Source: an uncultured Acidobacteriota bacterium (lineage in GTDB: Bacteria; Acidobacteriota; Polarisedimenticolia; J045). Taken from it: a stretch of 30,322 nt of DNA. The notes below the pieces were generated by a model, which was not told where the DNA came from, made no database searches, and saw nothing but the letters and a program-made list of their open reading frames with translations. Both the position numbers and the translations under genes were made by a program. Positions 1-30,322 of the stretch are shown here, in pieces (position 1 is the first letter of the stretch; every line of letters starts with the position of its first letter). The DNA is taken from the NCBI GenBank assembly GCA_964432135.1, contig CAYSMT010000001.1:7548-37869 (forward strand). The letters are read 5' to 3'.

Positions 1-309
1 CGCGGCGGATACAAGCTGGTGATTGACCACGACGACACCATCATCAGCGACTACTACGACTGGGATCGCCTCGGCACTCTCGACGACCCGATCCCGGAGC
101 TGCTCGAGCGACACCATCGCCTCGTCGAGCGCACAATGCCCGCGCTTCAAGATCCAGCCTGCCGGCGCTGTCCGGTCATCGGCTACTGTTGGGGAGGCTG
201 CACGAACTCCCGGCTCCTGACAGAAAACCGACCAAGCGCATTCTGCGATCAGCTCGCCTTGGTCGAGAAGGTCAAACGCCTGGCCACCGAGGGCTCGCTG
301 CGCATCTGA
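1..309 (+). CDS. Radical SAM/SPASM-domain protein, C-terminal fragment (5'-truncated by window edge)
   Basis: Frame is open from base 1 (RGGYKLVIDHDDTIISD...). It carries the SPASM signature CxxC-x5-C-x3-C (CRRCPVIGYCWGGC) and a downstream Cys (SAFC). Confidence 0.8.
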   Translation, partial: RGGYKLVIDHDDTIISDYYDWDRLGTLDDPIPELLERHHRLVERTMPALQDPACRRCPVIGYCWGGCTNSRLLTENRPSAFCDQLALVEKVKRLATEGSLRI

Positions 310-402
310 TCCATTCCATCCAGCACAACTGCGGCGGGGCTCGCCGGATGATGCGGGGTAATATGCCTTCCTCGCTCGTGCCGCTATCAAGGGAGCTTGA
401 CC

Positions 403-3400
403 ATGCAACGTCTTTTCGTGCTGTTCGTCATCTTGTGCCTGCTGGCCTCTCCCACCTTGGCCCGCAAGAAAACGAGCGAGGATCAACCACGCGCCCAGAA
501 GAAATCATCACTGCTTGTGGCGGAGACTTTCGCCGGCCTGACCTTCCGCAACCTCGGTCCTGCGATGACCTCGGGACGCATCGTAGACATCGCGATCGAT
601 CCGCGAGATTCACGGCGCTGGTTCGTCGCGGCAGCCTCGGGTGGCGTGTGGAAGACCGAGAACGCCGGAGTGACCTTCAAACCCATCTTTGACGATGAGA
701 GTTCCTACTCGATCGGCTGCGTCGCCATCGCACCCACAAACAGTCTCGTTATTTGGGTGGGTACAGGTGAGAACAACAGCCAGCGCAGCGTCGGCTACGG
801 TGACGGAGTCTACAAGTCGGTCGACGGCGGGGAAAGCTGGACGCGGATGGGTCTCGAAAAGTCCGAACACATCGGCAAGATTCTGATCGACCCCACAAAC
901 GAGAACATCATCTATGTTGCGGCCCAGGGCCCGCTCTGGCGCGCAGGAGGTGAGCGCGGGCTCTACAAGTCCACGGATGGGGGCCAGAGCTTCAAAAAGG
1001 TACTCGAGATCTCCGAGAACACAGGGGTTTCCGATATCGCCTTCGATCCCCGGGACCGGCAGGTGATCTACGCCAGCGCTTACCAGCGCCGGCGTCATGT
1101 CTTCACACTGATCAACGGGGGGCCGGAATCGGCGATTTACAAGACGACCGACGGTGGTGCGAGCTGGACCAAGCTCGAAAAGGGCCTGCCGAGTGGCGAT
1201 ATAGGACGGATCGGCTTGGCGGTGTCTCCTGTCAACCCCGACGTCGTCTATGCGTTGATCGAAGCCGCCGAAGACGGTGGTTTCTACCGCTCTCGAGACG
1301 CGGGAGCCTCATGGGAAAAACGTGCCGAGTACAACACAAGCAGCGCCCAGTACTACCAGGAGCTCGTCCCGGATCCGCAAGAGGTCGACCGCATCTACTC
1401 GATGGACACCTACATGCAGGTCAGCAGCGATGGCGGCATAAGCTTTCATCGGGCCGGCGAGACGAGCAAACACGTGGACAACCACGCGCTTTGGATCGAC
1501 CCCAAGGACCCGCGACACCTCATCGCCGGCTGCGACGGCGGTCTCTACGAGAGCTTCGATCAGGCAGCGAGCTGGCGCTTTTTCACAAATCTTCCCGTGA
1601 CCCAGTTCTACAAGGTCACCGCGGACAACGACCTCCCCTTCTACAAGGTCTACGCCGGTACGCAGGATAATGCGACCCTCGGCGGACCCTCACGAACGAC
1701 GAGCCGCAACGGCATCGTCAATGCCGACTGGTTCGTCACTGTCTTTGGCGACGGCTTCAAGACCGTCGTGGACCCTGAGGACCCTGCGATCGTCTATTCC
1801 CAGTGGCAGTACGGGGGCCTCGTGCGTTTTGATATCCGCAGCGGAGAGGCCATCGACATCCAACCCCAGCCAGGCACAGGGGAGCCGCCGCTGCGCTGGA
1901 ACTGGGACGCGGCGCTGCTCCTGAGCCCACACTCTCATACACGACTTTACTTCGGCGCAAACCGGCTGTTCCGCAGCGACGACCGCGGCAATAGCTGGCG
2001 GGCGCTGGGCGGTGATCTCACCCGCCAAGTCGACCGCAATCGTCTCGAGGTCATGGGCAAAGTGTGGAGTGTCGACGCGGTTGCCAAGAACGCCTCGACC
2101 TCCTTTTTCGGCAACATCGTCAGCGTGAGCGAGTCGCCACTGGTCGAGGATTTGCTCTACGCCGGTACCGACGATGGACTCGTCCAGGTCAGCGAAGATG
2201 GCGGCAAGCACTGGACGCGCTATGAGAGCTTCCCGGGTGTCCCCGAGTGGAGCTACGTCAATCAGCTCAACGCCTCCTTCCATGACGCAAGCACCGTCTA
2301 CGCCGCTTTCAACAACCATAAGCGGGGCGACTTCAAACCCTACCTGCTCAAGAGTACAAATCGCGGCAAGAGCTGGGTTTCAATCGCTGGCGATCTGCCC
2401 GAAAGGGGTTCGGCCTATACCATCGTCGAGGACCACCAAAATCCTTCGCTGCTCTTCGCTGGCACGGAGTTCGGCGTTTTCTTTACCGTTGATGGTGGGC
2501 GGAGATGGGTCCAGCTCAAGGGCGGCCTGCCGACGGTTGGCATCCGCGAGCTTGACATCCAGCGCCGCGAGAACGACCTCGTCGTCGGCTCTTTCGGTCG
2601 AGGCATCTTCATCCTTGACGACTACACACCCCTGCGCGAGATCAGCGCGGAAGTGCTCGAGAAGGAGGTCCTGCTTTTCGACGTCAGGCCGGCACCGCTT
2701 TACTTCGAAAGTTCCCGACTCGGGCTCCCGGACAAGGGTTTCCAGGGAGAGGACTTCTTCACTGCCCCCAACCCACCCTTCGGCGCGGTGTTCACCTACT
2801 ATCTGAAGGAGGGCTACAAGACCCTCGAACAGCAGCGTCACGAACGCGAAGCAAAGGCTTTAGAAAAAGGCGATACCCCCACCTACCCGAGCTGGGAAGA
2901 GCTGCGTGCCGAAGCAACCGAGCACGAACCGGTCGTAGTCTTCACCGTACGCGATACGCAAGGCCAGGTCGTGCGACGCCTGACGGGTCCGGCTGATAAG
3001 GGCTTCCATCGCGTTGTCTGGGACTTGCGCTTTCCCGCACCCAACCCCGCACGCCTCGATGCGTCGAAACACAGTATCTGGTCGCAACCACCGGAGGGAC
3101 CGATGGTCAACCCGGGGCACTACACCGTGAGCTTGGCACGTTTTGACGGCACGCGTTTCCATACGCTGGCGGGGCCCGAGGGTTTTGAGCTCGTGCCCCT
3201 AAAGCTGGCAACCCTCAACGCCGAGGACAAGCAGGCCGTGCTGGCCTTCGAACGGGAGACCTCCGAGCTACAACGTCGCGTGCTCGGTGCGGGCCGCGTG
3301 CTCGACGAGCTCGAACAACGCTTCAAACTGATCCGGCGCGCGTTGATCGACACCCCCGATGTCCAGGGCTCACTGCTCATTCAGCTCGGACAGCTCGAAC

Positions 3401-3687
3401 AACGCGTGCGGGAGATGCGCGTGCGCTTTGAAGGTGATGCGGTCGTCCGAGCGCACCATGAGCCGGTGGCACCGGGTATTCGACAGCGCGTGAGCCGTAT
3501 CATTGATGGCCTGTGGTATACCAGCTCGACGCCGACAAAGACCCAACAGGAAAGCTACCGAATCGCCAAAGAGCAGTTTAAGAGATTGAACACTGCACTG
3601 AACAAGCTCGTACGCGAGGATCTCACGGCCCTCAACGCCAAGCTCGACGAGATCGGCGCGCCGTGGACCCCGGGGCGCCTTCCTTAG
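403..3687 (+). CDS. Exported BNR/Asp-box (VPS10/sortilin-like) beta-propeller protein, family often annotated 'glycosyl hydrolase', with helical C-terminal domain
   Basis: ATG 403 follows AAGGGAG. Signal peptide MQRLFVLFVILCLLASPTLA. Many Asp-box repeats (S-x-D-x-G-x-T/S-W/F: SVDGGESW, STDGGQSF, TTDGGASW, SRDAGASW, SDDRGNSW, SEDGGKHW, STNRGKSW, TVDGGRRW). N-terminal FRNLGPAMTSGRIVDIAIDP is typical of this family. Substrate unknown. Confidence 0.85.
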   Translation: MQRLFVLFVILCLLASPTLARKKTSEDQPRAQKKSSLLVAETFAGLTFRNLGPAMTSGRIVDIAIDPRDSRRWFVAAASGGVWKTENAGVTFKPIFDDESSYSIGCVAIAPTNSLVIWVGTGENNSQRSVGYGDGVYKSVDGGESWTRMGLEKSEHIGKILIDPTNENIIYVAAQGPLWRAGGERGLYKSTDGGQSFKKVLEISENTGVSDIAFDPRDRQVIYASAYQRRRHVFTLINGGPESAIYKTTDGGASWTKLEKGLPSGDIGRIGLAVSPVNPDVVYALIEAAEDGGFYRSRDAGASWEKRAEYNTSSAQYYQELVPDPQEVDRIYSMDTYMQVSSDGGISFHRAGETSKHVDNHALWIDPKDPRHLIAGCDGGLYESFDQAASWRFFTNLPVTQFYKVTADNDLPFYKVYAGTQDNATLGGPSRTTSRNGIVNADWFVTVFGDGFKTVVDPEDPAIVYSQWQYGGLVRFDIRSGEAIDIQPQPGTGEPPLRWNWDAALLLSPHSHTRLYFGANRLFRSDDRGNSWRALGGDLTRQVDRNRLEVMGKVWSVDAVAKNASTSFFGNIVSVSESPLVEDLLYAGTDDGLVQVSEDGGKHWTRYESFPGVPEWSYVNQLNASFHDASTVYAAFNNHKRGDFKPYLLKSTNRGKSWVSIAGDLPERGSAYTIVEDHQNPSLLFAGTEFGVFFTVDGGRRWVQLKGGLPTVGIRELDIQRRENDLVVGSFGRGIFILDDYTPLREISAEVLEKEVLLFDVRPAPLYFESSRLGLPDKGFQGEDFFTAPNPPFGAVFTYYLKEGYKTLEQQRHEREAKALEKGDTPTYPSWEELRAEATEHEPVVVFTVRDTQGQVVRRLTGPADKGFHRVVWDLRFPAPNPARLDASKHSIWSQPPEGPMVNPGHYTVSLARFDGTRFHTLAGPEGFELVPLKLATLNAEDKQAVLAFERETSELQRRVLGAGRVLDELEQRFKLIRRALIDTPDVQGSLLIQLGQLEQRVREMRVRFEGDAVVRAHHEPVAPGIRQRVSRIIDGLWYTSSTPTKTQQESYRIAKEQFKRLNTALNKLVREDLTALNAKLDEIGAPWTPGRLP

Positions 3688-3742
3688 GCCTGACAGGGCG
3701 GCGTAGGTCGCCATGAGGTGGATCATGCTGATAAAAAAATCG

Positions 3743-5629
3743 ATGAAATTGATGACCTTCACCCTGGCGTTGCTCGCGAGTTGCGCCGCATGCCTGCCCG
3801 TCCTCGCGGAGGGTGCCGCCGCGGAGAAGGGCGAGAAGCTGCTTTACGAGTCTCGGGACGAGATTCCGGTGGCCTACCGCTGGAAGCTCGCGGACATTTT
3901 CCCTTCGCTCGAAGCCTGGGATGCCGGCGCCGCCACCTTAAAAAAAAGGCTGCCGGAGCTAGAAGGATACCGGGGTCGGCTTGGCGAATCGGCGAGCGTC
4001 CTCGCGGATGCGCTCGACCTGCGCTACGAACTCGAGCGCGCACTCGACGACCTCTACGTCTACGCCGCCCAGTGGCAGTCGACCGACACCCGTGACGCGG
4101 CGGCCAACAGCTACCGCGGGCGGGCCGAGGGCCTCGCTGCCCAGCTTGGCCAGACCAGCGCCTTTATCCCCGCGGAACTCGTGCAGATTCCCCCCAAGAA
4201 GATGGCGGCCTTCCTCGCGCACCCCAAGCTAGCGACCTACCGTCACGTCATTGACAACATCCTTCGCAGCCGGGCCCATGTCCGCTCCAAGGAGGTCGAG
4301 GAGATTCTGGCGGGTGCCTCGCTACTGACCGGTGCTCCGGTGCAGATCTACCAGGGGATGGTCAGTGCGGACATCCCATGGCCTGAGTTCAAAGGTGAAG
4401 ATAGCAAGCCGGCCCGCGCCATCCCGGCGCTGTTCTACAGCTACATGGCTAGCCAGGACCGCCGCGTCCGTCGTGATGCGGCCCTCGCCCTGTTTGGAAG
4501 CTATGACCGCTACGCCCACGCACTCGCCTCGACCTACGCCGCATCCGTCAATAAAGACATATGGCTGGCGCGCACGCGCCACTACGACTCCACGCTGGAC
4601 ATGGCGCTGGACCAGCCGGCGGTACCGCGAGCGATCGTCGACAACCTCGTTAGCACCGTGCATGAGAACGTCGACGCGATCCAGGACTACGTCGCTTTGC
4701 GCAAACGCGTCCTGGGTCTCGACGACTTCCACATCTACGACCTTTACGTAAGCATGGTTCCCGACTCGGATAGGCACTTCAGCTTCGACGAAGGTTGGAA
4801 GCTCGCGATGAGCTTCTGGACCGAAACTTACGGTGAGGAGTACGCCTCTGTCGCGAAGAAGGCGCTCGCAAGTCGTTGGGTCGATGTCTATCCCAACACG
4901 GGCAAGCAAGGCGGCGCTTATTCATGGGGAAGCTACAACTCCCATCCTTACCTCTTTCTCAACTGGGGCGGTACCCTCGACGATGTCTTCACCCTGGTTC
5001 ACGAGATGGGACATTCGATCCACACCTATCTTGCCAACGAAGCCAACCCCTCCCACAACGCCGACTACAGCCTCTTCGTCGCCGAGGTGGCTTCCGTCGC
5101 CTCGGAAAGTCTCTTCTTCGAGTGGCTCTATGAGCGGACGAGCGATCCCTCCGAGCGCCTCGCCCTCGTCAACCTGCGAGTGAATAACGTCACAGGTACC
5201 TTTCTGCGCCAGATCTTCTTCCACGAGTTCGAGGCCTCAGCCCATGCCGCCGCCGAAGCTGGTAAGCCGCTGACCAAAGACACCCTCGGCGAGATCTGGG
5301 GCAAGCTTTGGCTGAGCTACTACGGTGAAGGAGCGACCCTCGACCCGGAATTCCGGGCCGGCTGGGCACGGATTCCGCATTTCTATCGCACCTTCTACGT
5401 CTGGAAGTACGCCACTTCCTTCGCGGCAGGAGAAGCCATCGCGGCGCGGGTGCGCTCGGGTGACAAGAGCGCCGTGCAAGACTATCTCGCCGCGCTCAAG
5501 CTCGGAGGCAGCGTCTATCCGATGGAGGCCCTCAAGCGGGCCGGTGTCGACATGAACGATCCGGCGGTCATTCGTTCGGTGATGGTGCGTTACCGCGAGC
5601 TACTCGCCGAGATGAACAAGCTGCTCTGA
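3743..5629 (+). CDS. pepF: Oligoendopeptidase F (M3B metallopeptidase) with export/lipoprotein signal
   Basis: HEMGH zinc motif, FVAEVAS third-ligand motif, GKQGGAYSWG, WARIPHFYRTFYVWKYATS, and N-terminal RDEIPVAYRWKLADIF. The start could be 3713, 3725, 3743 or 3752. Confidence 0.92.
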   Translation: MKLMTFTLALLASCAACLPVLAEGAAAEKGEKLLYESRDEIPVAYRWKLADIFPSLEAWDAGAATLKKRLPELEGYRGRLGESASVLADALDLRYELERALDDLYVYAAQWQSTDTRDAAANSYRGRAEGLAAQLGQTSAFIPAELVQIPPKKMAAFLAHPKLATYRHVIDNILRSRAHVRSKEVEEILAGASLLTGAPVQIYQGMVSADIPWPEFKGEDSKPARAIPALFYSYMASQDRRVRRDAALALFGSYDRYAHALASTYAASVNKDIWLARTRHYDSTLDMALDQPAVPRAIVDNLVSTVHENVDAIQDYVALRKRVLGLDDFHIYDLYVSMVPDSDRHFSFDEGWKLAMSFWTETYGEEYASVAKKALASRWVDVYPNTGKQGGAYSWGSYNSHPYLFLNWGGTLDDVFTLVHEMGHSIHTYLANEANPSHNADYSLFVAEVASVASESLFFEWLYERTSDPSERLALVNLRVNNVTGTFLRQIFFHEFEASAHAAAEAGKPLTKDTLGEIWGKLWLSYYGEGATLDPEFRAGWARIPHFYRTFYVWKYATSFAAGEAIAARVRSGDKSAVQDYLAALKLGGSVYPMEALKRAGVDMNDPAVIRSVMVRYRELLAEMNKLL

Positions 5630-5689
5630 GGGCGAGAGCATCACGCGGAAGCGCGAAGTGATCTCATGACCGGCTTGTGGAGCCCTGTG

Positions 5690-5828
5690 CACCGTGGAGC
5701 GAAGAATGTGGCACCGCGTTACGGGCCGATCTGCGTTCTCCGCTATTGCCCGTTATTGTCCAATTTCTCTCGCAGCAAAGAAGTACAAGCCCCTCAACTC
5801 GGGGTGCCACATTCTTCGCTCCACGGTG
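5690..5828. repeat. 139-bp element bounded by perfect 26-bp inverted repeats (MITE-like element or structured RNA)
   Basis: 5690-5715 CACCGTGGAGCGAAGAATGTGGCACC is the exact reverse complement of 5803-5828 GGTGCCACATTCTTCGCTCCACGGTG. The spacer is 87 bp. It lies between convergent genes, and I see no target-site duplication. Confidence 0.9.
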
Positions 5829-5831
5829 AGT

Positions 5832-6878
5832 TCAGCGCATCTGTGATTCGGGAGGATCACCAGGCTGGCCCGTCAGCTCGCGATGGACCCGGGTCAGGAT
5901 CGCCCGCAGATGCTGTGCCGTCTCGCCCTCGCCGCCATCTTCGATGAGCTGGTCGAGCTCGAGGTCCCGGCCAATCAGGGTCTTGAGCTCGACGCGCCAT
6001 GCGCGGACAGGATTCTCCGGAAGTTGCTCGTCGAAGCGAGCGAGAAGCTCGCCAATCAGCCGCGCGTCGTGCTCCATCAGCTCCTCGCGGCGGTTGATCT
6101 GCATCATCAACTCAGAAAGCGCGAGCATATCCTGCCAAATATGGAGCCCTACGGAGAACTCGGCACCACCCTCGAGGCTGAGCCAATCCCGAGTCCGTTT
6201 GTCGAGCTTGATGAGCTGCGCTCGATCACTGAGTCGGATGCGTTCACGGGTCTGGGTATGAAGCAGCACGGAGATCGCGTCGCTTGCCTGCTCGATGCGC
6301 TCGCGTAGGTTGTGCTCTTCGGGTGTGCCGCCGGCGGCGATGGCAGCGCGGAACGCATGGAATGCGCGACGAAGCTCGATACTCCGCTCCGCGCTTTGCA
6401 GATGCGAGAGCAGGCATTTCTGGCCCACAATCTCGCTAGCGATCGCCTCGAGCGCAATCGCCGCCTTGATGAACGCGCCGAGCGCCTGGTTGCAACGCCC
6501 GATAAGGACCCAAGACTCCGAACCGGCTGGCATGTCGAGGCTCGCACGCCAGTGGTTGAGTTCCATCCGGGCGATGAAGCTCTGGTCGGCGACACGGCCC
6601 CGCAGCGCCTCCCGGGAGCCGCCAGCCGACTCAACCCGGGCGCTGTAGCCGGTGTCACCGTCGTAGATTTCGAGGAAGCGCCCAAAGAGCCCCTCCGCAC
6701 CATCGAGGATCCGCCGCACCCGCGGAACGAGATCGGCATCGACATCTTCAACCTGGCCAGACTCCGGATCGGAGACCTCCAAAGCCACCGCGAAGCGTAC
6801 AAGCTCTCGCAACGCTCCGAGAAGCGCCGGCGTGCGAGACTCGATCGCCTTGAGTGCGTCCGACAAGCTGCTTTCCAT
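5832..6878 (-). CDS. Hypothetical protein, apparently all alpha-helical (~348 aa)
   Basis: Long ORF with natural amphipathic-helix composition. Likely start is ATG 6878 (MESSLSDALKAIE). No recognisable motif. Confidence 0.75.
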   Translation of the reverse strand: MESSLSDALKAIESRTPALLGALRELVRFAVALEVSDPESGQVEDVDADLVPRVRRILDGAEGLFGRFLEIYDGDTGYSARVESAGGSREALRGRVADQSFIARMELNHWRASLDMPAGSESWVLIGRCNQALGAFIKAAIALEAIASEIVGQKCLLSHLQSAERSIELRRAFHAFRAAIAAGGTPEEHNLRERIEQASDAISVLLHTQTRERIRLSDRAQLIKLDKRTRDWLSLEGGAEFSVGLHIWQDMLALSELMMQINRREELMEHDARLIGELLARFDEQLPENPVRAWRVELKTLIGRDLELDQLIEDGGEGETAQHLRAILTRVHRELTGQPGDPPESQMR

Positions 6879-6901
6879 TCCTGCGTTTGTGCCGTGCCAC
6901 A

Positions 6902-6949
6902 GGGGAAGCGGCCGGGTCCCACCTCGGTGATCCCGGGCCAAGCTTCCCC
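6902..6949. other. GC-rich imperfect stem-loop upstream of the hypothetical gene
   Basis: GGGGAAGC...GCTTCCCC outer stem, GGCCGGG/CCCGGGCC middle stem and CACC/GGTG inner stem. Function unknown. Confidence 0.45.
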
Positions 6950-6989
6950 CTCTAAGGGATATAGTTCTTCCGGCGGCTGAAAGCACCTC

Positions 6990-7008
6990 TATTGAACCCT
7001 CTTCAATA
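6990..7008. promoter_or_regulatory. Operator-like dyad TATTGAA-N5-TTCAATA
   Basis: Perfect 7-5-7 AT-rich inverted repeat about 110 bp upstream of the 6878 start. The regulator is unknown. Confidence 0.35.
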
Positions 7009-7202
7009 CCTGAAAATCACAGGGCACAAGAAGGATTCGCGCGGCATCTTCCCTCTCTATGTTGGCCGCTCCATCGGACCGACTCGAGGCTATGGCAGGC
7101 CGCCTCCAGGAGACGCGAGTGAGCGGATCGTCAAAAGAGGACCGTCGAAGGAAGAGCCACGAATAGAGCGCTTGATACGAAGAGTCGCGGCAGTGAGATG
7201 AC

Positions 7203-7676
7203 TTACTGGGCCACGAGTTTGGGATAGGCCTTGTCAGCCTTGGCGATGAACCCCGGAATGTCCTTCTCCCATTTCTTCTGGACCTTCCGGCTGTAGTTGA
7301 GGTAGAGCTTGCCACCGACGATTCGAAACACCTCAGGATCGATCCCGGCGAAGCGCCCCTCAGCCATCGCCCAGGCGCAGTAGCCACCGTACTGCGGTGC
7401 CCACTTCTCGGGATCGGCGGCGAAGAGGTCGCGGTTGTGCGCGCTGGCGAAGCGCCGGTGCGCCCCTCTCCAATCGAAAGTGAACTCGCTTGTGGCCTTG
7501 AGAGCTTGACCTTCGGTATGATAAGCGACCGCATCGTAGCCCTTGATCGCCCCGCCAAAGAAATAAGAATTGATAGGACTCTCCGCATGAACGGGTGCCC
7601 CGGCGAGGAGCATAGTCAGTACAACACCGCGCAGGATCCCCTGTCTCGCGTTCGGTAGGATTATCGACCTGAACAT
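7203..7676 (-). CDS. YHS domain-containing exported protein (YHS/'(seleno)protein' family, Cys form)
   Basis: AAAAGGAG RBS before ATG 7676 and a signal peptide. Motifs AIKGYDAVAY, FASAHNRDLFAADPEKWAPQYGGYCAWAM and GKLYLNY are characteristic. Confidence 0.85.
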   Translation of the reverse strand: MFRSIILPNARQGILRGVVLTMLLAGAPVHAESPINSYFFGGAIKGYDAVAYHTEGQALKATSEFTFDWRGAHRRFASAHNRDLFAADPEKWAPQYGGYCAWAMAEGRFAGIDPEVFRIVGGKLYLNYSRKVQKKWEKDIPGFIAKADKAYPKLVAQ

Positions 7677-7812
7677 CTCGGATCTCCTTTTTTTGTGTCG
7701 CTCTCCTAGCGCCTCTCGCGATGGTCCCACTGGCTCAGCGGAGCAATGCGCGAAGACACCTACGCCCAGAAGATGGATGCCAGCTCGTGCTGAGGCGTTT
7801 CATTCTGCAATC

Positions 7813-7838
7813 GCGCGGGCCAGAGCTCTGGCCCGCGC
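7813..7838. repeat. Perfect 26-bp palindrome GCGCGGGCCAGAGCTCTGGCCCGCGC
   Basis: Self-complementary with no spacer, read directly from the sequence. Intergenic between the YHS gene and the upstream hypothetical gene. Confidence 0.9.
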
Positions 7839-8043
7839 ACGGTCAACTTAGGGATATTGTCAACTTGAGCAGGAATGGAGCCCCGGGAGACCCAAGATGT
7901 CGCCGTCAAGAACGGCCAGGAGAGCCCGAGCTGACGATGCGTACTCCCCACGCACCCGGCACGGATACACAAAACACTCATCACAAATCGACCTCACCGT
8001 GAGTCGATGTCCCCGTGCCATCTATTCGTCGCTGCCGTGTGGA

Positions 8044-8976
8044 TTATTCACTCTTGATGCGAATTTTGTAGTCGACCGCATAGATCGTAGACGCGCCAAA
8101 ACGTCGCGTACGCCGTTTGCTGAGTCGCGCGCTGAGCTCGCAGATTTCTCCTTCGGCGATCTTGCATATGGCGGGACGATTGACTCCCCAGAGTCCCGTA
8201 GCGCTGGTGCTCGTCTCGGCGCGCACACCACGGCTTTCGTAGCTTTCGCGACTGTACTCGTTAAGGGGATCCTCAGGATCGGAGTTCACCTCGGAGATCG
8301 CGAAGCCGATAAGAAGCGCATGCTGGCCCTTGGGTACGATTTGCTCGAAGATGATCTCGTCCTTGTCCGGCCGGAAGAAGCTCGCCCGCGCGAGAACCAT
8401 TCCTGGCTCGGATTGGCCCGTGAGGATCGCCCCTTTCGTGGCCACGCTGCGACCATCGAGAACGACCTCGTAGTAGCTAATGCGAAAGCTCGAGCGCAAC
8501 CGGACACGGATAAGCCCTGCGCCTTCCGGCAGCGGCTCCGGGACCGACTGTGACAACGGCGCCAGCGTAGCTGTACGACCTGGAGAAAGCGGCGTAAGAG
8601 CAGGAGCGGGGGCCGGCGACGCCGAGGCCTGAGTCACACCTTCTGCTGCGGCCGCCGAAGGCTCGGCCCGGGTTTTGCTGAGCCGACTCTTCGCTGTGGC
8701 ACTTTCGACCAGAGCCAACAGGACCTGGTCAGATACGCCTTTCTTCTTGAGGACTGCGAGCTCTTGCCCCCCGAGTAGCGGCACCTGTTCCATCTTCTCG
8801 ATCCGCGCGATGATGACGTAGTCCGCGACGCCTCCCTCCACCATCGCAATAACCTCTTTGATGGCCGCTTGCTCAAGGGCCGGCTCATTATTGGCGAAAA
8901 TCGATGCTCCCAGGGTGCACACGATCGCAAAGGCCATCAGCCGCCATGCAAAGAAACGAGTCGTCATCTGGATCAT
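8044..8976 (-). CDS. Secreted hypothetical protein: small helical N-domain, Ala/Pro linker, beta-rich C-domain
   Basis: Signal-like N-terminus (RFFAWRLMAFAIVCTLGASIFA), a repeated GV(A/S)D-x-VI helical motif (EGGVADYVII / KKGVSDQVLL) and a low-complexity ASPAPAP linker. Confidence 0.7.
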   Translation of the reverse strand: MIQMTTRFFAWRLMAFAIVCTLGASIFANNEPALEQAAIKEVIAMVEGGVADYVIIARIEKMEQVPLLGGQELAVLKKKGVSDQVLLALVESATAKSRLSKTRAEPSAAAAEGVTQASASPAPAPALTPLSPGRTATLAPLSQSVPEPLPEGAGLIRVRLRSSFRISYYEVVLDGRSVATKGAILTGQSEPGMVLARASFFRPDKDEIIFEQIVPKGQHALLIGFAISEVNSDPEDPLNEYSRESYESRGVRAETSTSATGLWGVNRPAICKIAEGEICELSARLSKRRTRRFGASTIYAVDYKIRIKSE

Positions 8977-9066
8977 CACGTGCGTCTCTCTTCCTGGCCG
9001 GTGGCCATCCGTCATCCTAACCGAGAACTCCGCAGAGTGTGACGCGAGGGGACAAGGAACACGCCC

Positions 9067-9939
9067 TCACATGCGGCCGTTGAACACCGGAAGGGTGCGA
9101 CCGTCAGACCGATCGGCCAGCTGACCCAGCACAAAGTGCAGGCTGCGCTTGCTGGAAGGGCAGCCTTCCACACAAGCACCGCAGTTCGTGCAGCCTTGAT
9201 AGCCCGTCATGTGGCGCGGATCGAGCTGCCAGCTACAGACCTGGACGCAATTCGCTCCCAACAGCTCTGGCTGGCAGGTCGGCTGACGCCAACTGACCCG
9301 CAAGGTCCACGGGATCCGCAGGAGCACGAGGGTCGAACCCACCGGGCAGAGTGTTCGGCACCAAAAGCGCCGTGGCAGAACGAGCTCAAAGAGCAAAAAG
9401 GCAGCAAGCAAGAGCAGGCTCCCTCCACTGACACCACCAAGGAAGATCAGCTCCAGTGGAAGGGCGCTGATCAGCCGCGGGGCTGAAAGGGTGGCGACGA
9501 GAGGAGTTGAGAGCAGTCCAGAAAGCAACATAACCGCCGCGAGCACGGACCATCTTAGGAAAGAAAGGCGCCCCTGGCGCCGCCCTGAGCGCCGGCGACC
9601 ACGGCCCCGCAGCTTATCGATCAATTCTGAGAGAAGACCCCAAGGACAAACCCAACTGCAGAAGACGGGCCCGAGGACGAGCGCGAGCGCAAAAGGAAGC
9701 AACATGCCGAGGAGCAGCGTACGCGACGCGCTCTGGGAAGCGAGGATCGTCGAGAGACCTGTCGCGGGATCAACGAGGTCGATCGGACCCATCTTGAGGC
9801 TCGCCAGCGTACCGAGCACGCTTTCCTGTCCCCATCGATAGCTCAGGGGCAGCAAGAGGAAAAAGAGCACAAACGCGATCTGACTCGTACGCCGCCAACG
9901 TGTCCAACGGATCTGCCAGGTCCTAGCTCCGAAGGACAC
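9067..9939 (-). CDS. napH: NapH/MauN-family membrane ferredoxin (quinol dehydrogenase subunit)
   Basis: GTG 9939 follows GGAGG and overlaps the napG stop. Several TM helices, two CxxxCP motifs (FCSWVCPWG, WCRTLCPVG) and C-terminal 4Fe-4S motifs (CTNCGACVEGCP). Confidence 0.88.
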   Translation of the reverse strand: MSFGARTWQIRWTRWRRTSQIAFVLFFLLLPLSYRWGQESVLGTLASLKMGPIDLVDPATGLSTILASQSASRTLLLGMLLPFALALVLGPVFCSWVCPWGLLSELIDKLRGRGRRRSGRRQGRLSFLRWSVLAAVMLLSGLLSTPLVATLSAPRLISALPLELIFLGGVSGGSLLLLAAFLLFELVLPRRFWCRTLCPVGSTLVLLRIPWTLRVSWRQPTCQPELLGANCVQVCSWQLDPRHMTGYQGCTNCGACVEGCPSSKRSLHFVLGQLADRSDGRTLPVFNGRM

Positions 9940-10417
9940 GGATCGCCTCCGGCTCAGCCGGGCAAACCTTGACGCAGATCCCACATCCAACGCAGTACTT
10001 CGGGTCTACTCGTGGCTGAAGTAAAAGGTCCTGAATCAGCGCCGTTCCTTGGAAGGGGCAGGCATCGACGCAAGTGCGACAAAGAATCCCGCGAAACGCA
10101 AAGCAGCTCTGCTCATCAACGACCGCCTCGCCCATGTCGACCTTATCTTTGGCCACCGGCTCGAGGGCACCGCTCGGACAAAGCTCTGGGCAGATCATGC
10201 ACAAGTAACAGGGCACATCCCGCGGCTCGAGCACCGGTGTTCCGACAGCAAGGCCATACTTCCAGCTTGCCGACTTGATTGACTGGTAGGGACAGGAGCC
10301 TGTGCAACGCTGACACTTAATGCACAGCTCGAGAAACTCAGCCTCCGGACGCGCTCCCGGAGGGCGCAGCTCCTGACTGAAGAAGGTAGAGAAGAAGGAT
10401 CGACGCGTCGTACCCAT
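9923..10417 (-). CDS. napG: NapG/MauM-family 4x[4Fe-4S] ferredoxin
   Basis: LRPPGA motif followed by CIKCQRCTGSCP, CYLCMICPELCP, C...LCRTCVDACP and CVGCGICVKVCP. Adjacent to napH and napD. Confidence 0.88.
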   Translation of the reverse strand: MGTTRRSFFSTFFSQELRPPGARPEAEFLELCIKCQRCTGSCPYQSIKSASWKYGLAVGTPVLEPRDVPCYLCMICPELCPSGALEPVAKDKVDMGEAVVDEQSCFAFRGILCRTCVDACPFQGTALIQDLLLQPRVDPKYCVGCGICVKVCPAEPEAIRVLRS

Positions 10418-10589
10418 GATCTCGTCGCTGCGCCTCCCGACACCCGAAGGCTTCCGGTGGGCTCGTCACCGGAATCGCCTGATGAATCCGGTAGCTCGCG
10501 AAGGCAAAGATAGATTGCCACCGGCAAATCACACGACAGCAACAAGGCCATCCTGAGAAATACCGGCCTTCCCGCAGCTCGGATAATAC

Positions 10590-10883
10590 CTAGCCGGCGT
10601 CCTCCGCGGCCCGACGGGCGAGACCACCGACCTCCTCCCAAGGAGCCTCGTCAGCGCGTCCCACGAAGGTCGGAAAAACACCGACCAGCTCTTCATCCTC
10701 TTGGATGAGTTGTTCGACGCTCTCGAGCAGCAGCTTACCGCTTGCCGTTGACCACACACCGGCGAGACGGCGATCGCCATCACCACCGACGAGCTCAAGA
10801 CCGTCGATCTTCGCCAAACGAGCAGCGGCTCGGGGTGCCCGCCCCGGGAGAGTCTCAATAACGACCCCGGCAACGACAGGCAC
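10590..10883 (-). CDS. napD: NapD chaperone
   Basis: GTG 10883 follows AGAGGA (MPVVAGVVIETLPG...). About 97 aa with a ferredoxin-like beta-alpha-beta pattern, directly downstream of napA. Confidence 0.8.
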   Translation of the reverse strand: MPVVAGVVIETLPGRAPRAAARLAKIDGLELVGGDGDRRLAGVWSTASGKLLLESVEQLIQEDEELVGVFPTFVGRADEAPWEEVGGLARRAAEDAG

Positions 10884-10942
10884 CCCTTCCTCTGGGAAGG
10901 TTCCGGGCCAGATCCCTGACCCGGAACACTCGACTTCGTTCT

Positions 10943-13201
10943 TCACACCTTCTCCAACTTCACGGCGCAGATCTTGAACTCCGGTTGCTTCGATCCGGGA
11001 TCGTAGGCGTCGATAGTAATCAAGTTACACATCCGCTGGGGATCATGCATGTTGACGAATACTGTCCCTTGTGGGCTGGTATCAGTCACGTTAACGCGGA
11101 AAACCTCGCTGCCACGACGCGAGCTCACACGCAAAGCACCTCCTGCCTTCACACCGAGCTTCGAGGCATCTGCGGGATGAATCTCAATCCGCGCCTCGGC
11201 ATTGGCGTGTGCGAGCTCCTTGCACTTCTGCGTCATCGTACCGGTGTGCCATTGCTCGATCACACGACCGGTCGTGAAGTAGTAGGGATACTCTGCATCC
11301 GGCACCTCAGCCGGATCAGCCATCGGACGAAGCCACACAACAGCCTTCTTGTTCGGCTTGCCATAGAACATCATCCGATGTGGCCAATCCTTCGGAACGA
11401 GGGGGTCAGCACCCTTGACATAGCGTCGCTTCGTTCCAGGATGCCCTTCTTCTGGGCAGGGCCAAAGCACGCCGTGATCCTTGTGCAGGCGGTCGCGTGT
11501 GATGCCCCAGAAAGCGTAGGGCGTATCCTTGGCGATCTGTCGAATCTCGTCCCAGGCGTCGGCCGGAGTCTTGAAGGGGAGGATCTTCTCGAAGCCAGCA
11601 CGGCGGCCAATATCACAGAGAATCTGGAAATCTGTGCGTGCTTCACCGGGGGGCTCGACAGCCTTGGCATCAAGCTGATAACGCCGCTCGGAACAACCGT
11701 AGACACCTTCCTTCTCTGACCACGCCGCTGCGGGAAGCACAACATCCGCAAGCTCCGTGGTACGGGTCGGATAAATATCAGAGACGACAACAAAGGTATC
11801 TTTGCTCTGCATGCCCTTGCGATAGCGGGTCACGTTGGGCAACGATTGTCCTGGGTTCGTGCACATGATGTAGATGCACTTGATCGTGCCTTCGTCCAGG
11901 CCGCGGAACATGTCGACGGCGTTCTTGCCCTTTGTCGATGGCAAGGTCCCGGGCTCGAGGCCCCAGAGTTTCTCCATCGTCGCACGATGAGCCGGCTTAC
12001 CGGACAGCCGTCCATAGGGCAGGAGATGAGACAAACCGCCTTGGTCGCGAACACCGCCGCAGGCATTCGGCTGGCCCGTCAACGAGAAGGTCGTGTTGCC
12101 CGGCGTACCGATCTTCCCTGTGATCAGGTGTAGATTGTGAACTAAGTTATTTGCCCACACTCCGCGGCTGCGCTGATTGAGACCCATACACCACATCGAC
12201 ATCGTCGCCTTGCCTTTGGCACCAAACAGCCGCGCCGCTGCGACGATCTGCTCCTTCGGGCAGCCGGTGATCTTGGCGGCCTTCTCGGGAGAGTAGGCTT
12301 CGAGGAACTTGAGGTAGTCAGCCCAATTTTTGTCGACGGTCTTGACTTGACCGAAGGCGAGCTGACTCTTGATGAACTCGTGATCGATCAGGTTTTCTTT
12401 GATCAGGATATGGGCAAAGGCGTTGAGGATCGCCAGATCGGTTCCTGGCTTGAACTGCAAATGCATGTCCGCGATGCGTGAGGTCGGTGTGCGCCGCGGA
12501 TCGATAACAACGACTTTGACGCCTTTGTCAGCCTGTTTGCGCCGCGCGATACGCTGGAAGAGGATCGGATGCGCCTCGGCGGTGTTCGAGCCCACCAGAA
12601 AGAAGGTGTCGGCGTAATCGATGTCTTCATAACAGCCCATCGGCTCATCTTTGCCGAAGGTCGTTACATAACCACCAACGGCAGAAGCCATACAAAGACG
12701 TGGATTACCTTCAATATTGTTGGTCCGAAAACCCGCGCGGAAGAGCTTGTTCGCGGCGTAGGACTCCTCGGTATAAGCCTGCCCCGAACCGTAGAAGGCC
12801 ACCGAGTCCGGCCCGTGCTTCTTGGCTGAGTCTTTGAATCTCTTGACAATCAGCTTTAATGCCTCGTCCCAAGTCGCCTCTTTGAGCTCGCCCTTCTTGT
12901 TGCGGATCAGCGGCTTGGTGAGACGAGACTCATCGTAGAGGATTTGCGGTAGCAGGAATCCCTTTAAGCAGAGGAATCCATTGTTGTGGTTGTCTTTGTC
13001 ACCCTTGACGGCGATGAGGCGACCGTTCTTGGTGCCCTTGTAAAGACCGCAACCGGTGCCACAGTAGCGGCACACGCCCTTGGTCCACTTCACACTTCCG
13101 TCCGCTACGCTCTGTGCGAGGGTCTCGGTCGGCTTGCCGAGTGCAGCGATAGCCGATGCTGCGGCAGTGGTGAAGAGGAAGTTCCTTCGAGTAACCTTCA
13201 T
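10943..13201 (-). CDS. napA: Periplasmic nitrate reductase catalytic subunit NapA (short, Desulfovibrio-like type)
   Basis: TAT motif TRRNFL, [4Fe-4S] motif CRYCGTGC, Mo-ligand region EGNPRLCMASAVGGYVTTFGKDEPMG, GQPNACGG and C-terminal QPEFKICAV. AAGGAGG RBS before ATG 13201. Confidence 0.96.
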   Translation of the reverse strand: MKVTRRNFLFTTAAASAIAALGKPTETLAQSVADGSVKWTKGVCRYCGTGCGLYKGTKNGRLIAVKGDKDNHNNGFLCLKGFLLPQILYDESRLTKPLIRNKKGELKEATWDEALKLIVKRFKDSAKKHGPDSVAFYGSGQAYTEESYAANKLFRAGFRTNNIEGNPRLCMASAVGGYVTTFGKDEPMGCYEDIDYADTFFLVGSNTAEAHPILFQRIARRKQADKGVKVVVIDPRRTPTSRIADMHLQFKPGTDLAILNAFAHILIKENLIDHEFIKSQLAFGQVKTVDKNWADYLKFLEAYSPEKAAKITGCPKEQIVAAARLFGAKGKATMSMWCMGLNQRSRGVWANNLVHNLHLITGKIGTPGNTTFSLTGQPNACGGVRDQGGLSHLLPYGRLSGKPAHRATMEKLWGLEPGTLPSTKGKNAVDMFRGLDEGTIKCIYIMCTNPGQSLPNVTRYRKGMQSKDTFVVVSDIYPTRTTELADVVLPAAAWSEKEGVYGCSERRYQLDAKAVEPPGEARTDFQILCDIGRRAGFEKILPFKTPADAWDEIRQIAKDTPYAFWGITRDRLHKDHGVLWPCPEEGHPGTKRRYVKGADPLVPKDWPHRMMFYGKPNKKAVVWLRPMADPAEVPDAEYPYYFTTGRVIEQWHTGTMTQKCKELAHANAEARIEIHPADASKLGVKAGGALRVSSRRGSEVFRVNVTDTSPQGTVFVNMHDPQRMCNLITIDAYDPGSKQPEFKICAVKLEKV

Positions 13202-13213
13202 CACTTCCTCCTT

Positions 13214-13588
13214 TCACATCCCATGAGGGGTGAGTGCGTGGGCAGGATGGCAAGTGAAGCAGGTCTTGCCTTTCATCGCGCTTCCGCTCATCGACGCGAG
13301 CTGATCTGCGTGACAGCTCACGCAACGCGCCATGCTCGGCTGAATGGCGAAATCCTCTCCCACCGAACCGTGGCAAACGACGCACTTGACGTTAAACAGG
13401 CCGTGAGAGCTTGAAAACCACTCTTTGAAGATCTCGGGCGTGCCCTTTTCGTGGCAGGCCGCACAGTCCTTCGCCCTGCCCATCCCGACTGGGTGTTCGG
13501 CTTTGGGAGCATCCGCAGCAAACGCAACTCCCAACGCCAGGACACCTGCCAGCAGCACGACTCCCATGGCCAGTCGGTGCAGCTTCAT
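13214..13588 (-). CDS. napM: Small periplasmic tetraheme cytochrome c (NapM-like)
   Basis: GGAGG RBS, signal peptide and four CxxCH motifs (CAACH, CVVCH, CVSCH, CFTCH). Immediately upstream of napA, as in Desulfovibrio napCMADGH. Confidence 0.82.
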   Translation of the reverse strand: MKLHRLAMGVVLLAGVLALGVAFAADAPKAEHPVGMGRAKDCAACHEKGTPEIFKEWFSSSHGLFNVKCVVCHGSVGEDFAIQPSMARCVSCHADQLASMSGSAMKGKTCFTCHPAHALTPHGM

Positions 13589-13679
13589 GTCGTTCCTCCC
13601 TTCGTTGATGCGCAGTGGCACCCCGCCTTCCAGCGTTGGGCGTTCCGCTTGGGAAGCCGGGGTGCGGTTTCGCCCATGC

Positions 13680-15206
13680 TCAGCCGCCGACTTTCACGCC
13701 GCCGAAGCTGTACTTGATGGTCGTACGCAGCTCGTAGGCTGCCTCATCCCACTTGTCGGTACCGTTAACCAGATAGAGCGCGCCATCCCCCGGGCTAAAG
13801 TAACCGGTACGGAAGATCCACAGAAGACCCGGATAGACCTTCCAGTGCAGGCGCATGTCGACCTCCCAGCCGAGATCATCAGAGGTAGAGACCGCGTCGA
13901 GATCGCCAGCTTCGAGCCCGTAGGATCCGCCCGCCTCAGCCCAAGCAAAAATCGGCTCCGTCGCCTGCATCCAGGTTCCGGAAACAAAGTAAGTCAGCTG
14001 CGGGTTGATCTTCCAGGTGTAGTTAGCTTGCACGAGAGTCGTGTTCTCGAACTCTCGGTAGCCACGGGAGGCCGGTGAGCCGAGACCCTGGGGAGTGATT
14101 CCCTCTTCGTCGGGCATCACGGAGTCTTCCCATACCTCGGTCACATAGAAGAAGCCGTTGGTGCGGATGCGGTTGATGTTGCCGTCGCCGCGCAGCGGGT
14201 CGTCGTCACCCGAGCCCATGCCGAAGAGCATGCCGAACTTGCCGGGGCCAGCGGGCACCTTGGCATCAAAATAGAAGTTATAGCCAGAGAGGTCACCGTC
14301 ATTGACGTCAATGATCTGCTTGAGATCGGAGGAGGAGTTCGCGATATCGTCGTCGCCGCCAAGGAAGTCCGCCTCTCCCTTGAGCTCCCACTTCCCGACC
14401 TTGCCATTGAAGGCGAAGCCGAGAGCGTAGGCCTTGGAGACCTGCGGCGTGAAGCGCGCGCGGAAGTATTGCAGACCGTTGGGGATGTAGGAGCGACGCG
14501 AAGCCTTACCCCCATCCACGTAGTAGGCGAGGAAGGGGTTGACGGTCCAGTTTTTCCCCTTGTGAACGTAGTCGAGGGTGTAAAGGGTCGCATCCTCTGT
14601 GGAGAATCCCATGGGGCCGATGGCGCTTTCATCGGAGAGCGAGTCGGCACCTTCGGACATCTTCGCCCAGCCAAAGCTGAAGCGGCCATCGTCCAGGAGC
14701 TTGGTCGCGATGACGCCGTCGTTGTCTTGGTCGAGAACGAGCATGTTACCGAGCTTGTTCTTCATGCGACCAATCTTGAAGTTCCAACCCCAATCGGGAT
14801 GCGTGAAGTCTACATAGGCCCAGTCGATGTGGGTCACGAAGTTCGTGTCCTTGCGGCCGAACAAGGAGGAGAAACCACCCTCGGAGGGGTTGCGGCGGAA
14901 GTTGTCGATGCCCCAGATCGACTGGGCCACATCGCCGCGCACGACCATCTTAATGTTTTCACCGACGCCGAATTGCGCTGTCAAGCGCACCATCTGGATC
15001 GCGTATTCATCTTTGTCCGAAACACCCCCAACAAAAGGAGCGTCCGCACTCTTACCGAAGAAGAAGTTATTCTGGCTGTATCCATTCATGGCATAAAAAC
15101 CAGACAACTTGAACCAAGGCTTGGCTTTACCATCGTCGCCGGCGAAGCTCGGCATGACCATCGCAGCGAGCACACAGACCACGATGGCAAGTTTGATCTT
15201 GCTCAT
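13680..15206 (-). CDS. Outer-membrane beta-barrel protein (porin / alginate-export-like)
   Basis: ATG 15206 follows AAGGGG. Signal peptide ending ...MPSFA. Rich in Gly, aromatic residues and Asp with alternating beta-strand patterns, no Cys in the mature part, and terminal strand YELRTTIKYSF followed by a short tail. Confidence 0.75.
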   Translation of the reverse strand: MSKIKLAIVVCVLAAMVMPSFAGDDGKAKPWFKLSGFYAMNGYSQNNFFFGKSADAPFVGGVSDKDEYAIQMVRLTAQFGVGENIKMVVRGDVAQSIWGIDNFRRNPSEGGFSSLFGRKDTNFVTHIDWAYVDFTHPDWGWNFKIGRMKNKLGNMLVLDQDNDGVIATKLLDDGRFSFGWAKMSEGADSLSDESAIGPMGFSTEDATLYTLDYVHKGKNWTVNPFLAYYVDGGKASRRSYIPNGLQYFRARFTPQVSKAYALGFAFNGKVGKWELKGEADFLGGDDDIANSSSDLKQIIDVNDGDLSGYNFYFDAKVPAGPGKFGMLFGMGSGDDDPLRGDGNINRIRTNGFFYVTEVWEDSVMPDEEGITPQGLGSPASRGYREFENTTLVQANYTWKINPQLTYFVSGTWMQATEPIFAWAEAGGSYGLEAGDLDAVSTSDDLGWEVDMRLHWKVYPGLLWIFRTGYFSPGDGALYLVNGTDKWDEAAYELRTTIKYSFGGVKVGG

Positions 15207-15310
15207 TGGCGTCCCCTTATTGCCCCCTGCGAATCCCGCCGGGGCGGATACGAGTTGAACGAGCCGGCCGCGCGTTTCCGTAGGCCGGCCCGATCGTCTG
15301 ACGGCTATGG

Positions 15311-16666
15311 CTAGTGGATCTCCTGGTTGTAGCGCTTTTTGTAGAACTCGAGATTGGCCTTGCGCTGTTCCTCGGTCATGCCCTTGAGCCACTGGTGTTC
15401 TTTCATCTGCTTGGCTTTGCGGGTCACCCCGGGCTTGAGCTTCTCGGCCATCGGAAGGAACTTCATATAGAAGTGTTGCGCCACCTCGTAGAACCCGTGC
15501 CACTGGGTGTAGTCCGGCCCCATCATTGACGCACCCATGCGCGCCCGGCGCCCCTCGTGATGCCACAACTCGAAGTACACCCACTCAATAGGCTCATCAA
15601 AGGGCGTCGCAGTGAGTTTTCCGGACTTCTTGAGGTCGTCCATGATGTCGCGGGCAGGAATACCGAACTTGCGGTTGTAATGATCGACTGCGGCGTCATA
15701 CATCGTGTAGAAATTGTCGACCCAGGTCGTTCCGTGACACTCGAGACAGACCTTCTTCATTTTTCCCCTGCGCTCGGCGGAGTTCTCGAGATCTTTCGAA
15801 ACCGGCGGTCGGTTCGTGCGGGAGATGCGGGCTCCGATATCGTGAGTGACCTCCATCGTCGGCGTCGCGGAGACATGACAGGTCGCGCAGGTCGGTGCTG
15901 CGATATAGTCCTCGCCGACGACCCATTTGGTCCGGTCCATGTTCATCTCGTCACGGTGAGAGACGAAGTTGATGCCGTGCTTGGACTCTTCAAAAATCTC
16001 GATCTGCGGGTGATCCGGGCCCATGTGGCACCGACCGCAAGTGTGCGGCTCGCGCACCTGCTCGAGCGCGAAGCTGTGCCGGAGGTGGCAGGCGGTGCAG
16101 GTACCGTTTGATCCATCCGGGTTGATTCTGCCGATACCGGTATTCGGCCAAGTTCCAGCGACGGGCCGGCCGTCCTTGTCGATCTCGACGATCGAGCCAT
16201 GGCACTGGCGACAGCCGAGGTTGGCGGCCGGCGTACCCTCAATGACCTCGCCAAGCAAGTTGTCCATTGAACCGATGAACTGTGCGGCGTTCGCGTGATG
16301 TGATGGGGTGAACTCCTCAAACTGCTTCTGGTGGCATTCCTTACAATCCTGCGGCGACGGGACCTGGCTGACATTGTAGCCCTCGTGCTTCCACAGATCG
16401 GGATCGCCTTCCTTGGCCTCGTGGCAGGACTGGCAGCCGATGCCCTTCTCCGCGTGACGTGAAAGCTCCCACTGGCGACTCCAGGTCACGGCGATGTGCT
16501 TCTCGTCGTGACAGTCGATGCAAGCCTTGGTTGTGGCATCTGCGTAGGCGCGCGCCGCGTTCTCGGGCTTGTGCCGACTCTTTTCAATGAAACCCACGGT
16601 GATGACGGCGGCCAGGAAGGCCAGGGCGAAGATGGCGACGATGAATTTCTTGAACTGGAGGCTCAT
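15311..16666 (-). CDS. Membrane-anchored octaheme cytochrome c of the hydroxylamine oxidoreductase family (epsilon-Hao/reductive-type)
   Basis: GAGGGAGG RBS before ATG 16666 and an N-terminal hydrophobic helix. Eight CxxCH motifs (CIDCH, CQSCH, CKECH, CRQCH, CTACH, CGRCH, CATCH, CLECH). HAO-type CHMGPDHPQ...SKHG and C-terminal GPDYTQWHG. Confidence 0.88.
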   Translation of the reverse strand: MSLQFKKFIVAIFALAFLAAVITVGFIEKSRHKPENAARAYADATTKACIDCHDEKHIAVTWSRQWELSRHAEKGIGCQSCHEAKEGDPDLWKHEGYNVSQVPSPQDCKECHQKQFEEFTPSHHANAAQFIGSMDNLLGEVIEGTPAANLGCRQCHGSIVEIDKDGRPVAGTWPNTGIGRINPDGSNGTCTACHLRHSFALEQVREPHTCGRCHMGPDHPQIEIFEESKHGINFVSHRDEMNMDRTKWVVGEDYIAAPTCATCHVSATPTMEVTHDIGARISRTNRPPVSKDLENSAERRGKMKKVCLECHGTTWVDNFYTMYDAAVDHYNRKFGIPARDIMDDLKKSGKLTATPFDEPIEWVYFELWHHEGRRARMGASMMGPDYTQWHGFYEVAQHFYMKFLPMAEKLKPGVTRKAKQMKEHQWLKGMTEEQRKANLEFYKKRYNQEIH

Positions 16667-16742
16667 GACCCCTCCCTCAGCGTAAGAGCGTGATCGAAGT
16701 GTAAAAGTGCTTGGCAACAATGCGACGACCTGCCACGACCCG

Positions 16743-17855
16743 TCATGACAGCGCCTCCCAGACGAAGAAGACAAGGACGACAACAATGGCGAGGCTGCCG
16801 ATGACGGTGCCGAGTTCGCTCTTCGGATTGCGACGCCGGAAGAGCGCGTCGATGAAGGGCCAGAAGACGAAGGCGGCGCCCGCAGCCATCATTCCGGAGA
16901 TCCCAGCCCACAGAGGCACGAGCTTGAGCCACCGGAACATGGGATAGAAGTACCACTCCGGCTTGATATGCAGCGGCGTTTCGTCAGGGTTGGCCGGCAC
17001 GCCCAGGTGCGCCGGGAAGGCGATGGCGAGCACGGCCAGAACCGAAAGCAGGACGAAGCCGACCATCAGCTCGGTGGTGATATGGTCAGGGAAGAAGGCA
17101 AAGTAGCGGTTCGGGTCGAAGCGCTTCTTGCCCTCGCGGTCTTCCTCCACGGTCAGCGGCGTCTGCTGCACCTCCTCGGGAGCATCGAGTTCCATCACGC
17201 CGTGGATCCGTAGCAGAAAGACATGCGCGCCAATGAGAAGCAAGATCAGTGAGGGCATCGCTCCGATGTGGAAGACGAAGAAGCGTGTCAGGGTCGTCGG
17301 GCCAACCTCCTGGCCGCCTCGCATCAGCTTAAGAATCCACTCACCGATGAGCGGCGTCTGGGCCGCAACATTGGTCCCGACGGTCGCCGCCCAGAACGAG
17401 AGCTGATCGTTGATCAGGGCATAGCCCGTGAAGCCGAATCCAAGGGTGACCATCAGCAGGCCCGTGCCGACCATCCAGTTCAGCTCACGCGGCTTGCGGT
17501 ATGCACCGGTAAAGAAAACGCGCATCACATGGAGAACCACAGCGACGACCATCAGGTTGGCCGCCCAGTGATGCACCGAACGAACGAACCAGCCGAAGGG
17601 TACCTGCGTGTTGATGTAGTTGACCGTCTCCCAGGCGCCCTGAGGTGACGGACGGTAGTAGAAAGTCAGCAGGATCCCAGTAACCGCCTGGATGAGCAGC
17701 AGCATCAGCGGCGTACCGCCGAGCGCGTACCACCAGTTCTTCATGTGGTTTGGAATGGGCTCCTTGGAGAGCTCCTCGAACACCTCGATATCGACGGGAA
17801 CTCGGCTTCTTACGAAGCGGAGCCAGGAGGGAATGGTGTGACCGGTCTCCGACAT
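16743..17855 (-). CDS. Cytochrome b of a Rieske/cytb complex (fused cyt b + subunit IV, ~7 TM)
   Basis: Heme-ligand His pairs (VRSVHHW...VLH and FVFH...GAH), WAATVGTN, Qo motif HIKPEWYF and an RKPRELNWMVG motif. GGGAGG RBS before ATG 17855. Confidence 0.93.
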   Translation of the reverse strand: MSETGHTIPSWLRFVRSRVPVDIEVFEELSKEPIPNHMKNWWYALGGTPLMLLLIQAVTGILLTFYYRPSPQGAWETVNYINTQVPFGWFVRSVHHWAANLMVVAVVLHVMRVFFTGAYRKPRELNWMVGTGLLMVTLGFGFTGYALINDQLSFWAATVGTNVAAQTPLIGEWILKLMRGGQEVGPTTLTRFFVFHIGAMPSLILLLIGAHVFLLRIHGVMELDAPEEVQQTPLTVEEDREGKKRFDPNRYFAFFPDHITTELMVGFVLLSVLAVLAIAFPAHLGVPANPDETPLHIKPEWYFYPMFRWLKLVPLWAGISGMMAAGAAFVFWPFIDALFRRRNPKSELGTVIGSLAIVVVLVFFVWEALS

Positions 17856-17857
17856 GC

Positions 17858-18310
17858 TCAGGCCTCCCTGTCTGGCACGGTGGCCCACATGTGGTCGCCT
17901 TCGAGCCGCACCTCATAGCTTGGCAGCGGCTCCGGTGGCGGGCCGGCGATGACCTGCCCCTCGGTGTTGAAACGACCCATGTGGCAGGGGCACAGGAAGT
18001 TGCCGTTGACTTGATCCCACTCGACCCGGCACCCGAGATGTGTGCAGGTCGAGGAAAAGACCCGGACTTGCTCCTCGGAGAGCCGGATGACGATCAGGTC
18101 ATTGCCCAATACATTCTTCACGAAACGACTTGCGGCAATGGGTAGCTCGGAGAGCTTGCCGAGCAACACCTCACGAAATGGCTCGGTGCCTCCAGGCACG
18201 ACGTACGACGAGACCTGCCTCGCGAGAATCCCCAGGCCGGGAATCACAGTCACAGCCAGGGCGAGATTGGCGAGGAAATCCCGTCGATCTTTCGACTTGG
18301 GTTCTGGCAT
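17858..18310 (-). CDS. Rieske [2Fe-2S] subunit
   Basis: TAT motif DRRDFL, box I CTHLGC, box II CPCHMGRF and GPPPEPL. Confidence 0.93.
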   Translation of the reverse strand: MPEPKSKDRRDFLANLALAVTVIPGLGILARQVSSYVVPGGTEPFREVLLGKLSELPIAASRFVKNVLGNDLIVIRLSEEQVRVFSSTCTHLGCRVEWDQVNGNFLCPCHMGRFNTEGQVIAGPPPEPLPSYEVRLEGDHMWATVPDREA

Positions 18311-18342
18311 ACACGCACCTCTCTCTCAGTGGCCGCAACAAT

Positions 18343-18359
18343 ATGCAAGTGCTATTCCG
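18343..18359 (-). promoter_or_regulatory. Candidate sigma-54 (-24/-12) promoter of the Rieske-cytb-HAO-nap operon
   Basis: Minus strand reads CGGAATAGCACTTGCAT (GG-N10-GC, TTGCAT at -12). It would put transcription start about 23 nt before the Rieske ATG. A sigma-54 activator gene is adjacent. Confidence 0.55.
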
Positions 18360-18471
18360 GAAGGAGTGTGCCAGTTTGAAACACAAGACAACACTAGGCT
18401 TAGCTTGCAGAGCGACCAAGGGTCTTATCTAAACCAGCAAGCGAATGCCGATTTCATGGTGGGAAGACGAT

Positions 18472-18501
18472 CCAAAGAGGGCTTCACCCTGATTTCTTTG
18501 G
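18472..18501. promoter_or_regulatory. Inverted repeat CCAAAGA-N16-TCTTTGG, candidate enhancer-binding site or terminator of the regulator gene
   Basis: The dyad lies about 110-140 bp upstream of the putative sigma-54 site, a typical distance for an upstream activator sequence. Confidence 0.3.
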
Positions 18502-18534
18502 GTTTACGGTCGGCACTCGGATGCCGATCGCCCG

Positions 18535-19908
18535 TCAGCGGGATGAGTCGGTCATAGGTTCCGCTCGCGAGCGTCCGATCCCATGCTTGTGCATCAGGTT
18601 ATAGAGCTGGCGCGAGGAGATGCCGCTGCGGCGGGAGACCTCGCTCAGTTTGCCGCCACAAGCCGCCAGCGCCTGACGCAGGTAGGCTGCCTCAAACGCG
18701 TCGATGATGCGCTGTTTTTCCGCCTGGAAGTTGGGCAGTGGAGCCTCCTGTTCCGGTTCGTCGACGAGACGCAAAATCCCATCGCGACAGAAGACGACCA
18801 AACGCTCCAGTGCGTTCTCTAGCTCACGTACGTTACCGGGCCAGTCTCGTCTCTCGATCCAGGCAAAAACCCGTGGATCAATCTCGCGGATCGTCCGATT
18901 GTGGCGCTCCGCGTGACGCGGAAGCAGGTGCTCGAGCAGAGCCCTGAGGTCTCCGCGCCGTTCACGCAGAGGCGGCAAGTGAATCGGCACGACGTTGAGA
19001 CGATAGTAGAGATCTTCACGGAACTCCCCGCGCTCGACGTCGAGCTTCAGGTCGTGATGAGTAGCCGCAATGAAACGCACATCGACGGCGCGGGGTTCAT
19101 CGCTTCCAAGGGGGGTCACCCTCCCCTCCTCCAGAAAACGCAGCAACTTCGGCTGAATCTGAAGTGGAAGATCGCCGATCTCATCGAGCAGCAAGGTGCC
19201 GCGATCAGCGCTGACGAGCTTGCCGTCGCGATCACGCTCTGCGCCTGTGTAGGCACCGCGAACATGACCAAAGAGCTCGGCCTCGATCAACGTTTCCGGG
19301 ATCGCGGAGCAGTTGACAGCAACAAAGCGCTCCTTCGCCCGAGGGGAAGCCCTGTGTATCGCCCTGGCGACGAGTTCCTTGCCGGTCCCCGTCTCGCCGA
19401 GCAACAAGATCGTGACGGGCGTCTCGGCCACATCAGCGATCGTTTCACGCACAGCCTGCATCGCTTCCGAATCGCCGACGAGCTCGGTGGCCGCAGCTTC
19501 GAGACAGTGGCGCCGCATCTCTCTCTGGAAATTCGAGGCGTCCAGAGCCAGGGCGAGAGTGCGGAGAAGCTCGCCCTCGTCCAAGGGACGTGCCAAGTAG
19601 GTCGTCGCACCCAGACGCATGGCCTCGACCGCCCGGCGTTCGTCACTGTGAGTCGCGACCAGCACCACGGGAAGGTCCGGGACGCGCCGCTTGGCATAGC
19701 GCAGAAGGTCGAGCCCGCTCAGGGCACCTCGCAGATCCTGCTCGGTGATCAGGAGGTCGGGCCTGGATTCGGCAATCGAGGACAAAGCCGCTGGAGCATC
19801 GAAGAAACAGTGAACGTCGTATCCGGCGCGGGCGAGCATGGCAGCAACCTGCCGGCCCGCACTCGGGTCCGGGTCAACGATCAGGATCTGACGCTGTCGC
19901 TCGCTCAT
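18535..19908 (-). CDS. Sigma-54-dependent enhancer-binding protein (NtrC-like architecture) with atypical receiver domain
   Basis: Walker A GETGTGKE, GAYTGA loop, Walker B LLLDEIG, FREDLYYRL and a C-terminal HTH. The N-terminal domain has a REC fold but degenerate active-site residues. Confidence 0.92.
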   Translation of the reverse strand: MSERQRQILIVDPDPSAGRQVAAMLARAGYDVHCFFDAPAALSSIAESRPDLLITEQDLRGALSGLDLLRYAKRRVPDLPVVLVATHSDERRAVEAMRLGATTYLARPLDEGELLRTLALALDASNFQREMRRHCLEAAATELVGDSEAMQAVRETIADVAETPVTILLLGETGTGKELVARAIHRASPRAKERFVAVNCSAIPETLIEAELFGHVRGAYTGAERDRDGKLVSADRGTLLLDEIGDLPLQIQPKLLRFLEEGRVTPLGSDEPRAVDVRFIAATHHDLKLDVERGEFREDLYYRLNVVPIHLPPLRERRGDLRALLEHLLPRHAERHNRTIREIDPRVFAWIERRDWPGNVRELENALERLVVFCRDGILRLVDEPEQEAPLPNFQAEKQRIIDAFEAAYLRQALAACGGKLSEVSRRSGISSRQLYNLMHKHGIGRSRAEPMTDSSR

Positions 19909-19956
19909 GGGGCCGTCGAGTCCTATGGAAGTTGGGCGCTCGCGTAGTATACGGGG

Positions 19957-21168
19957 ATGAGAGAGCAGCAAGGTTATCGAGTTCGGAAGAAGGCCATGCG
20001 CTTATCGCACGCCGATGTCAACGACGCCGAAACCACAGCATGCATGCTGCGCTGGTATGAGGCGTTCAGGCGCCCCCTTCCCTTCCGTTCGAACCGAGCC
20101 CCATATGCGATCTGGATCGCCGAGATCATGGCGCAGCAGACGACGATGCGTGCTGTCGTGCCCTATTGGCAGCGCTTCCTCGCCACCTTTCCTGATATTG
20201 AATCTCTCGCGCGAGCAGATATCGACCAAGTCCTCGCGCTGTGGTCAGGTCTCGGCTACTACCGCCGAGCTCGCCAACTACACCGGGCCGCACAAACGAT
20301 CGTCAACGAGCTGGCAGGGCGCTTTCCAGAAACTCTCGAACAGCTCCGAACCCTTCCAGGTGTGGGACCCTACACGGCGGCCGCGATCGCTTCGATCTGT
20401 TTCGGCCTTCCCACGCCGGTCGTCGACGGCAACGTCATCCGTGTACTCACTCGTTTTGCCGGGATCGAAGGGGATCCGAAGCGCGTGCGCGTTCGGCGCC
20501 AGATCGAGGAACGCGCACGTGACCTGATCGACCCCACGAGGCCCGGCGAGTTCAACCAAGCGCTGATGGAACTCGGCGCTCTCGTCTGCCGGCGGCACAA
20601 TCCCCGTTGCGACGCGTGCCCGCTGGCGGGGGGCTGCCGGGCTTTGGCGATGGGCGATCCGGTACGCTTTCCACAAACAGTGCCCTCGCGCCCGAGCGTG
20701 GCCCTGGTCACGGGCTACGCGCTCATTGTCGACACAAACGGGGCCGTACTCCTACACCGTATCCCGCCGGGTGAGTTCAACGCGGGTTTGTGGGAGCTTC
20801 CGGGGGCCGTGCTCATCCGAAAACAATCCGCGGACAACGACAAACGCCGAGAATCGTTTTCCGGGCGAGATATTTCCCCCTCCCTTGCGCATGCGCTCGA
20901 AAAAGCCCTCGCCACCTCGTTGGAGATCGAGGCGCGTGTTGGCCCGCTGCTGCTGCGTGCACGCCACACCATCACCCATCATCGAATCCTTGGCCTGATA
21001 TGCGAGGCCGTACTGACCTCTTCTCTTCACCCGTCGAGCGCCTTGGAATACTTCAAGCTTGAATCACTCGAAGCCATTGCATTGACGAGCCTCACCCGAC
21101 GAGCCCTGCGCGAATGGACTCGTAGGAGAAGTCAGGAGGCTTCTGCGACCATGCGAACACGGCCATGA
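19957..21168 (+). CDS. mutY: A/G-specific adenine DNA glycosylase
   Basis: EIMAQQT, WSGLGYYRRA, HhH LPGVGPYTAAA, VVDGNVIRV, FNQALMELGA, [4Fe-4S] motif CRRHNPRCDACPLAGGC and a NUDIX-like C-terminus. Start uncertain. Confidence 0.93.
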   Translation: MREQQGYRVRKKAMRLSHADVNDAETTACMLRWYEAFRRPLPFRSNRAPYAIWIAEIMAQQTTMRAVVPYWQRFLATFPDIESLARADIDQVLALWSGLGYYRRARQLHRAAQTIVNELAGRFPETLEQLRTLPGVGPYTAAAIASICFGLPTPVVDGNVIRVLTRFAGIEGDPKRVRVRRQIEERARDLIDPTRPGEFNQALMELGALVCRRHNPRCDACPLAGGCRALAMGDPVRFPQTVPSRPSVALVTGYALIVDTNGAVLLHRIPPGEFNAGLWELPGAVLIRKQSADNDKRRESFSGRDISPSLAHALEKALATSLEIEARVGPLLLRARHTITHHRILGLICEAVLTSSLHPSSALEYFKLESLEAIALTSLTRRALREWTRRRSQEASATMRTRP

Positions 21169-21488
21169 AAGGTAGCCCCGGGATCAACGACGAGAGTGGG
21201 GGCGTGGAGGATCATCTCGCCGCTGAAGACGGCTCCGGGGAGAAGGTGGACTTCGCGAACAACCTCGACACGACCCTCGACGCGTCCATAAACCGTCAAC
21301 ACCTGCACGGAGAGTTTGCCCGAGATGCGAGCTCTCTCACCGACGATCAGGGTGTCACCGGCGACGCTGCCTCCCGTGAGCTGGCCATCGACGCGCAAGC
21401 AACCTTCGAAGCGAATCGAGCCGCCTTCGACGCGCATCTCCTCGCCCATCCAGGCGGTGATCTCTTCTTTCTGTTGACTGCGCCGCAT
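21132..21488 (-). CDS. Bactofilin (polymer-forming cytoskeletal protein)
   Basis: Beta-helix repeats (LRVDGQLTG, LIVGERARISG, VYGRVEGRV, VFSGEM, GATFHGRVRM). The start overlaps the parB stop, and the 3' end overlaps convergent mutY by 37 bp. Confidence 0.88.
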   Translation of the reverse strand: MRRSQQKEEITAWMGEEMRVEGGSIRFEGCLRVDGQLTGGSVAGDTLIVGERARISGKLSVQVLTVYGRVEGRVEVVREVHLLPGAVFSGEMILHAPTLVVDPGATFHGRVRMVAEAS

Positions 21489-22408
21489 CAGCTACTCGTA
21501 CCCTCGAGGCCCAACAGCAGGCGGTAGAGCCGATCGAGATCGTCATCTCCCGCGAAGCGAATCTCGATCCAGCCGCGTTGACCACGTCGACGCTTGATGG
21601 CAACCCGTGCGCCGAGCGCCCGAGAGAGCGATTCCTCCGCAGCGAGGACATTGGGGTCCCTGCGCTTTGAGGGGGCGAAATCTACCGGAAGGACAGCGTC
21701 TGGCTCAGCGAGCCGCCGCACCTTCTCCTCCACGCGGCGAACAGACCAGGCACCCTCCACAGCCTGATTCGCGAGGCGAAGCTGCTGCTGCGCATCATCC
21801 AGACCGGCAAGGGCGCGACCGTGCCCCATATTCAGATGCCCTTCAGCGATCAGATCCTGAACCTCCTCGGGCAGGTCGAGCAGGCGCAAATAGTTCGTGA
21901 CACTGCTGCGGGGCATACCGACTCTTGAGGCGACCTCCGCCTGGGTCAATCGAAAGCGCCTCACCAGGGCGCGAAACGCCTGGGCCGTCTCTAGCGCGCC
22001 GAGGTCGTCGCGCTGAAGATTTTCGATCAACGCGAACTCGAGCATACGTTCGTCGGCGAGTTCGCGAACGATAGCGGGCACTGTTGCGAGCCCGGCGAGG
22101 CGCGCCGCACGCAGGCGCCTCTCACCAGCAATGAGAGTGTAGCCGCCGTCTTTCTCCTGACGCAGGAGGAGCGGCTGCAAGATGCCACTGGAGCGAATCG
22201 AAGCAGCGAGGGCGTCGATTTCCACCGGGTCGAAGTGCGTGCGGGGCTGGTGTGGATTGGGTTTGATCTGATCGAGGGCTATTTCTGCCGGGGTCCCCGC
22301 AGAAGGGGACCCGCCCTCTCGACCGAGCAAGGCGTCGCTATCGCTAAACTCGGGAATCAGACTGTCAAGGCCCTTGCCCAGAGCCCTACGCTTCGCTTCG
22401 CCCTTCAC
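21488..22408 (-). CDS. parB: Chromosome partitioning protein ParB/Spo0J
   Basis: [15 protein letters not shown]-terminus, PNPHQPR, CTP-binding [17 protein letters not shown] and an HTH ([23 protein letters not shown]). Likely GTG start at 22408. Confidence 0.95.
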
Positions 22409-23162
22409 GACTAAGAATCTCCTTGGCGAGATCGAGATAGGCGCTCGCCCCCTTGGAACGCGCATCGTAGAGGAATACAGGCTTTCCGAAGGAGGGCGCC
22501 TCACCGAGCCGGATGTTTCGGGGGATGACGGTCTGATAGACCGCACCTTTGAAAAACTGGCAGACCTCCTCGGCGACTTGCCGCGAAAGGTTCGTACGCT
22601 CGTCGTACATCGTCAGCAGGACACCTTCAACCTTGAGCTCTCCGTTGAGAGCCTTCTTCACGCGGCGGAGGGTTTGGATGAGCTGCGTGACGCCTTCAAG
22701 CGCGAGATACTCACACTGAATAGGAACGAGAACCGAACCCGCGGCTGTCAACGCATTGACCGTGAGAAAACCAAGGCTGGGAGGGCAGTCGACGAAGATG
22801 AAGTCGAAACCATTGCCCGCCTCGGCAAGCGCATCCGCGAGACGATACTCGCGGCGTGGCAAACCCGCGAGTTCGACCTCAGCCCCCGTAAGCTCGTTCT
22901 CCGATGGACACAGCAGCAGATTCTCGAGATCGGTCCCCAAAAAGGTCTCCCTCAGGGGCGTGCCCTCGATCAGACAATCGTAGATCGTTACCCGCTCCGG
23001 GTCCCGCTCATAGCCCAGCGCGCGCGTACTATTCGCTTGAGGATCGAGATCAATCAACAGCGTACGTCGCCCGGCGAGCGCGAGGGCCGCGCCGAGGTTG
23101 ACGGCGGTCGTGGTTTTGCCCACACCGCCCTTCTGGTTGGCGACGGCGATGACCTTCGGCAT
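22386..23162 (-). CDS. parA: Chromosome partitioning ATPase ParA/Soj
   Basis: [36 protein letters not shown] and [14 protein letters not shown]. Confidence 0.96.
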
Positions 23163-23224
23163 GGGGAAGTCCTACCGGAGTGAAAGCGCGAGATTAGCAC
23201 ATGGCGCGTCCTGCGACCCGGCTT

Positions 23225-23320
23225 GATGAATTGCATAAGGTCAATTCTGAATTAAAACGAAAGTAAAACGAATACTGTATAAAACTTAACATATTGTATT
23301 CAAACGTGTTAACACTCATC
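23225..23320. promoter_or_regulatory. AT-rich segment in the parA/mnmG divergent intergenic region
   Basis: Markedly AT-rich compared with the rest of the window. TAAAAC occurs at 23253, 23264 and 23280, and a GTGTTAACAC palindrome at 23306-23315. Confidence 0.5.
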
Positions 23321-23339
23321 TCCTCCTTTGGGGAGCTCA

Positions 23340-23355
23340 TGTTCCACGTGGAACA
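23340..23355. promoter_or_regulatory. parS: parS site 1 (TGTTCCACGTGGAACA)
   Basis: Perfect match to the bacterial parS palindrome, located next to parAB. Confidence 0.95.
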
Positions 23356-23478
23356 TTTCCTCTCCTTCCCCACGCTCCGGTGGGCGCGCTTCGACCATGA
23401 TGCCGCGAGCCGTTACCATAACCCGGCTCCCATCTGGCACGTAGACCAGCCGATGGGCCCTTTTCCCCGAGGCCGATC

Positions 23479-25320
23479 GTGAGTTCTCCACATCCCCTCA
23501 TTGTTATTGGCGGAGGCCATGCCGGCGTCGAGGCCGCCCACGCGGCGGCACGCATGGGTTGCGAGGTGCGGCTCCTCACACTGAATACCGACGCCCTCGT
23601 CCGGCTCTCGTGCAACCCCGCGATCGGCGGTATCGGGAAGGCTCACCTCGTGCGAGAGATCGATGCCATGGGCGGGTTGATGGGCATCGCAGCAGATCTC
23701 GCGGGCATTCATTTCCGGGTCCTTAACCGCAGCCGGGGCCCCGCAGTCCAGGGACCTCGTATTCAGCAGGACGACAAGCGCTACCCCCAACTGCTTGAAA
23801 CACTTCTACACTCGACGGGGCGGATCGAGCTTGTTTCGGGCGAGGCTACGCGAGTGATCACCGAAAATGGACGGCTTCGTTTCGTCGAGACCACAGAAGG
23901 CAAGAGGTTCGAGACCTCGGCCGTCATTGTCACTTCCGGCACCTTTCTGCGCGGGATGCTTTTTCGCGGAGACGACGCCATTCCCGGCGGCCGGCGGGGC
24001 GAGGGGAGCGCCGAGCTTCTCTCAGAGAACCTGCGTGATCTCGGCCTACGACTCGAGCGTTTCAAGACGGGGACACCGCCGCGGCTCATCGCGGATTCGA
24101 TCGATTACGAACGGCTGACCGAGCAGCCCGGTGATCAAGACCCCGTTCCCCTCTCCTTCCTTCACCTTTCGGAAGCTGATTTTCGACCCAGCACACCCCA
24201 AGTGATGACCCACCTCGCCGCAACTCACGCGGGCTCTCACGAGATCGTCCGTTCAGCGCTGGATCGTTCTCCGCTGTACTCTGGCCGCATTCGTGCGCGC
24301 GGGCCGCGCTACTGTCCTTCCTTTGAAGACAAGGTCGTCAAATTCCCGGAGCGCGACGCTCACCTGCTGCACGTCGAGCCGATGGGAACCGACCACCCTT
24401 GGGTCTACCTCAATGGACTCTCAACGAGTCTTCCGGAGGAAATCCAGGAAGAGCTCGTCCATAGCATCTCAGGACTCGAACGCGCCCGGCTCGCACGCTA
24501 CGGCTATGCGGTCGAGTACGACTTCGCGCCACCAACGCAGCTTCACGCCACTCTCGAATGCCGTACCGTGCCGGGTCTCTTCCTCGCGGGACAGATTTGT
24601 GGGACGACCGGCTACGAAGAAGCCGCTGCCCTGGGCTTGATCGCAGGAATTAACGCAGGGCGCCGCGTTCTCGGCCGTTCGGCGTGGATCCCCAACCGGC
24701 TCGAGAGCTACCTTGGTGTGCTTGTGGATGATTTGACGAACTGCGGCGTGCTCGAGCCCTATCGAATGTTCACTTCGCGAGCCGAGTTACGGCTTTCGCT
24801 AGCCCCCGATACCGCGGATCGGCGCATGACACCCGCCGCTGAAGCGTTGGGCCTGGTAGCTCCGACGCGCGCGCGGCAGACGGAAGCCCGCTGGCGAGCG
24901 ATCGATCAAGCCCATGCGGCTCTCGACCATGCGGGCGATCTGAGCGCGTCGCGCCCGAGAGTGCCTGCGGACGGCATCCGCCGGGGAGACGATCCGCAAG
25001 AGATCCTCAGGACACACTATCCTTGCGCGCTCGACTGGCATCGGCGCGATCGTGAGACTCTCATCGCCGCGCTGCGCTATCGGGGCTACCTTGAAATCGA
25101 ACGTCGCGAGGCGGCCAAGCTCGCGGGCATCGAAAACGCGCGCATTCCGGATGCTTTTTGCTATGGCGCCGTTTCCGGCCTGTCTACCGAGCTACGGGCT
25201 CGTCTCGAGGAAGCGCGCCCACGCACTCTCGGCCAAGCCTCGCGCCTACCGGGCATGACCCCCGCCGCACTCGCCCTCCTTGCAGCAATGATCTCAACAT
25301 CGCGACAGGCCGCCTCGTGA
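23479..25320 (+). CDS. mnmG: tRNA uridine-5-carboxymethylaminomethyl modification enzyme MnmG/GidA
   Basis: GGGHAGVEAA, SCNPAIGG, GPAV, FKTGTPPRL, GPRYCPS, GTTGYEEAA and YRMFTSRAE. Confidence 0.95.
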   Translation: MSSPHPLIVIGGGHAGVEAAHAAARMGCEVRLLTLNTDALVRLSCNPAIGGIGKAHLVREIDAMGGLMGIAADLAGIHFRVLNRSRGPAVQGPRIQQDDKRYPQLLETLLHSTGRIELVSGEATRVITENGRLRFVETTEGKRFETSAVIVTSGTFLRGMLFRGDDAIPGGRRGEGSAELLSENLRDLGLRLERFKTGTPPRLIADSIDYERLTEQPGDQDPVPLSFLHLSEADFRPSTPQVMTHLAATHAGSHEIVRSALDRSPLYSGRIRARGPRYCPSFEDKVVKFPERDAHLLHVEPMGTDHPWVYLNGLSTSLPEEIQEELVHSISGLERARLARYGYAVEYDFAPPTQLHATLECRTVPGLFLAGQICGTTGYEEAAALGLIAGINAGRRVLGRSAWIPNRLESYLGVLVDDLTNCGVLEPYRMFTSRAELRLSLAPDTADRRMTPAAEALGLVAPTRARQTEARWRAIDQAHAALDHAGDLSASRPRVPADGIRRGDDPQEILRTHYPCALDWHRRDRETLIAALRYRGYLEIERREAAKLAGIENARIPDAFCYGAVSGLSTELRARLEEARPRTLGQASRLPGMTPAALALLAAMISTSRQAAS

Positions 25321-26015
25321 GCGAAACGACACCACCAAAGCCATCCGCCCCGCTGCCCGCCTATTCCACCTTGTGTGCGTGTCTTGCCAGCACACTCGAT
25401 GAACTTGACGTGCGAGCGCCTCCCGCACCCACCTCGGAGCACATCGTTAGGCATCTGCAGGAGCTGTACCGCTGGAACCGTCGCATCAATCTGACGGGGA
25501 TACGTGACTGGAAAGAGGGCCTTCGGCGGCACGCCGTCGAAGCGCTCGAGGGCTGGCCGTGGATTGAGGGCCTCGTCGGCGACGCAGATACGCTGCTGGT
25601 GGATCTCGGCAGCGGGAACGGCTACCCGGCCCTGCCTTTACTATTCGCCCAGCCGCGGCTACGAGGCCTGCTCGTGGAATCCAGTGGACGTAAATGCGAT
25701 TTTCTCAACGCCGTGATACGCCGGAACGGGGTCGGGGAGCGGGTGTCCTGCCTGCACCAGCGCATCGCGTCACCCGCAGACATTCCAAGCAAGGCCAGCA
25801 TTATCACGATGCGGGCCTTCCCAAACCCCGGCGAGTGGATCCCTCGCCTTCTCGAGGAAGTCAAGCCGGACATGCTCTTGGCTTGGTTGAGCCGGGCCGA
25901 TGGTGAGAACCTGAAAGAGCAGCTACTCACCAAGCACGTCGACATCAAGGTCTGCGCGTTGCGGGCTCACGCGACGGGCGTCCTGCTTGTCACAAAGCGA
26001 TCTCGTTCGAGATGA
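25317..26015 (+). CDS. rsmG: 16S rRNA m7G527 methyltransferase RsmG/GidB
   Basis: GTGA overlap with the mnmG stop. WNRRINLTGI, SAM motif DLGSGNGYP, LVESSGRKCDFL and TMRAF. Confidence 0.88.
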   Translation: MSETTPPKPSAPLPAYSTLCACLASTLDELDVRAPPAPTSEHIVRHLQELYRWNRRINLTGIRDWKEGLRRHAVEALEGWPWIEGLVGDADTLLVDLGSGNGYPALPLLFAQPRLRGLLVESSGRKCDFLNAVIRRNGVGERVSCLHQRIASPADIPSKASIITMRAFPNPGEWIPRLLEEVKPDMLLAWLSRADGENLKEQLLTKHVDIKVCALRAHATGVLLVTKRSRSR

Positions 26016-26102
26016 AGCGATCAAGAAGGCCTGGGGCTCATTTCCCACGACACCGCTCTCGACTAGTGAGAGCGTCGGGAGAAGAACCTTGGCCGCCGGG
26101 AA

Positions 26103-26118
26103 TGTTCCACGTGGAACA
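26103..26118. promoter_or_regulatory. parS: parS site 2, embedded in a 26-bp perfect palindrome (26098-26123)
   Basis: GGGAA-TGTTCCACGTGGAACA-TTCCC between convergent rsmG and mnmE. Confidence 0.95.
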
Positions 26119-26156
26119 TTCCCTGAGATAGACGCCCCGTACGGCCGTTCTTCTCG

Positions 26157-27506
26157 TTACTTACCGATGCAGAAACGAGAGAAAATGCGGCCCAGGAGTT
26201 CCTCGGGACCCACTGCGCCAAGAATCTCCCGCAAAGCCCCCACTGCGGCCCGCACCTCGACCGCCGCCAGCTCAGCATCCCGCCCCGCCCCGAGAAGCGT
26301 CGATGCCCTCCCGAGGGCTTCCCGCGCCACAGCAGCCTGGAGTCGATGGCGCTCGGTGGCAAGAGCGACACTCTCTACCGCTGTCGTTCCAGGAGCGCCA
26401 AGCATCGTCGAAATCTTCCGGCGCAACTCGGGAATTCCTGCTCCTCTTAGCGAGTCCACGGCGATGACCTCCTCCGGGACAGGGGAGGTGATCAGGTCCC
26501 GATGGGTCCCGACCCGCAATGTCTGCGCGCCGTCAAGCAGGGGTTCCGAGACGGGAGCTTCAGCGAGATGAAACACCTCGAGCACAAGCTGCGCTCCGGC
26601 TGCGGCCTCCCGAGCGCGACGCATGCCCTCGATCTCGGCAAGGCCCTCGGCGGCCCCGAGCCCGGCCGCATCTATGAGCACGACAGGAAGCCCCTCCAGC
26701 ACGATCGTCTCCTCGACCAGATCGCGCGTCGTGCCGGCCTCTGGAGTCACGATCGCGCGCGAGTACCCGACGAGGGCGTTGAAAAGCGACGACTTGCCGG
26801 CATTGGGCGGGCCGATCAAGACGACCCGCGCCCCCTCTTTGACACGCTGGGCCACCTCGGATCTTTGAAGCAACTCTTCGAGATCCTCGACGATCGAAGC
26901 GCAGCGTAGCGCGAGGCGCTCCGCCGATGAGACAGGACCCTCCTCCTCCGCGAAGTCGAGCCCTGATTCGATGTCAGCGAGCAGATCAAAGGCGGCGTTG
27001 GCTATCGGATCGAGAGCGCGAGAGACCTCTCCCCGAAGTTGCCGCGCGGCGATCCGCGCTTGTTCAATAGTCGCCGCGCCGACCAGATCCTGGATCGCCT
27101 CGGCCTGCGCGAGATCGACCTTGCCAGCCTCGAGAGCCCGCAAGGTGAACTCGCCGGGCTGCGCGGGGCGCGCACCCAGCTCCACGCTGGCGGAGATGAG
27201 TTCGCGAATCACGGCAGGGGAACCATGACACATAATTTCCGCCATATCTTCGCCCGTATAGGAACGAGGAGCCTCGTAAGCGATGACAATAGCTTCATCG
27301 ATGATCTCGCCATCGCGCCCCCTGAGTGCCGCGAGTCGGAGCGCCCGAGCGGGGCAGCTCATCCCTCCCGTCAGAGCCCGCAAGAGCTCGCCGCTCCGCG
27401 GACCTGAGATGCGCAAGACGGCCATCGCCGACTGGCCCGGCGCCGTCGCCGGCGCCACTATGGTTTCTCTCATGGCCCTCTCGTTGCGCATCGTGCCGAC
27501 AATCAT
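26157..27506 (-). CDS. mnmE: tRNA modification GTPase MnmE/TrmE
   Basis: TIVAPATAPG, EIMCHGSP, GEFTLRA, DLAQAEAI, G1 GPPNAGKSS, G2 GTTRD and C-terminal FSRFCIGK. Confidence 0.95.
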   Translation of the reverse strand: MIVGTMRNERAMRETIVAPATAPGQSAMAVLRISGPRSGELLRALTGGMSCPARALRLAALRGRDGEIIDEAIVIAYEAPRSYTGEDMAEIMCHGSPAVIRELISASVELGARPAQPGEFTLRALEAGKVDLAQAEAIQDLVGAATIEQARIAARQLRGEVSRALDPIANAAFDLLADIESGLDFAEEEGPVSSAERLALRCASIVEDLEELLQRSEVAQRVKEGARVVLIGPPNAGKSSLFNALVGYSRAIVTPEAGTTRDLVEETIVLEGLPVVLIDAAGLGAAEGLAEIEGMRRAREAAAGAQLVLEVFHLAEAPVSEPLLDGAQTLRVGTHRDLITSPVPEEVIAVDSLRGAGIPELRRKISTMLGAPGTTAVESVALATERHRLQAAVAREALGRASTLLGAGRDAELAAVEVRAAVGALREILGAVGPEELLGRIFSRFCIGK

Positions 27507-27572
27507 GCCCTATCTCCAACCGCATCTCGCCAAATTGAGTGTAGTCTGTTGCCTTCGAACGGGAGATTGACC

Positions 27573-28139
27573 ATGACCAACTATCATCAATCGGGCCGTC
27601 CCGCGCGTCGAGGCACGGCGCTGGCCCTGGCTCTATGCTTGCCTGCTTTCTTTCTCGGCGGGCCTGCCGTAGACGCCACCGAGATTTTCGCGCAACTACG
27701 GGGCGCACTCCTCGACGAACAGGGCCTGCCTGCCGCGGGTTATCAGGTCGGCCTGAAGAACACCGCGGGCGACCTGTTTCTCTCCGCACCTACGGGAGCC
27801 GATGGACACTTTGAATTGATACAGTTACCACCTGATTCATACGAGATGGTGTGCTTCGACCCCCAGGGTGTTGAGTTTCCACTTGTTTCCCGCAAGGTGA
27901 CCCTCCAGGGCGGGCAAGTCGAGAGAGTCGAGATACGCGTCGCCCCCGCGGCCTCGGGACAACCGCCGGGGAGGGGAGGGCGTGCCGCCGACATATCACG
28001 CCGGAGTAAGCTGCGCGGTTGGTGGAGCGGGCGACCCCTCGGCACGAAAATCGGCATCGTAGCCTTTGGTGCGTTCGCGGCCTACGAGCTCATTGATAAC
28101 GACTCGACCACGACGAGCGTCAGCCCAAGCAGTCCCTGA
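27573..28139 (+). CDS. Exported protein with carboxypeptidase-regulatory-like (prealbumin-like) beta-sandwich and C-terminal hydrophobic tail
   Basis: GGGAGA RBS and signal peptide. Pattern LRGALLDEQGLPAAGYQVGL...TGADGHFELIQLPPDSY is typical of that fold. Ends in KIGIVAFGAFAAYELI and a Ser/Thr/Pro tail. Confidence 0.7.
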   Translation: MTNYHQSGRPARRGTALALALCLPAFFLGGPAVDATEIFAQLRGALLDEQGLPAAGYQVGLKNTAGDLFLSAPTGADGHFELIQLPPDSYEMVCFDPQGVEFPLVSRKVTLQGGQVERVEIRVAPAASGQPPGRGGRAADISRRSKLRGWWSGRPLGTKIGIVAFGAFAAYELIDNDSTTTSVSPSSP

Positions 28140-28183
28140 GCGGGGCGTTGTCCCCGTTCTGAGACTGAGGCGCCCAGCACACG

Positions 28184-29431
28184 ATGGCTCAGCTCATCTC
28201 GCTCGCACTCGTTGGGGTGATCCTGATCCTCGGTGCTCGACGCCGGCCCGAAAATCTCCCGCTTCCCGCAGGCATTCGTCTACTCTTCGTTACCGGCTCC
28301 GAGTTTCTTTTCGTCGGCGCTCTGCTCGGCACCAATTTGCTCGGCGTGCTCGATGCTGAGGTTCTCGAGGGCCTCAAACCCCTCACCGCCCTTGCCATGG
28401 GCTTTGTCGGTCTACACTACGGCTTGCAGCTTGAAGCGAAGCTCCTGCGCTGGATCCCTTTGTTTTACAACGTGGCCCCTCTTGCCCAAGCCCTCGGCGC
28501 CGCCCTGCTGGTCTTCGCACCCTCCTACTTGCTTCTGAGCCACTTCTACGCGCGGAACAACGAGACCCTCGTCGCCGCGCTCGTTCTCGCAGCAGCCGCG
28601 GCCTGCTCGACGCCGGCACCTCTTGATTTGCTCGCTCGTGATCGGCGTTACCAAAGCTCGCCACGCTTGCTCATGCTGCGCCACCTCGCGGAAATGGGAG
28701 AACTTCCGGCCCTCGCCTTGTTCGGCATCGCCGTCTGCCTGCGGCACGAGGCGGGCGTTGCCGTCGGCTGGAGCTTCGCACCCACGCTGCAGTGGCTTGG
28801 GCTGACCGCACTACTCGGCGTCGTCTTCGGCCTCGTGCTCGACATCCTTCCTGCCGTCGGTAAGGACGGGACGGGACGCCTGGTCGTCGGCGGCCTGGGG
28901 GCTTTGCTTTTCTTTACGGGCCTTGCTCGCTACCTTCTGCTCTCACCCCTGTTCGTAAGCCTTATCGCCGGCATACTCGTCGCCAACATCCCGGGCCCGA
29001 GCAAACGCTTACGACGCTTTGTCTCCCGAACAGAGGCTCCGTTTAGCCTCTTCCTCCTCCTCATCGCCGGAGCCTCCTGGCGCCTCGATCTGGGCGACGC
29101 CATCTCACCCTGGCTCATGCTCCTGCTCGCTCTCGCTTTGATGATCTTTCGCCTCGCGGGAAAGACCATCGCTTGCATGATCCTCGCGCGAACCACCCTC
29201 GCGCACCGCGAACCAACCCGTTGGCTCGGCCTCGGGCTCGTCGCCCAAGGCGGCATCTCCGCAGCGATCGCTCTCGATTATCTCGACGGCGGCACCGGCC
29301 CCGCATCGGCGATAGTCTTTTCCATGATTCTGCTCTCGATCATCGTCACCGAGACCGTGGCGCCCTGGCTGATTCTTCGCAGCATGGCAGCGGATCGCCT
29401 GCTTCAACCACCATCAGAGCAGAACGCATGA
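28184..29431 (+). CDS. Cation:proton antiporter family (CPA, Na+/H+ exchanger fold) membrane protein
   Basis: About 12-13 hydrophobic helices, EFLFVGALLG, GLHYGLQLE, AAACSTP and GLGLVAQGGISAAIAL. Confidence 0.8.
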   Translation: MAQLISLALVGVILILGARRRPENLPLPAGIRLLFVTGSEFLFVGALLGTNLLGVLDAEVLEGLKPLTALAMGFVGLHYGLQLEAKLLRWIPLFYNVAPLAQALGAALLVFAPSYLLLSHFYARNNETLVAALVLAAAAACSTPAPLDLLARDRRYQSSPRLLMLRHLAEMGELPALALFGIAVCLRHEAGVAVGWSFAPTLQWLGLTALLGVVFGLVLDILPAVGKDGTGRLVVGGLGALLFFTGLARYLLLSPLFVSLIAGILVANIPGPSKRLRRFVSRTEAPFSLFLLLIAGASWRLDLGDAISPWLMLLLALALMIFRLAGKTIACMILARTTLAHREPTRWLGLGLVAQGGISAAIALDYLDGGTGPASAIVFSMILLSIIVTETVAPWLILRSMAADRLLQPPSEQNA

Positions 29432-30322
29432 AGACCCTTCACGATATGCGCGCGCGTGCCGATGAACTGACCCGCTCGAGCGCCTGGGCCGTGTGCGTGC
29501 TCGCCATAGCAACAGCCCTGATGGCCTTCCACCGCAGCTATCCCTTCCGCGTCTGCGAGGCAGGGAGCACACCGCTCGCCCTGGGCTACCTGATCCTCGG
29601 CGGCTGGTGCTGCGGTCTCGTCGCGCACAAGCTCAACCTCCCCAAGCTAACGGGCTACATCCTCGCCGGCCTCGTCGCGGGACCTCACCTTGGAGGCCTT
29701 GTCAGCGCGCAGACAGTGGAGGACCTGCACCTCGTCGATGACCTAGCCCTGACCTTCATCGCGCTCGTCGCAGGGGGCGAGCTTCGCTTCGAGCTGATCC
29801 GCGAACGTTGGCGAGCCATCATCGCCTGGATCAGCGGTCAGATCCTGATCACTCCTCTCGTCGTCGGCTTCGGTATCTTCTTTTGTGCTCGCTGGATGCC
29901 GGAGCTGGGCGGGAACCCATCAGCACCTCTGGCGCTCGCCATTGTGCTCGGAGCTCTCTCTCTCGCACGATCTCCCGCCGCGACGGTTGTCGTCATCGAG
30001 GAGTCTCAAGCCCGCGGACCCTTCACTGAGACGACCCTTGCCACGACGATCACCCTCGACACTCTCGTCATCCTTCTCTTCGCCGCCGCCGTCGCCATCG
30101 GCGAGAAGCTACTCTCGCCCGGCGCGGGGTTTGACCTCGACGTGCTTGCGACCCTTTCGACGGAGCTCTTCGTTTCGATCGCCCTCGGAGCCACCGTTGC
30201 GCTCCTTGTCTCCTTGCTCCTGCGATACTTCGATATCGATCTGCCAATTCTCCTCGCCGGCGTCGCTTTCTTGATCAGTCGTGGTTCCCGGGAACTCTCC
30301 GCTCTGCTCAGCCACGACTACG
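29428..30322 (+). CDS. Second cation:proton antiporter (CPA) protein, 3'-truncated by window edge (absent from ORF track)
   Basis: ATGA overlap with the previous stop. My translation gives MKTLHDMRARAD...LNLPKLTGYILAGLVAGPH...ALTFIALVAGGELRFELIR...SPAATVVVIEESQARGPFTETTLATTITLDTLVILLF, and the frame stays open to the end. Confidence 0.85.
   Translation, partial: MKTLHDMRARADELTRSSAWAVCVLAIATALMAFHRSYPFRVCEAGSTPLALGYLILGGWCCGLVAHKLNLPKLTGYILAGLVAGPHLGGLVSAQTVEDLHLVDDLALTFIALVAGGELRFELIRERWRAIIAWISGQILITPLVVGFGIFFCARWMPELGGNPSAPLALAIVLGALSLARSPAATVVVIEESQARGPFTETTLATTITLDTLVILLFAAAVAIGEKLLSPGAGFDLDVLATLSTELFVSIALGATVALLVSLLLRYFDIDLPILLAGVAFLISRGSRELSALLSHDY

Follow-up and report, generated by a model that had tools for sequence, protein, structure and literature searches.

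Among the described systems, the Caldithrix abyssi locus Cabys_2564-2556 combines nap genes with genes for a Rieske/cytochrome b pair and an octaheme cytochrome termed epsilonHao (Kublanov et al. 2017, PMC5317091). C. abyssi ammonifies nitrate without NrfA, and its Rieske/cytochrome b complex was hypothesized to oxidise quinol and to deliver the electrons to NapM and/or the octaheme, possibly in an electrogenic manner (PMC5317091). A smaller unit consisting of the Rieske, cytochrome b and octaheme genes has been described in Nitrospina, Nitrospira, Kuenenia and Methylomirabilis; in the nitrite oxidisers, where the three genes are co-expressed, it was proposed to act as a quinol-linked periplasmic nitrite-to-ammonium reductase (PMC3578206, PMC6311188, PMC6606698). 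In these nitrite oxidisers the trio maps amid nitrogen assimilation genes, without nap or a channel gene, and its proposed role is assimilatory. The nap genes have their counterpart in the napCMADGH cluster of Desulfovibrio desulfuricans, which encodes a monomeric NapA together with NapM, NapD, NapG and NapH, and no NapB. Campylobacter jejuni and Wolinella offer a precedent for periplasmic reductases that do not pump protons themselves but become electrogenic when their electrons pass through a Rieske/cytochrome b complex. Their systems differ from the present one in relying on a conventional QcrABC whose dihaem c subunit comes from a separate locus and on soluble cytochromes c as carriers, and no octaheme subunit with an enzymatic function is encoded alongside. 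The Qcr-dependent Nap respiration of C. jejuni and the Rieske/cytochrome bc-dependent N2O respiration of Wolinella are cited in PMC6896113.

The stretch of DNA analysed here, hereafter the window, comprises 30,322 nucleotides from an uncultured Acidobacteriota bacterium. All nine genes reported in the initial annotation were found in the order claimed, on the minus strand between positions 9067 and 18310:

17858-18310, minus strand: Rieske [2Fe-2S] subunit with Tat signal RRDFL (Pfam Rieske, E 7e-16)
16743-17855, minus strand: cytochrome b, 370 aa, of the fused b6 plus subunit IV type (Pfam Cytochrome_B, E 2e-50, and Cytochrom_B_C)
15311-16666, minus strand: octaheme cytochrome c (OCC) with an N-terminal signal-anchor and 8 CxxCH motifs (Multi-haem_cyto, E 8e-21)
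13680-15206, minus strand: 18-strand beta-barrel channel, AlgE/Alginate_exp-like, with a cleavable signal peptide (AlphaFold2, Foldseek)
13214-13588, minus strand: NapM, a small periplasmic tetraheme cytochrome c with 4 CxxCH motifs and a Sec signal (weak c3/c7 Pfam matches)
10943-13204, minus strand: NapA, a monomeric-type periplasmic nitrate reductase with a Tat signal (900 bits, full length, to 2JIO/2NAP)
10590-10946, minus strand: probable NapD chaperone (Pfam NapD, E 7e-4, under the gathering score; position)
9923-10417, minus strand: NapG, a periplasmic poly-ferredoxin with Tat motif RRSFF and multiple Fer4 domains
9067-9990, minus strand: NapH, the membrane quinol dehydrogenase Fe-S subunit (two Pfam Fer4_5 domains; CxxCP motifs)

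In operon order, the genes are separated by 2, 76, 104, 91 and 9 nt, a 4-nt overlap of napD with the napA stop, 172 nt and a further overlap. The short gaps or overlaps claimed earlier thus describe most junctions, the wording being slightly generous for the 172 nt between napD and napG, and purine-rich ribosome-binding sites precede most of the starts rather than each of them. The start codon of napH is uncertain, with a GTG at position 9939 as a possible alternative. The only open reading frames of the window that encode c-type cytochromes are those of NapM and OCC, and the window contains no CxxCK motif; this census bears out the claim that NapB, NapC/NrfH and NrfA are missing from it.

By its gene content the operon matches that of Caldithrix abyssi, which has genes for NapM, NapA, NapD, NapG and NapH, for a Rieske protein and cytochrome b, and for an octaheme that is cross-link-free there, and which likewise lacks NapB, NapC and NrfA. 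Identity to Caldithrix-type (Calditrichota) proteins amounts to 52% for NapA, 50% for cytochrome b, 44% for the channel and 38% for OCC. The Caldithrix locus differs in placing nap first and Rieske/cytochrome b-OCC last, in its longer octaheme (535 aa) and in belonging to another phylum, and the sigma-54 regulator, upstream activating sequence (UAS) and promoter architecture of the present operon is not described there. Compared to D. desulfuricans, the operon lacks NapC, carries the channel and Rieske/cytochrome b-octaheme genes as upstream additions and is under apparent sigma-54 control. Its novelty is limited: the initial annotation named no characterised example of this exact combination, but the gene set and the accompanying hypothesis had been published for C. 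abyssi in 2017 (PMC5317091).

We hold with moderate confidence that the locus is a sigma-54-regulated respiratory operon of a Thermoanaerobaculia (Acidobacteriota) bacterium in which a Nap module and a Rieske/cytochrome b-OCC module are combined with a dedicated outer membrane channel. In the first module, a Desulfovibrio-type Nap (monomeric NapA, tetraheme NapM, NapD and the NapGH quinol dehydrogenase) would reduce nitrate to nitrite. The second would be a three-subunit Rieske/cytochrome b complex with the membrane-anchored OCC as its c-type subunit; quinol would give up its electrons at the PEWY Qo site, the Rieske cluster would pass them to the octaheme, and a five-coordinate heme of OCC would convert nitrite, most likely to ammonium. 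A Q-cycle, if run by the Rieske/cytochrome b pair, would render nitrite reduction electrogenic, and electrons spilling over to NapM would then make nitrate reduction electrogenic too. The substrate and product of OCC, the role of the channel and proton translocation are what we infer from sequence. HAO-type hemes are low-potential, and their productive reduction by a Rieske centre is a bioenergetic question that we count against this reading. The growth tests of cultured Thermoanaerobaculum aquaticum, in which no nitrate reduction was seen despite an identical operon (PMC4056298, PMC5900883), also count against it.

The identities of the Nap proteins are supported by several lines of evidence. 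NapA is approximately 60% identical to the crystallographically defined nitrate reductase NapA of D. desulfuricans and displays the Pfam domains Molybdopterin, Molydop_binding, Fe4S4 and TAT, while scoring 720 bits against the NCBIfam NapA model, under its cut-off of 904. The napM gene lies directly upstream of napA, as in Desulfovibrio-type nap, and is kept in all related loci. The NapD orthologues of Thermoanaerobaculum aquaticum and of a Calditrichota locus match Pfam NapD. NapG matches the NCBIfam NapG (E 1e-35) and MauM/NapG (E 4e-33) models and NapH the NapH/MauN model (E 2e-30), all under cut-off.

The Rieske subunit carries the motifs CTHLGC and CPCH, and its best NCBIfam matches are b6f/bc1 Rieske models, under cut-off. 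Cytochrome b displays two histidine pairs (H95-x13-H109 and H196-x14-H211) and a PEWY motif at residue 299, is devoid of the heme-ci cysteine and scores 181 bits against cytochrome b6 in the PDB; its best NCBIfam match is the ExtP model (E 1e-68, under cut-off).

The eight CxxCH motifs of OCC are invariant among 17 homologues. Its closest PDB entry is IhOCC of Ignicoccus hospitalis (4QO5; E 4e-46, or 7e-66 in a profile search), followed by NeHAO (1e-16), and a Nitrospira protein (L042) is 51-56% identical to it and has the same N-terminal anchor. On these similarities OCC belongs to the IhOCC/Nitrospira "ONR" branch of the HAO superfamily. IhOCC, an eight-heme member of the HAO/HDH/IhOCC clade without P460 cross-link, is archaeal, alignable to OCC only in part, and has Asp-Val where OCC has Asp-His (D218-H219, aligned to Asp267-His268 of NeHAO). 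The same three-gene unit as here is found in Nitrospira moscoviensis, N. japonica, Nitrospina gracilis, Kuenenia and Methylomirabilis, and in 34 of 64 testable loci from many phyla OCC comes next after Rieske and cytochrome b. All 35 OCCs linked to Rieske/cytochrome b genes begin with an uncleaved-looking signal-anchor of about 20 residues, whereas stand-alone OCCs mostly have short, cleavable-looking signal peptides. Given this adjacency, the anchor and the lack of any cytochrome c other than NapM, it is plausible that OCC behaves as the c-subunit of the Rieske/cytochrome b pair and physically associates with it. The earlier designation of the c-subunit as an HAO-family enzyme therefore fits as to superfamily and c-subunit-like character, although true HAO is a more distant relative of the protein than are IhOCC and the Nitrospira ONR.

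IhOCC has been described as an octaheme nitrite reductase (PMC9250108), while the Nitrospira orthologues are co-expressed with their own Rieske/cytochrome b genes on nitrite and that of N. japonica has its expression switched off by ammonium (PMC6606698, PMC6311188). OCC is probably nitrite-reducing, and together with Rieske/cytochrome b may plausibly constitute a quinol:nitrite reductase. We regard as improbable that OCC is non-ammonifying, whether by reducing nitrite to NO only, in the manner of Kuenenia HAOr, or by acting mainly as a hydroxylamine/NO reductase, in which case the role of the operon would be partial denitrification or the detoxification of N-oxides, and not DNRA. A cross-link-free HAO homologue of Kuenenia does turn nitrite into NO and not ammonium (PMC8042395), the OCC of locus L005 (67% identity) has an anion porin as well as a quinol NO reductase for neighbours, and the OCC of the window retains the HAO-type Asp-His; yet there is no nor, nirK/S or nos gene within the window, the formation of ammonium is linked to IhOCC as well as to the Nitrospira orthologues, and Caldithrix makes ammonium with a homologous cluster.

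The channel homologues bear Pfam PF13372, and the protein itself shows a weak, whole-length match to the NCBIfam model DESULF_POR1 (E 5e-20, under cut-off). Its AlphaFold2 model (pLDDT 77.8) has 18 strands, with AlgE as the top Foldseek matches (best PDB match, E 8e-18). This is not the 26-strand architecture of an MtrB-type barrel. The modelled barrel probably allows the passage of nitrate and nitrite across the outer membrane; its gene accompanies napMADGH in relatives, also where the octaheme is missing.

That the cluster might be cryptic or serve substrates other than nitrate and nitrite, with the barrel and multihemes acting as an Fe(III)/Mn(IV) electron conduit or on another oxyanion (selenite, tellurite, chlorate), appears highly improbable to us. 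In growth tests T. aquaticum, which carries an identical operon, reduced Fe(III)/Mn(IV) but showed no reduction of nitrate (PMC4056298, PMC5900883), and beta-barrel/cytochrome clusters, possibly different ones, have been proposed to participate in metal reduction in Thermoanaerobaculia relatives (PMC8528874). The ExtP match of cytochrome b further brings to mind the conserved extHIJKLMNOPQS cluster of Geobacter sulfurreducens, which joins an outer membrane porin-like channel, a Rieske protein (ExtO), a cytochrome b (ExtP) and multiheme cytochromes and has an effect on the reduction of selenite/tellurite (PMC5877670). The ext cytochromes, however, contain 5, 10, 12 and 4 hemes, and the cluster includes a selenoprotein and no molybdoenzyme. 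Against such a function also stand the similarity of NapA to a structurally defined nitrate reductase, the association of the barrel with napMADGH, the size of the AlgE/OprD-like barrel, whose 18 strands leave too little room to sheathe a cytochrome in the MtrB manner, and the finding of no lipoprotein or extracellular signature in NapM or OCC.

The gene arrangement is neither due to chance nor an assembly artefact. Rather than being peculiar to the present assembly, as the initial annotation had allowed, the identical nine-gene order is shared by at least nine Thermoanaerobaculia genomes (L081, L138, L093-L097, L099 and L161, the last being cultured T. aquaticum). A Calditrichota MAG (L162) has the same set, including an Alginate_exp channel, in a different order, and a third architecture, found in Planctomycetota and Cloacimonadota, consists of Rieske, cytochrome b, OCC, NapA and a NapB-like tetraheme without NapC or NapGH, one such locus (L040) additionally having an Alginate_exp channel. 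The two modules are thus linked in three gene orders and four phyla. In six close relatives (L082, L084-L086, L088, L092), the channel-napMADGH unit occurs without Rieske/cytochrome b or octaheme and with unrelated genes upstream, suggesting that Nap can operate independently of Rieske/cytochrome b in this lineage. Since NapGH is also encoded in the operon, the proposal that Rieske/cytochrome b takes the place of NapC is not well supported here, and the two modules may be electrically independent. It is likely, in turn, that Rieske/cytochrome b feeds Nap in the Planctomycetota and Cloacimonadota loci because these lack NapC and NapGH.

These observations lend some weight to a rather unlikely alternative in which the modules are merely co-regulated, Nap being fed by NapGH alone, via NapM or directly, and Rieske/cytochrome b-OCC being a separate quinol-dependent nitrite reductase that mainly detoxifies or assimilates the nitrite made by Nap, instead of a Q-cycle chain feeding both. 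Nitrospira, Nitrospina and many others also have the Rieske/cytochrome b-OCC trio by itself, its assignment in Nitrospira being to assimilatory nitrite reduction (PMC6311188, PMC6606698). We nevertheless prefer the joint respiratory operon, as the modules are fused behind one sigma-54 promoter in the nine-gene genomes and recur together across phyla, no other quinol oxidase accompanies NapA in Planctomycetota and Cloacimonadota, and assimilatory and respiratory roles can coexist.

The following regulatory features were found upstream of the Rieske gene:

18535-19971, minus strand: sigma-54-dependent response regulator (receiver, AAA+ sigma-54 activator and Fis-type HTH)
18510-18527, no strand assigned: probable UAS site 1, the perfect palindrome TCGGCA-N6-TGCCGA
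18434-18451, no strand assigned: probable UAS site 2, a degenerate copy with 2 mismatches
18344-18373, minus strand: sigma-54-type promoter region, approximately 35-60 nt before the Rieske ATG

The regulator gene (Pfam Sigma54_activat, E 2e-69, Response_reg and HTH_8) immediately precedes the operon and shares its strand, and all full nine-gene loci have an orthologue (53-60% identity) right before Rieske; the genes flanking the operon are otherwise unrelated. UAS site 1 is the sole zero-mismatch occurrence of the palindrome in the window. The palindrome is conserved, mostly as two copies, upstream of Rieske in L081, L138, L093-L095, L097 and L099, and is also found upstream of the channel gene in the nap-only relatives L086 and L088. 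Matches with up to two mismatches are no more frequent across the window than expected by chance, so that the case for site 2 is one of position and conservation in orthologous loci. The promoter region consists of GGAATAGCACTTGCA (GG-N10-GC, 18344-18358) overlapping TGGCAC-N5-TTCC (18359-18373), with TGGCAC/T-N5-TTGC at an equal distance in L093, L095, L097 and L099, and ATGC in L094. Because the degenerate -24/-12 pattern is as frequent genome-wide as expected by chance, it is this conservation that argues for the promoter. No sigma-70 promoter was predicted in a scan of positions 7800-20200, the operon included, and terminator-like sites are no commoner than in shuffled sequence. Instead of separate promoters for the two modules, which the initial annotation had considered, there is one conserved sigma-54 region upstream of Rieske and no -24/-12 match in any gap between the nine genes, which are presumably co-transcribed. 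The 172-nt napD-napG gap holds small hairpins and could be the site of an internal signal.

Nine co-oriented genes lie on the minus strand at 9067-18310, according to ORF listing, translation and scans with Pfam and NCBIfam, and the distances between them, from the Rieske gene to napH, are 2, 76, 104, 91 and 9 nt, a 4-nt overlap, 172 nt and a further overlap:

17858-18310, minus strand: Rieske protein; Tat motif RRDFL, CTHLGC at residue 89 and CPCH at residue 107; Pfam E 7e-16
16743-17855, minus strand: cytochrome b of the fused b6 plus subunit IV type; PEWY Qo motif at 299
15311-16666, minus strand: octaheme cytochrome c (OCC); eight CxxCH motifs
13680-15206, minus strand: outer-membrane barrel
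13214-13588, minus strand: NapM; four CxxCH motifs, Sec signal
10943-13204, minus strand: NapA; Pfam Molybdopterin, Molydop_binding, Fe4S4 and TAT
10590-10946, minus strand: probable NapD; weak Pfam match (E 7e-4); 4-nt overlap with the napA stop
9923-10417, minus strand: NapG; NCBIfam E 1e-35, under the curated cut-off
9067-9990, minus strand: NapH; NCBIfam E 2e-30, under the curated cut-off; start codon uncertain

NapA, NapM (whose gene stands 9 nt before napA), NapD, NapG and NapH make up the napMADGH set of Desulfovibrio-type Nap. The window NapA aligns over its full length with the monomeric enzyme of Desulfovibrio desulfuricans (2JIO/2NAP; 900 bits), and this alignment and its Pfam domains identify it as a Tat-exported, Mo-bisMGD type protein with an N-terminal 4Fe-4S domain; its score on the NCBIfam NapA equivalog model is 720 for a cut-off of 904, probably because these models were built on NapAB-type enzymes. 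Orthologues of the probable NapD in Thermoanaerobaculum aquaticum and in a Calditrichota locus do match Pfam NapD. Rieske and cytochrome b display the features of bc1/b6f-type complexes, namely both 2Fe-2S boxes, the Tat export motif, two bis-His sites and PEWY. The cytochrome b scores 181 bits against cytochrome b6 and has His pairs of b6-type spacing (H95-x13-H109 and H196-x14-H211); the heme-ci cysteine is absent from it, its position reading YALGG. Among the window ORFs heme c motifs occur in NapM and the OCC only and CxxCK in none, so that the initial annotation was correct in seeing no NapB, NapC/NrfH or NrfA in the window. None of the flanking genes (BNR/sortilin protein, M3 peptidase, MutY, ParB, MnmG, MnmE) is nitrogen-related. 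The minus strand also has, 51 nt beyond napH, an ORF of 323 residues (8044-9015) that bears a hydrophobic segment near its N-terminus and matches nothing in Pfam; a 47%-identical gene occupies the same place in the closest relative (L081) and a match in L138 is on the opposite strand, with no counterpart found in the remaining full nine-gene loci.

One genome per GTDB species was scanned with the OCC and NapA as queries, and the nine window proteins were then mapped on the loci returned. The nine-gene order noted in the initial annotation was confirmed and is shared by eight further scanned loci labelled Thermoanaerobaculum, Thermoanaerobaculia or Acidobacteriota (L081, L138, L093, L094, L095, L096, L097 and L099), of which L081 is the closest (77-81% identity) and L097 lies on the same contig as locus L001. 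The same operon is present in the type strain T. aquaticum MP-01 (L161, found through a homologue of the barrel). The arrangement therefore recurs across GTDB species and is not unique to this assembly. The barrel gene and napMADGH occur alone in six close relatives (L082, L084, L085, L086, L088, L092), and Rieske, cytochrome b and OCC genes occur as a trio by themselves in Nitrospira (including N. moscoviensis), Nitrospinaceae, Bacteroidota, Planctomycetota and others. This occurrence of each module without the other argues that the operon arose by fusion of two modules, Rieske/cytochrome b-OCC and channel-napMADGH, and that the channel travels with nap. A hidden quinol oxidase upstream of the nap-only relatives was ruled out, the genes found there being unrelated.

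Other phyla combine these parts in different orders. A Calditrichota MAG (L162) reads channel-NapM-NapA-NapD-NapH-NapG-Rieske-cytb-OCC, with identities to the window proteins of 52% for NapA, 50% for cytochrome b, 44% for the channel and 38% for the OCC; it is homologous to the window gene by gene, in an order unlike that of the window, and agrees with the locus published for Caldithrix abyssi. A third architecture, in which Rieske, cytochrome b, OCC and NapA genes are followed by that of a tetraheme protein with a NapB domain, was found in two Planctomycetota MAGs (L033, 8478-14608; L072, 7957-13809) and one Cloacimonadota MAG (L040, 3730-10883), in the last of which an Alginate_exp channel comes next. 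NapA scores about 1000 bits in all three, above the NCBIfam equivalog cut-off. NapC, NapG and NapH are missing from these three loci, and Rieske/cytochrome b is the only quinol-oxidising module adjoining NapA there, which makes them the best comparative evidence that a complex of this kind can supply Nap. One Thermoanaerobaculales contig (L090, 1-1200) may show yet another arrangement: upstream of channel-napMAD, divergent from it and on the opposite strand, are Rieske and cytochrome b genes truncated by the end of the contig.

Among solved structures, the window OCC comes closest to that of Ignicoccus hospitalis IhOCC (4QO5; E 4e-46, and 7e-66 when a profile of 17 sequences is used), followed among PDB matches by Nitrosomonas HAO (NeHAO), the HAO-like KsHAO and HAOr of Kuenenia, and HDH (E 1e-16 to 1e-7); NrfA is reached in the profile search at about E 4e-4 only. 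All eight heme motifs are invariant in the family alignment, as is CHMGPDHPQ. The Asp218-His219 pair in this motif corresponds to Asp267-His268 in the Nitrosomonas HAO sequence; IhOCC differs from both in having Asp-Val at this position. In the oxidative, P460-bearing HAO and HDH enzymes, a C-terminal tyrosine cross-links to the catalytic heme of the neighbouring subunit. HMM alignments of the OCC to HAO end at about residue 406 of 546, before the part of HAO holding this tyrosine, and the 108 C-terminal residues align, by phmmer and profile searches of the PDB, with IhOCC alone; the OCC family has an invariant Tyr400. IhOCC is described in the literature as a cross-link-free nitrite reductase and sister to HAO/HDH (PMC9250108). 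Identity with the ONR/TaNiR-type nitrite reductase of Trichlorobacter was ruled out by the lack of CxxCK; NrfA and the ONR enzymes (TvNiR, TaNiR) have, in contrast to the window OCC, a lysine-ligated catalytic heme with this motif. The family is very large: of 8,000 candidates scored, 7,997 protein clusters reach E <= 1e-10, and the GTDB species genomes contain more than 594 loci. Its annotations are generic ('multiheme c-type cytochrome', 'cytochrome C552', 'hydroxylamine dehydrogenase').

An OCC gene directly follows Rieske/cytochrome b in 34 of the 64 loci with enough upstream sequence to judge. Every one of the 35 OCCs so linked carries at its N-terminus a hydrophobic helix, about 20 residues long, flanked by charged residues and ending a constant 19-22 residues ahead of heme 1, as in signal-anchors. 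In most stand-alone OCCs, judged by eye, the hydrophobic stretch is shorter and closes with an Ala-x-Ala-like site. Such an anchor would be expected of a linked form that serves the Rieske/cytochrome b complex as its membrane-bound c-subunit. Electrogenic operation of this complex through a Q-cycle is plausible. Experimental precedent for the principle behind such energetics reportedly comes from Campylobacter, whose Nap respiration depends on Qcr.

The barrel has no Pfam match at E 0.01; it matches the NCBIfam Desulfovibrio-type porin model over its whole length, under the cut-off (E 5e-20), and most of its homologues carry Pfam Alginate_exp (PF13372). An AlphaFold2 model built from 50 homologues has 18 strands (pLDDT 77.8, pTM 0.78), and Foldseek places AlgE first (E 8e-18, TM 0.56-0.67), then OprD/Occ channels and MOMP. 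Porin-cytochrome conduits of the MtrAB or Pcc type consist of a 20-26-strand barrel sheathing a multiheme cytochrome, plus an extracellular lipoprotein cytochrome. The AlgE-like, 18-strand model argues for a substrate-type channel rather than such a sheath, and a conduit was rejected on this ground and because the barrel goes with napMADGH in loci lacking the octaheme too; no lipoprotein cytochrome is encoded in the window. Because the barrel is strictly linked to nap, we infer that it passes nitrate or nitrite through the outer membrane. Conservation in the family peaks at residues 349-388 (TNGFFYVTE.WEDS.MPDEEGITPQGLGSPASRGYREFEN), where many positions are invariant; this stretch is poorly modelled (pLDDT 26-39) and may be a loop that lines or plugs the pore. 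For the operon as a whole, the analogy with Geobacter ext (PMC5877670) and the Fe/Mn physiology of T. aquaticum suggest a role connected with metals or selenite, but the clear identity of NapA and the fold of the channel make it the disfavoured reading.

A sigma-54-dependent response regulator gene is kept upstream of Rieske in every full nine-gene locus. In the window it stands directly upstream of the operon, and candidate control elements fall within the 224-nt spacer between the two:

18535-19971, minus strand: sigma-54-dependent response regulator
18510-18527: perfect palindrome TCGGCA-N6-TGCCGA
18434-18451: degenerate second copy of the palindrome
18344-18358: GG-N10-GC element GGAATAGCACTTGCA, with a TGGCAC hexamer at 18368-18373; candidate sigma-54 promoter

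In the orthologous loci TGGCAC/T-N5-TTGC stands equally far ahead of the Rieske gene, and the palindrome is present once or twice; it is also found upstream of the channel gene in two nap-only relatives (L086 and L088), the former with TGGCAT-N5-TTGC as well. Across the window the sigma-54 pattern occurs at chance level, so that it is conservation alone that supports the promoter. No sigma-70-like site, Rfam match or notable inverted repeat was detected within the operon and no sigma-54-like element in its intergenic gaps, and terminator-like sites do not exceed the expectation from shuffled sequence. This picture fits one regulated transcript. The two modules may be co-regulated with no electrical coupling between them. 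The 172-nt NapD-NapG spacer (10418-10589), which is absent in T. aquaticum, where napD and napG overlap, has two small hairpins (TTGCCGGTGGCAA, with a T-rich run behind it, and CCGGATTCATCAGGCGATTCCGG) with no Rfam match and could hold a signal. The T. aquaticum regulator is preceded by a PAS histidine kinase (L161, 4334-6738); that of the window has no adjacent kinase and adjoins a divergent MutY.

The initial annotation proposed that a Rieske/cytochrome b complex with an octaheme c-subunit stands in for NapC and, through a Q-cycle, feeds the conversion of nitrate to ammonium independently of NrfA. Our results agree with part of this proposal. Replacement of NapC as the feed of Nap is not required here, NapGH being present. 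Nitrate would cross the channel into the periplasm, and NapA would turn it into nitrite with electrons from NapGH, probably via NapM; nitrite would then be reduced at the five-coordinate heme of the OCC, with electrons that cytochrome b draws from quinol at its Qo site and the Rieske cluster passes on. Spill-over of these electrons to NapM/NapA is possible in the window organism, where NapGH make it dispensable, and likely in the Planctomycetota-type loci. By analogy, ammonium is the most likely product, since nitrite reduction is ascribed to IhOCC, the orthologues in Nitrospira are expressed together with the Rieske/cytochrome b genes on nitrite as sole nitrogen source and, in N. japonica, are shut down by ammonium (PMC6606698, PMC6311188), and Caldithrix abyssi, with a homologous cluster and no NrfA, ammonifies nitrate (PMC5317091). 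Alternatively, the OCC may yield NO, a real alternative given that a cross-link-free HAO of Kuenenia makes NO (PMC8042395) and that a locus encoding a 67%-identical OCC (L005, 8616-13678) has a Porin_O_P gene (phosphate-type anion porin) upstream and a quinol-dependent NO reductase gene (NorB cytochrome c-like and COX1 domains) downstream, neighbours that hint at NO being handled beside some members of the family. The most far-reaching reading is one we put forward tentatively and consider rather unlikely to hold in full: that Rieske/cytochrome b with an anchored IhOCC-type OCC is a widespread proton-motive quinol:nitrite oxidoreductase and, via NapM or a NapB-like tetraheme, also a quinol:nitrate oxidoreductase, joined to NapA on at least three occasions, in three orders, in Acidobacteriota, Calditrichota, Planctomycetota and Cloacimonadota, each time with its own AlgE-like anion channel of the outer membrane, and amounting to an electrogenic, NrfA-independent DNRA missed by nrfA surveys. 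The genome announcement of T. aquaticum reports no evidence for nitrate reduction (PMC4056298), and a later comparative study records its napA operon and no nitrate reduction in growth tests (PMC5900883); either these tests did not hit the conditions that induce the system, or it does not serve this organism as a respiration that supports growth.

The combination is less novel than the initial annotation supposed. The same central idea, Rieske/cytochrome b and an HAO-type octaheme replacing NapC/NrfH in a potentially electrogenic, NrfA-independent ammonification, was published for Caldithrix abyssi in 2017 (PMC5317091), whose cluster shares napMADGH, Rieske, cytochrome b and octaheme, and the lack of NapB, NapC and NrfA, with the window, and whose octaheme is described as cross-link-free. 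Mentions of the Rieske/cytochrome b-octaheme trio itself go back to 2013, for Nitrospina, Kuenenia, Methylomirabilis and Nitrospira (PMC3578206), and a further paper (PMC6896113) cites Qcr-dependent Nap respiration in Campylobacter. The concept is thus already known, and the window operon joins a known kind. In the literature consulted we found no description of the window gene order in Thermoanaerobaculia, of the NapGH-free third architecture in Planctomycetota and Cloacimonadota, of a constant AlgE-like channel in these loci, of a link between the OCC signal-anchor and Rieske/cytochrome b adjacency, or of the sigma-54 regulator, palindrome and promoter.

Environmental DNRA potential is usually counted via nrfA and sometimes onr, and the OCC family, wired to a Rieske/cytochrome b quinol oxidase in about half of its loci, carries generic annotation only. 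If the complex ammonifies nitrite and a Q-cycle conserves energy, nitrate ammonification would yield more than by the NrfH/NrfA route, and it would extend to lineages now counted as non-ammonifiers, among them Thermoanaerobaculia, Calditrichota and some Planctomycetota. The locus is well suited to asking whether Rieske/cytochrome b-octaheme complexes are energy-conserving nitrite reductases, as it brings in T. aquaticum as a cultured organism for tests, together with a defined regulatory region and a candidate channel for nitrate and nitrite in the outer membrane.

ParB, MnmG (GidA) and MnmE are grouped at 21488-27506; such genes often lie near the chromosomal replication origin, and cumulative GC skew does not turn anywhere in the window. 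Two places stand out from the rest of the window by an unusually strong AT skew, namely 9001-10000 (+0.35; napH and the end of napG) and 28001-30000 near the right end (-0.26 and -0.17).

What the first reader, a model, noticed from the sequence alone, without database searches (positions are those of the whole stretch)
15311..16666. Octaheme HAO homologue lacks the cross-linking Tyr (Trp instead), predicting reductive chemistry
Seen: eight CxxCH motifs, the distal-pocket motif GPDH after heme motif 6, and C-terminal MMGPDYTQWHG (about 15494-15526). Established: oxidative HAO of Nitrosomonas needs a Tyr467-heme 4 cross-link (P460). Epsilonproteobacterial Hao and the Ignicoccus octaheme lack it and act as nitrite/hydroxylamine reductases. 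Inference, aligned by eye to my recollection of the N. europaea segment HVNPGGWTY: M-M-G-P-D-Y-T-Q-W puts Trp at the Tyr467 position and Met at the His position. The N-terminal helix could be an uncleaved membrane anchor that holds the enzyme on the cytb complex.
Basis: partly seen in the sequence, partly recalled or inferred. Interest (0 to 1): 0.72.

Follow-up and report, generated by a model that had tools for sequence, protein, structure and literature searches.

The report
Tyr-less octahaem nitrite reductase on Rieske/cytb
This gene encodes a membrane-anchored eight-haem cytochrome of the hydroxylamine-oxidoreductase family that lacks the tyrosine needed for oxidative chemistry and sits in a nitrate-to-ammonium gene cluster; it is a correct call, but a common and already described kind of enzyme.

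Summary
The minus-strand ORF 15311-16666 encodes a 451-aa protein with eight CxxCH motifs, the Asp-His distal motif GPDH after haem motif 6, and MMGPDYTQWHG at 15494-15526.

It belongs to the HAO family (PF13447). Its closest solved relatives are the Tyr-less reductive enzymes IhOCC (4QO5) and Kustc0458 (6H5L).

The position of the NeHAO cross-linking Tyr467 is held by Trp389 (alignment through IhOCC and haem-loop spacing; per a secondary source, also the published epsilon-Hao convention) or by Gln388 (direct HMMER/hhalign). It is never Tyr. The only loop Tyr, Y386, is Phe in half of 120 homologues. NeHAO Tyr334 aligns with an invariant Arg.

The gene follows Rieske and cytochrome b genes and precedes a porin, a tetrahaem cytochrome and napADGH.

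In 80 related loci, every Hao next to Rieske/cytb (26 plus the window) has a 20-residue uncleavable N-terminal anchor. The 44 unlinked ones with enough upstream sequence to judge have ordinary signal peptides.

The kind is known: epsilon-Hao, IhOCC, Caldithrix Cabys_2556-2558, the Nitrospira moscoviensis 'ONR' co-expressed with Rieske/cytb, and Kuste4574. Relatives occur in at least 596 species genomes.

Verdict: a new member of a known kind, of low interest. The chemistry is inferred, not tested.

The parts
15311..16666 (-). Octahaem HAO-family cytochrome c (epsilon-Hao/IhOCC type), 451 aa. N-terminal signal anchor at residues 8-27, eight CxxCH motifs, catalytic haem-4 motif C152RQCH, distal D218-H219 and R286, and the loop M381-G391.
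16586..16645 (-). N-terminal membrane anchor FIVAIFALAFLAAVITVGFI. It is 20 uninterrupted hydrophobic residues, preceded by KK and followed by EK, with no AxA cleavage site.
   Evidence: one search shows the same design in all 26 Rieske/cytb-linked homologues. The AF2 helix 3-31 has pLDDT 82-91.
15494..15526 (-). Loop MMGPDYTQWHG, equivalent to the NeHAO H459-G470 loop that carries the cross-linking Tyr467. M381, W389 and H390 are invariant, Q388 is present in 117 of 118, and Y386 is Y or F.
16010..16021 (-). GPDH distal-pocket motif. D218-H219 aligns with NeHAO Asp267-His268.
16743..17888 (-). Cytochrome b, a fused b6 plus subunit-IV type, 381 aa, with no CxxCH.
17858..18310 (-). Rieske [2Fe-2S] protein with an RRDFL twin-arginine signal anchor. 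It overlaps the cytochrome b start by 31 nt.
13680..15206 (-). Outer-membrane porin. It scores weakly against DESULF_POR1, and its orthologues hit PF13372. It is conserved between hao and nap in close relatives.
13214..13588 (-). Small periplasmic tetrahaem cytochrome c (4 CxxCH), in the position of NapM.
10943..13204 (-). NapA-like periplasmic molybdopterin nitrate reductase with a Tat signal. The best NCBIfam hit is NapA at 720 bits, below the 904-bit cut-off.
10590..10946 (-). NapD-like chaperone candidate.
   Evidence: An orthologous ORF hits PF03927 in L083.
9923..10417 (-). NapG-type ferredoxin.
9067..9990 (-). NapH-type membrane quinol dehydrogenase subunit.
18535..19971 (-). Sigma-54-dependent response regulator (NtrC family) directly upstream. 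It is conserved in this position in L082 and L083.

Best explanation
The gene encodes a periplasm-facing octahaem cytochrome c of the Tyr-less (no P460) branch of the HAO family. It is held in the inner membrane by an uncleaved N-terminal helix.

[quoted passage not shown] Quinol would be oxidised at cytochrome b. Electrons would pass through the Rieske cluster into the seven bis-His haems and on to the five-coordinate haem 4. There, nitrite made by the co-encoded Nap nitrate reductase would be reduced, most probably to ammonium. Hydroxylamine and NO would be alternative substrates or intermediates.

Shown here: family membership, the haem motifs, the Asp-His pocket, the absence of a Tyr at the cross-link position, the conserved operon, and the coupling between anchor and synteny.

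Inferred: the direction of catalysis, the product, the physical complex and energy conservation.
For: Family and closest structures. PF13447. The best PDB sequence and fold matches are IhOCC 4QO5 and the reductive Kustc0458 6H5L.

No cross-link Tyr. Candidate positions Q388 and W389 are near-invariant and invariant respectively (117/118 and 118/118). Y386 is replaced by Phe in about half of the relatives.

Second pocket Tyr. NeHAO Tyr334 aligns with an invariant Arg286 between the conserved W and P anchors. An Arg in the pocket is a feature of nitrite-reducing cytochromes.

Operon. The order is sigma54-RR, Rieske, cytb, Hao, porin, tetrahaem, NapA, NapD, NapG, NapH. It is conserved gene for gene in relatives of 76% and 68% identity.

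Synteny across genomes. Rieske and cytb lie immediately upstream in 26 of 80 related genomes. No CxxCH-bearing ORF sits beside Rieske/cytb in those loci, so no c1/f subunit is encoded there.

Anchor. It is present in 27 of 27 linked genes and in 0 of 44 unlinked ones. The linked and unlinked lineages are interleaved in the tree.

Literature.
- Tyr-less HAOs reduce nitrite and do not oxidise hydroxylamine (PMC8042395).
- Caldithrix carries the same cluster (PMC5317091).
- Kuste4574 is a subunit of the R/b-3 complex (PMC12485887).
Against: No biochemical data exist for this protein or for any close relative with a Rieske/cytb partner.

The register of the loop is ambiguous by one residue.

The AF2 model, built without haems, superposes poorly on 4QO5 (TM 0.37). 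No structural superposition was therefore possible.

The product could be NO, as for Kustc0458, or hydroxylamine, as in the reverse-HURM proposal, rather than ammonium.

The small tetrahaem cytochrome and NapGH offer alternative electron routes that bypass Rieske/cytb.

NapA scores below the NCBIfam cut-off.

The link between anchor and synteny could partly reflect shared descent. The NJ tree is crude and has no support values.
Confidence: 0.72

Rival explanations
1. The enzyme has the same architecture, but its physiological reaction is the one-electron reduction of nitrite to NO. This is what the anammox HAOr Kustc0458 does and what is proposed for Kuste4574. The NO would feed NO-dependent metabolism or signalling rather than ammonification.
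For: Kustc0458 is the only Tyr-less HAO whose product was measured, by MIMS, and it makes NO (PMC8042395). It is the second-best fold match. Its homologue Kuste4574 sits in a Rieske/cytb complex.
Against: The sequence is much closer to IhOCC (E 6e-63) than to Kustc0458 (2e-25). From my own knowledge, IhOCC and epsilon-Hao give ammonium. No NO reductase gene lies in the window. The cluster is paired with Nap as in the ammonifiers Caldithrix and Nautilia. The Nitrospira orthologue is the only candidate for assimilatory nitrite reduction and is not expressed when ammonia is supplied.
Confidence: 0.12
2. The enzyme makes or consumes hydroxylamine. In the reverse-HURM scheme nitrite is reduced to free hydroxylamine and a separate Hcp finishes the reduction. 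Alternatively the enzyme mainly detoxifies NH2OH and NO.
For: This was proposed for Nautilia profundicola (PMC3701875, listed). hao and hcp co-abundance was noted in mats (PMC8940962). Epsilon-Haos reduce NH2OH in vitro.
Against: No hcp gene lies in the 30-kb window. A dedicated quinol-oxidising complex and a nap operon point to a respiratory or assimilatory main pathway, not to detoxification.
Confidence: 0.08
3. It is a multihaem reductase for a substrate outside nitrogen chemistry, such as sulfite, tetrathionate, selenite or metal oxides, or it is simply an electron-transfer subunit. The HAO-like pocket would then be incidental.
For: The octahaem family is promiscuous (PMC9250108). The cytochrome b scores highest against the ExtP model of a selenite/tellurite operon, at 231 bits, though below its cut-off. 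Two thirds of the related loci lack both Rieske/cytb and Nap.
Against: The five-coordinate haem-4 pocket residues D218, H219 and R286 are invariant. In the close relatives the gene is fixed next to napADGH. ExtKL similarity is negligible (E 3e-4).
Confidence: 0.05
4. It is an oxidative HAO after all and uses Tyr386 of PDY for a non-canonical haem cross-link.
For: A Tyr is present three residues before Trp389, in a loop that AF2 could not place (pLDDT below 50 at 383-387).
Against: Y386 is Phe in 58 of 118 close homologues. With both flanking anchors it aligns with NeHAO Gly464 or Trp465, not with Tyr467. Tyr334 is also missing. There are no amo or HURM genes nearby, and the context is nitrate reduction.
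Confidence: 0.03

Closest known systems
Epsilonproteobacterial hydroxylamine oxidoreductase (epsilon-Hao; Haase et al. 2017, Mol Microbiol 105:127)
   Same: Both are octahaem HAO-family proteins with eight CxxCH motifs and no cross-linking Tyr. Both carry the signature of a conserved Met eight residues before a conserved Trp, as reported in PMC8940962. Here that is M381 and W389, invariant in 118 of 118 homologues. Both are associated with nap genes. The epsilon-Haos have in-vitro nitrite and hydroxylamine reductase activity.
   Different: From my own knowledge, the epsilon-Hao genes are paired with a NapC/NrfH-type tetrahaem quinol dehydrogenase. Here the partner is a Rieske/cytochrome b pair. 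I could not fetch a genuine Campylobacterota epsilon-Hao sequence, so orthology with them was not measured. The Haase paper itself was not readable here.
Ignicoccus hospitalis octahaem cytochrome c IhOCC (Igni_0955, PDB 4QO5)
   Same: It is the best solved-structure relative by sequence (E 4e-46 single sequence, 6e-63 profile) and by fold. It has the same Met...aromatic loop (GTAMNGQDWTTFKRGW against GASMMGPDYTQW-HGF). It has no P460.
   Different: IhOCC is 521 aa with insertions of about 100 aa, and its loop is one residue longer. It has Phe where this family has Trp. It is archaeal. Identity is only about 24%.
Nitrospira moscoviensis / N. japonica 'octahaem nitrite reductase (ONR)' with upstream Rieske/cytochrome b genes (Koch 2015; Ushiki 2018; Mundinger 2019, PMC6606698)
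   Same: It is an orthologue at 52% identity (L021). Rieske and cytb lie immediately upstream, and it has the same 20-residue N-terminal anchor. The literature proposes quinol-coupled nitrite reduction to ammonium and shows co-expression.
   Different: In Nitrospira the role is assimilatory and no nap genes follow. Here the gene is embedded in a nap operon, which suggests respiratory ammonification. The name 'ONR' is misleading, because this is not the CxxCK-type ONR of Thioalkalivibrio.
Caldithrix abyssi Cabys_2556 (epsilon-Hao) with Rieske/cytb Cabys_2558/2557 in the nap cluster (PMC5317091)
   Same: The component set is the same: NapM-like tetrahaem, NapA, NapG, NapH, Rieske, cytb and a Tyr-less Hao. 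The proposed function is the same. A Calditrichaceae relative (L049, 47% identity) shows Rieske-cytb-Hao-NapA.
   Different: The gene order differs: here Rieske-cytb-Hao precedes nap, and a porin gene is inserted. No experimental test exists in either organism.
Kuenenia stuttgartiensis HAOr Kustc0458/0457 (PDB 6H5L) and Kuste4574 of Rieske/cytb complex R/b-3
   Same: These are Tyr-less HAO homologues. Kustc0458 is experimentally reductive, converting nitrite to NO. Kuste4574 is a subunit of a Rieske/cytb complex. The loop is one residue shorter than in cross-linked HAOs, as it is here.
   Different: They belong to a different subclade, which retains His at the M381 position (AHAQQDVSWWWG). Kustc0458 is soluble, with a dihaem partner. 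Their product is NO, and their setting is the anammoxosome.
Nitrosomonas europaea HAO (1FGJ/4FAS) and Kuenenia HOX (4N4J): oxidative P460 enzymes
   Same: The fold family is the same, as are the eight haem motifs in the same order and the Asp-His distal pair.
   Different: Here the cross-linking Tyr467/Tyr415(SEQRES) and Tyr334 are absent. His459 is replaced by Met. There is no C-terminal membrane anchor; instead there is an N-terminal one. The genomic context is reductive.

Membership tests
HAO / multihaem cytochrome family (Pfam PF13447) | Significant match to the family profile, with eight CxxCH motifs in the HAO order | tested here: met
   PF13447 scores 75 bits against a 21.9-bit cut-off. 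Eight CxxCH motifs are present. Haem motifs 5-8 and the Asp-His pair align with NeHAO.
Oxidative P460-type HAO/HOX/HDH | A Tyr in the C-terminal loop (NeHAO Tyr467) that cross-links to haem 4 of the neighbouring subunit | tested here: not met
   The equivalent residue is W389 or Q388, depending on where the one-residue gap is placed. The loop Tyr386 is Y or F in equal shares. This rests on sequence only; no superposition was possible.
Oxidative P460-type HAO/HOX/HDH | The second distal-pocket tyrosine (NeHAO Tyr334) | tested here: not met
   It aligns with the invariant Arg286 between the conserved W283/W331 and P287/P335 anchors.
Oxidative P460-type HAO/HOX/HDH | A 460-475 nm absorption band, a covalent trimer and hydroxylamine or hydrazine oxidation | not testable with these tools
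   This requires purified protein.
Epsilon-Hao / IhOCC-type reductive octahaem cytochromes | An HAO fold without the Tyr, and a conserved Met eight residues before a conserved aromatic residue (Trp in epsilon-Hao, Phe in IhOCC) | tested here: met
   M381 and W389 are invariant in 118 of 118 homologues. The signature is described in PMC8940962, citing Haase 2017. IhOCC is the best PDB hit.
Epsilon-Hao / IhOCC-type reductive octahaem cytochromes | Nitrite and hydroxylamine reductase activity with negligible hydroxylamine oxidation | not testable with these tools
   Known only for four epsilon-Haos, IhOCC and Kustc0458 (and my own knowledge).
Rieske/cytochrome b-linked Hao module (Nitrospira 'ONR', Caldithrix, Kuste4574) | A hao gene directly downstream of Rieske and cytochrome b genes on the same strand, with no c1/f gene | tested here: met
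   Window gene order. 26 of 80 related loci share it. No CxxCH ORF lies next to Rieske/cytb in those loci. L082 and L083 are identical in order.
Rieske/cytochrome b-linked Hao module (Nitrospira 'ONR', Caldithrix, Kuste4574) | A physical complex of Hao with Rieske/cytb in the membrane | tested here: inconclusive
   Only indirect evidence exists: the N-terminal anchor co-occurs perfectly with the synteny (27/27 against 0/44), and co-expression is reported in Nitrospira. There are no protein data.
Octahaem nitrite reductase ONR (Thioalkalivibrio TvNiR type) and pentahaem NrfA | A catalytic haem bound by CxxCK with a Lys proximal ligand, and a His/Tyr/Arg pocket | tested here: not met
   No CxxCK motif is present. 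The PDB profile E-values are 0.02 for 3SXQ and 2.5e-4 for NrfA, against 6e-63 for IhOCC.

The most novel reading that the evidence does not exclude
The anchored octahaem is not a loose electron acceptor. It would be the integral c-type subunit, the c1/f replacement, of a dedicated Rieske/cytochrome b:Hao complex that acts as a quinol:nitrite oxidoreductase. Such a complex would make nitrite ammonification directly proton-motive through a Q cycle.

The N-terminal helix would be the docking element. It has been gained or lost together with the Rieske/cytb genes several times across phyla.

The invariant Met381, at the position of the conserved His459 of the oxidative enzymes, could give one haem His/Met ligation. 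That would raise its potential to accept electrons from the Rieske cluster.
Probability: 0.4. Interest if true: 0.55.

Novelty: new member of a known kind. Interest (0 to 1): 0.25.

Why it matters
Tyr-less HAO homologues are abundant in genomes and metagenomes and are often mis-annotated as hydroxylamine dehydrogenase, cytochrome c552 or 'ONR'. Assigning them correctly changes how nitrogen budgets are inferred, because nitrate is then retained as ammonium rather than nitrified.

This locus adds nothing new in kind. The survey made here does sharpen a testable point. A sizeable subset of these enzymes (about one third of 80 sampled genomes, from Nitrospirota, Planctomycetota, Myxococcota, Bacteroidota, Calditrichota and others) is built to sit on a Rieske/cytochrome b complex. 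That would be an energy-conserving route for nitrite reduction, distinct from NrfAH, and it has never been shown biochemically.

Tried and rejected
Structure. The AF2 model was built from a 36-sequence alignment (pLDDT 77.8). It could not be used for superposition. Foldseek TM to 4QO5 is only 0.37 with rmsd 17.8 A, as expected for a haem-free model, and the loop 383-387 has pLDDT below 50. No coordinates are available in the sandbox.

Direct alignment to oxidative HAOs. Single-sequence and profile HMMER searches against the PDB did not carry the alignment to NeHAO or KsHOX beyond query residue 352. A search with the C-terminal 106 aa alone hit only IhOCC. The register therefore had to be inferred through intermediate families (A2, A3) and loop spacing.

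Literature. Haase 2017 was not found in the searched library and Maalcke 2014 could not be retrieved; Parey 2016 was not looked up. The epsilon-Hao signature is quoted second-hand from PMC8940962, and the KsHOX Tyr451 numbering rests on my memory.

Promoters. The sigma-70 promoter and terminator scan of 13000-18700 gave nothing above chance. The sigma-54 consensus search was also not above chance (25 matches against 28 expected). The two -24/-12-like sites upstream of the Rieske gene are only noted.

Rejected readings.
- A NrfH/NapC-type partner upstream of the unlinked Hao genes: no CxxCH ORFs lie there.
- ExtKL/ExtP selenite-reduction membership: the scores are below the cut-offs.

Host organism. 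It was not identified. The only contig holding the exact protein is a 4.1-kb metagenome fragment. I ran no further search on it.
Full report
**What is there**

The finding lies on the minus strand. ORF 15311-16666 (ATG at 16666) encodes 451 aa. The longer TTG ORF reaching 16786 would overlap the 3' end of cytochrome b, and the close homologues all begin at MSLQFKK.

The translation has eight CxxCH motifs, at residues 49, 78, 108, 152, 190, 210, 260 and 307. It has no CxxCK. GPDH is residues 216-219, directly after motif 6.

Pfam places the protein in PF13447, the HAO family (E 7.8e-21). The best solved relatives by sequence are:
- IhOCC of Ignicoccus hospitalis (4QO5): E 4e-46 with the single sequence, 6e-63 with a family profile.
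- NeHAO: E 4e-31.
- The reductive Kustc0458 (6H5L): E 2e-25.
- KsHOX: E 3e-25.
- NrfA and the CxxCK-type ONR are marginal, at 2.5e-4 and 0.02.

Foldseek on an AF2 model also returns 4QO5 and 6H5L as the only significant hits. The haem-free model is too distorted (TM 0.37) for residue-level superposition.

**The cross-link position**

Chains 1FGJ_A and 4FAS_A read ...KMHVGLAH459VNPGGWTY467TEG470W..., with Tyr at index 467.

Direct HMMER alignments of the query to NeHAO stop at query residue 352. I therefore collected bona fide AOB-type HAOs (alignment A2) and an intermediate Tyr-less group with the loop HANPDYALWYGW (alignment A3), using a search seeded with the verified NeHAO fragment.

Two conserved anchors bracket the loop. 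Upstream is G..H459 (Met381 here) with P462 (P384 here). Downstream is G470-W471 (G391-F392 here).

The cross-linked enzymes have H+8=Tyr and H+11=Gly:
- NeHAO: 459, 467, 470.
- KsHOX, in SEQRES numbering: 407, 415, 418.

IhOCC has the same loop length, with M486, F494 and G497. Ungapped, Phe therefore occupies the Tyr position in IhOCC.

The query family, the A3 group and Kustc0458 all have a loop one residue shorter (+10 to Gly). The two possible registers are:
- W389. HMMER aligns the query to IhOCC with W389 opposite F494 and the gap after it. This gives W389=Tyr467 and M381=His459. [quoted passage not shown]
- Q388. Direct HMMER (P0197 against NeHAO) and hhalign (A1 against A2, A3 against A2) place the gap earlier. 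This gives Y386=Trp465 and Q388=Tyr467.

I cannot decide between the two without coordinates, and I lean towards W389.

Either way the residue is not Tyr. M381, W389 and H390 are invariant and Q388 is present in 117 of 118 of the 120 best homologues. The only loop tyrosine, Y386, is Tyr in 60 and Phe in 58. Y386 therefore cannot be a conserved cross-linker, and it is two or three positions out of register.

NeHAO Tyr334 of the distal pocket aligns with an invariant Arg286, between the conserved Trp and Pro anchors. D218-H219 matches Asp267-His268.

**Context**

All of the following lie on the minus strand, in this order:
- A sigma-54 response regulator (18535-19971).
- Rieske, with a Tat motif (17858-18310).
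- Cytochrome b of the fused b6/subunit IV type (16743-17888).
- Hao (15311-16666).
- A porin (13680-15206).
- A four-haem cytochrome (13214-13588).
- NapA (10943-13204).
- A NapD-like ORF (10590-10946).
- NapG (9923-10417).
- NapH (9067-9990).

No c1/f-type cytochrome is encoded in the cluster. The whole module is conserved gene for gene in two relatives whose Hao is 76% and 68% identical.

**Distribution and the anchor**

The family is very large. At least 7997 90%-identity clusters match. At least 596 species-level genomes carry the CH[ML]GPDHP and PD[YF]TQWHG motifs, across Acidobacteriota, Nitrospirota, Planctomycetota, Myxococcota, Bacteroidota, Calditrichota, Desulfobacterota and others.

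Of the 80 fetched loci, 26 have Rieske and cytb immediately upstream on the same strand, and about 13 of these are followed by NapA. No upstream ORF beside them carries CxxCH.

I then compared the N-termini. Every Rieske/cytb-linked Hao, and the window protein, has the same design:
- A basic residue, then 18-20 (nearly always 20) uninterrupted hydrophobic residues.
- An immediate Glu or Lys after that stretch, with no AxA site.
- A linker of about 20-21 residues to haem 1.

The 44 unlinked genes with enough upstream sequence to judge have ordinary signal peptides, with a median hydrophobic run of 16 and AxA-type ends. Three anchor-type genes sit on contigs too short to judge.

A rough NJ tree interleaves the linked, anchored lineages with at least four unlinked, signal-peptide lineages. 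The two traits therefore appear to have switched together repeatedly. The tree has no support values.

**Mechanism**

The best-supported reading is a quinol-driven periplasmic nitrite reductase. Quinol would be oxidised by cytochrome b and Rieske. Electrons would enter the anchored octahaem in place of cytochrome c1/f. Nitrite supplied by Nap would be reduced at the five-coordinate, non-P460 haem 4, most likely to ammonium.

Precedent for the direction of catalysis:
- Four epsilon-Haos reduce nitrite and NH2OH with negligible NH2OH oxidation.
- Kustc0458, which lacks the Tyr, reduces nitrite to NO and cannot oxidise NH2OH (PMC8042395).

Precedent for the coupling:
- Caldithrix abyssi has the same components, and the authors propose Rieske/cytb as the donor (PMC5317091).
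- The N. moscoviensis orthologue (L021, 52% identity, same synteny and anchor) is highly expressed together with its two upstream Rieske/cytb genes when nitrite is the sole N source. [quoted passage not shown]
- Kuste4574 is a subunit of the anammox R/b-3 complex (PMC12485887).

The rivals differ mainly in the product (NO or hydroxylamine) or the substrate. An oxidative role through Tyr386 is very unlikely.

**Comparison and verdict**

The protein passes the tests for the HAO family, the epsilon-Hao/IhOCC-type signature and the Rieske/cytb-linked module. It fails the tests for P460-type oxidative HAO, having neither Tyr467 nor Tyr334. It also fails those for CxxCK-type ONR and NrfA.

Both restate what is already published for this class, and the gene is one of thousands. 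The incremental results of this check are:
- The one-residue ambiguity of the 'Trp replaces Tyr' statement.
- The Tyr334-to-Arg substitution.
- The perfect coupling between the anchor and the Rieske/cytb synteny.

Novelty: a new member of a known kind. Interest: 0.25.

Noticed in passing
window 13680-15206 (-); L082 9456-11003; L083 9446-10957: An outer-membrane porin gene is fixed between hao and the tetrahaem/napA genes in the window and in both close relatives. It scores weakly against DESULF_POR1, and its orthologues hit PF13372 Alginate_exp. It may be a dedicated nitrate/nitrite channel. More distant loci have napA directly after hao.
   Followed up: partly
window 18345-18373 (-), 35-60 nt upstream of the Rieske ATG at 18310: There are two overlapping sigma-54-like -24/-12 elements: TGGCACactccTTCC and GG-N10-GC (ccGGaatagcacTTGCAt). 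They lie next to a sigma-54-dependent response regulator gene that is conserved at this position. L083 also has a PAS histidine kinase. The consensus count in the window is not above chance.
   Followed up: partly
window 15809-15811 (-), residue R286: An invariant Arg aligns with the distal-pocket Tyr334 of NeHAO. The pocket would then be Asp/His/Arg, reminiscent of nitrite-reducing NrfA/ONR pockets.
   Followed up: partly
window 15812-15820 (-), residues 283-285: The window protein and its 87%-identical relative P0001 read ISRTNRPP. In this alignment of 36, the others have W at 283 and L at 285 (consensus ISWTLRP). The changes W283R and L285N lie next to the putative pocket Arg.
   Followed up: no
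window 15524-15526 (-), residue M381: An invariant Met replaces a His (NeHAO His459, KsHOX His407, Kustc0458, A3 group) that is invariant in the oxidative and anammox clades. IhOCC also has Met. This could mean a change of haem axial ligation (His/Met), but the role of His459 was not checked.
   Followed up: no
P0139: This is a 434-aa HAO-like protein. Its N-terminal half resembles the short Tyr-less A3 group. Its C-terminal half is AOB-like, with HVNPGGWTYTEGF and a C-terminal membrane anchor. It may be a natural mosaic or a compact oxidative HAO.
   Followed up: no
P0194, P0197-P0199, P0204, P0213 (alignment A3): This is a coherent group of 390-430-aa HAO homologues with the loop FHANPDYALWYGW. 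The loop has two Tyr, neither at the Tyr467 register by HMMER or hhalign. Their closest PDB hit is the reductive Kustc0458. Their function is unknown.
   Followed up: partly
window 19957-27506; L082 1-4411: The nitrate/nitrite module sits beside origin-proximal housekeeping genes (mutY, parB, parA, mnmG/gidA, rsmG/gidB, mnmE). The same neighbourhood is shared with a hydrothermal-vent metagenome contig whose Hao is 76% identical.
   Followed up: partly
P0202; Nitrospira literature: There are annotation problems. An octahaem cytochrome of this superfamily is named 'beta-ketoacyl-ACP synthase' in NCBI. Family members are variously called cytochrome c552, hydroxylamine dehydrogenase or 'ONR', although they lack the CxxCK motif of true ONR.
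   Followed up: no
window 5832-9015: Several ORFs downstream of napH have no Pfam or NCBIfam match: 8044-9015 (-), 7203-7730 (-) and 5832-6986 (-). Whether they belong to the module is unknown. L082 and L083 have different genes at this position.
   Followed up: partly

Follow-up and report, generated by a model that had tools for sequence, protein, structure and literature searches.

A probable ancient inversion of the mnmG-rsmG block in the chromosomal ParABS region of an uncultured Acidobacteriota bacterium

We analyzed a stretch of 30,322 bp, hereafter the window, from an uncultured Acidobacteriota bacterium and found that it most likely contains the chromosomal ParABS centromere region, in which a single ancient inversion of mnmG-rsmG was later fixed (a reading to which we give a probability of about 0.7). 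The gene order in the window is parB(-)-parA(-)-parS-mnmG(+)-rsmG(+)-parS-mnmE(-) (Table 1), and the inverted segment consists of mnmG and rsmG, two complete housekeeping genes, and nothing else. The components of the ParABS system are ordinary, textbook ones; it is the rearrangement of their neighbours that is specific to this lineage.

Results

A ParABS locus with two parS sites

The ParB protein, for which we adopted the 306-aa reading (the longest ORF extends to 22546), carries an HTH, a GERRxRA CTP-binding box (GERRLRA) and an N-terminal LG(R/K)GL ParA-activating motif (LGKGL), and its best PDB relatives are Spo0J/ParB proteins (E=3e-53). From these features, the parB product is predicted to be a CTP-dependent parS-binding clamp. 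The N-terminus of ParA holds KGGVGKT, the mark of a deviant Walker-A ATPase, and the protein is 79-90% identical to ParA of the clade relatives described below. In these relatives, as well as in the collinear loci of Acidobacteriota and Bdellovibrionota, a bactofilin gene is placed as it is here. On the other side of the locus, the start of rsmG overlaps the stop of mnmG, and mnmE, which keeps the ancestral strand, is convergent with rsmG. Scans of the window for Rfam families and tRNAs gave no match.

Table 1. Features of the parB-mnmE region, with positions counted from the first base of the window
Feature	Coordinates	Strand	Basis and remarks
bactofilin	21132..21488	-	Pfam PF04519, 65.8 bits; directly downstream of parB, last gene of the parA-parB-bactofilin unit
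parB	21488..22408	-	TIGR00180, 188 bits; 306 aa by gene call
parA	22386..23162	-	ParA/CbiA/AAA_31 families; Walker-type partition ATPase
extended -10-like element TGCTAATCT	23191..23199	- (parA strand)	~28 nt upstream of the parA ATG
AT-rich stretch	23223..23319		97 nt, 27% GC; between parA and parS site 1
parS site 1	23339..23357 (core 23340-23355; 18-bp palindrome 23339-23356)		sequence match
mnmG (gidA)	23479..25320	+	TIGR00136, 652.8 bits (cut-off 524.85); first gene of the inverted block
rsmG (gidB)	25317..26015	+	Pfam GidB, 86.8 bits; 232 aa by gene call; second gene of the inverted block
parS site 2	26098..26123 (core 26103-26118)		perfect 26-bp palindrome
mnmE	26157..27506	-	NF003661, 390.9 bits (cut-off 380)

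By searching the window for the 16-bp palindrome TGTTCCACGTGGAACA, which fits the chromosomal parS consensus TGTTNCACGTGNAACA, we found exactly two occurrences with up to 3 mismatches allowed, for a chance expectation of 0.04 and with two or more occurrences in 0/100 shuffles. We could therefore confirm an observation of the first-pass annotation of this DNA, namely that two identical parS sites bracket mnmG(+)-rsmG(+), have 19 bp in common (ATGTTCCACGTGGAACATT, the second copy being at 26102-26120) and that site 2 is a perfect palindrome. When aligned with each other, both sites agree at 22/23 positions as a direct repeat and at 21/22 as an inverted repeat. The same parS sequence recurs at the corresponding junctions in relatives; the 19-bp identity agrees with the extended parS consensus of the clade, aaTGTTCCACGTGGAACAtt(cc), and, as read from these sequences, it reflects that consensus.

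Site 1 lies in the divergent parA/mnmG spacer, with 177 nt separating it from the start of parA and 123 nt from that of mnmG, and aligns with the first parS of three relatives (L088, L091 and L093), right after the AT-rich stretch. Site 2 lies between convergent genes, 87 nt off rsmG and 38 nt off mnmE. Its RNA folds as an 11-bp hairpin, on either strand and without a U-tract, and its 3' flank resembles the flanks of the parS found after rsmG in L087 and L094.

The AT-rich stretch between parA and site 1 has the lowest GC content of all 97-mers of the window (mean 61% GC) and is the sole region at or below 40%. AT-rich DNA is likewise placed in most clade relatives, being weak in L094 and absent from L097. 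The spacer was considered as a candidate oriC and rejected, since a DnaA-box cluster was not found in the window and since the GC skew, negative across nearly its whole length, does not change sign lastingly; dnaA and rpmH are also absent from the window. The stretch is probably a divergent promoter/UP region, which would have arisen or been recruited once the operon had been split. Upstream of parA, the extended -10-like element would be a putative parAB promoter, its TGnTAnnnT motif being kept at the matching position in L088-L097 and not in L087. Because promoter and terminator consensus scans of 22900-26600 found nothing, it is conservation on which this promoter assignment is based. ParB bound at site 1 could also affect the divergent promoters.

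One orientation throughout a deep clade

MnmG of the window falls in a clade of homologues that are 56-69% identical, every other homologue being at most 52% identical, and the monophyly of this clade has 100% bootstrap support. We found the arrangement parB(-)-parA(-)-mnmG(+) in 10/10 distinct clade members whose context was read; rsmG(+) follows in all 9 members with a contig extending past mnmG, and then mnmE(-) in 6. Altogether, a single orientation is seen across 11 clade genomes. A scan of GTDB representatives with MnmG gave one clade member, L001, on a 3.3-kb contig that stops short of the junctions, and when metagenomes were scanned with RsmG in search of close relatives, the matches were distant ones from gut only (33-35% identity). 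Judging from gene order and phylogeny, the inversion is ancient and fixed in the whole clade, an eventuality that the first-pass annotation had kept as a caveat.

Relative L096 indicates which piece moved. There, mnmE is encoded on the strand of jag-yidC-yidD-rnpA-rpmH, with three unrelated (+) genes between mnmE and jag, and dnaA is found 7.3 kb beyond mnmE. Since mnmE shares the strand of these genes, mnmG-rsmG is the odd piece.

The position of parS varies within the clade. First, 7 relatives have 2-3 parS in the parA-mnmG spacer only and none after rsmG. Second, parS is missing from the parA-mnmG spacer in 3/10 relatives, that is L087 and L094, where it is found after rsmG only, and L097, whose contig does not include the rsmG end. 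Thus, the repeat stands at both ends of the inverted block in the window (1+1) and not in the 7 relatives (2-3 + 0). The comparison with the closest genomes, which the first-pass annotation had named as a check, is therefore divided: the orientation is common to 10/10 relatives, whereas parS is lacking at the rsmG end in 7/9 with a contig that extends to it and in the parA-mnmG spacer in 3/10, so that the bracketing is a feature of this genome and not of the arrangement. The orientation of the genes is constant in the clade despite this differing placement of parS. We also considered whether the parA-mnmG spacer of L087 holds a parS in decay, but with 8/16 bases matching at the aligned position this was unconvincing.

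In a concatenated tree, the lineages that carry a parS after rsmG branch among those with parS on the parA side only. Because of this nesting, equal-weight parsimony points to an ancestor whose two parS were both to one side of the block, which would imply either that the breaks occurred beside the sites, not inside them, or that a site later moved in a way that is unexplained.

Collinear relatives carry parS at both junctions

The order mnmE-mnmG-rsmG-parA-parB on a single strand, which the first-pass annotation took as canonical, was indeed found in at least 24 related loci, and mnmG-rsmG is inverted relative to it. In 24 related loci from several phyla, mnmE, mnmG and parA are adjacent and on the same strand, and no other rearrangement of the operon was found among these 24 collinear loci. 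The breakpoints had been placed by the same annotation in the parS-holding spacers, and this is borne out by the collinear relatives, which carry parS in precisely these two spacers, mnmE-mnmG and rsmG-parA, in 18/24 loci. Both spacers hold parS in 12 collinear Acidobacteriota loci (the Terriglobia pair L030/L035 excluded), the order being mnmE-parS-mnmG-rsmG-parS-parA-parB-bactofilin, and the Bdellovibrionota loci read mnmE-parS-mnmG-...-parS-parS-parA-parB-bactofilin. The un-inverted arrangement thus carries the same repeat at both ends of the block, as an exchange between repeats would have it.

In the collinear Acidobacteriota, the fit between parS and genes is tight. The mnmG ATG falls at the last parS base or directly behind it in the 12 loci, the second parS is placed inside the last rsmG codons or overlaps them in the 10 loci with an RsmG match, and the parA ATG comes 0-9 nt past the second parS in 10/12 loci, the gaps being larger in L023 and L064. 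Since parS nearly fills both junctions in these loci, the breakpoints would be at or immediately beside parS, and by this comparison the flipped block corresponds to exactly the parS-delimited block. Breakpoints are placed here at the level of the junction, the outgroup MnmG (at most 52% identical) being too distant for an alignment of the spacers, and the ancestor may have been less compact than the present-day collinear relatives. We also searched the clade for a signature of the outgroup second parS (C at position 1, in 9/12 loci), which was absent there, leaving no trace of which site is which.

Neither an assembly artefact nor a live switch accounts well for the arrangement

Identical 19-bp repeats at both ends of a block could in principle lead an assembler to flip it, and a mis-assembly had been listed among the possibilities by the first-pass annotation. 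However, the repeat (19-26 bp) is shorter than the k of the assemblers. Logan contigs, for which we take the assembler k to be 31, cross both junctions (22000-23667 for junction 1, 24149-27600 for junction 2), and an ENA contig, k141 by its contig name, spans both junctions and is 100% identical to the window. Moreover, this orientation recurs in 10 relatives, for which both the samples and the assemblers were different and whose contigs include long-read-style ones of 121-745 kb. Because the junctions are crossed by three assemblers with k greater than the repeat, the arrangement is, as judged from contigs, not a mis-assembly, and we consider the odds of such an error negligible.

A second possibility is that the block still flips between the parS palindromes, so that subpopulations carry the collinear operon. 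The two sites are inverted repeats of each other at 21/22 positions, and the varied placement of parS in the clade could reflect repeated flips with different breakpoints. Nevertheless, a single orientation in 11 divergent genomes would have p ~0.001 if flips were frequent and unbiased, and no invertase or recombinase gene is found in the 30 kb (recombinase families were sought among the scanned window ORFs, which were those of 150 aa or longer and a few smaller ones). The segment contains neither a promoter nor alternative gene ends such as an invertible switch would have, and the spacers have features that suit one orientation, namely the AT-rich promoter region, the conserved -10-like motif and short convergent ends. 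Weaker evidence comes from the one public run that holds the sequence (an epibiont metagenome of 2019), whose contigs at ~6x show one orientation and no alternative joint, minor orientations being invisible at that depth. Together, these data make a still-switchable block, as suggested in the first-pass annotation, very improbable.

A probable single inversion at or beside parS

We propose that the ancestral operon was compact (mnmE-parS-mnmG-rsmG-parS-parA-parB-bactofilin) and that mnmG-rsmG, a block of two genes, was turned round in one ancient inversion, whose breakpoints both lay at the parS palindromes or right next to them. As the most likely mechanism we tentatively propose, at less than even odds, a rare exchange between these palindromes, either illegitimate or by short homology. 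Such an exchange is conceivable because palindromes are inverted repeats of each other whatever their orientation, and a crossover inside parS is plausible; alternatively, the breaks may have adjoined the sites, surviving only since no other position spares the genes. A repeat of 16-22 bp does not exceed the minimum that RecA-dependent exchange usually needs, and this length counts against exchange by RecA here. No report of a parS-mediated inversion was found in our literature searches. A scheme of two nested large origin-spanning inversions was worked through on paper and rejected, as it did not reproduce the observed order.

The inversion would have split the operon into three units (mnmE; mnmG-rsmG; parA-parB-bactofilin), the last two then being divergently transcribed from the new AT-rich spacer. 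Afterwards, the copy number and side of parS may have drifted through loss and local duplication. In the present genome, the sites most likely load ParB-CTP clamps that would spread over a region of ~6 kb and serve the ParA-driven segregation of the origin, and site 2 may double as a hairpin between the convergent genes.

It is also possible, at somewhat less than even odds, that parS was incidental to the event: breaks would have been random, only the junctions around mnmG-rsmG would spare genes and functional pairs, and these junctions would hold parS since parS is tolerated only in spacers near parAB. Because the operon has about six junctions and the pairs mnmG-rsmG and parA-parB limit the breakpoints, a chance coincidence with parS would be expected at about 1 in 3 to 1 in 15. 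In addition, most clade members keep all their parS to one side of the block, which breaks beside the sites would predict, and the shared 19 bp match the extended clade consensus. On the other hand, the collinear Acidobacteriota spacers are almost entirely parS, so that a break beside a site would be within a few bases of it, and the operon is not otherwise rearranged in any of the collinear loci.

A bolder proposal makes the parS palindromes hot-spots for breakage or short-homology exchange, perhaps since sites bound by ParB come together or stall forks, and has the block flipped more than once in the clade. Repeated flips would explain why parS is found on the parA side (2-3 + 0), on the mnmE side (0 + 3) or split (1 + 1), and we hold this to be unlikely.

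Discussion

In Acidobacteriota, Bdellovibrionota and some Alphaproteobacteria, parS sites sit at the junctions of a tight mnmE-mnmG-rsmG-parAB operon, which they mostly fill or overlap, and centromere sites therefore overlap translation signals. The sole rearrangement of this operon seen here would be an inversion whose limits are exactly those set by parS and which is fixed in a deep clade; it uncouples parAB from the upstream genes and leaves mnmG-rsmG head-on to replication. If parS palindromes truly favour inversions of this kind, centromere sites would give rise to rearrangements of the origin region; if they do not, the locus would be a tidy case in which selection has restricted breakpoints to the few bases where no gene is harmed. 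Either way, it calls for caution before palindrome-flanked blocks are called switches without comparative data.

How does this locus compare with known systems? Like Hin/hix, FimB/E-fimS and the Bacteroides invertons, it has a segment flanked by inverted repeats. Unlike these invertible switches, it has no recombinase gene, its segment holds two complete housekeeping genes and one orientation is fixed across a deep clade. Another parallel is offered by the rare inversions between short (12-23 bp) inverted repeats of E. coli that Schofield, Agbunag and Miller reportedly described in 1992. The repeat length is similar (16-22 bp) and the repeats are retained at both ends in the window, whereas here they are palindromic protein-binding sites, the event is deduced from comparative genomics and most clade relatives now lack the repeat at both ends.

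Chromosomal ParABS systems with origin-proximal parS, which Livny et al. are said to have surveyed in 2007, are also close to this locus. As in B. subtilis (Soj/Spo0J) and C. crescentus (ParAB), the 16-bp palindrome fits TGTTNCACGTGNAACA, ParB combines the GERRxRA CTP motif with an HTH, the Walker A of ParA is deviant, and the sites are no more than a few kb from parAB and, in one relative, close to the rpmH/dnaA region. No functional difference from these systems is predicted from sequence; what differs is the local gene order, in that mnmG-rsmG are read from the other strand and the block has a site at either end. With respect to the conserved origin cluster rpmH-rnpA-yidC-jag-mnmE-mnmG-rsmG-(noc)-parA-parB, all genes are present and adjacent, with mnmE and parAB on the rnpA-yidC strand, whereas mnmG-rsmG are inverted in this clade. 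In Bdellovibrio bacteriovorus, parABS likewise has an rRNA methyltransferase gene upstream and a bactofilin gene downstream of parAB, with two parS near the origin (PMC10547168); that locus is collinear, unlike the present one, in which the segment bounded by parS is flipped.

Two parS sites bracket the mnmG-rsmG block

We found that TGTTCCACGTGGAACA, a match to the chromosomal parS consensus TGTTNCACGTGNAACA, occurs at only two places in the window even when three mismatches are allowed: in the parA-mnmG spacer (site 1) and between rsmG and mnmE (site 2). The chance expectation is 0.04 sites in the window, and none of 100 shuffles carried two or more. Aligned as direct repeats the sites agree at 22/23 positions, and as inverted repeats at 21/22, with 19 bp in common (ATGTTCCACGTGGAACATT); at site 2 the palindrome is perfect over 26 bp. 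These positions, together with the gene identities, confirm the first-pass annotation, which had described two identical palindromic parS sites flanking an inverted mnmG-rsmG block. By analogy with other ParABS systems, both sites most likely serve above all to load ParB for origin segregation.

Features of the window and their positions
Feature	Position	Strand	Remarks
Respiratory gene cluster	9067-19971	-	includes Fer4 proteins
Molybdopterin oxidoreductase	10943-13204	-	
Multihaem cytochrome c	15311-16786	-	
Cytochrome b	16743-17888	-	
Rieske protein	17858-18310	-	
Sigma-54 NtrC-type response regulator	18535-19971		next after respiratory cluster
bactofilin	21132-21488	-	
parB	21488-22408	-	LGKGL and GERRLRA motifs; best solved relatives Spo0J/ParB
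parA	22386-23162	-	
Extended -10-like motif	23199-23191	-	TGnTAnnnT
AT-rich stretch	23223-23319		27% GC
parS site 1, core	23340-23355		
mnmG	23479-25320	+	
rsmG	25317-26015	+	
Hairpin	26054-26076		CGCTCTC-loop-GAGAGCG
Site 2 palindrome	26098-26123		
parS site 2, core	26103-26118		
mnmE	26157-27506	-	

The bactofilin gene directly follows parB, shares one base with it and runs 37 nt (21132-21168) into the 3' end of the convergent mutY. This linkage to parAB recurs in Acidobacteriota and Bdellovibrionota loci, with bactofilin after parB in many loci of collinear order, and is known for Myxococcus bacM (PMC5703909) and Bdellovibrio bd3904 (PMC10547168). The Rieske-cytochrome b-multihaem-NtrC set is also found in the relative L095, adjoining mutY. 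Long ORFs of 384, 199, 323 and 634 aa (5832-9015 and 13680-15584) had no Pfam match at E<=1e-5.

The inverted order is old and shared by a clade

The first-pass annotation had raised a possible mis-assembly. A 9.5-kb ENA contig spanning both junctions and two Logan contigs each crossing one of them (22000-23667 and 24149-27600) were 100% identical to the window. The Logan contigs come from the single public run holding this DNA, and the two assemblies probably share one dataset. The 19-26 bp repeat is shorter than the k of either assembler (141 according to the ENA contig name, 31 for Logan), and ten relatives from other samples have the same orientation as the window. Taken together, these observations rule out mis-assembly as far as contigs can show.

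The MnmG homologues with 56-69% identity (P0002-P0050) are clearly set apart from all others, which are at most 52% identical, and several members of this clade are named Acidobacteriota by their source. We read the gene context of ten distinct members (L087, L088, L089, L090 (~L092), L091, L093, L094, L095, L096 and L097). In all ten, parB(-)parA(-) diverges from mnmG(+), and rsmG(+) follows in all nine whose contig runs past mnmG. In six of those nine, mnmE(-) lies on the far side; the contigs of L087, L094 and L097 end before its position could be read. The block is unstable on its mnmE side: L088 has mnmE broken into two ORFs (12528-13872; frameshift or long-read error possible), L093 has a transpeptidase gene inserted between rsmG and mnmE (12461-13234), and L090 (12549-14204) and L092 have an unrelated, unknown 551-aa gene in place of mnmE. 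The clade had 100% bootstrap support in a neighbour-joining tree of concatenated ParB, ParA, MnmG and RsmG. Given this support and the common orientation, the inversion is old and fixed, a reading that a caveat of the first-pass annotation had allowed for.

In L096, mnmE and jag-yidC-yidD-rnpA-rpmH share a strand, and dnaA lies 7.3 kb away; therefore, mnmG-rsmG is the piece that switched strand. GC skew is negative across most of the window and its sign change never lasts, which is consistent with an origin beyond the right end and with mnmG-rsmG now running head-on to replication.

The inversion had also been described as possibly still switchable. Nothing supports a live switch: no recombinase gene was found in the scanned ORFs of the 30-kb window, and no alternative joint in the available contigs, at whose low depth a rare minority orientation could escape.

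Most collinear relatives carry parS at both ends of the block

By scanning species-representative genomes for MnmG, we obtained 80 loci, with mnmE, mnmG and parA adjacent on one strand in 24, in agreement with the earlier view that mnmE-mnmG-rsmG-parA-parB is a conserved order. Both the mnmE-mnmG and the rsmG-parA spacers hold parS in 18 of the 24, as they do in the Acidobacteriota loci L056 and L064, left out of the 24 solely by the adjacency cut-off. All 12 collinear Acidobacteriota loci (the set without the Terriglobia pair L030/L035) have a parS immediately before mnmG and a second one immediately before parA, in a very tight arrangement. The mnmE stop precedes the first parS by 0-16 nt in several of them (the others having a larger gap or an unmapped mnmE end), and the predicted mnmG ATG either begins with the final base of this parS or follows it without a gap. 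Wherever RsmG gave a match (10 loci), the second parS is contained in the final codons of the rsmG frame or overlaps them. The parA ATG follows this parS after 0-9 nt in 10/12 (larger gaps in L023 and L064), and several loci have an rsmG stop and parA start that overlap. From this layout, mnmE-parS-mnmG-rsmG-parS-parA-parB-bactofilin is the ancestral-type unit. By this comparison of gene orders, what is flipped in the window is exactly the parS-delimited block.

Overlaps of parS with translation signals were seen at L021:9985-10001, L039:9893-9910, L025:9977-9994, L013:3381-3397 and other collinear loci. At the Bdellovibrionota loci, it is the first bases of parS that the mnmG ATG overlaps, and MnmG would begin M-F-H-V.

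The breakpoints probably lay at or close to parS

All 21 clade parS (<=1 mismatch, loci examined) lie at one or other block end. The window has one site in the parA-mnmG spacer and one after rsmG. Counted in this order, there are 2 and 0 in L088, L089, L090, L093 and L096, 3 and 0 in L091 and L095, 0 and 3 in L094, and 0 and at least 1 in L087; L097 has none in the spacer and its contig ends in mnmG. The first-pass annotation would have taken parS as incidental if relatives shared the order without parS at the junctions. Of the nine relatives readable at the rsmG end, seven lack a site there, and three of the ten (L087, L094 and L097) lack one between parA and mnmG.

Since their flanks are alike (..ACCTGAG / CCCTGAG), the sites that follow rsmG in the window, L087 and L094 are likely orthologous. 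In L088, L091 and L093, it is the first site, directly after the AT-rich stretch, that aligns with site 1. The tree places the window, L087 and L094 within lineages that have sites solely on the parA side (bootstrap 100% for these three with L095 and L096, 76% without L096, 51% for the trio alone). Parsimony and Dollo-like counts disagree on the ancestral placement. Under equal-weight parsimony, the favoured ancestor had both sites beside parA, which would put the breaks outside parS, on the same side of each. A loss-only view favours sites at both ends, parS then being lost repeatedly where the rsmG-mnmE spacer shrank to 4-36 nt. All four combinations of break sides lead to a pattern among the three observed, so any model needs a single event plus site turnover. 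In L096 (7540-7640), the two parS lie in a ~66-nt tandem duplication, with TGTTCCACGTGGAACAggtcggcgYgctgacatt present in two copies, and thus parS copy number alters by local duplication. The 19-22 bp identity of the window sites was rejected as a sign of recent exchange; it matches the clade-wide flank consensus aaTGTTCCACGTGGAACAtt(cc).

Because ancestral-type junctions hold little other DNA, breakpoints at parS, or no more than a few bases from it, are well supported by these comparisons; the first-pass annotation had placed them in the parS-containing spacers. Its further suggestion, recombination by the parS palindromes themselves, is tentative, with a probability of about 0.4. It is about equally probable that selection imposed the coincidence and that parS is incidental. 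That parS sites are hot-spots at which the block flipped repeatedly seems improbable. Our literature search found no report of a parS-mediated inversion.

Putative promoters and hairpins in the spacers

The flip splits one operon into three units. The 316-nt parA-mnmG spacer holds the lowest-GC stretch of the window, 97 nt between parA and site 1 that form its sole region at or below 40% GC (window average 61%). Most clade relatives have AT-rich DNA at this position too (weak in L094, absent in L097). We found no DnaA boxes, Rfam match or consensus promoter in the stretch, and a consensus promoter scan of the whole spacer gave no match. On the parA strand, TGCTAATCT resembles an extended -10 element ~28 nt upstream of the parA ATG; the motif is kept in 9/10 relatives (L088-L097) and lost in L087. 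We infer that stretch and motif are a parAB promoter region acquired after loss of the upstream operon promoter, which probably serves mnmG too. ParB at site 1, between the AT-rich stretch and mnmG, could affect both putative promoters.

Between the convergent rsmG and mnmE, site 2 would fold transcripts from both strands into an 11-bp hairpin with no U-tract, and may end or stabilise them. A second stable hairpin lies between the rsmG stop and site 2. On both strands, the predicted folding of the 141-nt convergent spacer is far more stable than that of shuffled sequence (z = -4.7 and -3.9).

Comparison with known systems

Invertible switches differ from this locus in carrying a recombinase, absent from the scanned ORFs of the window, in a cargo unlike mnmG and rsmG, and in their orientation polymorphism, whereas a single orientation is seen here in low-depth contigs and ten clade relatives. 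All sequence-testable features of the chromosomal ParABS family are present, origin proximity being seen here only via L096. We rate the locus, from its gene content and order, as a standard centromere region with a lineage-specific variant of gene order, in which the relation between breakpoints and parS is unusually clean.
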